Source of the DNA: Cenococcum geophilum
Lineage: Eukaryota
DNA: 64,000 bases
Direction of reading: 5' to 3'
Assembly (NCBI GenBank): GCA_050273025.1
Contig: CP158635.1
Location: forward strand, 248,001-312,000
The notes below the pieces were generated by a model. It had not been told where the DNA came from, made no database searches, and was given only the letters and a program-made list of their open reading frames with translations. This document shows, piece after piece, positions 1 through 64,000 of this stretch. The stretch's first letter is position 1. Each line of letters starts with the position of its first letter. Both the position numbers and the translations under genes were made by a program.

Positions 1-260
1 TATAGGATCTATATAATCTATAATAGAGTAGATAGAGCACGTATATATTACGTATAAGAAGGATTTTATAGGAGTATGGTTATGTATTTAAGGACCCTTA
101 GTCCCTACCTAGATAGTTCCTTCCTTATAGTAATTCTTAGAATACAATTAGAGTTAATCTATTAGGCAACCACTCCACTAGTTATTATTACGTTGTTAAC
201 TTTAATTTATATTACCTATATACCTAGCCTAATAACGAGCCTACCGTAGTACCTACTATA
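1..260 (+). repeat. Partial LTR of the element-A family, in opposite orientation to element A (truncated by the window start)
   Basis: Reverse complement aligns with 4103-~4362 and 17526-~17785 with mostly C>T/G>A differences. It is followed by AGGTTCTGTTATA, matching the AGGTTCCGTTATA that follows A's 5' LTR. Confidence 0.93.
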
Positions 261-489
261 AGGTTCTGTTATAGAGGAGTTATTTAACTGCTAGTAAAAA
301 AAGACTTTTAACCTATAGATACTAGTTAGTAGGGATTTGCGAAGCAAATCCTATCCCTCCGTCGTACTGCGCAGCCCCCTGCCCCGCTACGCTCCCTCTA
401 TAAAAGATATAAAGTCAGCTACTACGCAGCCTCCTTTATATCCTCGCAGGGGGAAGCGTAGTAGGGTAGGGGACTGCGCTGCGGGGGCT

Positions 490-1500
490 GCTTTGCAGTG
501 GGGGGTAAGCTTTAGACAAAGCTTCGTGCGGAGGTTCGCGCAAAGCCTTATGCAGAACCGCGTGCGGCGTAAAGGCATGTGGACGTATAGATGTCTAGAC
601 GTGCGGACGTTTATACAGGCATTTATATAGACGTTCGTATAGGCGTTCGTGTAGGTAATTAATTAATAAATCGATTAATTGTAGAGCCGTTCGAGTAGAT
701 AATTAATTATATCAGTGCTGCGTGTTAGTAGAGCTTAGAGTAGAGTGTCGTGTAGAGCTGCGGGTAGAGCCTCGCGTAGAGTTTTTAAGTAGAGCTTAAG
801 TAGAGCTCCGTGCAGAGCCTTAATAGAGCTTTAAGCAGAGCTTTAAGCAGAGCTTTAGTAGAGCCTCGTGCAGAGCTTTGAGCAGAGCTTTGAGTAGAGC
901 TTTGAGCAGAGCTTTAAGTAGAGCTTTAAGTAGAGCTTCGAGTAGAGCTTCGAGTAAAGCTTCGAGCAGAACTTTAAGTAGAGCTTCGAGCAGAGCTTTA
1001 AGTAGAGCTTTGAGTAGAGCTTTGAGCAGAGCTTGGTTAGAGCTTTAAGTAGAGCTTTAATAGAGCTTCTCTATATAGACCTTGTATTTAGGCTTATTTT
1101 TAAAGGCCTTGTAAAGGGCTTTATATAGAGCTTTAAGTAGAGCTTTGTATAGGCGTTCGTGCAGGCGTTTGTGTAGACATTTATAGAGACATTTATAGAG
1201 ACATTTATAGAGACGTTCGTATAGACAATTATATGGGCAATTATATAGATATTTAATTAATTAATTGTATAGGTATTCGTACGGGCAATCATGCGACATT
1301 TATAGAGCCGTTCGTAAAGACGATTGTATGGCGACTAATCGTATGGGCGTTCGTACGGCCGATTGTAGAACTTCCTAGTATATTAGTGCTGCATGTTAGT
1401 AGAGCTTTAGAGCTCTATATAGGGCTTTAAGCAGAGATTTGAGTAGAGCTCTAAGTAGAGCTTTAAATGGAGCTTCATGCGGAGCTTTTGCAGAGCTTTA
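490..1500 (+). repeat. Degenerate 12-bp minisatellite (GCAGAGCTTTGA / GCAGGCGTTCGT-type units) with a higher-order ~670-bp duplication
   Basis: More than 20 tandem AGAGCTTT(G/A)AG(C/T) units at ~780-1070. The block CAGTGCTGCGTGTTAGTAGAGC at ~712 recurs at ~1383. Confidence 0.9.
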
Positions 1501-1895
1501 GTAGGACGCGTATAGTCGTAAAAAAATCTAACTGCCCTTTTACTACGCCACTATAAAGCTATTATAAAACTAGCTGCTTATAGATAACATAGATAGTAGA
1601 GTAAAGAGGCTATATTAGAGATATAGAGCTTTAATTATATATAGTTGTGGTATAGTTAGGGGTAGTTAATATTTAATTTTGGTAAGGGAACGCGTATTAA
1701 GACATTTTATAGCATACAAATACTTCTACACCTAAGAATATATTATAAAACTGCCAATATATGCCAATAATTTATATAATCTTTAATTCGAAATAAGTAT
1801 ATTTCTATTATAATTATTTTATTTAAATTATTGCTAATATTTAAATATTAACACTACAAATATTGGCTGGAATTTCGCTTATTAAAAACCACGCT

Positions 1896-3871
1896 GGGTA
1901 TGCTTTTATATGGGAGTTGCTTTGGTGGTTATAGGTAGGACTTAGTCGGTACGGGTACTACTAGCGGTAGCGGCGGTCCGTAAAGTAGGCATCTAAGTTA
2001 GTTTATAAGATTTATAGGTCCGTAATAAAGGCTTAAGTACTATTTAGCGGGTTTAAAACTTTGTACGTTATAATAGAGGACCGTAAATCATTAATAAGGC
2101 TAGTTAAGGTATCTGTAGGCTTATAATAGGCGTACTTATAGGGCTCTATTTCCTAGTAAGCTGTAATAAGTTTGTTATATAGGAAGTTATCTATTTAAAG
2201 CTTAATATTAAGGCTGTATTATAGGTGCTGAAGGTCTTTAATAAGGATTTACAGGCACTTTATAGTCAATTTTTCGGTATTTATATTAATTACGGTCCGT
2301 AACTTAATCGCATTCTATTAGGTAAGGATATTACGCCTATATTCTAGCCCTTTAAAGTAGTTGCGTATAGCTTTATATAGCTTATTAAAGGGAACACTAA
2401 GGGGGTTACTCTTAAGGTTAGTATAGTAGTAGTTAAGAGCTAGGCTGTGTAGCATAGTAGAATAGGCTTAGTTAAATTCCTATTTAGGAATATTAGCCTT
2501 CTAATAGAGGTCCGTAAAGATAATAAGTTTAAAGTTAAAGTTATCGTTTTTACCGCTATACTTAGATTTGTTAGTATAGAGCTTAGCTAAGTTAGCTAGC
2601 TCCTTACCGTAGGTCTTTACTTAAGTAGGTAGTGGATCTATAACTTAGGTAGGTTATAGATCTATAGGTTAGGTAATAGGAGGGTTTTAGTCCATATTTT
2701 AGTATACGGGGGTATTATAGTCTGTAACTTAAGTACTAGGTATACTTTAGCCTATAAGATTAATTCTAAAATCGCTTAGGTTTATAGAATGAATTTAGTT
2801 AAGTAGGTTAGGTATAAGGCTAGTAATGCTATTAAGTTTAGGAGAAGTAAAGATTTTATTAGTAGGTTTGACCTAGTCTAGGATTTCCTCTTTAGTCTAT
2901 TCCGTTTAGTCCTTCTCCTGTATTATATTGTATAAGGACTATATAATAGTAACTTATTTATTCTTTTTAACCTATATACCTTAGTAATATAAAAGGGTTC
3001 ATAGGTTATAAATGGCAGTAGGGTTATAAGCCTTAAAAATAGCTTCCGTAAAGTCCGTAAAGTCTTCCTTATATTGCTCCTACAGGTCGTTATTTATAAG
3101 CTTAAAATATCTATATTTAAGGATTTTGTATTTAATATAGTTGTTAACGTTAGTTATAGACGTAAGGTTAACTCCTTATCTCTATTTCTCTTAACCTTTA
3201 TTAATCTACTTACTTATATCTGCTATACTATGTAGTATAGTATATAGCGGGTAGTAGTAGCTTGTAGTGGGTGGAGGAGGTTTTATAACGGTCCGTAAAA
3301 TTAATTAATAGGTCCGTAATAGTTTAAGAGGTCTTATAATAGTCCGTAAAGGCAATTAATAGGTCTATAATAGTTTATAGAAGGGTAAGAGGTTTCTGTA
3401 AAAGGTCTGGAGGGGTTTAAGGTTTAAGGGGATTAAGGATAGGGGTTTCCGTAAGGGTCTGTATTCGCGTTTATAAACTTCCGGTAAACTATATTAAGAC
3501 TTAAATAAGTATACAGAGTTAGTAATAGTCTGTAATCCCCTAACTTCTAACCTTCTAGTAGGTTGTACTAGGATTAAATGGGTGGTTGCTATCGTGTATC
3601 GCTTAGGGGAGGTATTAAGTAATTGCTAATCTATGCGCGCTTACTAATTAGTATTTATATTAATTTAATAATATAATTAAGTCATATCCAGGGGCACGAA
3701 ATACGTATAGTATCGTATGCTCTTTTAGATAGTGGTAACTGTTAATTCTATTAAGGTAGACTATGTGGTTTATATACTAACGCGCCTCCCCCCTAATTAG
3801 TTAGTATATAGGTAGTTAGTGCACCAAACGCGTAACTACGCGTTTAGTATACTATGTGCTGTAATTATATA
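1896..3871 (-). mobile_element. Truncated Copia LTR retrotransposon (5' LTR + gag), same family as element D
   Basis: Reverse complement is colinear with 19868-~21828. LTR at 3652-3871; homology stops abruptly near 1896. Confidence 0.92.
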
Positions 3872-4102
3872 CCTAACATTAGATTGGGGCCTAAATATTA
3901 AATAAATATATATATAGAGTGAAATTATCTAATAAATAGGGACTAGGATAGTAGTAACTTTTAGTTAGTATCTAGTAGAGTATAGGCGTGTATAGTATAT
4001 TCTTTATACGTTAAGGGAGTTAGAATAAGGTAGATAGAGAAGGGCGATATAGCAAATTAGTATTAGGTAGTATTAATTTAACGCTTTAGTAAAATAGAAG
4101 TT

Positions 4103-4513
4103 TGTAGCAAGTACTATAATAGGCTTGTTATTAGGCTAGGTGTGTAGGTAATATAAATTAAAGTTAATAATATAATAATAACTAGTAGAGTGGTTGCCTA
4201 ATAGATTAACTCTAATTATATTCTAAGAATTACTATAAGGAAGAAACTATCTAGGTAGGGATTAAGGGTCCTTAAATACACAACTATACTCCTATAAAAT
4301 CCTTCTTATATATAATATACATATACTTTATCTACTCTATTACGGATTATATAGATCCTATAGATTATATAGATTATATTATATAACCTTAGTTACTATT
4401 CCTTGTTATATAGCTCTATTAACTCTATCTTAGACTATACTTATATTAACCAACTAGCTTCTTCTAACTCTTCTCTAAGTAGTTATAATATTATACTTAA
4501 AGCGTCCATAACA
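4103..4513 (-). repeat. 3' LTR of element A
   Basis: TG...CA ends, direct repeat of 17526-17936, adjacent to the PPT. Confidence 0.95.
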
Positions 4514-5599
4514 TCATCTCCTCCCTCTTTATTTTTGTCCTTAAAGATTCCTAATATCTTTAAGTTGTTTACTAGAGGTATAATATCCGTTTAATTAATT
4601 TAGTTAATATTATTACTTATTATACCTAAAGCAATTTCTTCTTCTTTAACTGCTCGTCACATTCGCACTATTGCTGTAATATTATCTTTTAGTAAGATTA
4701 TACAGTCTCTATATTCTCGCTATTTAAAAGAGAAGTTAGTTTATATCGCGTTAGCAAACCTATCTTCGCAATAATTATCCTCTTACTTAGAGTACACTAA
4801 AGCGAATATTTATTTATTCTATAATGTTCGCTCTATCTCTAATGCTAAATATATATAACCTATTACCCTTAGTAGTCGTCTAGTTCCCTAATTAATTTGT
4901 CTTAGGGTTTTATGTTTAATCTACTATTACATAACTAGATAATAAACTATCTATTACTCTAGCGGAGTTACGCTATTTTTGTAATATAGAATAGGAGGCT
5001 GCCAATACTTAGCAACGGGCTCTTAAGTCTTACCTTACGGCGTCCGCTTGGTTAATCTGTCTTAAAAAGGTACGTAAAAAGGTTTATTTTAAAGAGTGGA
5101 AACTTATAAAATAGGGTCTATAGGAACTTAGTAATAAAAGAAGAGATTCTCCTTTAACTAAGAAGGAAATAGATCTAAGTAGCTCGACAACTGCTCTTCT
5201 TAAGTCCCCCTTAGGTAACTCATTTTTTAGTAATTGTTAGCAACTTAATCAATCGAGACATAAGCACGGCAAAAGGGTCGCGTAAGCCTGTACGATTGGA
5301 TTGTCTATAAACGAGAATCTAAAGCTAAGAAAAGGAAAGGAGAAGAAGAGCAGCGCCGTTCAGTGTTTTATAAGATCTTCGCGTCACATAATCGCAATAT
5401 GCGGCAATCTATGGCAACTTGCCGGTGCGAAGTTCTGCTAAGTTCTGCTAGTGCCGTAATATTACCCCCCCCCTCTAAAAAGCCTGCCCTTAGGCTTTGT
5501 CGCTAAAAGTCTTAGTAAGAGAATCTGATTAATTAGACAACTTTAACTACCGGTTAAAGTTCCTAGATATCTTAATACCTTATATAACTAAGAAATTTC

Positions 5600-8500
5600 T
5601 AGGGCGTTTTTGTCCTTATATTCTTCTGATAGCTTATTATCTTTATTATACTAGCATTCTATCTACTTGTCTAGGTACTTTAGCAGTTTAGGTTTATTAA
5701 GGTAACGGCTATAAAACTTTTAGAGCTTATAGGGACTACCTATAAAGTTCTATATAGGGTACTAAGTGGGGTCTAGGTTATATCCTTTCTAACTAATATA
5801 ATATTTTAACGTTCTCTTTACAAGTTTATAGGCTAGCATTTCTTTAATTTCCTATTTATTATTGCTATTAACTTAAATTAGTAGGGGAGGTTTATTCTTT
5901 TATCTAAGTAGTAGGTTATTTATAGCTTTCTATAGCTTGTCCGGTAAGAAGATAGGGTAAACTTTAATTAAGTCTAGGAGCTTAACCTTGTACGAGTTAC
6001 CTAATTTATTAAAAATCTTATACGGTCCTACTATCTTATAATCTAGCTTATAGCTAGGCCGTTCTATCTTTTAGTTCTTTATTATAACCTAGACTATATC
6101 GCCTATAGTAAAGTTAGGCTTACGCCTATACTTATTTACCTGCTATTCTATTAATTTTTAGGCCTTTTTTAGGTTTATATAGGCTACTTTCTAGGCTTCT
6201 TCTAAGCGCTTAGCGTACTGCTAGGCTTCCTTATAAGATAGTTTTTCGCGTATAGTCTAGGGCTCTTCTAGTCTTTCCTAGTTAAAGCTTATATGGGGTA
6301 GGTAACCCATTTCTAGTTAAATAGGGGCAATTCCGGTAGAGTTATAGGGTAGGGTTGCTTAGGCGTAGTTTATTAAGGGTAATAGTTCGGCCTAGTTATC
6401 CTAGAAGTAGTTAATAAAAGGCCGGAGTCTCTAGTCTAAGTATTAATTTATAATCTTCGTTTAACCGTCTGTCTGGGGGTAATATATTATAGAAAGCTTT
6501 AGCTTAATGCCTAAAATCCGGGTAAACTTATTTTAAAAGGCTAATATAAACTACGGCTTATAGTCGGATATAATAGTATCTAGTAGTCCGTAAATTTAGT
6601 AGACGTAGTAGATATACAGTTAGGCTGCCTCTTTAGCATTAATATTCTTATAATAGGGAATTAAAAATAGGCGCTTACCGAAGCGGTTAACTAGGATTAT
6701 AACTATATTATATCCGTTACGGTCTAGAGGTAGCTTATAAAAGTCTATTGAGATATATTACTAGGGGCGGTTAGGTATTAGGAGGGGTTTTAATAGTCCT
6801 AGGGTCTTATCTCGTAGAATTATAGACCTATAGTAGTTATTACAGTTCTATATATAGCGGTTAATATCTATAATTATTCTGGGCTAGTAGTAGCGGTCGC
6901 TAATAATCCTATAGGTCTTATTTTTTCTAGGGTAAGCCGTAGAGACCTAGGTATGTGCTTCGGCAATAAGCCAAGTCTATAAGTTTTGTTCCTTTACTAC
7001 TACTAGCCGTTTACGGTACTTAAGTAGTCCACTTTTAAGGGACTATAGGCTAGAAACGTTCTTTGCCTTTTCGCGGTACTCCTATAGAGAAGGGGCTATA
7101 CGGTTTACCTGCAGTAGTTTAGTAATAAGGTCTAGTTCTATGGAGTTAATAGGGCATATCTCGGCATTTAAAGAGTCTATATTTAGTTCTGCCCATATCT
7201 AGGAGTTAAGGTGCTCTGGTTATAGTAGCGCTTAGGTCTATAATAAGATCTTTACAGCTGTCTAGTTATTTATATCCTGTTTACACCTTATAAGAGCGTC
7301 TATACGGTTAGTAGCGCCTGGCCTATATATAATTAGGAAGTTAAACTAAGATAGGGTGTCTGCCTAGCGCGCCTATTAGACTATAAGGGCCTTTATTATT
7401 ATAAAATATTCTAAGGCCTTATAATTAGAAACTACCTAGATAGATTTAGGGGTGCTTTCTAGTTATGCTCGCTAGTGCTAAAAGCTAGAGATAATAGCTA
7501 GCATTTCTTTGTCGTGAATTAGGTAGTTTAGCTTAGTATCTACTATAGTCTTCAAATAGTAAGCAATAGGGTGCTATTCTCCATTTGTCTGCTTTTAAGA
7601 ATAAACGCTAGCTATAACACTATTTAAGGCATCGGTTTCTAGTATTAAGGGCCGTTCTAGGTTAAAGTAGGCGAGTAAGGGAGTAGAGACTAGTTGTTTC
7701 TTAAGCTTATTAAAGGCCTGCCTATATACGGTGTTAAAGTAAAAGGGCCGGTCCTTATGGGTAAGTAGGCTTAGTAGCTAGGTAATCCTACTATAGTTCT
7801 TAATAAAGCGTTGGTAGAAGTTATAGAACCCTAAGAATAACTACACCCCCTTTACGGTCCTTGGGGGTACCTATTAGTTAATTACGGCCGTCTTTTTTAG
7901 GTCTGCCTTAATCCTATTTATACTAATAATAAACCCTAAGTACTTTATACGCTTAACACTAAATTTAGACTTCTTAATATTGGCTTAGAGGCTAGCTTCC
8001 TAAAGCCGTTATAGGACTTTATAGATATACTCTTTATATTCTAGTTTGTTTTTAGAGTAGATTATAATATTATCTAGGTATGCTGTATAGAAGTCATTAA
8101 GGTAGTTAAATAGTACGTTATTTATATATCGTTGGTATATGGCCGGTCTTTTAGTTAGTCTAAAAGGTAGTACTTTATATTTATACGTTCCGTAACGGGT
8201 CTAAAACGTAGTAAGGTTTTCTGATTTAGGGTTTATCCTAATTTAGTAAAAAGCCTAGCGGATATTAAGCTTTATAAAGATCTTAGCTTTACTTATTTGG
8301 GCTAAAGTCTTATTAAGTAAAGGTAGTGGGTAGCGGTCTTTAAGGGTTAAATTATTAAGCTTATAGTAGTCGATACAGAAACGAAGTCCTCTATTTAGCT
8401 TTTTAGTAAAGAGAATAGGTAATTTAAAAGGGGCTTAACTAAGCTTAATAAAGCCCTTATCTAGGTTATTAATAAGATACTACTTTATGGCCTGTAATTT

Positions 8501-9700
8501 GGCAGTAGATTACTATTAGAGGGGGCTATAGCTAAGGGTAACTACCTTATCTGGCTTAATTTTAATCTTATAGTTATACGGTCGGTAAGGCGGGAGTATA
8601 TTAGACACTGCTTTAGAGAAGGTGTCTTTAAATTTCTAGTATTAATAGGGCAGTTTCTATTCTACTAGCTTCTTATTTATAAGCTTACCTTTCTTTTAGG
8701 CTAGGGCTTCTTTCTCTTTAATTATTTAATTAATTTTGTATAAGCTAGTTATAAAGGTAACAGTATTAAGCTAAACTAGGTTTTAGTAGAATCCTATAGC
8801 GCTAATGTAGTAAATATTAACTGGCGGGAGGTCTATAGGTTTCTTTATGGATGTTTATTAGGCTGTATTTTACGGTATAGGGTTTATAGTCTTCCTTAGC
8901 TTACGTTTTATTTTCCGCAAGTTATCCTTCTAGTTTATTAGTTTAGTGTGTTATCTAATATCCCTGGCCTTTCTTTGTAGCTATATAGGGCCTAAGTTCT
9001 CTATTAGGGATTTAGCTAGGCTATTACCGACTTCCTAAGTCTTTAATGCGGGTAGTGTAATATAGGTAGTTTAGGGGCGGCGTAGTATACGGATCTGTTG
9101 CGGATTAAGCTATATATCCTTTTTAAAAGCCTAGTCCCTACGTATTATATCGGCCTAGTAAACGGTGTTTATTTACAGCCGTATAAGGTTTTCTATTGTA
9201 ATACTAATCTCTTTTATAAAGGAAGGCGTTAGGGGTATAGTTTTGGGCTAGATAAGCTGCTTATTCCGTATGTTAAGCTATAAGCCTAAATAGGCTAGCC
9301 ATTTTCTCCCTAAGATTATATTATAGCTTTTAAGGTCCGTAATAAGGAAGGGGATATTATACTACCTTTATCTGTTAACGCGGAGGTAGATCCGCAAGAT
9401 AGTTATAATAGGTAGTTTTATCCGTCTGTTATAACCGCGAATAGGAACTAGTTTAGGCAGTTCTTTAAGGGGTACATTTAAAAAGTTAGCCAGTTTTGCA
9501 GCACACTTTATATTAATTAAGGTAAAGGTATTTGCTCCTAAGTTAGCTAAAGTAAAGGTTAAAACTTAATATTTATTGCGAAATAAAGTATAAGGGATAG
9601 TGTAGCTTCTTCTACTAACTAGCCGACCTAAATCAATATATAATATATTAATCCCTTTTAACCCTAGAGAGGAGTCTTCCTTTAGGGTTCCTCTTTTTCT
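5600..9700 (-). pseudogene. pol: pol relic of element B (protease, RT, RNase H, integrase, chromodomain); ends approximate
   Basis: Minus-strand motifs LRFCIDY (~8370-8390), AYLD(D)IIIY (~8057-8083), LETDA (~7630-7645) and HDKEMLAI (~7495-7517); many RIP stops. Confidence 0.88.
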
Positions 9701-10785
9701 AGCTCTATACTATCCTCCTGAATTAATAAAACCTTATTTATCTTTACCTTTATTAGGTAGTTCCTTATAGGGTAGCCTATTTAACTATATAAGAAGTAAG
9801 CTCCTTAATTGCTAAGGGCCTATATATAGGGGTTGCTATATATAGGCCGGGTATATACTAGGCCTATAGTAGGGGTAGCTGCGCAGCTAGCTACTAGGTT
9901 AACTATAGGACTTGCCGATTATACCGGGGTACTACGGGCCGTACTTATAGTACTTATAGCCTAGTTTATAAGGTTTCTAGTTTTTAGCTAGTTAGCGCGT
10001 GCCTTAATTTAACAGAGGCCTTAGTTAATAGCTAGGTAATAGTCCGTAAGTTCCTTTAATATTTATACTATAGTATAAGCTGGTAATACGGCCCGCTATA
10101 GGTCTAGGGTAAGCTTATTAAAGAGGTCTAGTAGTAGGTCTTCCTAAGGGATCTAGGCCTATCTAGCTAGGTGTAAAAAGTGGGTTTAAAAGGCTGAAAA
10201 GGTCTCCATTGTTTTTATATTTAGGCTTTTATAGCTAAGGCGGGCGTTTTATACTTTAAAAGGGTCTTTATAAATAGAAGATAAGTATTTAATTATTTCT
10301 TCTTTAGAGATAAAGGGGTTTATTAAGTCTTTAGTGTATTGCGGGCGTAAATACGTCTAGGCGTCTTCGCCAGTACGGCCGAAAACGTAGGCTATTCTAG
10401 CTCAGGCGTTAGGGAAGTAGTCTATATTAACTTTAATCTTATCCTATAATTAAAGCTTCTAATTGTTAAATATAGGGTTAATTCCGTCTATAAGTAGCGG
10501 GGGATCCGCAACCCTTACTAACCGCTTTAATACTATATAGACCTTAGTGGATCTACTAAGGCGCTAAAATAGGGCCTAAAGGACTATAGTAAGTCTTTAG
10601 TTATCTAATAATGACTTATTATTAGATATAGGGGTATCTCTAGCTTTAAGCAGCTCTTATAGTTATTTAATTTTAGTATTAGTAGCCGTAAGCTTCGCCT
10701 AGGGGGTTAAAACGTTAATTATTTCTTTATCTAAAGTATTTAAGGGTCCTATAGCTGCTTTACCTGCTACTATAGTTTATAGTAT
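9680..10785 (-). pseudogene. gag: gag relic of element B; ends approximate
   Basis: Colinear with the gag of element E (43380 onward); lies upstream of pol. Confidence 0.75.
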
Positions 10786-11239
10786 AGTGGTAGGGGTATT
10801 AGGTAATTCTGGGTAATTTTTTTAGGGGTTCTAGTCTATGTATATCTTATAGGTCCTTTCCTTAGGGTTTTATTCTTTTTTTTAGGTCTTGTCCTTGTAG
10901 TCCTAGTAGTGTCCTTAAGGTCCTATTTTATATTCTTGTAGATATATTTAAGTTCCTTCTTAGGAAGAAAGAGTAGAGTAAGCTTTAGATAATATTAGTG
11001 ACTTAATTAATTGAGATATAAGCACGGTAAAAGGGTCGCGTAAGCCTATATAATTGGATTGTCTATAAATAAGAATCTAAAGCTAAGGAAAGGAAAGGAG
11101 AAGAAGAGTAGCGCCGTTTAGTGTTTTATAAGATCTTTACGTTACGTAATCGCAAGATACGGCAATCTATAGCAACTTGCCGGTGCGAAGTTTTGCTAAG
11201 TTCTGCTAAGTTCTGCTAGTGCCGTAATAGTAATCCTTT

Positions 11240-14200
11240 TTTATTAATATTACCTAACCTAATCTCTTTTAATACTCCTGTACCTTTCCTATAGCGTTTT
11301 TTAGATTCTTTAATAGCTTCTAGGTAGTCTTATTATAGCCTATCTACTTTACTTTATATTATATTTTGTTGTTAATATCCTTATAACTAATAACTTTTAA
11401 AACTTGCTATTTATCTTCTTCTTATCCTCTATATATGTCTGCTTTATAAACCGGTGGCTTAATATTCCTATATACTAGCTCTAGCATCGCAATATACTAT
11501 ATAGGGTAGATTTTCATCTTAGCTAGTAGGTTTAACTTAAACGTAACCAGTAAAATCCTTTATTTAATTTTAAAAGGTCCTAGTCTAACGTAGTTTAACT
11601 TCTTGCTTAGTTATTAACTTTTAAAATTTTTGTATAGTAGCTATACTTTATCTCCCTCCTTAAGATCTAGTCCCTTAGATCTCTTAGCATTATAGTATTT
11701 TTTTATTCTTTACTATACTACTTTAGCTGTTTCTATAAGGTTCTTATAAAGATCCATTAATATCTTTATCTCTTTTTAGCTATATTACTTATCTTCTTTA
11801 CTTAACGTAGCGATAATAACGTTCTTAGCTTGTACCTATAATTCGCCTTAAATAGTAATATACTATAGTGTTGCATTATATATAAACTATATAACTAGTA
11901 GTAACAATACCTAATTATTCTACGCGTGATTAATATAGTGTTTTAGATACTATTCTATTATCTAATTTAATCTTTTTATTTAACCGTCTATCTACAGATA
12001 GTATGCGGTAAAAGTTACTACTCTAACTCCTTATTCTGCTAAAAATACCTCCTAAAATACTACTATAAATCTTAGATCTCTATCTAATATAATCTTACTT
12101 AATGCTCTATGTCTTATAAATACTTCCTTAATATAGATTCTAGCGACGTCTTCTACTAATATTTCTTCTGTATATACTATAAAATATCCCTACTTTATAA
12201 GCTTATCTACTATTACTAAGATTACGTTATAATCTTATCTGGTAATAGAGTTTCTTAACTTTAGTAACTTAATAATAAAGTCCTATAATATAGCCTCCTA
12301 TAGTCTCTTTAGTATTTTAATAGGTTGTAACCCTCTATATAGCTTATGCCTTATTAGTTTATTTCTCTAGCAATCTAGATATTCCTTTATAACTTTTCGC
12401 GCTAAGCCCTAAATCCCATTAATAATATACTTCTTTTAGAGTTTTAATACTAAGCCCATAGCTCTATTATATCCTTAAGTTAATCCCTTATAGAAATCTT
12501 CCATAAAGTGCTCTGCTATACTTCTTAGGATATACTTTACTTTCTAATTTTCGTATATATCTATTTATAAATCTTTTAGCTATACCTCTAAAATTCTTTA
12601 TACTTAAAAGCTTTTTAATAACTTATAAACTCTTTCTAGTTCCTCTTAAGTTACTATAATCTTTGGATAATTATATCTAATTAATCCGTCTATATCTTTC
12701 TGCAGTAAAGCCCCTAATAGCTTTTCGTTATTTTATAGTTTAGCCTTTTAACTTAGAGCATCCGCTCTTATATTGTCTATACCCTTAGTATACTAAATCT
12801 TAAAATAGTATTCTATAAGTATCTCTACCCATCTAACCTATCTCTAATTAAGTTTCTTTATTATTAAAAATCCTATTAGGTTCTTATAATCTATCTTAAC
12901 TATAAAAAGTTTCTCTATACCTTATAAGAATGCTCTCTATTTTTTTAATACTATAACTATTTCTAATAACTCTTTGTTATAGATATTATAGTTTAATTCT
13001 AGTAGTGTTATTTTTTTAACTATAGTATACCACTGGGTGCTATCTATTTTAATATTTCTGTATAAAGCACGCCCCTAGTATATAATCTAATACGTCCGTT
13101 TTTACGACCGTCTCTAATTCTAGTTAATAGATTTTAAGAACTAGCTCCTAGGTAAACAACTCTTTAACCTTTTTAAATAATTCTTTTTACTTTTCTCCCT
13201 ATACCTATAGTTCTTCTTTCTTTATTAATCGCATAAATGGTTTAATATCCTTTAACCATTACGCTATAAACCTTCTGCAGTAATTGTAAAACCCTAAAAA
13301 CAATCTTAACTATATAACATTCTCTAGTTCTTACTAATTTACTATAGCCTTGATCTTTTTAGGATCTATACTAAGTTAGCCTAGTTTAATAATAAATCTA
13401 ATAAAATTGGTCTTCCTAGTAAAGAACTTGCATTTCTTAATTGCTACTAGCATCTATTCTTCTTATAGTCTCTTTAAGACCCATTTAACGTATTCCCCGT
13501 ATTCTTCCTTAGTTATTAAGTAGATAATAATATTATTAAGATATACCATAATAAATTTATCTAAGTATTTTCCTAATACGTTATTAATACGCTTCTAGAA
13601 CATTATTAGTGCGTTTATAAGCCTAAATTATATAACTAATAGTTTATATAGTTCTTCCTTTAACCTAAAGGCTGCCTTTTATTTATTGCCTTCCTTAATC
13701 CTAATCTAATAGTACGCCTATCTTAGATCTATCTTTATAAAGATTTATGCGTTGCCTATTCTATCTTAGATTTCGCTAATTAAGGGTAAAGGATACTTAT
13801 CCTTTCTAGTAATGCTGTTTAACTACCTATAGTTAATACACAGCCTTAGTTTACCATTCTTCTTTAGTACGAACAGTACTAGATAACCTACTAATAATTG
13901 CGATGGTCTAATATATCCCTTTTATAAGTTTTCCTAAATAAACTCTTTTAATGCTCTACCTTCCTCTTTAGTAAGCTTATAGATTGGAAAGAACCTTAGA
14001 CTTATTTCTAGTTCTAATTCTATTTTATAGTCCTATACTATATACTCTAACAAATTCTTACTTTTTAATAACCATAGTTTCTTACTATACTTATGGTATT
14101 TCTTTAGTATATAGCTTAATCCTTTTTCCGTCTCTTTATAGGTTACTCCCATTTAATACTATACTAACTTAGCTTATTATCGTATCTTGCGTTATTAAGT

Positions 14201-14600
14201 ATCTTTTATATTAACCTAACCTATAATCTAATTAATCTTTAGATTGTATTCCTATAACTAAGGTATTCCTAGTACTGCCTTATTATTTCCTAATAGTAAT
14301 ATATTAAAAGGCATCTTAATTTATCTCCCTTTAATAGTTAACTAAATAGGTCCTATTTTAAGATTAATAATACCTCCTCCGTAGGCTATCGGATCTCCTA
14401 AAATTATCACTAATAGGTAAAAGTGCTCCTTTTTCCTATATAGTAATCCCATTCTTTTGACCGCTACTAGTAAGATATAGTTCCTTATTACTCTACTATC
14501 TATTAATGCTTTAAACTATTAATCTTGCCACTTAATTTATAAATTTAGGTATTGTCCTTAAATTCCTTTAAGGGTCTAAGGCTCTACTACTAGTTCCCTC
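11240..14600 (-). pseudogene. pol: pol relic of element A; ends approximate
   Basis: Minus-strand relics: LRLCI(D)YR ~13830-13850, KIDLR ~13725-13737, VYL(D)(D)IIIY ~13530, integrase and chromodomain. Confidence 0.85.
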
Positions 14601-17467
14601 TAATCCCGTATGCCTTTACTTTTCCTAACTACTAGCTATTTAATCCTATTTATACTTAGTCCTCCTTTAGCTAATACTTAGTTCGCTTTTTATCTTTAAT
14701 ATACTATAGACACGTATTCTTTAGGCATTCCTACTACTATTATCTATCTAGGTATTCTTCTATAAAGAATCATCCTAGCTAAAGTATTAAGTCCCCTAGG
14801 CTTTATACTTCTACTAGGTACCAACTATATATATACTTAGCGTTTTAATACTTTACCTTATCCGATGCCTAATATATCCTTACTAAGTACTTCCGGTTCT
14901 TATCTTTTAGTGCTCTATATATATTACACGTATTATCTACGTATACAATCTATACCAATATATAGCATACTTAGTGTCTTAGGTTAACTCTTAGCTTATT
15001 TTTATCTTTAAGTTTAACCCTTTTTTATGCTGATTTAAGCGTTATAACTTCGTTTGCAGGTACTAAGATTTGCCTTTTACTTCTCTAGTCCTCTAATTAC
15101 TCCTTTAAATCCTTTAACGTTATAATTAAGGATCCTTTAATATAACTTATAGCCTTCTCTATAATTGGGTAGTTTTAGATAACTTTCTTATCTATCTAGC
15201 TATATATAGAAATCTTCCCACTTATTATTATGTCGTTACCTATACCACTTTTAGTACAGCCCCTTAAGCGTATACGGCTTATCCGTAAGGAAGTATCTTC
15301 TTATTACTATATTATAATAGCCTTTTATATATTGTTCCTTAAACCTAGTTAGAATCTCTAAATCCTCTTCTTATTCTAGTTCGGTAAGCTACTTAGCTCT
15401 TAGTATACCTATCTTAGGCCTATTAGTGATTCTTTATATAGGTACTCTATCCCTTATATAACCTAGTATATTAAATCTTTTATCTAGTTTCTAATTTTGC
15501 TATAAGGTAATTCTTACTCTAAACTCCTCTATAGTTTCTTTCTTTTCGCGTCTTATAAGTAGATCTTTAAAGTCTTCTTACTTTTTAATCTTGTTAATAG
15601 TCCTTATTTATATCTCAAAGTCTAAGTCCTATAGGATTCTTAGTCCTAAGCTGGCTTCTATTTTAAGCTTTGCTCCTACCTTAGTTTAACTAGGCTTAGG
15701 TGTTCTTATCTCGTCTTAAGAGTCTTAAATCTCACTTATCTTGTCTTAAGAGTCTTATGCCTATAGAAAACTCTATCCTAAGCTTATTTGTATGTCTTTA
15801 AACTAAGCTATTACCCTACTCTATCGGTTTTTATCTGTTATAGGTCCTTAGGTATACCTTATCTTATCTTAGGAATCTTAGTCATCTCTTATCTTATCTT
15901 AAGAATCTTAAGCCTTTAACCTTTTGCCTTTATTAAGCGATAAATTAGCACTAGCAGTCTTCTACTTACTTAATCTCTATAAGATACTCTTCCTTTTATC
16001 TTATAAAGCGATAGATACCGTATCTAACGGTATTATAATGCCTGTTACTAAACCTTACTCTATAGCGGTCTTAGTCTCTACTTCTAATATAACTTCTTTA
16101 AGGTTTGCACATTCCTAGTAAGCTGCCTTTATTGCCTTATTATCTGCAAATATTTCGCCTATATTAAAGTTATCGTCCTTAATATCCGATCTGCGAACTA
16201 GTTTATTAGTTCCCCTATACTCTAAGGATTTTAGCTCTTATAGCTAATAGCTTACGCCATACTTAGCGCCTTTATAAATTTGGTATGCGTTATTATAATA
16301 AAACGCGAAACTTTTAATTAAACATTCCTTTGTTTCTTGCAGTATACTATTATCCCTCTATACGTGTATATCTTCTATAGGTCTAGTTCCCTTTATTATA
16401 TAGTAACTCTAACCATCTTTATAATCCCTTATAAAGTAACCTTATTTCCCGCAATTTATATAAGCTCCGTTTTTAAACCACTAACTTTGCTATAGAGTCC
16501 GCCTAAATATCTTCTACTACTAAGATCCCTAATTTAGCCTCTGCTCCTTAGTCCTATAATTACTAGATCCTTAATCTCTAGGTTTTTATAATTTCTTACT
16601 CTATGTTTTATAGGCTTCTTTAGTACTACTTAGGTCTATTAGATTTACGCCATACTATAGTTTTTAACTTAGCTTTAGTTATTATGTACTCTACGCCTTA
16701 TAAAACTATAAAACTCTATTCTAACTTCTCTTAGCCTGTTCCCTTTAGTAGATCTAATTATTAATCTTAATTACTTAATCTATTAACTCCCGTAGGGTAT
16801 CTATATCTTCTATTAAAATAATTACGTCCTAGACTTTATCCTTAAGTCCCTGCTTATACTATACCATAAGCGCCTTATTATTCCACTTAACTTATATAGC
16901 TAGCGTCTGGAACTGCGTTATATACTTAATTGCTAAGGTTTGTTATATAATGTCTTAGAGTTTTCTTTCTACTATAGTTACTGCCTCTAGGTCTCTAAAT
17001 ATTTATATAAGTCGCTCTATAAACCCCTCCTAGCTTAAAAACATGGATCGTACCTCTTAATTAGTGGTTATTATTCCGTTTGCTTATATTTCCGTAAGGT
17101 AAGGCTTAAACTACTTAAGTGCCCTTTTTAATAGGAATAGTCCCGTATATACTATTTAATCTATAGGTATTAGCAGTTTCGCCCCTTCTTATATAACTTT
17201 AAAGTGCATTTAGGTAAGAAACCCCTTAAGCTTTAATCTTTCTCCTAAGTACCTTTTAATTAATAGCAACTTAATCTTTGCTACTTCTATCCTATTAACC
17301 CTTTCTTCCAGTACCGCATTGTTTGTTATTAATTAGTTAACTATTTCTTATAGCTGTCCGACCGTTATAGGTTACTATAAGTTAGTATCTACTATACTAG
17401 TATCGCCTCCTAACCTTAAGGTAGTTGCCGCCGTTAATAGCGTTATAGTGGCTGCTTTTAGTAGCAT
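14560..17467 (-). pseudogene. gag: Long gag-region relic of element A; 3' end approximate
   Basis: ATG at 17465-17467 close to the 5' LTR; retrotransposon-gag-like YKQGLKDKV (~16833-16860); CCHC-like relic near 16420-16460. Confidence 0.65.
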
Positions 17468-17525
17468 ATTGTTTAACTTTCTATATTTAATACCGTAACT
17501 AGGTAGTAATTATATAACGGAACCT

Positions 17526-17936
17526 TGTAGCAAGTACTATAATAGGCTCGTTATTAGGCTAGGTGTATAGGTAATATAAATTAAAGTTAACAACGTAATA
17601 ATAACTAGTAGAGTGGTTGCCTAACAGATTAACTTTAATTATATTCTAAGAATTACTATAAGGAAGGAACTATCTAGGTAGGGACTAAGGGTCCTTAAAT
17701 ATATAACCGTACTTCTATAAAATCCTTCTTATATATAATATACGTGTGCTCTATTTACTCTATTATGGATTATATAGATTTTATAGATTATATAGATTAC
17801 GTTACGTAACCTTAGTTACTATTCCTCATTATATAGCTCTATCAGCTCCATTTTAGACCGTGCTTATATTAACCAACTAGCTTCTTCTAACTCTTCTCTA
17901 AGTAGTCGTAATATCGTACTTAAAGCGTCCGTAACA
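17526..17936 (-). repeat. 5' LTR of element A
   Basis: Direct repeat of 4103-4513; TG...CA ends. Confidence 0.95.
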
Positions 17937-18462
17937 TTTAGGATAGAATCCCCCTTCTACTAAATACCCGCTTTATATTAGTTCTTTGCCTACCTTATAC
18001 ATCCTTATCCTAGCTATTTATTCCTTATTCCCGCTCTTTATAAGATCCTAAGGTAGCTTACGCGGTATTTTAGGTTTAATATTTAATTAGTTTGCAGGAT
18101 CCTAAGGCCTATTTAGTGTCTTAGGTTAACTATTTAATTAGCTTACCTCTTATTACGCTAAAACTTAAATAAGTATTTATATTAACTATTTATAACTAAA
18201 ACTAACCAGATAGAATTATGCCCTAGCATTATACCTTAGGGAAATTACTCTTAATAGCCTATAATATACGCCACTAAAAAACCTTATTACGTATTAGGGA
18301 TATCTTTACTTCTTATAGCCCGTCTACTATATAAGTTTAAACCTTTTTTTAAATAGGTAGAGGAACCTATATCTAAGAATTATGGGTTTTAGTAAGATCC
18401 TTAGCTTCCTTACGTAATAAGAAATACCTAGTATTAACTAATACTTTACAGTGCGCACAATA

Positions 18463-18743
18463 TCCCTTAGCCCGTCAATTCGCGTCTAACGGTTATTAAT
18501 AAGAACTAGCCAATTAATTGTACTGGATTTAACGCCTATACTAGGGGGTATAGGGCTTTAGTTTTGTAGTAATTTAATATACGCACCTAGTTTTAGGAGT
18601 TAAGTCGCTTGATATAAAGTTACTAGCACTTATCTTTTCTGCGGAACTGTATTTTGCATTATAGTAGGTAGGTATACGCGTTGTTTCGAAACTAGTGTTT
18701 GCGCACAGACTACTTACTTGTTGGACGCTAACGGGCTAAGGGA
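18463..18743. mobile_element. Putative MITE with TIRs TCCCTTAGCCCGT(C/T)A and TA flanks
   Basis: TA-TCCCTTAGCCCGTCA at 18461-18477 and TAACGGGCTAAGGGA-TA at 18729-18745; no coding capacity. Confidence 0.65.
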
Positions 18744-19135
18744 TATAGCTTACTAAGAAGTATTTCCATTTATTATCTATATATCCTATAGCGGTATATA
18801 TATCTAAGCTAAACTTATAAAACATAGTGGCGTTAAAATAGAAAATTAGGACGATATAATATAACTTAAATAGGGTTATAAGATAAAGACCCAACCGTTC
18901 CAACTAATTATATCACTTTAACTAATTTAACTATTCTAACCATTCTAACCGTTCTAAACTAGTATAACCCGCTTAATATCCCCGGACGCCACTAATAAAG
19001 CCTTAAGTTAGTGTAAACATCCTACCCCTAGCAACTTTTGCCTTAATATGCCTTCCTATATCTCTAATGCTTCTAGATAAGGGAGAACTAAGCTATAGAG
19101 GTTAAGATGCCAATTATAGCTCCATAACAATACGA

Positions 19136-19208
19136 GCGTTAAATTTAGCTTAATTAATTGGCTAGTTCTTATTTATAACTATTAAACGCGAATTAATGGG
19201 TTAAGGGA
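19136..19208 (-). repeat. Inverted partial copy (~75 bp) of the MITE left end
   Basis: Reverse complement matches 18463-~18537 and ends ...AAGGGA-TA. Confidence 0.8.
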
Positions 19209-19867
19209 TAACTGCGGTTTTAATATAAAATGCTCTTAACTAGTTACTATAAACGCCACAAACATTATAACAGATACTACCCTAGCTTAAGTACTAGCGT
19301 AAAGAAGCGGATACTTAAACGACTTTAAATATTAAAGTTTCTATGTCTAATCCTATTACTTTCCTATAATTTATAATTCTAAAAACCTATATATTCTAAT
19401 AAAAATATTACCGTAAACGTTATAATATATACCTACTACCTTATATTAGAGGATTTCTTTAGAGGTTAAATAATTTACTTACTAAGAGGTAATAATCCGT
19501 CTAAGGCAAGGCAAGAAGAATTATACTTACTATAGCTAAAAAAAAAAGCTAATAGTTGCACTAAGTATAATTATCCGCGATACTTTATCTAACTAGATTT
19601 GTTTTACTATAACCTAAAAAGATATATTACAGTCTAGACGCGTACGCCACTCCCCCTCTATAATAAGTTAGGCTGTAGTAAATAAAACCTATACTAAGAC
19701 GCTTTCTAAAGCTATTAAGGCGCGTACTAAAAGTCGGCTTAATATTATGAATAATAGCACTATACTAGAAGGCTGGAGTAGGGAAGGGAATAAAATAGCG
19801 ATAATAAGCACCTAGTATGCTAAATAGGGGCTTTAGTAGTATTACTTATAGGGGTTCTATAGACTTA

Positions 19868-22800
19868 TATATAATTACAGCACCTAGTATACAAACGCGT
19901 ATTTACGCGTTCGGTGTACTAACTACCTATATGCTAACTAATTAGGGGGGAGGCGCGTTAGTATATAGACCACGTAGTCTACCTTAATAGAATTAACAGT
20001 TACCACCATCCTAAAGAGCATACGATACTATACGTATTTCGTGCCCTGGGATATAACTTACTTATACTATTAAGTTAGTATAAACACTGATTAGTAAGCG
20101 CGCATAGATTAGCAATTACTTAATACCTTCCCCCAAGCAATATACGACAGCGACTACCTGTTTAGACTCCTAGTATGACCTACTAAAAGGTTGGAAGCCG
20201 GGGATTACAGAACTATTACTAACTCTATATACTTATTTAAGTCTTAGTACGGTTTACTAAAAGTTTATAGATGTAAATACAGACCCTTACGGAACCCCCT
20301 ATTCTTAACCCCCTTAAACCTTTAACCCCTCCGGACCTTTTACGGAAACCCTTTACCCTCCTATAAACTATTACGGACCTATTAATTGCCTTTACGGACC
20401 ATTATAAGACCTCTTAAACTATTACAGACCTATTAATCGATTTTACAGACCGTTATAAGACCTCCCCTACCCGTTACAAGCTACTACCACCCGCTACGTA
20501 CTATACTATATAGTATAGCAGACACAAGCAAGTAGATTAATAAAGGTTAAGAGAAATAGAGACAAGGAGTTGACCTTATATCTATAACTAACGTTAACAA
20601 CTATATTAAGTACAAAATCCTTAAATACGGATATTTTAAGCTTATAAATAACGACCTATGGGAGTAATATAAGGAAGACTTTATGGACTTTATAGAAGAT
20701 ATTCTTAAAGCTTATAACTTACGAACCCTTTTACGTCACTAAGGTATATAGGTTAAAAAGGATAAACAAGTTACTATTATATGGTCCTTATATAATATAA
20801 TATAAAAGGAGGACTAAACGGAATAGGCTAAAGAGGAAATCCTAAACTAGGTTAAGGTTACTAATAAACTCTTTACTTCTCCTAAACTTAATAGCATTGC
20901 TAGCCTTATATCTAACCTACTTAACTAAATTCGTCCTATAAACCTAAGTAATTTTAGAATTAATCTTACGGGCTAAAGTATACCTAGTACTTAAGTTACG
21001 GACCGTAATACCCCCGTAAACCAAAATATGGACTAAAACTCTCCTGTCGCCTAAGCTATAGATCTATAACCTACCTAAGTTATAAATCTATAACCTACTT
21101 AAGTAAAGACCTATAGTAAGGAGCTAGCTAACTTAGCTAAGCTCTATACTAACGAATCTAAGTATAGCAGTGAAAACGATAACTTTAACTTTAAACTTAC
21201 TATCTTTACGGACCTCTATTGGAAGGCTAATATTCCTAAATAGGAATTTAGCCAAGCCTATTCCACTATACTACGCGGCCTAGCCCTTAACTATTACTAC
21301 ACTAACCTTAAAAGCAACCCCCTTAGTGTTCCCTTTAATAAACTATATAAAGCCATACGCAATTACTTTAAAGGACTAGAATATAAGCGTAATATCTTTA
21401 CCTAATAGAATGCAACTAATTTACGGACCGTAATGGACAAGAACACTAAAAAATCAACTATAAAATGCCTGTAAATCCTTATTAAAGACCTCCGCTACCT
21501 ATAGCACGGTCTTAATATTAAGCTTTAAATAGACGACTTCTTATATAATAAACTTATTATAGCTTGCTAGGAAATAGAACCCTATAAATACGCCTATTAT
21601 AAGCCCGTAGATACTATAGCTGGCCTTATTAACGATTTACGGTCCTTTATTATAATGTATAAAGCCTTAAACCCGCTAGGTAGTACTTAAGCCTTTATTA
21701 TAGACCTGTAAAACCCGTAAACTAACTTAGACGCCTACTTTACGGACCGCCGCTACCGCCGGCAGTATCCGTACCGACTAAGTCCCACCCATAACCCCCG
21801 CAGTAACTCCTGTATAAAAGTATACCCCTATAGACAAACTAGCTAAAAGTGCTTTATATACGGTAAGGAAGGATATTAGTTTATAAAGTATACCTAAAAA
21901 GAACGTAATAAGTCTAAGAAGAGATTTAACAATTGGATTAACTAGTTTATCTTAGACTATAAAGGAAAGGAAGCGGAGGAGTCTCTTAATAAGTTAATAG
22001 AAGCCCTTATAATTGACTTTAACTTAAATACTTAAAAATAAAAGACCTTAGAGATATTCTTAACTACTTACGGACCTTTTATGGATAGCTAAGCCTTTAA
22101 TATTACGACCGTATTAGCCGACTATTCCTTTATACACTTAGTTACGCCTAAAAACTATTCCGTAAGCACCCCCGTTACGGACATTATAGATTATAAGCAG
22201 GACCTATTTGCATATATTACCATAGAACGCTATACCCCTAAGGAATTCTACAGTGTTATAATTAATATAGGTGCCTCTAAGAAGTCTACTATAGGTTACG
22301 GATAATACCTTGTATATAGGAATACTATAAATAATAATACAGACATTAATGTTACGTAAACTAGGGCCATAAACGTCTAGTTTGGTATTGGCTTAACCGT
22401 ATTAATTAGATTAGTAGCAGTTAAGACTCTAATTAGCCTAGTTAACTTCTACGTAGTAAAAGCAGACACCTCTTTCCTACTCTGCCTTATGGATATAGAT
22501 AGGTTATAGGTATACTATAATAATATTACGGACACCCTAATTGGCCCTATAACTGCCCTAGGAAGCAAGCACATTACCCTACTAATTATACAACAATTCG
22601 GACACCCGTTCCTTATATAGGGAGAGACTTTACAAACCTACATTTAGGAATCTTTTAACTATAACCCGTACTACCTTACCAGTACTAAGATCCACCGCCT
22701 ATACCGCCGTTTTAGCTACCTATTAGCCGAAAAGCTATATAAAGTCCTTAAACGCTCTAGATATAACAACGTTAATAGGAAGGCAATTAACCACCTAACT

Positions 22801-25800
22801 AAATACTGCTCCTTCTACCAGAAATACAGACGTTCCCTAGGCCGATTTAAGTTTACTCTTTATAAAGACCTTAATTTTAACCACTTAGTGTACGTAGACA
22901 TTATATATATTAATGGCAGCCCAGTATTATATATAATTAACGAGGTAACCCGCTATTAAGCCGCCCGTTAGTTATAAAATATATCCGTAAAATATACTTA
23001 GGATATTTTATGGACCTGCTAGATTAACACATACGTTAGACCCCCTAAGTATATTACCTATAACACTAGTAGGAACTTTATTAGTAAGGAGTTCCAATAG
23101 TATACTACGGCCATAGCTATTTTAACAAAAGCCGTTCCAGTTAAGGCGCATTAGTCTATTAGGCTTATTAAGTAAGCTTACCTAGCTTTACGGAGAGCTT
23201 ACTAGATTATTATAAACGAGTGTAAGAACATTTAAAAGGAACTAGCTTTATAGATAGCCGTAAAAGCCATTAATAACACCGCTGGCCCTAACGGACTAGT
23301 ACCTACCCTCTTAGTTTACGGAGCTTACCTAAGAATAAGTAACCTAGGCCCTCCTACCCTATCTATTATAGAATGAGCAGCTGTAATATGGAAGGTAATA
23401 GCTAAAATAGTTAAATTACGGGCTAAACAAACTGTTAATAACGCTCTATACTACCGCAACGGACCTAATATAACCCTAGTATATAACCTTCCGCTTAATT
23501 CTAAAGTCCTTATATAGCGTAAGAGCGGCAACTAGACTAGACCTTATTGTTTACTAGCCGTAGAAAACGAGACGTACTACGTATAGCTTCCTAGCGGGCT
23601 AACTAGCTTCAGAAGCACGTCCGTAAAACCCTACTTTCGGCCTAAAAATACCTATAACGCTAAACCAGACAAACCAGAAGCGACTGCCAAATTAGACAAA
23701 CTAGAAGCACCCTTACCTACCCTAGAAGTCCCCTAGAAACCTACTAAACCTACTAAACCTACTATAAAGCGTGGCCGAGGACGCCCCTAAAAGCACCCTA
23801 TAACTAAGAACCCCATAATAAAGAATTACCTAACCTCTACAGGAATATCCGCAAGGCAATCTCCGCCTGCAGATATATTAGTTCTAGTATAGGAAACCCC
23901 TTTTATAGACTTACGACGCAAAGAGATTAACAGACTACTTAAGAAGGGCGTCTTTACGGTTATAATGGAGAAAGACATTCCGTAAGGCGTCCGTATATTT
24001 AACTTACGCTTTATTAATAAAATTAAGCACCCTAGTACTAATAAAACCTTTAAAAAGTCAAGGCTTATTATATAAGCTTATAACGACTAGGGAAAGGACT
24101 TAGTCCTTATATAATCGCCTATAATTTAACGGGTCAGTTAATAGATTATACTTGTGCTTACGCCTAGACTACAGTAAACTAAACCTATAGCCCTTTATTT
24201 ACGGGACATCTTATAAGCCTACGTACAGTCTAATATCTACCTAAGTAGGGACATCTTTATACAACTACCGCTTAAGCTTAATTTATAACCAAAAACAATT
24301 TTATAGGTTATAAAACCACTTTACGGAGTACTAGAAGCTAGAAACCACTGGTTTAAGATGTACTACTAGTACTACATCCGTAAACTTAGGATAGAGCAGT
24401 TAACCTATAACCCCTACCTCCTATACACCCTATTAAACGGCCTTGGTATTATTAGACTCTAAACAGATAATACTCTCTTTTTAGCGGACTAGACTTTTAT
24501 AAATGCTAAAGAAACCGAACTCTAAGAAGCTAAGTTCCTAGTAAAGCCGCGAGAGCAGTTAACTAAGTAAACTCCGATTAAGTTTAACGGAGGCTTAATT
24601 ACATAAAAGGGTAATTTAATCTAGCTAACTTAGGAACGCCAAGCTTAAAACCTAAAGCCCGTTATAGTAAAGCCTACGGACCTTATTAGTTCCCATAAAG
24701 AGACCTATAAGACCGTAAATATAAAGGATTAATACGCTGTATAGCGTGCAAGAGGCGCCTATATAGCCATAGTCTACCAACCTAAATCTATCTACGACTT
24801 ATCCTTTACGGCCTAGGCAGTAGATCCGTAAGAAGAAAATATTAAGCAGCTTAATAAGCGCATTTAATAGCAAATTAATAACGCGATAAGAGGACTTACT
24901 TTTATACCACTAGACCTAAATTCCCTTAGCATAATAGTATTTACGGACGCCTCCTTTGCTAATAACAAAGACCTATTATCATAAATCGGCTTTATAATTG
25001 TGCTTACGGACCGCAATTAGGACGCAAATATACTGTACTAGTCTTTAATTAAGTGTAAACGAGTAACCCGTAGTATACTAGCTTCTAAACTATATATACT
25101 AGCTTATAGCTTTAATATAGCAGCCGTAATTAAATTAACGGTTCAGAAGATTCTATAACTAGAGTAGTTACCCCTAGTTTTATGTACCAATTTATAAGTC
25201 CCTCTACGACTACCTAGTTAAACTAGGTATAATATAAGAGAAGAGGCTTATAGTCGACCTAATGTGCTTACGTTAGGCCTATAAACAACGTAAAATTACA
25301 GAGGTTAAATGGATCAGCAGCGGAGACAATCTAGCAGACGCTATAACTAAGGCAAAGCCGTGTTAAGCCCTTAAAACCCTAATTAATATAAATAAGCTTA
25401 ACCTAAAGGTTATAAAATAGGTAGAGCGAGACTAACGGAGTATTTACGGTTTAGTTACGGCCCGCCGAAAGGCTGTATAGTTTATTTACGGCCCGCCAAA
25501 GGGCCGTATAGTTTATTTTACGGACCGTAAGTAGGACTTACGGCTAGCCTAGAGCACCGTTTGGAAGGCAGCCCAGAAGGCACCTTAGGAGGGATTTCCT
25601 ATATATTTCCTTACGTGTTTTATAGTTTTATTAAGGCAATTACGGAGGCTATATATAAGTGGTTTTATTTTCTAAATACCGCTAGTATATAATTATAGCA
25701 CCTAGTATACGAACGCGTATTTACGCGTTTGGTATACTAACCACCTACGTGCTAACTAATTAGGGGGGAGGCGCGTCAGTATATAGACTACGTAGTCTAC

Positions 25801-25904
25801 CTTAATAGAATTAACAGTTACCACCATCCTAAAGAGTATACGATACTATACGTATTTCGTGCCCTGGGATATAACTTACTTATACCATTAAGTTGGTACA
25901 AACA
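19868..25904 (+). mobile_element. Element D: full-length Ty1/Copia LTR retrotransposon (GalEa-like), RIP-degraded
   Basis: 219-bp LTRs at 19868-20086 and 25686-25904; TSD ACTTA at 19863-19867 and 25905-25909; domain order gag-protease-integrase-RT-RNase H. Confidence 0.95.
20515..25435 (+). pseudogene. gag-pol polyprotein relic of element D
   Basis: Integrase Zn finger (HRRF.H...KYCSF.QK) at ~22700-22825; KPLYGV.EA.NHWF at ~24313-24355; RT L(Q)TD(D)TL at ~24457-24477; RNase H DN.ADA.TK at ~25325-25351. Confidence 0.88.
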
Positions 25905-26549
25905 ACTTATAACCTAGTTCCCTATTAGTAAATTCCTTTAATATAGTGGCTTTATAACCCTAAATAACCAATATAACCAATAATAGAGACTTTAGCAACT
26001 AAATTATTGGCTATAATAAGTTTTAGGGCAGATAGACTTTTTAGAGCTTCTTATACTGCTAAATAAGAAGCCTAATAATAAGTTTAGAAAAAATAAAAAG
26101 GAGAAGCACCTAAAACAAAAGATGCTTTTAAAAGTGGCTTAGCTTATAGTACCAATAAAGTATAATATAGAATAGTATAACGCAATAAAAGAACTATATA
26201 TAGAAATACGTAGCGTAGGCAAACTAATAATTATATATTTTTATAACTAAAACAATTAATAGCGGTAAAGGTAAAAGGCAACTATATTTTCGGCCTAGTT
26301 AACCTACCGCCCTTATATCTATACTAGCGATACCAGAACTTATAGGGAGGTGGCCTTAAATATCCTATCGCAACTTATAGAAGAACTAATATAATATTAG
26401 AAATACTTTCCTAGGGGGTTAAATACTATCTCCTAAGGTAAACGAAGTTAGTATAAGACTGTAGATATATTAGGGTAGGTAGGATAGGCTAACTTTAGGG
26501 GGGAGGGGGGAGGCGTTTTACGCGGTAACTACTAAATCCTAAACGTAGC

Positions 26550-26635
26550 GCACTACGACCACCAAATTATAGACGCCTTTATACTATAACCGCTAAATTA
26601 TAAACGCCTTTGCACTACAACCACCAAATTATAAA
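26550..26635 (+). repeat. 31-bp tandem repeat, ~2.8 copies
   Basis: Unit GCACTACGACCACCAAATTATAGACGCCTTT at 26550, 26581 and 26612, preceded by a G-rich tract at ~26498-26513. Confidence 0.85.
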
Positions 26636-28400
26636 TATGCTAAAAATTAGAGCCGCCGCTTATAGTTAACGTAGTAATTACTGCCTCTTTTAGCTAAGTA
26701 TATTTTAATCCAAATCTAAGATTTAATATAGTCGCTATCCCGTAATTAAAAATTAAATAAACTAGCAATTACAAATAAGGATTAATATCTATAAGTAAAT
26801 ATCTAAGTAACACTAAGTTATAACTAAATCCGGTATATAAAACTCTATAATATCTAGGAAATACTAATCAATACCAGCTAACGACACGGTTAAATAGCTG
26901 CTATTAAATAGAAAAGGTTATATAAAAATAAGTCACTGCCTTACTCCTAAGCAGTTAAATTAGAAGAGACAATTTATATTAAAGGTAAGTAATTCTAGAA
27001 ATAAGGACTATCCCTAAATATATTAGTATATAATAAGTCCCGCCTCTAATCCTTCTTATAAGTTAGGCATAAGACTTAAAGACTAGGTTTAATTAATAGT
27101 TGCCTTATATATATAAGAGCTGTCCGCCTCTTTAGGTACACTATTAGGCTAACTTATATTTTAAGTGCATATATATAGAGTAGACGCAGTAATAGATTTA
27201 GTGCTTTTTAGTTATTAAGCCTTCGTTATACTAATACTCTAAATTAAATAAATACTCTATAGAACTAAAACAAGGTTAGTAATATATATATAGCTAGATA
27301 ATTACGGGATACTAAGCTAAATACTAGAAAATGCTATTTTAAACGGTAATAAATAACTCCGCTGTAAATGTTTTTTAGCAGTTAGATATAATATACTAGG
27401 TAGTTATATATCTAGTATATAGTAATAAGAACTAAGAATATATTGCCAAATATATAATATATAAGGAGTGCCTTATTATTAAATAAATAAAAGCTTGATT
27501 AGGGTATAGGTTATTTCTTAATTAAATTTTACTTTTATTTATATGTTTAGTTTTCTAGTTCTTTTAGCATTAGTAAGGCAACTAGCCCTAAATTTAAATC
27601 GCGTTATATAAAGGTTAAGATTTTCTTTAGGTTAAAGATATAAGTTCTCTTACCCTTAAAGTCTATAGATACTAGGAAAAGTAGTCGCTAGACCTATTTA
27701 ATAAGAACTCTACCTATTTTATTTTATAGCTTCTATAAGATTAAGGTATCGTAGTCCTTAAAGGTGCAACTAATATTATTCCAAAGTGGCCGCAAATTAA
27801 GGAGAATAAGGTTATGCCAGTTTCCTTTTCTTTAAGGAAAAAAAGCTCTGCTTGCTAATACCTTTAAAGTTTATAAATACCCTTATTAGTTTTGCTAGAG
27901 ATAGTGGTTTTTACGTCTTATATATTAAAGAATATAACCTCCCTAAATATGCCTCACTTTAGCTTAGATAATTACCGGATTAAAAATAGCTAGCTAATAA
28001 TACCGATATTATTGCTATTAGTTGCTATTACCTTAGAGGAGATATTAATTAGAGATAGATTATATAGTATAACCTAGCCCTTTAAAAGGAAGAGACTAAT
28101 AGAATATTTATTATTAAAGTATGCGGAGGGGATATATAAGTAATTACGCCCACTAATTAAGCCAGCTCTTATTAAAATTAGTATTATTTAAAATAGGTAA
28201 CTAAGATAATTGAGTCTAACTCCTACTATTAGAGAAGGGAAAATAATAGTAGTTTATTATATATAGAATAGAAATAGGCCCACTTAATAAGTAGTAAGAT
28301 GCAACTAGTTTGCGTTATTTAAAATATATTTTATCTAATCTCTTTACTAAAAGTCCTAAAATTGTGCTTACTAACCCTAGCCCGCTCCAAACATAAGATC

Positions 28401-30150
28401 CTAAAAGGGAATATTAGCGGCACAAGGTTTCATCCTAAATTTAAAAATATCCTTATTATAACCTCCTAGTTTGCTTACCGGAAACTCTATATACAGAGCC
28501 ATATATTTAAAATCTCCTTTAATACCATTTCTACTAAACCTAACCGTAACGGTACTTGGTAACCCTAACCTAAAGTCCCTTTTAGCTTTGGGTTTAATAG
28601 GGGAATTAGTATATAGATTTATAGTAAATCTAAAACCCTTTTTAGCAGCGCTCGGTGCTATAAAGAATTTAAACACCCTTTTACCTTCTTATAGTTTAGG
28701 TTTAATCGCACGTAGCGCAGTGCTTAGTGCTATAGTAAATTTAAAGTCTTCTCTTGTAAAAGACATTGGGATAGGCATCTAAGTGCTATCTTCGGCTTTT
28801 AAAGTTAAGAGGCCTATTTTAGCGCTTAAAGAAATACATTCTCCTTAGCCACAGCTATTAAAGCTAGGTTTTGGCAAGTCTATATAAGGTATATAAATAG
28901 TAGAGCCTTCTGTTTATTTTATTTAATTGCTAGCCTCCGCTGGTTATAAGTCTATATCTCTATAAGCATTTCTAAAATAATATAATCTTATAATATAATC
29001 TTCTTAATATACGTTATAAATAGTATAAACATTTAAGTCCGCGATAAAGCTTCTACACTATAAGCTTTCCGCTTATATTAATAAAGACTAGTAAAAGAGT
29101 TAAATTAGTAGCTATACGGTAGACACGTATCCTAATTAAGATAACGCTTTAGGGTCTTATGCCTAAACCCCTCTAAAGTTTTAATATGCTTATAATATAA
29201 ATCTAAACGCTAGTAACTTCTATTGCAATCTTTAATAGGATAATCCTACCCTCCTTTTAACTTTAAGGGTTAAAAATGCCTAGCTCCTATATAATACTTA
29301 AGGGCAAGGGTATAACTGGTAACGGCCTTAATAAAGGCGACTTTATCTACTTATATTGTGGGCGATAGCCTAAATATCTTCTTTAAAACACTAACTTACG
29401 TATTAAGATCTCTATACAATATAAATTAACGGTATAATTATAGGTTAGCATCTTTTCTCTTTAATAGATATTAACGTTTAGCAGATCGGGGGTAAGGTAG
29501 AGATGTTTCTACGGATGCATTTATTATATATATTAGTTTCTTTATAAATATTAGTATATATACCATCTATAGCGTATAAAGAGCTACTTACTTCAATCCC
29601 GTTTAAAAGCTATTAGATATATTTAACGGGTAGGCAGTTAGTAGAATATTATAAGTATACATACTAAGGTTTACCCAGCTTATATCTAAGGTCTTACTAT
29701 TTAGGAGCCGTTCCAAAAATGCTTTATTAGAGATAGTTTGGCTTCTTTACCTTAAATGCTTATTTATAGTATATTTATAAAGAAGAGAGTTATATACGCC
29801 CTTTGCTAGCATTATATAGCCCCCTTCGCGTTTATTAAATCATTTCCTCCTTTGCCTTTTTATGCATATTTAAGTAAGCCTCTTAATTTACTATATCTTT
29901 ATAGTCGCCTAAAAGAAAATTTTATATAAGCTTTTTAGGCCTCTATATAGACCTATAGAGGCGTACCGTAGTTTTTATTAAGCCTATATTTACTATAATA
30001 GAAAATTAGTTATATATTAATAGCTTAGGTATTTACTTTTATATTACAATAACGTTTACTAAATATCTTTTCTGTATCTTCTGGTATTTTATATACTAAA
30101 CTCTTACAGTATAGCGGAGATAAGAACACTTATAGTGAACTTAAATATAA
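28401..30150 (-). pseudogene. RIP-degraded gene(s) of unknown function (candidate cargo); boundaries uncertain
   Basis: The 91-aa ORF 28401-28676 extends upstream for at least 80 more codons if TAA/TAG are read as RIP products. An intron-like GTATGT...CTAAC...TAG segment lies at ~29610-29665. Confidence 0.4.
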
Positions 30151-31402
30151 TTATATATTGCTAGTAGCAAATAAAAGGGAATGAATATTAAAGGATATTA
30201 AATAACAGTAATAAAATTAAGCATTTTATTTTTAAATAAAAAGGATTACGGATTAAAAGAGCGTATATCGCTTTAAGCGTTAGAAAAGTAGGGTACCTAA
30301 GATCTCCGTTATTACTAGAGAGTATTAAGAATTAATAAAGTATTTAGGAGCTTGTATTATATAACACCGTATAGGGCCCTCTAAACAAATACTAGATAAG
30401 TAATAAGTATATCCTCCCCACTATCTTAAGCTACTAAAATTTATTACTAATACTATTAAATCTAGTACGCCTATTATAATTAGATTAGATCTTAATATGG
30501 GGCTCCTTATACTAGTGCTTACGGTATAAAGCGTTTATAATTGAGTAGTCCCAATATAAAAGCATCTATAATATAAAAGTGTAAATAATTTAGTAGTTAC
30601 AGTATAAAGGCGTCTAGAATTCGGTAGGCACTATAAGCTACTAAACTATTTAGGGTTCCACTATAATTTAGATAAGAGCTAATTAAGAAGCTAATATTAC
30701 TTTCTTTCCTTAATATTATCCCGGATATAATCTAAGCTAAATTACAAGAGATCCTTAAGGTTAAATAACCTAAGCCTTATTCTGCGACTCCCTATATTTT
30801 ATAAGCCTTAGATATAATTATTTAACAGGCTTAGTAGAAGCTAATTAGATTTATCCCTAAAGCTTATTGCCTATTTAAGAAGATAAGCCGTCTTAAAACT
30901 AAAACAATTTAGGAGTATATATACTCTAAATAATAGTAATAAGCATGGCGCGTGTTCCCTATAAGTATTATAGGTAATTAATATACCCCTTTTTCCTTAC
31001 TCGCTCCTTCTACCTATATAACGTTTTCTAGATAGAGAACTCTCTAAAACTTCTAAAGGTTTAGCTTAGCAGTCCGCTCCCTAATAGTTAGTCTTTTTAA
31101 CTTTTTATATTCTACTCTCCTACTATCTAAAACGCGAAATAGTAGGACGCCTTATACTTTAAATAGAGAGAGATTTAGGGTTCTATATTAGAAATGCTTA
31201 TATTATTACATTAATTATTAATACGTCGGATTATTCCATATATAATATTAGTAATAGCATTATGTTAATACATAGAAACTTTATATCTTACCTCCTCTTA
31301 GTAGTTTATATCTTTAGTTCTATATATTTCTGTATTTTAGACTCTATTAATATTGCATATAAACTTAGCCGTCTACTTTTAACCACTAACTGCCGTAATA
31401 AA

Positions 31403-31918
31403 ATGGAAATAGGTAAGCAAAAGGATACTCTGCCCTATAGTTATTAGAGTTAACAGTTTACCTATAAAGGGGCAGCTACTAATTTGGAAAATTTATATAT
31501 ATAACTATAAAAAGTATATAAAAAGTTACTCTTAAGCGGAGTACTTAAGGCGACACTAACAATCCTATAGGGCTCTACTATATTTAACCGTAGTATATAT
31601 TCCTAACTCTTATAGACGCTAAAAAGCTAACCCACTATTACAATAAATGCCCTAGGGTTTTCTTTTAAGGTGACCTCCTTAAAAGATATAAGGAGCGTTA
31701 TAGGGCAAGGGCTATTACTAGCTATACTTAAGACTTGCAAATCTAAGTGCTAAGCTTAAAGTGGAGAATAAGATTACTACTAAGTAAAAATCCGTGCCTT
31801 TAATGCTCCTTTAAGAAACTTAGGTGTAATAGTAATAGCAATAAACTTTACCTAAGATACTTGCTAGCGGGTTTATAATATATTTGTAAGGGGAGGCGTA
31901 ACTAGGCGAATCTCCTAG
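31403..31918 (+). pseudogene. RIP-degraded ORF of unknown function (candidate cargo)
   Basis: A frame of ~125 codons (31538-31918: GVL.ATLTI...NALGFSF.VTSL...VIGQGLLLA...) is interrupted only by RIP-type TAA/TAG stops. Confidence 0.35.
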
Positions 31919-32225
31919 AAGTATTAAAAGAGGCTAAAAAACTGGTAGAAGAGATAAATAGGAGAATAACAGAAAATAAAGAGGATAAATTAATACTAGA
32001 AGTTCGGCTCTACTTTCTATTTTTAGATTTGTTACAGAGTAAGTATAAGCGACGATAATATATAGCAAGGTAGATATTATTAAGCTATATACATAAACTA
32101 TATAAGGAGGTTAAAACGTTGCGTAAAAAAAGAAGGTAGGAAAACGGGAAGAAAGGGCATATATTGTTAACTTAGTTACTTAGTTAATACGTATATAGGG
32201 TAAAATAGGGTTTAGGTTATAGTCC

Positions 32226-32325
32226 TAGTAAAACTTAATAGAATTTAGTAGAACTTGGCAGAATATAGTAAAATGCCGTAGATTGCTGTTAGATTGCTAT
32301 TAGATTCCTATTAGATTGCTATTTT
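32226..32325 (+). repeat. Short tandem arrays of 10-bp (GCAGAACTTG-like) and 11-bp (AGATTGCTGTT-like) units
   Basis: About 5 degenerate 10-mers followed by about 4 11-mers. Confidence 0.75.
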
Positions 32326-33028
32326 ACAGTTAGTCTCTAATTGCTAAGTTAATGGAAATAGGTAGATGTGTATAAGGTGTTACAGGGGTGTCCCGTAATA
32401 AGATTTATCTATTATCCTATTTTCCTTAAACTCCTTAGCCTTATTTAAATAACTACATTACCCGGAACTAAAATTTCTCTTTAAAAGCATCTCCTGGTAC
32501 TGGATTTGCTTATATTTAGGGTTTTCTAGAATATCGCCGTACGGGTGCGGCCACGTAAGGGATAAGTATTATAGCAATACAGAGCATAGCTAGGCTCCTT
32601 TAGGTTTTATACTTCCACTATAGATTTATAATAATACTGTATTATATACCTCTTCGGTTACTTCTTAGTATTATTCTTTAGTGCTTTTAGCTGATTTTAG
32701 TACGTATAAACCCTCTATAATATGCGTAAAATGTTAAATAAATATCTAATATACTAGGAGAGTTCCCTCCACTAATAATAAAGGATGGTGAATTATTTCC
32801 TAAAAGATATTTTGTTAATACTAATAATATTAGAGTTATATAATTTTAAGGTATTTTAAATATACTAAAGCATTATATAATTACTCTTTACACTAGATCC
32901 TATTAATTTAGGAAATGTATTTTATCTACTAGGCTTTATATAGTAGTGTATTTATAAAGTTGTTTTTATTAGTCTACTTAATTAGTTAGCGAATTATTAG
33001 TAAGGAATATAGTATCTTTAAGACTTAT

Positions 33029-36000
33029 TGTCGGGAATGAGGCAAGCGGTCGTCACGTGTCGTCACGTGTCGCCGCGGCACTAGCGTGGTGAGGAACCTT
33101 AGGTTCCTTACCCACCCCCTAATTCTAAACAATAAGCTTTATTAACCAATATTACTATAACCCTACTCGAGTAGTCGTTATTGGTGAGTCACCCTGTGTG
33201 ACCAACACTGATTAGTGGTTGAATATATAGTTAACTACAGAGCAGCTAGGTTATTGATAGAAGAGATAGTCTCGTGTAGGGGTGCTATATGCGCTTATAT
33301 GGAATGGATCCCGGCGATACTGTACTACCTTAGACTTGCGGAAAACTAGTAATAGAAGTGTTACTGAGTACTAGGAGATACTAAGTTGCGTCTATTATAT
33401 AGAACAATCACGTTTACGAAGATTTGGTTAAGTACTTTAGGTTAGAAGTGTTACTAAACCTAAGGTCCTAAGTCAACGTCTAAAACGCGTCGAATAATAT
33501 CTTAAATTGCCTACCTTTGGACAGCAAACCTACGAGATCCTATAAAACCGAAAATCCTACCTACCTTTGATGTACGACACCTCGTCGATTCTACCTACTA
33601 TGGCGTTAACCTATCCGAAGAAGTACGAGAAAGATATTAACCCGGAGATATGGGATAGAGCTATAACTAACTTTGTAACTGCTAAGTAATAGGACCTAAA
33701 TAGATTCTTAGTATACCGTATAGAACACTATAAAGATAGCGAATATAATGATACCGCGCTATGGTATTGTATAAAGGAGGACTTTATTAGATGGATAAAG
33801 GAAACATAGGTTCCTATAAATAAAGATATTATATAGGACTTCTGTAACTTCCTTTAGGAGTATAGAGTATTTATCCCTATAGATGGGGGTAGTATTAGGG
33901 ACAATATTTAGGAACACGTTATTAATGTAAAGGAAGAGTATAAATGGACTCTATAAGAGATTAAGTACTAACTATGCACTATAAAGAAGCTTAAATTACA
34001 ATAGAACCTAAGTAATATACTACTAGAGACGCGTTCTAACTCTATTGCTCTAGGCACGAGTTCTAATATTCCATATCTATCGCCTCTACCTCTGTCTTTA
34101 ACTCCCCTGTATTAACTAGCTTAACCTATAGCCTTAATTAATAACCCCTAATAAGCGTAAGATCCCCTTATTTTGCGGTCTAACAACCTTTAAACTCCGC
34201 CAACTAGATCTATGTCACTATTATAGCCTATAATATAATATAGCCAAACACTAATTGGAGGCACCTTAAAAATGCTTATAGAGCTTATAAAGCTCTATTT
34301 AGAATAGGAGAAGAAGTTTAGCGGAGAACTGTATAATATCCTTAATTTAAAGTTACGTATCTTCTATAACTGTTGCTAGAAGGTTGGACTAGAACCCAAT
34401 TAATACTATATTGCTTATTTAGTTATGCTTAAGGGCCGAGCTAGTACCTTCTATTATGATTGTTTAGTAGGAAAAGGATATAATTTTAACCGAATAATAT
34501 ATAAAATAAGATGCTACTTTAAAATAGAGGAGAATAAGCAGCAGTATATGTTGGAGTGGAGAGAGACTACTTTTCTAAGAATTATTGCTATAAACCTAGG
34601 TGCCTCTCAACTTGATTGTCTTTAAAAGCTCTTTAATTAACTCTAGACAATTTAGTGTGGTTTATCCAAATTATATTAAAAGGACTTTAGCCTACGCGAT
34701 TAAGTTATTAGCGTATGCTAAGGTATTAAAGAATGTAACCTTGCTTTCTTTAACCCTATAAGTACTTATAAAGGAGTGTATGCTTAATTAAGATCCTCTA
34801 TTGGCACCGCCCTATGCTCTTAAGAAGTATAGCAATTTAACGCCTAACTTTAACCTACTTTGATCAACCTGGCCGACTAATATAATTATAACTGGACTAA
34901 TTAAATATATGGTGGTCGTAGTAGGGGATACAGTAGAGGGTATAATTAACGTCGACTATAAAGCAATTGTGGAGGTCCTTATAGAGGTTTATTTTGTAAC
35001 GATTAATAGAAGAAATGCTACGTTTGTGAGAAGCTAAATTGCTAGTTAACTAGACACCCCCTTAATAGACGAAAGGAGGTATATAATAAGTTTCGCTAGA
35101 GCGCACGAAACGTTAGAAACTAAGAAGTCACTATAGCCTACTTCTAAAGCTTCCTGGTTTAATATAAAGGCGAAGAAGATCTTAAGGGTGAGATTGACGA
35201 GGCTAAACAGCTCCTTATGGATATGGAAATTGAGGACTACTCTCCTAACTAATACTTTACCGAGTATGGTGAGGTAAATGGCGCATAAACCGTTGCTGTC
35301 CTTAATGACTAATTTACGCTCCATTCTGTTATAAGGTTAGATATCTTTAATGAGCTAAAGGAAAGTTCCGCGTTCTCCTTTGACGATAGATACTCGGCGA
35401 ACATCTTTTATGGTATTATGCCAGATACTAAAGCCGCAGGAGTATCTATAGTAGGAGAACCTTAAGTCCGAGCTCTTTAGCAGCTTAATAGTTCTGTCTA
35501 GATTAACTAATTAATGGCAGGCTAATATACAATTTGCTTTAGCAAGGGTACTGTAATCTCTTTTAGCACAATTAAGGTCTAAACCCCGTTAGGATATATT
35601 ACTTTCTACGTTATTCCCACAAATACTTTGTTCCTATTCTGCATCTAAGATATAGATAAATTAGGTGTTAAGCTTGATAACCTTGAGAATATGCTTGTTT
35701 AGGGAGATAATTGGGTGCCCGTTGTACGCAAGTGGGGTTACCCTTGGTTGCTCCTTTAATAGCTAGAAAGGAGCGTTGCTTAGAGTCACTTGACTAAGTT
35801 AGAGCTATATTAACTACATCGTCGTTTTAGCTACCTATCCGTTCACTGACTGCTTAGGGTTCTTTAACGAGCAGGTCATGAAGTTGAGGTTAAGGCGATT
35901 GAATATTTTATAAAGTACTGCTATTACTACTAAATGAACTATCTTAATTGGGGACTACTCTATATACCTATTAATCTTCCTACCGCTAAGCTATTTATAT

Positions 36001-37050
36001 TTGTTAATGGATCGTTTGCAAACAATAAAGATTTTAGCTCCTAGCTAGAATATGAGATTATTATAGCGAACGAATCTACTGGAGAGAATGACTTCACGAT
36101 CTATGGTAATCTTATTTATTAGAGCTTAACTAAGAGTAAACGCGTTACTTAAAGCGTTCTAGCGTTAGAGATATATGGAATAGTTGGTGGAGTTAATATG
36201 GCAATTGCAATTGGAACTACCCTTAAGATAATTATAGATTAACTTAAACTTCCTATTATCCCTATAATCGTATGCACTAACTTATATTCCCTTTATAAGT
36301 ATTTAGTTAAGCTTGGTACCATAAAGGAGAAGCGCCTTATAATTAATATTATGGTACTTTGGCAGTCCTACGAGCGTTAAAAACTCTTTAAAATCTAATA
36401 GATTAATAGCTAAGATAACCTGGTAGATATAATGACGAAGGTAAACCTAAATAAGGCACTAGAGACGTTTGTTAATATAAATACTCTATATATATGAGTT
36501 AAAGGTTAGGTTAAGAGGGAAATTTAGAGAAGTTAAGATCTTATAGAACTTTAACCGCCGGTTAAAGTTGTCTAATTGGTTAGATTCTTGCCAAGAGCGC
36601 CATACCTAATTAATTCGGGTGGCGGTGTGGAGTTCTACTAACGCTATTTATTAAGCTGGCTAATTAGGATTTTTTATCCCCGGGATAGAAAATCGCCATT
36701 GGCTTGGCTAAGAGCGGTAAGCGGAACTAACATCTTTGCACGAACCCGTATATCTACCTATACTACCTCTTCCCCTTTATTTCTTCTTCTTCTTCTCCTT
36801 AGCTTTGTATCTTTATATAGTAGCAATCTATAAGTGTATATAAATGGTAACTATAAAAGAAGAGTTGCTAGTGTTAGGAATGAGGCAAGCGGTTATTACG
36901 TGTCGTCACGTGTCGCCGCGGCACTAGCGTGGTAAGGAACCTTAGGTTCCTCACCTACCCCCTAATTCTAAACAATAAGCTTTATTAACTAACATTACTG
37001 TAACCCTACTTAAGTAGTCGTTATTGGTGAGTCACCCTGTGTGACCAATA
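33029..37050 (+). mobile_element. Element C: internally deleted Ty1/Copia (GalEa-like) LTR retrotransposon
   Basis: 179-bp LTRs at 33029-33207 and 36872-37050; TSD CTTAT at 33024-33028 and 37051-37055. Gag, protease, integrase Zn-finger and RNase H relics are present; integrase core and RT are missing. Confidence 0.93.
33600..36527 (+). pseudogene. gag-pol relic of element C with a deletion at ~35940
   Basis: CYVCEK..C at ~35016-35043; GIMPDT at ~35413-35430; LHRRF.Y at ~35815-35835 then KYC..; jumps to F(V)(D)GSFANNKD at ~36000-36033 and DN.(A)D.MTK at ~36415-36440. Confidence 0.85.
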
Positions 37051-37454
37051 CTTATAAAACAGTTAACTAAGAATTTAATTAGTGCCCCTTATCTAAAAAG
37101 TATAATTATATTCTTCTACTTTATGGCGATCCCTTTTAACATATTAGGAGGCGTATTTTATCACTAAGCCTCTTAACGTAAGTATAACTTTATAAAATTT
37201 TGGATAAGATTAATTAGCTAGTTAAGGTATACTATCCATAAGATCCCTATCTATTCTATTAAATACTAAAATAGAATTGGATAATAGATTAATAAAATAA
37301 ATAAAAAGCGACAAAGAATAATAAGATTAGCGTATAATAACTAGGAAAAAGTTCTATATATAAGGAACGTATAGTTTTAAATTTACTAGTTATATACCTT
37401 TTTATAAGTACCAGAGGGTCAGTATAGGATCCTCGCATAGGTAAGGCAACTTAC

Positions 37455-39964
37455 CTAGCGATACCTCTTAATTGGATGCCATACGCTATATATAAGGGCT
37501 ACGTAATTTTTAAAATACTTAAGTCCTTTAATCCACTTTAAGTAATAAAGATGCTTATAGTAGAACCCTTACCTAAACACTCCTTCTATAATATAATTAT
37601 TAAGATACTTTAATAGTGTATCCTTCTTTATAAATAGGCGGGTCTGCCTTAGTATTAAGAGTTAGTTATTACCGATATAGATAAGGTAAATAAGATTAGT
37701 AAATGTTATAGAATACAGCAGCTGTATCTTCCTTAATTAGGACCGCGCTCCGCGTCTTATTTAGGTTTTTTTTAAAAAGGCAAGTCTAAGCTAATCTATT
37801 CTTCTACCGCTTTGCCTATTAATAGGTACTAGTATTAGCATTACTTACACCTCTTTTTACGCCTATTATACTTTAATCTACTTTAAACCTAAGTTAAAAT
37901 CTAATAGCCTTGCTTAGGATCCCATTCTACTAACTCTCTTATTAATTATAATACTTAACAAGATTGCGGATAAACTTTATATAGAATAACTTAGCGTATC
38001 CTTCTTTAAGCTTATTTAGCGGCTAAGACAGTAGTTTAGCAATAGCAGCACGTTTATAAAATTTATACTATACAGCTAAACAGGTAGGAATTTCCGTCTC
38101 ATCGCTACTACTAAGCTATCTTTTAATATTGTAATTATTAATAGTGTTATAAAAATTAAGAATAACCTAGTCCTCTTTTTGTTTACGTAGGACGTTTATA
38201 ACACTATAAAGTTTGCATTTAGCTTTATTATAACAGTTATATAGTTTTTTTCCCTTCGCGGTATTAATAGGGTAATATCCCCAGCTCCTAATCTTTTGCT
38301 TATATTGCTCTTATTTTTCGTAAAACTGCATAATATTAGGGTGTTAATTAAGTTTTAGCTAGAATTTAAGCTTCTACTTATTAGTTAGACCTATAGGGGC
38401 CCGCTTATCCCTTAAAATCCCTATCTATACGGTATATTAAATAAGGTTGTTCTATAATAAAGTCCTAAAGTAAATTAACTAGAAATTTCGCTTAATTAAA
38501 TTAGGTAAATAAAACCGTTAGTAGGTATTACCATAATAACATATTATCTAATTTCGCTCTTCTAAAGTAAGGGCGCCTAGAAAACTTAGTTAATATATAT
38601 ACTTATATTAAATTAGATACTTACTATTTAATTTCCTTTTAAACGCTTATTATAACTAGTAAAGTTTAAGCGATTATTTAAACCTGGCTACTAGGCCTAA
38701 CTATATATAGTAATCGCGGCATTTCTAGTAAGCGAATGCTTTAGTATCCGATACTCCCCTATAACTAGCCATTGTCTTAATATCTTAAAAGATGGGTCGT
38801 TTCACTATCTCCTTCTTAAGCTTTTCTTTAAGACTCTCTTTTTTTCGCTAGGATTTTAAGTTAAAAAATCTCCCCCGGTAAAATATAATGGCGTTAAAAT
38901 ATATTATCCGCAATAGTAAGGCTTATAAGATAGAATAGGATATAAAAAGCTAGAATGCTTTTAAGATGGAAAATAAACCTCTTACTATAGGTCTACTAGC
39001 GCTATTCGCGCCATCTTTAATTAACGTCGCTATATACCATCTGTCTATGCCTCTAGAATTCTTAATATATATAAGACTTACGAGCGCAATAGTTATAGTT
39101 TAATTAAAGTTTTTCGTATCGCGAACTTTTAGGATTGTAATATATTTATATAAAAGCGCTTTATTAGAGCCTCTTACGCTTAAACTTTTAATAAAAGCTT
39201 AGGGTCTTATTGCCGTAGCACTAAAGAAAAGGAGGATTGCTCCTATCTACACTTAAAAACGACTATAGTAAGGCTTTACGTCCATTGTTTAATAGGCATT
39301 AATAATTATATACAAGTCCTATATATATATTGCCTCCTTTTCTTTCTCTAACGTGTCCAGCTTATATCTTAGCGTTAAGTAGATTAAAATCCACTGTAAC
39401 AAATTAGCTAGGTTTTTTTTTTTAAGAATTAAAGATTACCTGTATTTTGTATATTAAGTTCTACACTATTATTTATACTGTGGCCTACTACATCTATAAA
39501 TTTACATAGTATTCGTCTTTAGTACGCCTAGATTATACTTTTCTTTTTAATTTAAGAATTCTTTACGCGCTATTTAAGGTATGTTTTAAATATATCGGCT
39601 ATATACTAATAAAGGGCCTTGGTTGGGTTAGACTTAACTTTTAGGTAAAACCTAAATATAAATTTTTAGTATTATAAGGTAAATTTTTATTTAAATACAA
39701 GCGAACTTTTTTTTATTTTAAAACTTATACTTAACAAAAGAAGTAGACCAGGGCTTCCATTTTAACTTCGCCCTTCCTTAATCCTTATAATATACAATCC
39801 TCTATTATAAATATTCCCCCCTTAGAATTGGCGTCTTCCCTAGCTCTAGAGTTAGAGTTTAAATCTAAGTCTAAAGCTGGCTTAAAATAAGACGGCTTGC
39901 CTAGTTTAGAGTCTAAGCTAAAGGCTAGATCTATATTTTACCATTTCTTACTTTAAGAGGGCAT
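37455..39964 (-). pseudogene. DUF3435-type tyrosine recombinase (Starship captain-like), RIP-inactivated, about 4 introns
   Basis: Manual minus-strand translation with RIP reversed gives an acidic N-terminus, then FKTYLEWRVKNSRIKKES, YELDTSEKEKEAMY, ATA.RP.A.IES, LELYQLRRAS, GALT.EERNQIMCH.GDTY.RFY, NFQSIYFG, RDKRAPTGLT and C-terminal HFKNHAALVHGV. These are motifs I recognise from fungal DUF3435 proteins. GT-AG introns at ~39653-39706, 39394-39439, 38985-39037 and 38577-38624. Confidence 0.82.
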
Positions 39965-42900
39965 GGTGGTTAAACGCGTAATATCTTAGTACTTTAGTAG
40001 CTATAATTGCCTACACGCAGAAGCTAGCTTAAGAGTGACTACTGTTAATAGGAACGCTAAAAAAGGCTCTATAGGAGATTGGCGTTCTTAAAAGCGGGAT
40101 AAGGTAAAAAACCCTATAGGTAAAAACCTAGAAATTAAGTATTAGAAGTAAACAATATAATAATAGGGGAAATATATATATATAGCTACTATGGGAAAAG
40201 GGTTAAAGGAGCATAGTGTAGAAGGGAGGTTTTATTATATAAGGGTAGTGCTTTTAGCGGAGGATAAGGATAAAAGTAGGCGGCGGACGTCTATAGCTTT
40301 TTAAATAACGTTAGCCGCTAAGGGACGTTTAGGGAGCTTTAAGAGGTACATTATAGGGCTATATGCGCAATTCTAGGTTTAATAGGTAAGTAAGGGAGAC
40401 CCTACTATCCTTAGCATACTTAGTATATTATAAAAGCGGTAATAGATATAGGTTTAAGCGAGGAGAAACTACCTCCTAAAACGGGGGAGAGGAACCTCTA
40501 AATCCGGCTACGTCTTCCCCAATAACAAGATTCTTAAAGTAATATCTAAGTATTAAAATCTAAAACGGTTTAGCGGTATAAATATAATATCTGCTATTAC
40601 TCGTTACTATATAGTAGACTCCTATATAGGGTATATTACTTCTCCTTCCTATTTTATTTATCGCTCCTAATATTATAGGTATAACTTAATATACTATAAT
40701 ATCTAATCCTATAGCCCTACCTACTAGTATTAATTTAAGATTCTTTAATATGTTCCCTTTTATTTATAATATCCGCTTTAATTATAAAGGCTTTAAAAAA
40801 AAAGCAACTTGGAAATTATAAGGTAATAATATAATGCTTAACTAAGTGCTTCCTATAATAGGTATTTTAATTAAGTATATAAATAGGGCTTTAGTACGTC
40901 TATTATTATGGCTTATATAAATGCCTTATTACGAAATAAGGGTAGTAGCTATAGAGCGTATATATTTAAGGAGTTTATAAAACGTTACGTAATTAATCAT
41001 AAGGGTTAAGGGTGTAAGGAGGTAATATACCTACGCGTAGCTGATATAAGCTATACGTAAGGTATACGCAAAAGCACGGGGCTCTCCTATAGAGGCCCCT
41101 GCGGTAGGGTTCTATAATACTACCCCCCCTTCTATAGAGGCGGAGCTCCGGCGACGCTGTAGTTACTATATATATATAGAAGGGACACTTAAGGTATAGA
41201 AAAGAAGAAAGGGGGGTATTACTAAAGGTTTTAAAATAATGTTATATAATAAGGCTTGGCATCTAAGAATCTAACCAATTAGATAACTTTAACCGCCGGT
41301 TAAAGTTCCTAAATATCTTAACGATATTCTAGACACATAATCGCACTTTACTGCAATTTAACGGCAATTTAACAGTAATTTGCCCTTACGTGGCAATATA
41401 TAACGGTTTAACTCTATATAGGCTTCTATAGAGGATTAGGTATAAAATCTCTACTTAGGCCCAGTTTCTATAGGTTCGCGTAATAAAAGTTGCTAATTAA
41501 ATCCTTTGCATTTTTAAAGTCTTCCTATAGTTACCATTCTGGCTAATCTATATTAAATCCTGTGTATATAGCTCTATAGTAGAGCCATTATCCTCTACCT
41601 TTACTAAAGTATTTAGAGTTAATAATTTATTTAACAGTCTACTTCTTATAGTTCTTATCTTTATTCTTATCTTGGATTAGTACTAATAGGGGTTTAGGCT
41701 ATATTTACCCTAGTAAGGGGTTAGGCTAATAGAGGTATAATAGCTATAGGTAAAATATAGGCTATATCCCGTAGATAGCTAGGGTAGGTAAAAGTTTTAG
41801 CTTATATACGGCTCCCCTATTAATAACTTATTTAATTAAATAGGGGCTAAGGTTTTTATAATTAAGTGACTTTATAGGCCTCTGCGTAGAGATATTATAT
41901 ATATTTAGCTATACCTAGTTGCCAATATATATCTCCAGTAGTGGCGTTTTATAGCAGTTAATAAAGTAGGCCTACTTTGCTTAAGCCTAGGCCATTTCTC
42001 CCTTATAGTAGTTAAGTAGATTTTTTATACGGTCTGTATACTAGTCGGTAAGTAGTATTTTAAGGCGTTTTCTATATAGCAGCTTCTTATTAATAGGTTT
42101 TAGTAGCTCTATACCGGATTAGGGGTAATAACCCTTATTTACAAAGAACGGGGTAAGTCCTATAGTGGTTAAGACGTAGTTATTCACTATAAATTTACCT
42201 AGTAGGAGGTAATCTACCTAGTTATCTTAACTAGAGGCGACTACCTATTATAGGTACGCTTTTATACTAGTATTAGCGTTTTCCGGTTACCTAGTAGTTT
42301 TATAGTAAAAGGATATAGATATCTTAACGGAGATACTAAAGTATTAGTAGATTTGTCTCTATATATTAGAGTTAAATTATATACCTTAGTTAGACGTAAT
42401 TAAGTTAGGTAACCTATATAGTCAGTAAACTTTATAGAGAAAGGCGTTAGTAATATCGCTAACAGCTACACCTTTAGATGGGATATAGTGGCGCTCTTTT
42501 ATAAGTCGGCATATTATTATAAGGATGTTCTTATAGGTACAGCCATATCGTTTATAGGGTGGTAGGTTAATAATAAAATCTATAGTAATATCTGCCCATT
42601 ATTATATAAGTACTAGTAAAGGGTATAGTAGTCCTTAGTATTTTATATTAAAGGCCTTAGCGCGCTTATAACTATAGCAGGCGCCTATAAAGTATTTAAC
42701 TAAGTTTATTATTTTTAGCTAGAAGTAATATCGGCTAAGAAGCTTATAGGTTCCTTCTCTACCTAAATAGCCACTTAATTAGAGGTTATAGGCCATTTAA
42801 ATTAGTTACCGTTGTAGATTTTTTAAGTTAGGGATAAATAGGCAACCTTTATAATGGAGCCTGTTCTCTTTTACTTTTAAGGCTGCTATATTAATCTAGC

Positions 42901-43379
42901 CTAAGCTTTAGAGGTTAGTAGGTAGCGTATTACGGCACTAGCAGAAAACGGTAGAACTTAGTAGTAGAACTTGGCAGAACTTTGCGGTTACGTAACTAGA
43001 GGACCATATAAAAGAACCCTACTTTAACCGGCGCTGCTCTTCTTCTCCTTTCCTTTCTCTAGCTTTATATTTTCGTTTATAGACAATCTAATTATATAGG
43101 CTTACGCGACCCCCTTGCCGTGCTTATATCTTAATTAATTAAGTCGCTAACATTATCTAAAGCTTTAACCACCCTTTCTTCCTAAGAAGGAACTTAAGAA
43201 AATATCTATAGGACTATAAATAGGACAAGGACACAGAACAGGACCCTAAGGACATTACTAGAACTACAAGAATAGGACTAAAAGAAAAAGGATAAAACCT
43301 TAAGGAAAGGACCTATAAGACACGCACAGACTAGAACCCCTAAAGAAATTACCTAAAATTACCTAATACCCCTACTACT

Positions 43380-44328
43380 ATGCCACAAAACATAGTGGTA
43401 GGTAAAGCAGCTATAGGACCCGTAAACGCCTTAGACAAAGAAATAATTAACGTTTTAACCCCTTAGGCGGAGCTTACCGCAGCTAATACCGAAATTAAAC
43501 GGCTGCGAGAACTGCTCAAAACTAGAGACACCCCTATATCTAGCATTAACCTATTAAATAGACTTGCTACGGTCCTTAAAGCCCTAGCCTAACGTACTAT
43601 ATTAGCATTATCGCGGTCCGCGAAAGTCGTAGACCCCCCATTACTTATAGACGGGGCCGACCCTATATTTAATAATTAGAAGCTTTAATTATAGGATAAG
43701 CTCAAAGTTAATACGGACCACTTCCTTACCACTTAAGCTAAAATGGCCTACGTCTTTGGCTGTACTAGCGGAGATATATAGATACACCTACGTCCGCGAT
43801 ACGCCTAGGACTTAATAAAACCCTTCCTCTCTAAGGAAAAAATAACTAACTACCTACCCTCTATCTATAAGGACCCTTTTAGGGTATAAAACGCCTACCT
43901 TAGCTATAAAAGTCTAAATATAAAAATAACGGAGACCTTTTCGGCCTTCTAGACCCGCTTTTTATACCTAGCCAGATAAGCCTAGATTCCCTAAAAAGAC
44001 CTATTACCAGACCTCTTTAATAAGCTTACCCTAAACCTATAGCGGGCCGTACTACTAGCTTTTACTACTATATAGACGTTAAAAGAACTTACGGACTACT
44101 GCCTAGCTATTAATTAAGGCCTCCGTTAAATTAAGGTATAAGCTAACTAGATAAAGGCTAGGAATCCCTTAAATTAAGCTATAAGGAATATAAGAACGGC
44201 CCGTAATACCCTAGTATAACCCATAACGCCTACTATACCGGCCGCTAACCTAGCAACTAGTTATATAGCTAGCCCTACTATAGGCTAAGCGCTTACTCGG
44301 CCTACCTATAGCGACCCCTATATATAGG
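43380..44328 (+). pseudogene. gag: gag relic of element E (5' part; resumes at 55567-55703 with the CCHC knuckle)
   Basis: ATG at 43380; DPPLL.DG.DP and KMAYVF motifs; after the G1 insertion, CFLCG.KGH...NCP at ~55587-55630. Confidence 0.8.
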
Positions 44329-47300
44329 TATCAGATAGTCTATATTCTCGGTGGCGTAGGACGTGCACTGGTTACGTATACGGGTCACGTATATTGTAAA
44401 TATCTTTGTCTAAGCCAGGGGCCCTAGGTCAAGACATAATTAAGATCATTAATTAATCAACCTATTTTTATCAATAAATAGCTCTATATAAACTATCTAA
44501 CAGTTATAAGCCCGGTCCGCCGACTTAAGAAGCTATTCAGCTATTAATCAATTATTTAAAGAAATTTTACCTCATCGTCAGACTCTAACACCTCATCGTC
44601 AGGACGCAGACTCTAACAGAAATCCTACCTCAATTGTCACAGCATAAGATTCCATGAGATTCCACGAGATTCCACAAGACTCCACCTCAATCGTTAAAGG
44701 ATAATCCTAACGATAAGGACGATCCTAATAATAAGGACGATTTTGCGATAAGGACAATCCTAACAACGAATTCCATCTTAATTCCCATCTGCCTATTAGT
44801 CAAATGACTCTACTAACGTCGAGTTTATCTACTACAATTATCCTTAATAAGCTAGAAGACTGGGAGTAATAAATCTGGCAACTATAAGCCCTTATAGATA
44901 AACAAATTTGGGCCTATATTAACCCAGATAAGGAAGTACCTTAACGAGGTCTACTATAAGAACTACCCTATCTAGAAGTTATAGATTTTAATAAGAATGC
45001 AACCTTATATACACAGCTCTCGACAAATCAATAGAGGGTGTACAAGAACAGCAGATAATACTACGACTAGGATATAAAGTATTTCCTAAAACAAGAAGAG
45101 CACCTTTAAAAGATTCGCACCCAAATTACGTCTATAGTATTGATTTAGAAGAAGCTACTACTTGACCCTTCTCTTACAGTTAAGGAATGGATATCTCGGT
45201 TAAAGGAGAATATAAAACCTACTTCGTCGTTTATTAGGAAAAATATACAACACTAGTATATAGAAGCTCTTAAGGGGTTTAAACACTTATTAAAATTAAA
45301 TTAGTGGTTAGATTAATAGGAACATATAATAGTACTAGGAGAGAAGTATAAGATCCCTTAAATATCTGATAGAATCTGCCTATAAGAATTAGCAGAAGTC
45401 GTTTAACCCTTTAGCGACGCCTACTATATAAAGTATACTACCAAGTTAAATAACCCTTAGAAGTCAAGATCTTCCAAATACCGCAGAGTAGCAAAGGAGC
45501 TATAAGAAGGACTTAGAATACCCTTAAAGAAAGCCAATACTACTATAAGAGGGAGTACCTTTAATGTAGACTTCGCAGAGCAAGCTATAATGGATTACTT
45601 TAATACTACTAAAGGTCTAGGGAAAGGAACCTTAGCATATACTAGACGCTCGAAGAGAGCCAGGTCACTAGTAGATAAGGAGACGTCCCATAAGAAGCTA
45701 CTACCTATATACTTAGCGTGCGAGAAACAAGGACATTCCCTATAGGACTATTAGTATTTATTTAAAAACAAAAGACTCAAAGGAGTTACGATCGGAGATA
45801 CTTATATTAAAATGGTGCTAAAGAAGGTAGAAAAGAATAAGGATTTCGCTAACTAAGTTATAAAGGTCAGACTTAAAGAATAGGAAGATAAGGCTTAATA
45901 ACAACAGGATAAGAGTTAGGAAGTTAAGATTAAGGGAAAAGCTAATACAATATTCCTAGAATCGTATTACACAGGTTAAATCCATCCACTAAAGCTATTA
46001 ACTATTCTTAACTTAGGAACCACTCTCTATATCTTTAATAACTTCTCTTGTTTCTATAACTTTAGGAAAGCTCTAAGACTTAAATATATTATCGCCGGTA
46101 GCTTAGAAGTGCCTATATTAGGCTATAGCAATATTACTATTTAAGTTATAAAACTAGATAAAAGCAAGGGAATCCTACGTCTTAAGGACGTTACCTTTTA
46201 TACGGACTTTAATATAAATCTAGTGTCGTTCCGTTTACTTTAAAAATGAGGGTACTACTAGAACAATAAAGGAGAGAATAATCTTCTAGTTTAAAAGGAT
46301 AACTTAGTCCTATATTAAATGGAAGAACGTTATAAATAATAGACTATTAAATACGTCTGACTAAGAAGTCTATTAGCGTTTAATATAAGCCGACTACTAT
46401 ACTAAAGAAAGCGCAGAGCATCGTTAAGAGACGCTTGTTTAGATTTAAAAGGAGATATATATTTATAGTATTTCCGTTTAGGTTATCCAGGACCTATAAG
46501 CCTTTATTATTTAAGTCTTAACGCCTTAAAAATTAAGCTTTAAGGCCTAAAGATAACGGAATATTAATATTGCAGCCTCGCTAAAATTAAGCGTTAGGTC
46601 TTATAAAGGTTCCTAAAATAGAAAATTAATAAACTCTATCTTAACCTCTATATTAACTAAACTAACCTTAAGGAAGCGCATGCTGGATTCGTATAAGTTA
46701 TACTTATCTATAACACTTTCTTAGGAAGATCCTTCCCATATTTTATAACGACGTATAGTAAGGAAAAGGAGACACTATAAGTGCTTAAAGATTTCATTTA
46801 GTAAATTCGTCTAAGGTATAACCTTAAGGTTAATACTATTAAATCAGATAATAAGCTAGGGAGAAGGAGAACCCTTAAATAGCTACGGACTTAAGGGATT
46901 ATATTTAAGCCTTCGGCGCTATATACCTAAGCTTAAAATAGTACCGCTAAACGCTTAGGGGGTATAATTATTAAGAGAGCATAAGTAATAAGAATTGCTG
47001 CTAATCTACTACACAATCTATGGAACGAGATAGTTAACTATATAGTCTACCTTTAAGATTAAACACTACGGGAAAGTAATAGATGAAAATCGCTATATAA
47101 GAGGTTTTATACCTTCTTAGCTAATAAAAGACTAAGAAAACCACAACTAGCGCACCTAAAAGCCTACGGCTGTAGGGTGTACGCGATAACATCAGACGCC
47201 TAGCTAAAGAAGAAAAGGCTAAGTAAGCTAGATCCGCGAGCCTATATTAGCTATCTCGTCGGCTATAACTCTACTAATATCTATAGGATCTAGATCCCAT

Positions 47301-47946
47301 ATAAGGGTATCGTTATCTCTACTAGGGACGTTATCTTTAATAAAAAGATGTTCTTTAATAGTAAGTAAATAAACATCTTAAAGAACCTATACGCTAAATT
47401 AGACACGCTAATTAAGGAGATTTAACTCCTTAATAACTAGACTAAGAATAAGGTCCTTTTAGAAGATAATAAAGAAGTATTTAAACCGTTAATTTAAGAG
47501 GAAGATAACGACGTTAATAAGCTAGTTTAAACCTTTAATAAGTTAGCAGACCTTAAGCTTATAAGAGCTCTTGAAGATATATATTATACGCTACCTCTAA
47601 TAAAAGAAGATGAAGAATCTGTTAGATAATCTGTATTCTCGGTGGCGTAAGACGTGCACGGGCCACGTGCACGGGTCACGTGTATTGTAAATATCTTCGT
47701 CTAAGCCCAGGGGCCCCAGGTCAAGCAACCATCAAGACACGATTAAGATCATCAATCAATCAACCCATTTCATCAATGAATAGCTCTATATAAGTTATCT
47801 GACAGTTATAAGCCCGGTCCGCCGACACAAGAAGCTATTTAGCTATTACTCAATCATTTGAAGAGATTCTACCTCATCGTCAGACTCTAACACCTCATCG
47901 TATCAAGACGACCCTGATTGAAATCCTACCTCAATTGTCACAGGAC

Positions 47947-48080
47947 GAGATTCCACGAGATTCCACGAGATTCCACGAGATTCCACGAGACTCTACCTCA
48001 ATCGTCAAAGGACGATCCTGACGACAAGGACGATCCTAACAACAAGGACAATCCTGCGACAAGGACGATCCTAACGACAA
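47947..48080 (+). repeat. 5'-leader tandem repeats of family G (10-bp GAGATTCCAC x4; 18-bp AAGGACGATCCTGACGAC x4); also at ~44645-44770
   Basis: Directly visible tandem units in both G1 and G2. Confidence 0.9.
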
Positions 48081-48118
48081 AAAATACCATCTCAATTCCC
48101 CCTTTACCTATCAGTCAA

Positions 48119-51100
48119 ATGACTCCACCGACTACCTCATTAAACACGATCATCCTTAATAAGTCAGAAGACTAGGAACAATGGCTATGGCAACTCCGAG
48201 CCCTCGTGGATCAGTAAATATGGGCCTACGTTAACCTAGCTATAGAAGCACCTTAAGAAGGTCTACTTAAAAAACCACCTTATCCAAAGGTTATAGATTT
48301 TAATGAGAATGCAACTATATATATATAGCTCTTGTCAAATTAATAGAGAGCGTATAAGAACAGTAGACAATACTATAACTAGGATATAAAGTACTTCCTA
48401 AAATAGGAAGAGCATCTATAATAGATACGCACCCAGATTACGACCATAGTATTAATTTAGAAGAAGCTACTGCTTAACCCTTCCTTAACAGTTAAAGAAT
48501 GGCTATCTTAACTAAAGGAGAACACAGAACCTACCTCGTCGTTTATTAGGAAGAAGGTATAACACTAATATATAAAAGCCCTTAAGGGGTTCAAACACTT
48601 ATTAAAATTAAATTAGTAGTTAGATTAATAGGAACACGTAATAATACTAAGAGAGAAGTATAAGATCCCTTAAATATCCGATAGAATCTGGCTTTAAGAT
48701 TTAGCAGAAGTTATTTAACCTTTTAGTAACGCCTACTATATAAAGTACACTACCGAGTTAAATAACCCGCAGAAGTTAAGATCTTCTAAATACCGCAGAG
48801 TAGTAAAGGAGCTATAGGAAGGACTTAGAACACCCTTAAAGAAAGCCAATACTACTATAAAAGGGAGTACCTTTAATGTAGACTTCGCAGAGCAAGCCAT
48901 TAAGGATTACTCTAATACTACTAAAGATTCACGAAGAGGAAGAGCCTTAGTACGCAATAGACGCTTAAAGAGAGCCGGGATATTAGTAGATAAGGAGACG
49001 TCCTATAAAAAGCTAACGCCTAAGTGCTTAGCGTGCGGAATACGAGGATACTCCCTACGGGACTATTGGTATTTATTTAAAGATAAGAGACCTATAGGAG
49101 TTATAATAGGAGATGCGCGCATTAATAGGGCACTAAAGAAGGTAGAAAAGAATAAGAATCTTACTAACTAAGTTGCGAAGATTAGACTTAAAGAATAGGA
49201 AAATAAGGCTTAACAATAACAGGATAAGAGTTAGGAAGTTAAGATTAAGGGAGAAGCTAATACAATATTCCTAGAATTGTATTATATAGGTTAAATCTAT
49301 CTACTAAAGCTATTAACTATTCTTAACTTAGGAACTACTCTTTATATCTTTAATAACCTTTCTTGTTTCTATAACTTTAGGAAAGCTTTAAGACTTAAAT
49401 ACGTTATCGCCGGTAGCTTAGAAGTGCCTATACTAGGCTATAGTAACGTTACTATCTAAGTTATAAAACTAGACAAGAGTAAGGGAATCCTACGTCTTAA
49501 GGACGTTGCCTTTTATACGGACTTTAATATAAATCTAGTGTCGTTCCGTCTACTTTAAAAATAAGAATACTACTAGGATAATAAAGAAGAGAACAATCTT
49601 CTAGTTTAAAAGGATAACTTAGTCCTATATTAAATGGAAGAACGTTATAAATAATAGACTATCGAATACGTCCGACTAGGAGGTCTATTAGCGTTTAATA
49701 TAAGCCAACTACTACGCTAATAGAAGCGCAGAGTATTATTAAGAGACGCTTGTCTAGATTTAAAAGGAGATATATATCTATAGTATCTGCGTCTAGGTTA
49801 TCTAGGACCTATAAGCCTTTATTATTTAGGTCTTAACGCCTTAAAAGTTAAGCTTTAAGGCCTAAAGATAACGGAATATTAATATTGCAGTCTCGCTAAA
49901 ATTAAGCGTTAGGTCTTAAGAAGGTTCTTAAAATAAAAGATTAATAAACCCTATTTTAACCTCTATATTAACTAAACTAACCTTAAGAAAGCGCATGCTA
50001 GATTTATACAAGTTATACTTATCTATAACACCTACTTAGGAAGATCCTTCCTATACTTTATAACGACGCATAGTAAGGAGAAGGAGACACTATAGGTGCT
50101 TAAAGATTTCGTTTAGTAGATTCGTCTAAGGTATAACCTTAAAGTTAATACTATTAGATTAGACAACGAGCTAGGGAAAAAAAGAACCTTTAAATAGCTA
50201 CGGACTTAAGGGATTATATTTAAGCCTTTAGCGCTATATACCTAAGCTTAGAACGGTACCGCCAAACGCTTAGGGGGTGTAATTATTTAGAGAGCACGAG
50301 TAATAAAAATTGCTGCTAATCTACTACACAACTTATGGAACGAGATAGTCGACTATATAGTTTACCTTTAAGATCGAACGCTACGGGAAAGTAACGGTTG
50401 GATATCGCTATATAAGAGGTTCTATACCTTCCTAGCCAATAAAAGATTAAGAAAGCCGCAACTAGCGCACCTAAAAGCCTACGGCTATAGGGCGTACGCG
50501 ATAACGTCGAACGCCTAGCTAAGGAAGAAAAGGCTAAGTAAGCTAAATCCGCGAGCCCATATTAGCTATCTTGTTGGCTATAACTCTACCAATATCTATA
50601 GGATCTAAATCCTATATAAGGGTATCGTCATCTCTATAAGGGATATTATCTTTAATAAAAAGATATTCTTTAACGGCAAGTAAACGGACATCTTAGAGGA
50701 CCTATACGCTAAATTAGATACACTAATTAAGAAGATTTAACTACTTAATACCTAGACTAAGAACGAGGTCCTTCTAGAAGACGATAAAGAAGTATTTAAA
50801 CTATCAATTTAAGAGAAAGACGACAACGTTAATAAGCTAGTTTAAGCCTTTAATAAGTTAGCAGATCTCGAGCTTGTAAGAGCTCTTAAAGATATATACT
50901 ATACACCACCTCCAATAAAAGAAGACGAAGAATCTCTATATGCCTTTTACGTTAAGTATCCTATAAAGTTAGATATATAAGGTACTGATTAAGACGTCGC
51001 TTATTAAGCAGGAGATGCGTTTAACACTTAGGGGGTGTCTAATAACTTAGTTAAAGACTCGTTTAAGGAAGCTAGCAATAATAGGTTTAAAGACTTTATT

Positions 51101-53032
51101 ACTAAAAGGATCACGTTAGCCTATTACGGCGCCTTCTTAGTAGGAAGGAAGTTTAACCTTAATAGTCGACTTAATAATAGTAAGCTGAAATTAGGCAGAA
51201 TACGCAATGTTAGATTATATAGGAAGAACCTACCTCCGCTACCCTAGTTAATCTAAAACCTTAATACGTATCCTCTTTAAGATTAGTTCTAAGAGGCTTA
51301 ATAAGCCTATCTCCAATCTTATTATTAAATAAGGTCGTTTTAAGAAACAAATAAGAAGCATATAAAGGGACAGCAGGTCCTTAGCTTAATATAGGTATTC
51401 GTCTACAAGACGGATAAGTATAGATTTCTCCAGAAATATAAGGTACGCTTAGTAGTTTACAGAAATTAACAGGCCCTAGGAGACCTACCTATAAGAGCTA
51501 CTATATTAGCTAGTACGACCTTCCAAACCCTTATAGCGATTATAGCAAAATTCAACTTAGAGACAATATAGATAGATATAGTTAATACGTTTATCCATTG
51601 CGATCTTGACGAGGTTATCTATATAAAGCTACTACTAGGGTTTAATAAAGGAAAGACAGATAAAGTACTACGCTTAAGAAAAGCCCTATACAGACTATAA
51701 CAATCACCACTATTATAGCAGAAGAATCTCATAAGCTTATTAAACGAATTAGGTTTTAAAGAAGTACCCTAGAAGCCGTATGTTATGCTAAAAGGTAAAA
51801 TAGTTATCTTCTTCTACGTCGATAATATTGTCTTCTGCTACCGAAAAACAGATAAGAAGAAAGCTTAAGAAGTAATTAAGGAGCTAAGTAAGGAATACTA
51901 GATAAGTACCCTTAGCGAGCTAAAATAGTTCCTAGGAATTTACGTGCTACGCAATTATAGCTAGAGGCTCCTATAGCTATCCCAGGAAGCCTATATTAAG
52001 AAGATAGCTAACTAGTATAAGATAGATCTTAGAGGGCGTCTTCTAGACACTCCTATGGCAGAATTAGAACTTCTCCCTACTAATTACCATATAATCCGTC
52101 CAACGCATCCGTCTCCTAATATAGACCTATTAGTCCGTCCTATATCCCTACTAGCTTCTATAATGCTATATTAGAGAAAACTAGGTTTAGTACTCTATGC
52201 AGCCACTACAACGCGTCCGGATATTGCCTTTACAATATTACGGCTAGTAAGGTTTAATTAAGACCCAAGCTAAAAGCACTATTAAGTAGCAGATAAAGTT
52301 ATCCAGTACCTATATAGTACGAGGAGTAGAGCAATCTACTATAGAGGAGATAAGGAAGGAATGAACGGTAGAGGGAAAGATAAAGGAATACGCAACTAAG
52401 GACAAGACAACGGAGACGGTAGAAGTAAAGCGCAATTATTTATCTATGCTAGCGACGCATTATTCGCGGACAACTCCGTCAATAGAAAAAGCTTATAAGA
52501 ATACATTATAAAGCTATTCGGGGGGCCGATCGCCTAGAGAGCAAATAAGTAGGGTACTGTTACGACGTTAAGTACAGAAGCTAAGTTATTAGCCCTATTA
52601 CAGACAGTAAAGGAAGCTATCTTTATCAGCAGGCTATTTAAAGTAATGACGTTATACCTAAACGAGCCCTTAATTATTAACTATAATAACGTCTAGACAC
52701 TCCGACTAATTATAGAAGACACGGTAAAGCTAATTACGAAGCTCCGATACGTTAATATCTATTAACACTGGTTGCGTTAAGAATACGCAATAAGACGAGT
52801 GCTATTATAATGGAAAGCGACGAAGGAGATAATCGCCGATGGACTTACGAAGGCCCTGCCTAAGTAGAGGTTTAAGAGCTTTGTCAATATAATCGGAATA
52901 GTAGATATTAAGGAGCGGCTGAATGAGGAGAAGCAACTAGAGGACCTAAGGGAGAAGGTTAGGGCGAGAAGGAAGGATTTAGATAAGATTATAGTTCAAT
53001 TAACGCATAAACGGACACAAGAAGGTGGCTAG
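48119..53032 (+). pseudogene. gag-pol relic of G2
   Basis: CCHC knuckle at ~49024-49068; (Q)NGTA.R.G at ~50249-50276; KL.PRA..(G)YLVGY at ~50540-50581; FYVD(D)I at ~51813-51830; ADGLTKAL at ~52835-52858. Confidence 0.9.
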
Positions 53033-55699
53033 CTTCGTCCTCAACTAGGTTAAAGCTAAGGGGGTATATTAGATAATCTATATTCTCGGTGGCGTAGGAC
53101 GTGCACAGGCCACGTGTATGGGTCACGTATATTGTAAATATCTTCGTCTAAGCCTAGGGGCCCTAGGTCAAGCAATTATTAAGACACGATTAAGATTATT
53201 AATTAATTAACCCATTTTATCAATAAATAGCTCTATATGAGTTATCTGACAGAATCTCTATATGCCTTTTATATTAAGTATTCTATAAAGTCGGATATAC
53301 AAGGTACTAATTAAGACGTCACTTATTAAGTAGGAGATGCGTTTAATACTTAGGGGGTATCTAACGACTTAGTTAAAGACTTATTTAAGGAAGCTAGCGA
53401 TAATAGGTTTAAAGACTTTATTACTAAAAGGATTACGTCAGCCTATTACGGCGCCTTCTTAATAGGAAGGAAGTTTAACCTCAATAGTTAACTTAACGAT
53501 AGTAAGCTAAAATCAGGCAGAATACGCGATATTAGATTATATAGGAAGAACCTACCTCCGCTACCCTAGTTAATCTAGGACCTTAATACATATCCTCTTT
53601 AAAATTAGTTCTAAGAGGCTTAACAAGCCTATCTCTAATCTCATTATTAAATGAGGTTATTTTAAGAAATAGATAAGAAGCACGTAAAGGGATAGTAGGT
53701 CCTTAGCTTAATATAGGTGTTTATCTATAAGACGGATAAGTATAGATTTCTCCAAAAATATAAGGCACGCTTAGTAGTCTGCGGAAATTAATAGGCCCTA
53801 GAAGACCTACCTATAAGAGCCACTATATTAGCTAGTACGACCTTCCGAACCCTTATAGCGATTACTACAAAATTTAACCTAGAGACGATATAGATAAATA
53901 CAGTTAATATATTTGTCTATTGCGATCTTAACGAGGTTATCTATATAAAGCTACTGTTAGGGTTTAATAAAGGAAAGACAGATAAAGTACTGCGCTTAAG
54001 AAAAGCCCTATACGGACTATAATAATCACCACTATTATAACAGAAGAATCTTATAAGCTTATTAAATAAATTGGGTTTTAAAGAAGTACCCTAGGAGCCA
54101 TATATTATGCTAAAAGGTAAAATAGTTATCTTCTTCTATATCGACAATATTGTCTTCTACTACTAAAAGATAGATAAAAAGAGAGCTTAAGAAGCAATTA
54201 AGGAATTGAGCAAGGAATACTAGATAAGTACCCTTAACGAGCTAAAATAGTTCCTAGGAATCTACGTACTATATAATTATAGCTAGAGGCTCTTATAGCT
54301 ATCCTAGGAAGCCTATATTAAGAAGATAGCTAACTAGTATAAAATAGATCTTAGAGGGCGTCTTCTAAACACTCCTATAGTAGAATTAGAACTCCTCCTT
54401 ACTAATTACCATATAATCTATCTAATACGTCCGTCCCCCAATATAGACCTATTAGTCTATCCTATATCCCTACTAGCTTCTACAATACTATATTAGAGAA
54501 AACTAGGTTTAGTACTCTATATAGCCACTACAACACGTCTAGATATTGCCTTTACAATATTATAGCTGGTAAGGTTTAATTAGGACCTAAGCTAAGAGCA
54601 CTATTAAGCGGCAGATAGAGTTATCTAGTACCTATATAGTATAAGGAGCAGAGTAATCTACTATAGAGGAGATAAGGAAGGAATAAACGGTAAAGGGAGA
54701 GATAAAGGAATATGTAACTAAGGACGAGATAATAGAGACGGTAGAAGTAAAGCATAATTATTTATCTATGCTAGCGACGCATTATTCGCAGACAACTCCA
54801 TTAATAGAAAGAGCTCGTAAGGATATATTATAAAGCTATTTAGGGGGCTAATTGCCTAGAGAGCAAATAAGTAGGGTATGGTTACAACGTTAAGCATAAA
54901 AGCCGAGCTATTAGCCCTATTATAGGCAGTAAAGGAAGCTATCTTTATTAGTAGGCTATTTAAAGCAATAACGTTATAACTAAATAAGCCCTTAATTATT
55001 AACTGTAACAATACCTAGATACTCTAACTAATTATAGAAGATATAGTAAAGCTAATTATAAAGCTCTAATACGTTAACATTTATTAATACTAGCTATGTT
55101 AGGAATATATAAAGAGATGAGTATAATTTTAATAGATAGCGATAAAGGAGATAATTGCTAATAGACTTACGAAGGCCCTGCCTAAGCAGAGGTTTTAAAG
55201 CTTTGTTAATATAATTAGGATAGTAGATATTAAGGAGCGGCTAAATAAGGAGAAGTAACTAGAGGACCTAAGGGAGAATATTAAAGCGAGACGGAAGGAT
55301 TTAGATAAGATTATAGTTTAATTAACGCATTAACAAATATAAGAAGGTAGCTAGCTTTGTCCTTAACTAGGTTAAAGCTAAGGGGGTATATCAGATAATC
55401 TGTATTCTTAGTAGCGTAGGACATGCACTAGTTACGTGCATGGGTTATATATATTGTAAATATCTTTATCTAAGCTAGGGGCCCTAGGTTAAGACACAAT
55501 CAAGATTATTAATTAATTAACCTATTTTATCAATAAATAGCTCTATATAAACTATTTAACGATAGGCCCTTAGCGATTAAGGGGCTTGCTTTTTATGTGG
55601 TTAAAAAGGCCACTTTATAAGGAACTGCCTAATAAAGGTAAAAGCAGATAAGGTTCTGTTAATTTAGGAGGATAATATAGAGTTAGAAAAAGAGGAACC

Positions 55700-58600
55700 C
55701 TAGAGAAAGACTCCTCTTTAGAATTAAAAGGGATTAATATATTATATATTAATCTAAATCGGCTAGTTAGTAGAAAAAGCTATACTATCCTTTATACTTT
55801 ATTCTGTAATAGATATTAAGTTTTAACCTTTACCTTAGCTAACTCTAAAGTAAATACCTTTACCTTAATTAATACCTAGTGTGCCGTAAAGCTGGCTAAC
55901 TTTCTTAATACACTTATAGAAGATCTACCTAAACTAATTCCTATTTACGGGTATAACGGACGGGTAGGGTAACCTATTACGAGTATTTTATAAATATACC
56001 TCTATGTTAATAGGCGAAGGTAGTATAATGTCCCCTTCCTAATTACGGACCTTAGAAGCTATAATATAATTTTAAGGAGGAAATAGCTAGCCTATTTAGG
56101 CTTATAGCTTAATATATAAAGTAGACGGCTTATCTAGCCCTAAACTCTACCCCTAACCCCTTCTTTTATAAAAGAAATCAGCATTATAATAGAAAACCCT
56201 ATACAACCCTAGATTGATACTATCTACTAAACTAATGCTATACGTAGAGACTAGGCCTTTGAGAAGGATATACAGCTTAACCCATAACAGATCTATATAC
56301 TACGCCGCCCCTAAACTACCTATGTTATACCACCCGCACTATAGACTTAGAAAGTCGGTAGTAACCTACTTAAGTCCCTAGTAGAGAACCTAGGCCCTAC
56401 GCAGCTATAATAGAAGGCTAGGAATATTAGATAATATACTAAACTAATAGATTAAAAGGATAACTTATAGAAAATAGAATGCGAGCTAAGGAAGACTATA
56501 AACCCTATACCGTAAAATACGGCCCAATAAATATTTATAAAGAAACCTACGGACCTCCCACTAGTTAATATCTGCTATATTAGCGCTATAGGATTTTACT
56601 AGAACTTGGTTTAACCGGATACCATTGCCTTTATAACTAGCTTATATAAAATTAATTAAATAATTAAAGAAAAGGAAACCCTAGCCTAAGAGAAAAACAA
56701 GCTTATAGATAAGGAGCTAGTAGAACGGAAACTACCTTATTAGTACCAAGAGTTTAAAGATATATTCTTTAAGGCAGTATCTAATATACTCCTACCCTAC
56801 TAACCGTATAACTATAAGATCGAGATTAAACCAGATAAGGAAAACGTCCTTAGCTATACCCCCCTTTATAAACAATCCATTGCCGAATTATAGGCCACTA
56901 AGTAGTATATTGTGGATAACCTGATAAAGGGGTTTATTAAGCCTAGTTAGGCCCTATTTACCTCCCCTATTTTCTTTATAAAAAAGCTAAACAGAGGACT
57001 TTATTCCTATATTAATTACTATAAGCTTAATAATATAACCCGCAAAGACCGTTATCCGCTACCTTTATTAGATAAGACGCTGGCCCAAATAAATAAAGCT
57101 AAGGTATTTATAAAGCTTAATATTCGCTAGGCCTTCTACCGAATCCGGATAGACCCTAGATTTGTAAACCTTACTATATTTTGGACTTAATACGGATTAT
57201 ATAAATATAAACTACTTCCCTTTAAACTAACTAACGGACCTACTACGTACCAACAATATATAAACGATGTACTCTTTAACTACCTTAATGACTTCTGTAT
57301 GGCCTGCCTAGATAATATTATAATTTACTCTAAAAACAAGTTATAATATAAGGAGTATATCTATAAGGTCCTATAACGGCTTTATAAGGCTAGCCTTTAG
57401 GCTAATATTAAGAAGTTAAAGTTTAGTATAAAGTAAACAAAGTACCTAGGGTTTATTATTAGTATAAACGGAATTAAGGTAGACCTAAAAAAGACGGCCG
57501 TAATTAATTAATAGGAATTACCACGGACTATAAAAGGGATATAGTTATTCCTAGGCCCCTATAACTTCTACTAACGCTTTATTAAGAACTACAGTAGGAT
57601 TGCTTAGCCCCTTAGCCGCCTTATAATAAAGGACTAGCCCTTCCACTTCAACACCGTATATAGGTAGGCTTTTAATAAACTTAAGAAACGGCTAGTCTCC
57701 ACTCCTTTACTCACCCACTTTAACCTAAAACGGCCCTTAATGCTAAAAACGGATGCCTTAGATAGTGTTATTGCTAGCATTTATTCCCAAAAGCAGACGG
57801 ACGGGGAATGGCACCCTATTACTTACTACTTAAAGACTATAGTAGATGCTAAGCTAAACTACCCAATTTATAACAAAGAAATATTGGCTATTATCTATAG
57901 CTTTTAGCACTGGCGAGCATAGCTAAAAGGAACCCCTAAACCTATCTAAGTAGTTTTAGATTATAAGGCCTTAGAATATTTTATAATAATAAAAGCCCTT
58001 ACGGCCCGGCAGGCGCGCTAGACGGATATTCTATCTTAGTTTAACTTCCTAATTATATATAGGCTAGGCGCCATTAATTATGTAGACGCTTTTATAAGGC
58101 GTAAATAGGACCTAAATAACTAGATAGCCGTAAAGGTCTTATTATAGACTTAGATACTACTATAACTAGAGCACCTTAACCCTTAGATACGGGAAGAACT
58201 AAGTACTAAATCTTTAAGCGCCAAGATATATTCCATTAACCCTATGGAATTTAACCTTATTAATAAACTACTATAAGTAAACCGTATAGACCCTTCTTTA
58301 CAGAAGTACCGCGAAAAGGTAAAGGATGTTACTAGCCTATAGTCTCTTAAAAACGGACTACTTAAGCACTAGGAATGGCTAGTAGTAGTAAAAGAAAAGA
58401 ACTTACAAACCTAGCTTATTACTAAGTACATACCCATGTCTTTACGGCCCACCCTAAAAAAATAAGACCTATAAAATTATTGGTAATCGTTACTACTGGC
58501 CCAGAATGGTTATAGATATTGACCGTTATATAAGGAACTGTAATAACTGCCGTAGGTTTATAATTCTACAAGATAAGACCTTAGGACTATTAAAGCCACT

Positions 58601-59790
58601 CCTAATACCAGAGCGTCCCTAGCAGTATATCTTTATAGACTTTTATAAACTCCCAGTAGACCGTAACGGGTACGATATAGTTATAATCTTAGTGGACCGT
58701 TTTAGTAAACACCCTTTTTTAATCCCCTGTTACAAGAATATTAATGCTAAAGAGGCGGCCTAACTATATATTTACTACATCTACTAAATTTATAGACCAC
58801 TAGATATTATTATATTGGACTATAGACCGTAGTTTATATTGGCTTTCTAAAACGAGTTTACCTAGATCCTAGAAAATAGGCTAAAGCTTTTTACGGTATA
58901 CTACCCCCAAATAGATGGTTAGACGGAGGTTGTAAATTAATACTTAGACTAGAGACTCTAGCCCTTTATTAACTACTTCTAAGATAACTAGGGCAAACTG
59001 CTACCTCTAATAGACTACGCCCAGGCAACCCTACCCTATAACTTTACGGGATTTACACCTATCTAACTAGAAATAGGGTATCTACCCTAAATAAGCTTTA
59101 ACTGGGATGGGCTAGAAGGACTATAGACCGTACGCAAGAAACTATCTTATAAGGAAGCCTAGTAGTATATTAAGCGCTTAGAAGAAGCCTAGATGGTAGC
59201 CCGTACAAACCTAGAAAAGGCCTAGAAATCTATATAATAGTAAGTAAATAAGCATAGGCGAGAGCCTAGCTTTACTATAGGTAATATAGTTTAGGTTATA
59301 ATAAAGAACTAAAAGACGGAACGGCTTAGCCGTAAGCTAGACTATTAGATAGTAGGGCTATATACGGTCCTTAAGAAAATAGGCAACTCGTATAAAGTAA
59401 AGCTCCTAGATTTAATTAAGGTTCACCCTATTTTCTCGCCGGATAAGCTATAAAAGACCGTAAATAACCTATTACCTAAACAAAAGAACGAACCTCCCCT
59501 ACTAATTTAAGTTAGTAGCGATAATGAATAGGAAATTGAAGAAATACTGGCCTATAAACTAGTATGGAAAACGTCAAAGTACCACGTTAGTTAGAAAGGC
59601 TATAACCTAAATCCTACTTAGTACCCTATATAGAACTTTATTAGCAGTCCCTATAAGCTTTAAAATTTTTATAGCTATTACCCTAGTAAACTAGGACCTC
59701 TAAAGTACCTAAACAAGTAGATAGAGTGCTAGTATAGTAAAGATAATAGGCTACCAGAAGAACATAAAGATAAAAACGCCCTATAGGTAT
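55700..59790 (+). pseudogene. pol: pol relic of element E
   Basis: RKDRYPLP at ~57041-57064; A.LD(D)IIIY at ~57302-57328; ETDA at ~57747; integrase; chromodomain E(W)EIEEILA...KY.V.(W)KGY at ~59526-59603. Confidence 0.9.
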
Positions 59791-60070
59791 AATATGGATA
59801 TATAAAGCCTAAGGGCAGGCTGTTATGGAGGGGGGGGTAATATTACGGCACTGGCAGAAAACGGCAGAACTTAGTAGCAGAACTTAGCAGAACTTTGCGG
59901 TTACGTAACTAGAGGACCATATAAAAGAACCCTACTTCGACCGGCGCTGCTCTTCTTCTCCTTTCCTTTCTCTAGCTTTAGATTCTCGTTTATAGACAAT
60001 CCAATTATATAGGCTTACGCGACCCCCTTGCCGTACTTATATCTCGATTAACTAAGTCGCTAATATAGCG

Positions 60071-62530
60071 TATAGGCGCTAGCGGTCTTTATAGTAATAA
60101 GTTAATATAGTAATAGGTTAACAAAGGTATTATATACCGTAGTAATAAGCTTATTAATTTTAGGAGGTAACTTTAGTTCTATAGTATAAAGCTAAGGTAT
60201 AGTTAGCTCTATTATAGGTAGTATACCTAAGGCTAAATTTCGTACTTTTAGGATCGTTTATTATTAGAACTAATTATAGGGGTTATCTTTAGACTAAGGA
60301 AGGTCTTATAAGCGGCGTATTAGGCTATTAGGTTTAGTACCTTATACTTTTAGTCTATATACAATTTTAAAGTTAAAACTAGAGAGGAACTTATTCTAAT
60401 ATACTTAGTATTAGTTTAGCTACTTTATAGTTATAAAGTACTTAAGGTTGCAATAGTCCGTAAGGACTTTAGTTAGCTAGTTAGGCTCTACTAAGGAAAG
60501 TTCTAGTTAGAATTCTTTAAACGCTTATATAATTATAAGGAGTTCTTTATTATAGATCTTATAGTTATACTTTTATAGTATAAGCTTAGACGAGTAAAAT
60601 GCAACTAGGTAAAGGAAACCGTTATTACCTATCTAAAAGAGGACGCTTATGTTAATATAGTTTAAGGAGTTGGTTTTAAGATAGAGTTGTCGTCCTAGTA
60701 TAAAGTAAGCTAGGATAGGTGCTTTGGTAAAGGCATTTTTAAGGTCTTAAAACGCCTTCTCGCATTTAGGCGTCTAGGTAAAGCGTAGGTGCGTTTTTCT
60801 TCCTTTTTTAAAAAGGCCCTTTATTTATATTATTGCTATAAGTAGTACTACTATACCTAAGAAGTTGTATATAAATTTCTAATAGAAGTTAGCAAAACTA
60901 AGGAAGGCTTATACGTCCTTAATATAGTTAGGGGCTTGCTATTTAGTAATTGTATATACCTTCTTAGGGTCTATATGGATACCCTTAGTAGTAACAATTA
61001 GTTTAAGGTATTTTACTTCTATAATTAAGAATTTATATTTCTTTAAATTAATATAAAGTCCTATATCCCTAAGGCGCTATAGAACCTTTTAAACGTGTTT
61101 GGTATACTTAGAAGGGTTATTACTATAAATAAGTATGTTATCTAGGTACGTAGAGCAGAAGTTATTAAGGTAGTTCCGTAAGGCGTTATTAATATAGCTT
61201 TAGAAGGTGCTTAAACCGTTATATACGCTAAAGGGTATAATAGTATATTTAAATTAGCCAAAGCGCGATGCAAATGCGGTTTTTTATTTATTACCTTCCT
61301 ATATTCGAAAATAGTTAAAGGCGGCGATAATATTAAGCTTAGTATAGATTTTAGCTTAGCTAAGCCGCTTAAGGGTCTCTTATATAAGCGGTACTAGGTA
61401 TTAGTTTTTAATTATAATAGCGTTAAGTCCTTTATAGTTAATATAGAATTAAATACCTTCTTTTAGCTTTTTAGCAAGAAGGATAGGGGCGGCTACTAGT
61501 AATATACTAGGATAAATAAACCCTTTATTAAGGTGCTTGTTAATATACTTTTATATAACTAAAAGTTCGTCTTTTAATATTAGGTAGGGTCTCTTATAAG
61601 GTAGTATTTTTCCTTAATTAATATTAATGGTATAGTTATTAGGTCGATATAGGGGGAGTATATCTACACCCTTTTATAAGTATATATTAATAAAGTTATA
61701 GTACCTCTTAAGGAGGAGCTTGCGGAGTTCTTTATTAGTAAGTCCTTTTTTAAGTTTTATAAACTTCTTAAAGTCTAAAGGTAAAAGTCTATAGAGTTCT
61801 ATAGGGGCGTTATTTTCTAAAAGGTTAATTATATCTATTCTATTACTATAAAGAACGTAGTTTTGTTCTTTATTAAACTTATATAGTTATAATTAAAAAG
61901 CTATAGCGACGGTCTAGCCTTTCCTACGTACTATATAGTAAAAGGCCGCGGCACTTATATAGTAGTAGTTAATTATAGGTAGAGTAATAAGGGGTTTCTT
62001 AGGTTAATATCCTAGTAAGTAAATAAAGGCGGTTAGGCTATATCCTAGGCAAGTCTCTCTATAGTATTTAGAGTTAAAGGTTGCTTCTCTCTTTTTCTAG
62101 TTAATAGTAAGGTTATATTATTTAAGCTAGCTTATTCTAAGGATAATAGGGTAGTTAGTAAGTGGTGTAATATAGGCCTAAAGCTCTTCCTGGTGCCCGT
62201 TTATATCTAAGTAAAGTTATACTATATAGGTAATCTTTTATGCGGTATAACTACTATTAGCGAGTTATAAGATATAGGCTTTAGTAAAGGGTAAGGTAGG
62301 TAGGTTATAAGTATACACAAGTTAGGTATTTATAAATTGGTTAGTAGCTCCGCAGTTAATTATAGAACGGCTTTTATATTGTTTATGGCAGTAGTTCCTA
62401 TTATAGGTAAAACTATCTATTTCCGTCCGTTTATCTTTACTAAGTTATCTATTAAGTAGGCTAATATATAGATCCCTTTATTATTAGGGCGTTCTAACCT
62501 ACAACTTAGGGTTAGGATTTAGCGTTTTCC
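60071..62530 (-). pseudogene. pol: pol relic of element F (protease, RT, RNase H); continues at ~41400-42927
   Basis: KL(D)IIAAFN at ~61315-61341; YLD(D)IL; FLSFANFY at ~60883-60906; GGAAAAC slippery-type site at the gag end (~62524-62530, minus). Confidence 0.85.
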
Positions 62531-64000
62531 GCTTCTATATCCAATTCTACTATTATTACTACGTTTTTATCTTATATAGTAGTAGCGCGTAGCGACGTAT
62601 TTAGTATTTAGGGCATTAGATTAGGTATTAGGCGGTAGGTACTAAACCTAGCTATTAGGCAGTTTAGGTTATCGTAATAATAGCCTTTTTAATAGCATTT
62701 ATAGCAGCGTCCTAATTTCTAGAGTAGCTCGCGCTTTTTATTTAGGAGTTTTTACGGAAAGATTAGTATAAAAAGGTTAATATTGGCTCTAGTAGTACTT
62801 AAGGTAGTAGGCGTTAGTGGCTTAGTATATATAGGTTTAGTAAGCCCAGAGGTCTTCTATAGAGAGGTCTTTAAGTAAGGGTTAGTAATAGCAATCTAAT
62901 TTAATCGTCGTTTAATTTTTTATAGGGCTGCTACCATCTTATAAATATTATTATAGTTATAGCTAGCGACTGCGTAACTAAGGCGATAAGTAACTTTTTT
63001 AAGGAGATCCTCCTAGTCTTTAATATCGTCTTAGGTAAGGGCTCTGGTATATTCCTAGAATTTAATATAGAACTTATTAAATAATTTAGTAGGGCTTATC
63101 TTTAAGGCATATAGTTTAGCTCAGTTAGTGGCCAGTAGGTTATAGTCGCGGTATATTAGGTTAAGATTATTAAGGACTTTTTAGTAAGACTGCCACTTTT
63201 AGGGGCTACTAGTCTCCTATTAGGCGAAGAGTCTATTAAATAGTATACCCTTTATTCGCCCAATAATATAGCCAATCTTAGTATCTTCTATAGGAAAAAG
63301 GTAGGCGCTTTAAGTTAGTTTTTTACGGATTTGCATCTTCTAGTAGCTATATTCCTTGCGGTCTCCTTAAAAGACTAGGGGATTAGAATAGTATATATTA
63401 GACCCTACGGTAGCAGTTTAGGTCTAATTATTATAGCTTTTATTATCGCTGCTTTAGTAGGGGTTCCTATTAGGTAAAGCTGCTTAACGCTAACCCTCTA
63501 TTAAGCGTTAAGTAGGTAAAGTTGCCGGGGGCGTAAAAACTTAGGTGGTGTTATATATAGTAGAGAGGTATCTAGCGTTATTACAAATATGCTTATTAAG
63601 CTGAGATTATAGGTATTTAATTATGCCTTCTTTTTTAGTAACTATAGCAATTAGTATAATCTTATTCTTCTTTAACTGTTAAACATTACGTTTAAATACG
63701 CGGAGGTTGTCTTCGGTTTCTTAACGTGTATTATTAGCGAGCGCCTTATAAGCTTATAGGTCTTAGATAATATTACAATCTTAAGTAGTATGCATCTTAG
63801 CTTATATAAGCTTTAGGTAGTAGTTCTATAAAAGGCGGTAGTATTTATTAGGGTTTTATTATAGTGGGGTAAAATAGGCCACTACTTAGTGCCTTAGCAT
63901 TTTCCTATATATATTAAGCCTTTGGCTTCTCTCCTTTTCTCTAACACGACCTACCGGAATATATTCTTTCCTTTCTTCTTACTAACTGCTTTCCTACTAA

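Follow-up and report, generated by a model that had tools for sequence, protein, structure and literature searches.

Apart from tRNA primer site and polypurine tract (PPT), the non-coding signals that LTR retrotransposons conserve are as a rule peculiar to a single family. The window analysed here, a 64,000-nt stretch of Cenococcum geophilum contig CP158635.1, raises the question of how three of its elements, one Copia (Copia C) and two Gypsy (Gypsy B and Gypsy F), come to carry nearly the same short sequence just after pol, and what that sequence might do. It is a discrete accessory non-coding module of ~55–75 nt, rich in palindromes, here named M1; it has evidently been passed among retrotransposon families by short-patch recombination, and it is probably a shared control element of retrotransposon RNA.

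Three copies of M1 in the window

RIP-mutated retrotransposons lie nested in one another throughout the window (GC 29–36%, TA/AT 1.5–2.0, (CA+TG)/(AC+GT) 0.26–0.57), and Pfam was run on translations in which stop codons were read as X. Gypsy B, on the minus strand, retains recognizable RVT_1, RNase H and integrase domains and a Tf2-type SH3 domain. The sole match of Gypsy F, the pol tail of which ends at ~41414, is an integrase zinc domain with 23.2 bits, which is below the cut-off of 25.5. Copia C has no Pfam match at all because of RIP. For fungal Copia elements of the GalEa type, the accessible part of a published survey gives LTRs of 138–311 bp bounded by TGT..CA, a “Conserved Hairpin Site” (CHS) word instead of a tRNA primer site, and ADxxTK ending the RNase H (PMC5445492); Copia C has a 179-nt TGT..CA LTR, the word CTGATTAGT, and VDIMTK, which is the RIP form of ADxxTK, and its relatives carry KxRLVI and QT(N)(N). 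GalEa elements are, by the same partial account, very abundant in one ectomycorrhizal ascomycete (PMC5445492). Copia C itself is an internally deleted, defective element. The features of the three elements, and of a paralogue of Gypsy B, are collected in Table 1.

Table 1. Positions in the window of the M1 module, its parts and companions, and the landmarks of the elements that surround them
Feature	Position	Strand	Basis or remark
Copia C 5′ LTR	33029–33207		CTGATTAGT directly after, at 33208–33216
Copia C pol stop	36495–36497	+	translation; after ..VDIMTK.. RNase H tail
M1, Copia C (GalEa type)	36529–36601	+	nhmmer E 7.4e-22; 35 nt past pol stop
D1 in M1 of Copia C	36547–36569	+	perfect dyad, 11+1+11 nt; pattern match, 0 mismatches
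D2 in M1 of Copia C	36571–36584	+	sequence; small dyad TCTAA-TTGG-TTAGA, contains ATTGG (other strand: CCAAT)
GCCAAG, distal conserved end of M1	36590–36595	+	alignments; parted from D2 by linker of variable length
M2, second shared palindromic module	36655–36708	+	CCAAT/ATTGG outer arms, 12-bp inner stem
Copia C PPT	36853–36864	+	
Copia C 3′ LTR	36872–37050	+	TGT..CA, 179 nt
Gypsy B PPT	5465–5476	-	adjoins 3′ LTR at 5226–5464
M1, Gypsy B	5507–5579	-	nhmmer E 8e-20
M0 (CACGTG-type palindrome), Gypsy B	5579–5588	-	RIP-mutated remnant just 5′ of M1
Gypsy F PPT	41123–41133	-	LTR start 41112–41122
M1, Gypsy F	41252–41324	-	nhmmer E 4.8e-22
M0, Gypsy F	41332–41342	-	RIP-mutated remnant 5′ of M1
M1-less Gypsy B paralogue (55562–60066), 3′ end	59784–59837	+	~20 nt, against ~105 nt in Gypsy B, then PPT

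In Copia C, M1 consists, in this order, of a left arm (TTAAGAT..), the dyads D1 and D2, a variable linker and the terminal GCCAAG. The first-pass annotation had described three near-identical copies in unrelated flanks, always in sense orientation and always between the pol stop and the 3′ LTR, and all of this is borne out in Copia C, Gypsy B and Gypsy F. A 24-nt pattern of the dyad, which matches both strands because it is palindromic, is found in the window at 36546–36569, 5539–5562 and 41285–41308 alone, with 0–3 mismatches; in the comparison with dinucleotide-shuffled DNA that had been named beforehand, none of 100 dinucleotide-preserving shuffles contained a match to it. A profile made from the three copies finds its own sites with E values of 5e-22 to 8e-20, and its best other match in the window has an E value of 0.11. 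In self-BLAST, the three sites are joined across 56–58 nt only, with 80–90% identity, so their flanks are unrelated; in a three-way alignment, similarity likewise vanishes on either side of M1. Both dyads that had been pointed out, the 11-nt one with a 1-nt centre and the smaller second one, are real, and less-mutated copies elsewhere have TCAGA, CCAGA or TCGGA as the right arm of D2.

Copies beyond the window

A metagenome scan with a 31-nt pattern, in which nothing but the dyad centre and one further position was degenerate, yielded at least 127 further M1 loci, and a profile search of the listed loci together with the window (~864 kb) gave at least 143 full-length copies, at least 133 of them unique. 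The scan pattern fixes 23 positions of M1, at which conservation carries no meaning, and only four of the collected copies fail the exact pattern. The viral contigs that were scanned held no match. All M1-bearing copies are RIP-mutated, their best frames having 38–72 stops per 1,000 codons, and every mutation at the centre of the dyad is a transition of the CpG-to-TpG or CpG-to-CpA kind. In copy L002 and in one contig of run X22, TTCGA/TCGAA stands in place of the TTTAA/TTAAA of RIP-mutated copies, which indicates that the original stem had more G and C.

When 250 nt on each side of M1 were clustered, 14 upstream clusters (up0, up1 and so on) and 15 downstream clusters were obtained, and these are combined as mosaics: the (upstream, downstream) pairs are (1,1) in 24 copies, (0,2) in 20, (0,0) in 16, (2,4) in 15, (4,0) in 10, (3,3) in 8, (6,3) and (7,5) in 5 each, (5,6) and (1,3) in 4 each, and (2,7) and (1,0) in 3 each, plus singletons. 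A single pol end can thus be combined with two or three different downstream cassettes. Among the loci listed, M1 is common to about nine multi-copy flank families that span Gypsy and GalEa-type Copia, at least four being Gypsy by Pfam and three more Gypsy by eye or motif. By Pfam, a Gypsy pol lies directly upstream on the same strand in up2 and up6 (RT, RNase H, integrase, chromo or SH3) and in up5, which is the Gypsy B of the window; up1, the window's Gypsy F, has the sub-cut-off integrase zinc domain only. Translations inspected by eye contain a chromodomain-type pol tail in up0 and an integrase core in up4, and the pol-tail sequence further upstream in up7 is 85% identical to that of up5 across 89 nt. 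The cluster up3, which includes Copia C, is Copia, with the GalEa signatures KxRLVI, QTDD and ADxxTK in RIP-mutated form; six of its copies have a Copia C-type LTR 243–378 nt downstream of M1, and L039 has one 5.5 kb upstream as well.

A discrete unit in a fixed place

“De-RIPed” group consensuses of unrelated families can be aligned only between about -8/-13 and +40/+60, counted from the GGAAC with which the dyad opens, the core block being 85–98% identical and the adjoining pol tails not alignable. Longer blocks are common to particular pairs of families, and the M1 core is inside every one of them; since the block ends from family to family always fall at about -8/-13 and +40/+60, M1 is a discrete unit.

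The pol stop is located 11–118 nt upstream of M1 in 11 of the 12 consensus groups, the twelfth having no stop before M1. The 3′ side was surveyed in the 75 copies flanked by 500 nt or more in either direction, 58 short-flank copies being left out: a Gypsy PPT and LTR start follow on the same strand 27–299 nt downstream in 54 of them, and the other 21 belong to Copia and to groups whose LTR starts differently. In the same 75 copies, a same-strand PPT/LTR start is found upstream in two and an opposite-strand one downstream in five. M1 is always in sense orientation, which is fixed across all 12 flank groups; it lies inside an LTR in none of the 133 unique copies, and every well-flanked copy is part of a recognizable retrotransposon 3′ end, between the pol stop and the PPT. 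Neither target site duplications (TSDs) nor terminal inverted repeats were found at the block edges in the 129 contexts and 12 group consensuses inspected, and no copy in the collection was encountered in a setting other than that of a retrotransposon family. Scattered insertions with TSDs of their own, as of an ordinary MITE, were looked for and not encountered, and the earlier suggestion of a tiny mobile unit finds no support in these edges or in the fixed orientation and position in retrotransposon 3′ ends.

Transfer between superfamilies

M1 is accessory, as Gypsy and Copia lineages exist without it; it is present at two of the window's four Gypsy-type PPT/LTR junctions and missing from the other two. 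In the collected DNA, nearly all copies of seven of the eight upstream families carry it (up0 18/18, up1 17/17, up2 14/14, up3 9/9, up7 5/5), and two seeming absences in up4 and up6 proved on inspection to carry M1 too. Three of 13 copies of the Gypsy B type are without M1, and these are at three different loci, which means that an M1-less lineage has been amplified.

Among Copia copies, alignment separates L059 and L019, which lack M1, from L064 and L002, which have it. In the latter two, the additional ~125 nt match Gypsy B 3′UTR: they begin right behind pol, include M1 and end in a G-run that is a remnant of the PPT. This G-run is the PPT in Gypsy B and is internal in Copia, 250–330 nt from the LTR, which points to a transfer from Gypsy to Copia. 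Copia C contains a different, longer patch, which is of the Gypsy up2 type, also brings M2 (see below), and was inserted within ~2 nt of the purine-rich Copia insertion site used in L064 and L002. M1 has entered Copia at least twice, as short Gypsy-type 3′UTR patches at the same purine-rich site. In some DNA contigs of run X1, position 36518 is followed directly by 36660, M1 being left out. Recombination of short patches is demonstrated by these findings. The proposal of the first-pass annotation that a cis-module had been exchanged between superfamilies is thereby not only supported but extended, to about nine families, to Copia copies with and without M1, and to an insert of recognizable Gypsy type.

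Chimeric LTR retrotransposons arise in reverse transcription of co-packaged RNAs, and the cases of template switching described in the accessible parts of two reports are within a family or superfamily (PMC1950507, PMC5668417), whereas the M1 patches cross from Gypsy to Copia and always concern the same small module. M1 may have spread when reverse transcriptase switched templates twice among co-packaged RNAs, a mechanism suggested by the known behaviour of reverse transcription, or by an equivalent short-patch recombination.

Companion palindromes and folding

Two further palindromes accompany M1. M2 is present at 87 sites in the collected loci; 66 are at most 400 nt downstream of an M1, 35 of them in the same orientation and 31 inverted, strictly according to the downstream family, and the remaining 21 are either more than 400 nt from any catalogued M1 (11 sites) or in loci from which M1 had been removed as a duplicate (10 sites). 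M2 is absent from the scan pattern, so its sample is unbiased. Pair 3 of its inner stem is of the C-G type in 50, of the G-C type in 27 and mixed in two of 79 unique copies, both types being found inside several flank families; such a swap is a compensatory transversion and thus not a product of RIP. The fold of M2 has a z score of -3.49, and none of 200 shuffles was equally stable. The other companion, M0, is retained as GTCACGTGAG in copy L002. The 8-nt M0 or a RIP derivative of it stands on the 5′ side of M1, at most ~40 nt away, in 85 of the 90 copies from up0, 1, 3, 5, 6 and 8 and in none of the 35 from up2, 4 and 7; it occurs in 4% of random 40-nt windows. An M0 block (78% across 50 nt) is also part of the U3 of the Gypsy B LTR, beside TATAAA.

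Among 133 copies, D1 has G as its centre base 92 times, C 40 times and A once, and most families include both G and C; in a perfect dyad, a change between G and C at the centre amounts to a flip of the hairpin. Together, the pair swaps of M2 and the centre flips of D1 indicate that the dyads form intrastrand hairpins at some stage, as RNA or as cDNA. D1 and the inner stem of M2 are self-complementary and as such also able to pair between two RNAs.

The shape that had been suggested for the whole of M1, a three-way junction closed by pairing of AAGA with TCTT, was not recovered. Single-sequence folds differ from copy to copy, with z scores of -0.55 to -1.65 that are no better than those of shuffles, and the D1 hairpin is the only one common to all; the structure that RNAalifold predicts from 32 copies has two hairpins and lacks a helix to close them. 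The covariation term in this set, which is pattern-biased and RIP-mutated, is -0.36, with one pair changed on both sides in one sequence; this test of M1 is weak because 23 positions are fixed by the pattern and the copies were mutated by RIP after their death. Rfam has no match at the gathering score in the whole window, and around M1 and M2, least-mutated copy included, returned noise alone (E above 5, 7–12 bits); aragorn detects no tRNA gene in ~864 kb and none in the group consensuses. The RNA reads of run X21 number 46 in all, none of which covers M1 of the copy concerned. In two further runs, taken to be RNA by guess alone, the M1 bin is covered and its flanks are not; none of these reads speaks for or against expression.

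What M1 may do

Two functions put forward in the first-pass annotation, a host-factor binding site and an element of RNA packaging or dimerization, each retain some probability. The reading that we favour is that M1 is a recombination-spread, hairpin-forming 3′UTR cis-element of genomic RNA. Taken as a whole, it is given a rough probability of 0.45, the description and the recombination within it being far more secure than the function. M1 and M2 would exist as single-strand hairpins, most likely in the 3′UTR of the genomic RNA, and would not operate as double-stranded DNA sites; the hairpins might present a host or particle factor with a structured platform that serves dimer linkage and packaging or RNA stability and export, and families that acquire M1 would keep it since their RNA benefits. 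An RNA cis-element is favoured by the constant sense orientation of M1, its strict absence from LTRs and its closeness to the pol stop, and likewise by the repeated capture of the same core and the hairpin-type evidence from M2. Against this reading count, weak as the test is, the missing covariation of M1 and its folds that do not surpass shuffles, the amplification of M1-less elements, which means that M1 is not essential, the perfection of the dyads up to their 1-nt centre, which would equally suit dimeric DNA-binding proteins, and the occurrence of M2 in both orientations, which is easier to understand for a DNA site. Further, the pair swaps of M2 could result from hairpin-templated correction in reverse transcription, for which selection is not needed.

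The main rival explanation takes M0, M1 and M2 together as a double-stranded DNA platform of candidate host transcription-factor sites; we consider it a serious but rather unlikely one. Candidate factors would be the CCAAT-binding complex for ATTGG/CCAAT, a bHLH protein for CACGTG and, for CCG-N-CGG, a zinc-cluster dimer. The motif content is indeed promoter-like: ATTGG/CCAAT is present in good flanking context in M1 (CTGATTGG-like in less-mutated copies) and twice in M2, as its outer arms, and the CACGTG palindrome precedes M1 far more often in six groups (85/90) than it is met in random windows, though it is missing from three others (0/35). M0 beside TATAAA in the U3 of Gypsy B would fit such a platform well, but M1 itself is absent from LTRs, the place from which an enhancer would get copied to the 5′ end, and always lies downstream of the genes it would possibly serve. 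Dyads perfect to the centre and an M2 that occurs in either orientation are what DNA sites might look like, and the accessible part of one study reads palindromic CGG-CCG boxes in Sirevirus LTRs as transcriptional activators (PMC2829016); yet the orientation of M1 is fixed in all 12 flank groups, and symmetric pair swaps in M2 (with only 2 of 79 copies mixed) are unexpected if a protein reads base identity.

Alternatively, M1 might have no function and be a passenger, its palindromes being products or hot spots of template switching that spread via co-packaged RNAs and persist as harmless. The mosaic 3′ ends, the patches that vary in length yet all contain M1, the amplified M1-less lineages and the lack of covariation in M1 would agree with this, and centre flips and inversion of a whole module are typical dynamics of palindromes. 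A mere passenger would hardly be expected to recur, as one minimal block with an unchanging left edge, in about nine multi-copy flank families, nor to be present in nearly all collected copies of seven of eight upstream families, nor to be far better conserved than the adjoining pol tails, and it would have had to enter Copia twice from different donors; we regard this explanation as unlikely.

A more speculative thought, which we regard as doubtful, is that M1 and M2 are “linkage tags” by which RNAs of different families, even of Gypsy and Copia, pair and are co-packaged. If true, this would explain why patch recombination across superfamilies is centred on M1 and M2, and why 3′ ends are mosaics, and defective elements like Copia C would survive by riding in the particles of others.

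Two other explanations are largely excluded. That M1 is a MITE, a miniature DNA transposon inserted independently into many elements, is suggested by its small size, inner inverted repeats and numerous copies, and is very improbable given block edges free of TSDs and terminal inverted repeats and a distribution that, among the collected copies, is sense-only, 3′UTR-only and confined to retrotransposon families. Least probable of all is a conserved micro-ORF with the ATG of AAGATGTC as its start codon and a course across the dyad: the ATG is well placed in most families and several between-family differences, including G/C at the centre, would be synonymous, but up9/10 and a less-mutated transcript-like contig have ATT for ATG and a frame-shifting 2-nt centre, linker lengths differ by non-multiples of three, stops fall at differing places, and coding leaves the dyads unexplained. 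Three more candidates were rejected: an intron-like reading (GT..CTAAT..TAG) lacks a conserved 5′ G, for a Helitron end the conservation runs beyond the supposed end, and a homology of the left half of M1 to the TATA region of the LTR was perceived by eye only, BLAST similarity ending at the edge of M1.

Relation to known elements

Dimer-linkage palindromes of retroviruses and Ty1 can form a hairpin or an intermolecular duplex and are located in the 5′ leader, and recombination is frequent near them. M1 and M2 resemble them in being self-complementary, although pairing of their RNAs is predicted only; unlike these palindromes, which in the leader are next to the packaging signal, all M1 copies come after pol. 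By its place between the last ORF and the 3′ LTR, M1 is rather like the elements for RNA export and stability, namely the CTE of simple retroviruses, the RTE/MTE of mouse IAP/MusD and the stability element of RSV, which act in cis on unspliced RNA and lie in the 3′UTR just upstream of the 3′ LTR or after the stop codon. They are much longer and more structured than M1, which has no sequence or Rfam similarity to them, and we know of none from fungi or common to superfamilies.

By analogy, the closest precedents of M1 would be the GalEa CHS and the Sirevirus motifs. The CHS is, like M1, a short palindromic or hairpin-type non-coding element of fungal LTR retrotransposons (PMC5445492); the D2 arms of less-mutated M1 copies (CTGA/TCAG) equal the two halves of the CHS word, and Copia C itself has that word, CTGATTAGT, right after its 5′ LTR. 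As far as the accessible part of that survey goes, the CHS is found at the border of the 5′ LTR, in the place of the primer-binding site, and in GalEa only, whereas M1 follows pol and is also present in Gypsy (PMC5445492). A CHS is a 9-nt word of the CTGATCAGT type directly after the 5′ LTR, and M1, being at the 3′ end, is none. In the same part of the source, an “extended” form of the CHS is unexpectedly conserved between families within one species, data that might reflect a related within-species homogenization (PMC5445492).

The Sirevirus motifs share with M1 a conserved dyad symmetry with a CGG/CCG core in non-coding DNA of LTR retrotransposons, and Sireviruses also have special features in the linker between pol and the 3′ LTR, which is where M1 is located (Bousios et al. 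2010, PMC2829016). Unlike M1, the Sirevirus boxes, as far as the accessible part of that work describes them, are restricted to plant Copia elements, occur as many tandem copies within LTRs upstream of the TATA box, and were inherited within one genus, M1 being common to superfamilies (PMC2829016). Nor is M1 a Sirevirus RM box, there being a single D1 per element and that outside the LTR.

The first-pass annotation knew of no description of the module, and this agrees with the main texts of the literature searched, in which no description of M1 or of any cross-superfamily 3′UTR module was found; the motif strings of M1 are met there in unrelated primers only, and the text of PMC12910237 yielded no description of an M1-like module. 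M1 belongs with conserved cis motifs of LTR retrotransposons that are spread by inter-element recombination.

Significance

The host is a filamentous ascomycete affected by RIP, the genome of which is dominated by LTR retrotransposons, and here one discrete 3′UTR module has been kept in many Gypsy families and repeatedly captured by a Copia lineage. M1 provides a small, concrete sequence with which questions of RNA packaging, RNA stability or transcription-factor binding can be approached, as well as a marker for tracing recombination between elements. That it is shared would imply either a common dependence of these elements on one host or particle factor, or cross-talk between the superfamilies at the level of RNA.

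A second palindromic module

M1, the palindrome-rich module of about 70 nt that lies between the pol stop and the 3′ LTR of Gypsy and Copia elements, is accompanied by a second palindromic module, M2, which is likewise common to several families and the outer arms of which are CCAAT/ATTGG. Among the metagenome loci collected for their M1 copies, 87 M2 sites were found; M2 is located downstream of M1 in both orientations, and sites without M1 occur too. M2 displays a compensatory C-G/G-C swap, the two forms accounting for 50/79 and 27/79, respectively, with 2/79 mixed. When less-mutated copies and consensuses were compared, CTGATTGG, an 8-nt word in D2 (the small dyad of M1 containing ATTGG), proved exactly complementary to CCAATCAG, which belongs to the left M2 arm when M2 lies in the “same” orientation; the two words might represent either one protein site in opposite orientation or a possible pairing of M1 with M2 in the RNA.

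Sequences adjoining M1

In many families a CACGTG-type palindrome block, its RIP form being TTACGTAA or TTATATAA, is found immediately 5′ of M1. The same block is present in U3 of the Gypsy B LTR, adjoining TATAAA, which would make it one block serving both 3′UTRs and LTRs.

Directly upstream of the fourth Gypsy PPT lies a 25-nt stretch resembling the left half of M1 only, the dyad being absent. The likeness is weak, under the profile threshold, and may be due to chance.

Other elements of the window

Copia C is, judged by its sequence, an internally deleted, non-autonomous copy, because it spans only 4.0 kb from LTR end to LTR end, versus about 5.9 kb for a relative in L039, and because by eye integrase and RT are missing from it, although a gag knuckle, protease, and RNase H remain. 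A match to DUF3435, a domain typical of Crypton-like tyrosine-recombinase elements, sits between Copia C and Gypsy F in a stop-riddled frame. The long direct repeats (86–88% identity) suggest retrotransposon units in tandem with LTR-like pieces common to them, and a further, internally repetitive stretch resembles a degenerate tandem array.

Features of the window with their positions
Feature	Position	Strand	Remark
M2	36655-36708		
CACGTG-type block	11123-11153, 5579-5588, 41332-41342	-	
M1-left-half-like stretch	4531-4590	-	
Fourth Gypsy PPT	4517-4530		
Copia C	33029-37050		
DUF3435 match	~38100-39237	-	E 7e-10
Long direct repeats	44329-55560		44333-47620 with 47624-50935; 50929-53238 with 53251-55548
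Internally repetitive stretch	606-1504		many overlapping self-matches, 70-80% identity

Mutation process

Throughout the 133 M1 copies, arm changes at the dyad centre are without exception CpG-to-TpG or CpG-to-CpA transitions, and TCGA in M1 has been lost to TTAA. Taken together, these changes show that the local mutation process acts on both CpG and CpA.

What the first reader, a model, noticed from the sequence alone, without database searches (positions are those of the whole stretch)
37455..39964. Hidden RIP-killed DUF3435 tyrosine recombinase: relic of a Starship-like giant element
Seen: a 2.5-kb minus-strand gene that the ORF track misses. It has four GT-AG introns, and its exons translate to motifs such as WRVKNSRIKKES, LDTSEKEKE, YQLRRAS, ERNQIMCH, FQSIYFG, RDKRAP.GLT and FKNHAALVHG once RIP changes are reversed. 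Established: DUF3435 tyrosine recombinases are the 'captains' at the 5' end of Starship transposons in Pezizomycotina, and RIP acts on duplicated DNA. Inference: the non-LTR DNA of this window is a once-multicopy Starship-like element, with its 5' end somewhere in ~40000-40850 or beyond element F, later colonised by Copia C and D.
Basis: partly seen in the sequence, partly recalled or inferred. Interest (0 to 1): 0.85.

Follow-up and report, generated by a model that had tools for sequence, protein, structure and literature searches.

The report
RIP-killed Starship captain gene with its 5' end
This is the mutated wreck of the recombinase gene that drives a Starship-type fungal transposon, still attached to the transposon's front end; it is a known kind of fossil, unusual only because the family once reached dozens of copies.

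Summary
On the minus strand, 39964-37455, lies a dead DUF3435 tyrosine-recombinase gene. With stops read as X, Pfam gives 42.5 bits against a cut-off of 25.8. The best relative is a 738-aa fungal protein (E 7.5e-76). The damage is RIP-type: 28 of 47 stops lie opposite Q, R or W, and E>K, D>N, V>I and H>Y dominate the substitutions. Only 2 of the 4 claimed introns are supported. One frame change is a 1-nt indel, and one candidate intron could not be tested.

A full-length relative is listed as a Serenity-family (fam04) Starship recombinase in the starfish paper. Three intact relatives on metagenome contigs share a ~108-nt block, and in the two long ones it lies where AT-rich flank turns into GC-normal DNA. 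The window has that block at 40537-40431 (the single outlier, z 6.7). It is preceded by ATTACT, which fits the ATWHCT direct repeat published for the Serenity-family Starship Sanctuary. So the 5' end is at about 40537.

Contigs of four isolates give roughly 30-60 copies of the gene region. Two LTR elements inserted later, each with a perfect 5-bp duplication.

Not shown: the 3' end, any cargo, or giant size. About 10-12 kb can be traced. This scan noted a similar dead recombinase relic on other DNA (e1-7579055).

The parts
37455..39964 (-). RIP-inactivated DUF3435 tyrosine-recombinase (captain) pseudogene, from ATG 39964 to stop 37455
   Evidence: Pfam PF11917, 42.5 bits. phmmer best hit 7.5e-76. 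tblastn of P0001 residues 68-667. 49 stops in 728 codons of the homologous frames.
39444..39662 (-). N-terminal homologous segment (first reading frame), holding K*RVKNS*IKKKS
   Evidence: tblastn: P0001 68-136 and P0047 155-227.
39394..39439 (-). Intron-like interruption 1 (GTAATC...CTAAT...CAG) at the frame change. The phase does not close in this copy.
   Evidence: Frame switch between the tblastn segments. P0007 reads through an insert at the same place. Coordinates.
38101..39246 (-). DUF3435 domain core in one frame, including AIRP*A (TRPGA box), Y*L**AF (YQLRRAS) and ERN*IICYYGNTY (ERNQTMGHxGSTY)
38577..38624 (-). Intron-like interruption 2 (GTAAGT...CTAG, 48 nt, in frame)
   Evidence: 16-residue insert relative to P0001. 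P0008 and P0004 carry read-through inserts there. Coordinates.
37458..37715 (-). C-terminal Cys/His motif (VCLICIG...HxxxH in relatives) with C>Y and H>Y changes. It is reached by a 1-nt frame shift near 37715.
   Evidence: tblastn: P0017 E 3.6e-14, P0031 E 7.6e-14 (66% identity), P0013 1.5e-11, P0002 5.3e-11.
40431..40537 (-). Conserved 5' subterminal block of the element. The element's first base is about 40537, 573 nt upstream of the ATG.
   Evidence: RIP-tolerant scan of both strands of the window: 89 of 108, z 6.7, next best 76. blastn to L002 and L005, E 3e-4 each. RIP-tolerant local alignment to L005 starts at 40545 / L005:9196, score 71 against a shuffle maximum of 43.
40538..40543 (-). 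ATTACT hexamer just outside the block, a candidate 5' direct repeat
   Evidence: 4 of 4 sequences (window, L002, L005, L010) carry an ATWHCT match starting exactly 12 nt before the conserved ATCT. The background frequency is 0.0046 per position. The ATWHCT/ATACCT repeat of Sanctuary was read in PMC12506042.
33029..37051 (+). The target duplication CTTAT lies at 33024-33028 and 37052-37056.
   Evidence: LTR pair, 91% identical. Duplication read. Paralogous contigs join 33022 to 37050 without it (X1 2, X5 2, X6 4 contigs). Pfam did not confirm Copia (0 families).
25910..33023 (.). RIPed DNA of unknown content, contiguous with the gene's 3' side before the 33029-37051 insertion. It is moderately repeated and is the possible element body.
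   Evidence: Summed word depth 500-1400 in X1, with 6-26 distinct contigs carrying the other letter per site. 0 Pfam families in 6 frames. No second copy in the window.
31992..32400 (.). 409-bp very high-copy insert within that DNA
   Evidence: The joint 31991>32401 skips 409 nt in X1 and X5 contigs. The bin 31973-32639 has depth 61,000.
19868..25904 (+). LTR retrotransposon (my label B) with target duplication ACTTA (19863-19867 and 25905-25909). It marks where the traced non-LTR DNA is interrupted again.
   Evidence: LTR pair, 94% identical. Duplication read.
40544..42927 (-).
   Evidence: Integrase_H2C2, E 4.7e-5, 23.8 bits (below the 25.5 cut-off), at ~42823-42656. tblastx to the retroelement that abuts the L005 element. 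Depth 90,000 in bin 40644-41300.

Best explanation
The locus is the front end of a Starship-superfamily transposon, closest to the Serenity family, that RIP has destroyed. The minus-strand gene once encoded the element's captain, a DUF3435 tyrosine recombinase that cuts and rejoins DNA at the element's ends. The element begins at about 40537, directly after an ATTACT hexamer. A conserved subterminal block follows, and the gene's ATG lies 573 nt further in. The gene reads into the element, towards lower coordinates.

The family reached tens of copies in this fungus. Duplicated DNA is what RIP acts on, and RIP then riddled every copy with C>T and G>A changes. That explains the 48 premature stops and the loss of the RR and GH catalytic-region residues here. 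Later, two LTR retrotransposons and a 409-bp repeat inserted into the dead body.

Shown: the gene's identity, the RIP damage, the multicopy state, the 5' junction by homology, and the later insertions. Inferred: that the ~10-12 kb of unrecognisable DNA downstream is the element's body or cargo, and that the element mobilised cargo as its relatives appear to.
For: Identity: Pfam DUF3435, 42.5 bits. 171 phmmer hits, best 7.5e-76. All 12 long relatives scanned carry DUF3435 as their only family above the cut-off.

Family: relative P0010 (KAF2845010.1, E 1.6e-30 to the window) is listed as a 'tyr' gene in Table S3 and as fam04 in Table S4 of PMC11162782. [quoted passage not shown]

RIP: indices; 28 of 47 stops opposite Q, R or W; transition-type substitutions.

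5' end:
- In L005 and L002 the gene is the first thing after a jump from 25-31% GC, ORF-free DNA to 45-50% GC DNA with ORFs.
- L002, L005 and L010 share a block that starts at that jump, while their upstream flanks are unrelated.
- In L005, retroelement integrase homology runs up to 9205 and the block alignment starts at 9196.
- The window holds the block once, in the right place and orientation (89 of 108, z 6.7).
- The ATWHCT hexamer is in register in 4 of 4 sequences. It matches the direct repeat of the Serenity-family Starship Sanctuary.

Copy number: and the C. geophilum fragments on three different contigs of 24-34 Mb.

Later insertions: perfect 5-bp duplications.

Cargo in relatives: an 856-aa ORF with a HET domain and an ORF with a CHAT domain lie 4.6-8 kb downstream in L005. 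Nuc_deoxyri_tr2 and RING ORFs lie downstream in L002. The interrupted retroelement of L005 does not resume in the next 12.8 kb.
Against: - No 3' end, 3' repeat or empty site was found, so mobility of anything beyond the gene is not shown.
- No Pfam family was found in 25905-33025, in 17800-19870, or elsewhere in 37056-42927 apart from the gene and the integrase. No DUF3723, ferric reductase, patatin or NLR relic was seen.
- tblastx found no similarity between the window's downstream DNA and the downstream DNA of L005 or L002.
- Tens of copies is unlike the low copy number expected of Starships (PMC11162782 introduction).
- Depth over 25970-31972 is two to three times lower than over the gene, so many copies may lack that DNA.
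- Depth stays moderate at 40593 and 40644, outside my 5' end, which I cannot explain.
- The L010 local alignment (score 50) does not beat its shuffles (maximum 52).
- The family assignment is by proxy through one relative. The other relative I could look up (P0047) is 'n.d.' in Table S4. No tree was built.
- The window's gene is only about 35% identical to any intact relative.
Confidence: 0.72

Rival explanations
1. A small multicopy DUF3435 transposon of about 3-4 kb that carries only its recombinase. The DNA downstream (37400 and lower, 25910-33028) would be unrelated repeat DNA into which it inserted.
For: Tens of copies suits an ordinary transposon better than a Starship. Depth differs between the gene region (2100-3100) and 25970-31972 (500-1400). 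Nothing recognisable lies downstream. The starfish paper notes that Family 11 recombinases have no known cargo-mobilising element, so captain-like genes without known cargo exist.
Against: In L005 and L002 the GC-normal, ORF-bearing DNA starts at the conserved block and continues for at least 10 kb beyond the gene. The retroelement interrupted at the L005 junction does not resume within 12.8 kb. Paralogous contigs run contiguously from 37194 across the insertion site of the 33029-37051 LTR element to 32881, and over 37086-37384. The repeat therefore continues at least 570 bases past the stop codon.
Confidence: 0.22
2. A Crypton-type tyrosine-recombinase transposon.
For: It is multicopy and recombinase-encoding. 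DUF3435 repeats were at first annotated as Cryptons in the M. phaseolina repeat library (PMC9156397 methods passage).
Against: The hit is to Pfam DUF3435. PMC9156397 reports that DUF3435 captains form a clade apart from Crypton recombinases, and the starfish tree uses CryptonF as outgroup. Relative P0010 is filed in Starship fam04.
Confidence: 0.03
3. A single-copy host DUF3435 gene damaged by RIP spreading from neighbouring retrotransposons.
For: The gene sits between two LTR elements in a wholly RIPed 64-kb window.
Against: Up to 31 distinct paralogous contigs carry the other letter at single sites of the gene in X1, and 5-53 in X13. Close RIPed fragments come from three other large contigs.
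Confidence: 0.02

Closest known systems
Sanctuary, a Serenity-family Starship of Bipolaris sorokiniana (PMC12506042; abstract and passages read)
   Same: A DUF3435 recombinase sits at the 5' end. A 6-bp ATWHCT sequence lies immediately upstream of that end, and the window has ATTACT there. The Serenity family is linked to TE-rich regions (PMC11162782).
   Different: Sanctuary is 170-196 kb and intact, with empty sites and a 3' ATACCT repeat shown. Here the copy is RIP-dead, the family has tens of copies, only ~10-12 kb can be traced, and no 3' end or cargo is seen.
Degraded or 'derelict' Starships, such as Derelict of Macrophomina phaseolina (PMC9156397, passages) and the derelict Horizon of Parastagonospora nodorum (PMC12506042, passage)
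   Same: They are old Starship copies decayed in place, invaded by retrotransposons and RIPed. The starfish paper recommends the word 'derelict' for RIP-inactivated copies.
   Different: Derelict regions were recognised by surviving cargo or accessory genes after the captain was lost. Here the captain relic and 5' end survive and the cargo is unrecognisable.
The starfish catalogue entry for Cenococcum geophilum 1.58 (PMC11162782, Tables S3, S4 and S8)
   Same: The closest RIPed fragments of this gene are C. geophilum proteins. The catalogue lists 37 recombinase genes for that genome, many short 'tyr' fragments, and family calls that include fam04.
   Different: The catalogue found 0 elements with boundaries there. 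This locus supplies a candidate 5' junction and a copy-number estimate. I did not establish that the window comes from that genome.
CryptonF DNA transposons
   Same: They are tyrosine-recombinase DNA transposons of fungi, small and multicopy.
   Different: Their recombinases lie outside the DUF3435 captain clade (papers). The features of Cryptons themselves are recalled and were not tested here.

Membership tests
Starship superfamily | Encodes a DUF3435 tyrosine recombinase (captain) | tested here: met
   PF11917, 42.5 bits against a 25.8 cut-off, with stops read as X. Best phmmer hit 7.5e-76.
Starship superfamily | The recombinase falls inside the Starship recombinase phylogeny and not with CryptonF | tested here: inconclusive
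   By proxy only. Relative P0010 is 'tyr', fam04, in Tables S3 and S4. Relative P0047 is 'tyr' but 'n.d.'. No tree was built because no reference captains were at hand.
Starship superfamily | The captain is the first gene at the 5' end and reads into the element | tested here: met
   The conserved terminal block lies at 40537-40431, 573 nt upstream of the ATG, in the gene's orientation. In L005 and L002 the same layout sits at the composition boundary.
Starship superfamily | Direct repeats at both ends and an empty site in another genome | tested here: inconclusive
   A 5' ATTACT hexamer that fits ATWHCT is in register in 4 of 4 sequences. No 3' end was found. No joint links the 5' flank to a 3' flank, but only 15 of 146 joints were shown.
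Starship superfamily | Mobilises cargo beyond the captain gene | tested here: inconclusive
   About 10.2 kb of contiguous, moderately repeated DNA follows the gene (12.1 kb with 17938-19867). It gave 0 Pfam families. The scan is insensitive: two LTR elements gave 0 families at E<=0.001 in their three plus-strand frames.
Starship-like region in the sense of Gluck-Thaler et al. 2022 (PMC9156397) | DUF3435 co-located with DUF3723, ferric reductase, patatin-like or NLR genes | tested here: not met
   None was found in 17800-19870, 25905-33025 or 37056-42927, with the sensitivity caveat. A HET-domain ORF lies downstream in relative L005 only.
Starship superfamily | Large size (smallest on record 15,020 bp) and low copy number | tested here: not met
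   10.2-12.1 kb was traced, with the end unknown. Tens of copies by contig count and depth. The size and copy statements come from PMC11162782 passages.
Serenity family (fam04) | Resides in TE islands, with a 5' ATWHCT repeat as in Sanctuary | tested here: met
   The window is wholly RIPed TE DNA. The flanks of L005 and L002 are AT-rich. The hexamer is shown. Papers.
Crypton | A Crypton-type recombinase outside the DUF3435 clade, in a small element without cargo | tested here: not met
   The recombinase is DUF3435 and its relative is filed in a Starship family. Element size is undetermined.

The most novel reading that the evidence does not exclude
A Serenity-family Starship lineage that broke the low-copy habit of Starships. 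It multiplied to dozens of copies inside the retrotransposon islands of a very repeat-rich ectomycorrhizal fungus, always entering TE DNA at ATWHCT sites, and RIP then silenced it wholesale. If so, Starships can behave as ordinary proliferating repeats and add to genome expansion. The conserved ~108-nt subterminal block, with its repeated CCG(C)TTTTRG motif, would be the first candidate captain-binding end sequence for this poorly resolved family.
Probability: 0.35. Interest if true: 0.6.

Novelty: new member of a known kind. Interest (0 to 1): 0.45.

Why it matters
Starships are known and RIP-inactivated copies are known. A public catalogue already lists many recombinase fragments in the fungus whose proteins are closest to this gene, so the find is not new in kind.

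It adds two things. First, it gives a base-level candidate 5' junction and a conserved end block for Serenity-like elements. The authors of the starfish paper say they could hardly delimit this family because it sits in TE islands. Second, it gives evidence that such a lineage reached tens of copies, against the expectation of low copy number.

Both points are testable on the available chromosome-scale assemblies. If they hold, they would help to annotate Starships in repeat-rich genomes, where present tools return none.

Tried and rejected
- Whole-genome search: no genome is held for this window.
I then scanned smaller pieces with stops as X.
- Pfam control: the plus-strand frames of the two LTR elements with target duplications gave 0 families at E<=0.001. 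'No cargo domain' is therefore weak evidence, and I could not confirm that they are Copia.
- Self-comparison of the window found no second copy of the gene or of its downstream DNA.
- blastn at E 1e-5 between the window locus and the metagenome loci gave nothing (script stopped on empty output). Looser settings gave 55-70% matches.
- tblastx found no shared cargo with L005 or L002.
- A search for an inverted copy of the 5' block on the plus strand gave only background (maximum 76 of 108), so no long terminal inverted repeat is seen in the window.
- The target duplication of the large LTR element 4090-17937 could not be settled.
- MAFFT alignment of the window with relatives over 39900-40330 was uninformative because the range missed the block.
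- The upstream extension of the L002-window alignment beyond 40546 is gap-ridden, and I did not trust it.
- RNA: no RNA holder was listed for the stretch.
- 'Serenity' does not occur in the stored part of the starfish supplement, which was cut when stored. The family's published elements and repeats in Table S13 could therefore not be seen.
- Earlier notes of this scan hold nothing for this genome.
Full report
**What is there**

The whole 64-kb window is AT-rich, RIP-mutated fungal DNA. In all sixteen 4-kb blocks TpA/ApT is 1.54-1.96 and (CpA+TpG)/(ApC+GpT) is 0.26-0.57.

I read the minus strand of 37300-40100 with every stop as X. One of the three frames hits Pfam DUF3435 (PF11917) at E 5.4e-11 and 42.5 bits, above the 25.8 cut-off. 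The match covers window ~39246-38101 and profile positions 28-366 of 418, and it recurs.

A full HMMER scan of 1.84 billion representative proteins with that frame gave 171 hits at E<=1e-3, 58 at <=1e-10 and 9 at <=1e-30. The best is P0001, 738 aa, E 7.5e-76, aligned in one stretch. P0001 is a Coniosporium apollinis protein. Other long hits come from Plenodomus tracheiphilus, Apiospora and Halenospora. All 12 long relatives I scanned have DUF3435 as their only family above the cut-off. They share a C-terminal Cys/His motif.

**Gene anatomy**

tblastn places the relatives as follows:
- P0001 residues 68-136 on 39650-39444.
- P0001 residues 133-667 on 39405-37699, in a second frame.
- The C-terminal motif of P0017, P0031, P0013 and P0002 on 37715-37458, back in the first frame (E 3.6e-14 to 5.3e-11).

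Two intron-like interruptions are supported.
- 39439-39394 lies at the first frame change. Its phase does not close with canonical sites in this copy.
- 38624-38577 is 48 nt, runs GTAAGT...CTAG, is absent from P0001 and is read through in P0008 and P0004.

The second frame change, near 37715, happens within about eight codons, so it is a 1-nt indel and not an intron. A third candidate intron at 39731-39652 rests on my reading only. The claim of four GT-AG introns is therefore not confirmed.

**The damage is RIP**

The three homologous frames hold 49 stops in 728 codons, one of them the natural stop. In the alignment to P0001, 28 of 47 stops lie opposite Q (12), R (11) or W (5). Another 4 lie opposite gaps and 15 opposite other residues. 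The commonest substitutions are E>K 18, D>N 14, V>I 11, H>Y 10, T>I 8 and R>K 8. All of these are C>T or G>A changes.

The RR of YQLRRAS is now two stops, and MGHH is IICYY.

**Which family**

P0010 (KAF2845010.1) is the second-best full-length relative, at E 1.6e-30. Table S3 of the starfish paper (PMC11162782) lists it as a Starship recombinase gene, and Table S4 lists it as fam04. Table 1 of that paper names family 4 Serenity. [quoted passage not shown]

The more distant P0047 is listed as 'tyr', with family 'n.d.'. These are the 2 relatives I looked up in Table S4. The assignment is by proxy, because I built no tree.

**The 5' end**

A scan of metagenome contigs with an alignment of relatives returned 12 loci, two of them with long context.
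- In L005 (gene at 10001-12009) and L002 (gene at 6632-8563), the DNA upstream is 25-31% GC with no ORF of 110 aa or more.
- The gene and at least 10 kb downstream are 45-50% GC with ORFs. These include an 856-aa ORF with a HET domain, a CHAT-domain ORF, a Nuc_deoxyri_tr2 ORF and a RING ORF.

L002, L005 and L010 share a block of about 108 nt. It begins where the composition jumps, while the sequences upstream of it are unrelated. In L005, homology to a retroelement integrase runs up to 9205, and the alignment to the window starts at 9196.

I scored both strands of the window against this block, allowing C>T and G>A. One position stands out: 40538-40431 on the minus strand, at 89 of 108 and z 6.7. 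The next best of about 128,000 positions scores 76. Other comparisons:
- Ordinary blastn finds the same place (L002 and L005, E 3e-4 each).
- RIP-tolerant local alignments score 71 for L005 (shuffle maximum 43) and 73 for L002 (shuffle maximum 44).
- L010 scores 50, which does not beat its shuffles (maximum 52).

The block lies 467-573 nt upstream of the ATG. Its spacing from the gene is similar in L005.

In all four sequences, a hexamer matching ATWHCT starts exactly 12 nt before a conserved ATCT. The hexamers are ATTACT (window 40543-40538), ATTACT (L002), ATACCT (L005) and ATATCT (L010). The motif's background frequency in the window is 586 matches in 128,000 positions.

The Sanctuary paper (PMC12506042, passages read) reports a 6-bp ATWHCT immediately upstream of that Serenity-family Starship's 5' end, and ATACCT as its 3' repeat.

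One observation does not fit. Contig depth stays moderate at 40593 and 40644, just outside this end, and rises to very high values only beyond.

**Copy number**

I laid Logan contigs of four isolate runs on 21301-41300 at 80% likeness or more.

| Region | Summed word depth in X1 |
|---|---|
| Gene region 37309-40643 | 2100-3100 |
| 25970-31972 | 500-1400 |
| LTR-element bins | 30,000-135,000 |

Single contigs listed there have depth about 25-48. At single sites of the gene, 3-31 distinct X1 contigs and 5-53 X13 contigs carry the other letter. That points to roughly 30-60 copies of the gene region and about 10-30 of the downstream DNA. These are estimates and not counts.

In X1, 3494 of 3798 differing places are transitions. 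That figure covers the whole 20-kb stretch, LTR elements included.

Independently, three close RIPed fragments (72-84% identical) are Cenococcum geophilum proteins on three different contigs of 24-34 Mb. Table S8 of the starfish paper lists 37 recombinase genes and 0 delimited elements for that species. Table S3 lists many short fragments. A chromosome-scale genome paper on that species mentions Starships only in its reference list.

Near-identical pieces in X5 (31071-31349, 2 differences) and X6 (32369-32740, 2 differences) show that this very locus is shared between isolates.

**Later events**

Paralogous contigs join 33022 to 37050 without it.
- The LTR element at 19868-25904 (my label B) is flanked by ACTTA on both sides.
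- A 409-bp very high-copy piece lies at 31992-32400.

With these removed, the gene's 3' side continues into 33028-25910. It may continue further into 19867-17938. That makes about 10.2 or 12.1 kb from the 5' end.

**What is not shown**

I found no 3' end, no 3' repeat, no empty site and no cargo. Pfam gave 0 families in six frames of 25905-33025 and of 17800-19870.

That negative is weak. The plus-strand frames of the two LTR elements, which must once have encoded gag-pol, also gave 0 families at E<=0.001.

tblastx found nothing in common between the window's downstream DNA and that of L005 or L002. The smallest Starship in the starfish survey is 15,020 bp, and Starships are expected to be low-copy. 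On both counts this element is atypical or incompletely traced.

A small captain-only transposon therefore remains a live rival at about 0.2. Two things weigh against it. The layout of L005 and L002 does not fit it. In L005 the interrupted retroelement does not resume within 12.8 kb.

**Verdict**

'Giant' and the extent of the element are unproven.

This is a new member of a known kind. It has two modestly useful extras: a candidate end sequence and junction for Serenity-like elements, and a copy number far above what Starships are expected to have.

Noticed in passing
L005:1-9205 compared with window 11237-17945, 42251-42895 and 60296-61229: The AT-rich flank of metagenome locus L005 consists of the same LTR-element families as the window (70-80% at the translated level, collinear over 6.7 kb). 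L005 therefore comes from a close relative of the window's organism. Yet it carries an intact, un-RIPed captain homologue (~35% identical to the window's) followed by HET- and CHAT-domain ORFs.
   Followed up: partly
window 40431-40537 (minus), 40560-40573, and L002/L005/L010 blocks: The conserved 5' block holds a short motif repeated two or three times, of the form CCG(C)TTTT followed by purines. One more copy lies just outside the proposed end, at about 40573-40560. These could be recombinase-binding repeats, or a sign that the true end lies further out.
   Followed up: no
window 40593-40644: Contig depth just outside the proposed 5' end stays moderate (1118 and 1939 in X1, with 25-28 contigs). 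It does not jump at once to the ~90,000 of the bin 40644-41300. I have no explanation for this. The flank may itself be a moderately repeated target, or the end may lie up to ~100 nt further out.
   Followed up: partly
window 31992-32400: A 409-bp very high-copy insert lies inside the moderately repeated DNA. Paralogous contigs skip exactly this piece, with 33 other letters in its place. Its nature (solo LTR or small non-autonomous element) was not determined.
   Followed up: no
window 606-1500: There are arrays of a 12-nt tandem unit (AGTAGAGCTTYR-like), 22 copies in register at 60-88% identity to the reference, next to a second 12-nt repeat family.
   Followed up: no
window 42928-60066: A 17-kb LTR-bounded block (LTRs 94% identical) is inserted in the Gypsy-like element. 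It contains internal tandem duplications: 44333-47620 against 47624-50935 at 86%, and 50929-53238 against 53251-55548 at 88%.
   Followed up: no
window 19868-25904 and 33029-37051: Pfam with stops read as X found no family at E<=0.001 in the plus-strand frames of two bona fide LTR retrotransposons, although integrase-, RT- and RNase H-like strings are visible by eye. Domain scans of RIPed DNA in this window are therefore insensitive.
   Followed up: yes
proteins P0002, P0006, P0013, P0016, P0017: Many database relatives are gene models of 335-395 aa that start at the MGH motif just after intron 2. Automatic annotation seems often to miss the first two exons of these captain genes.
   Followed up: no
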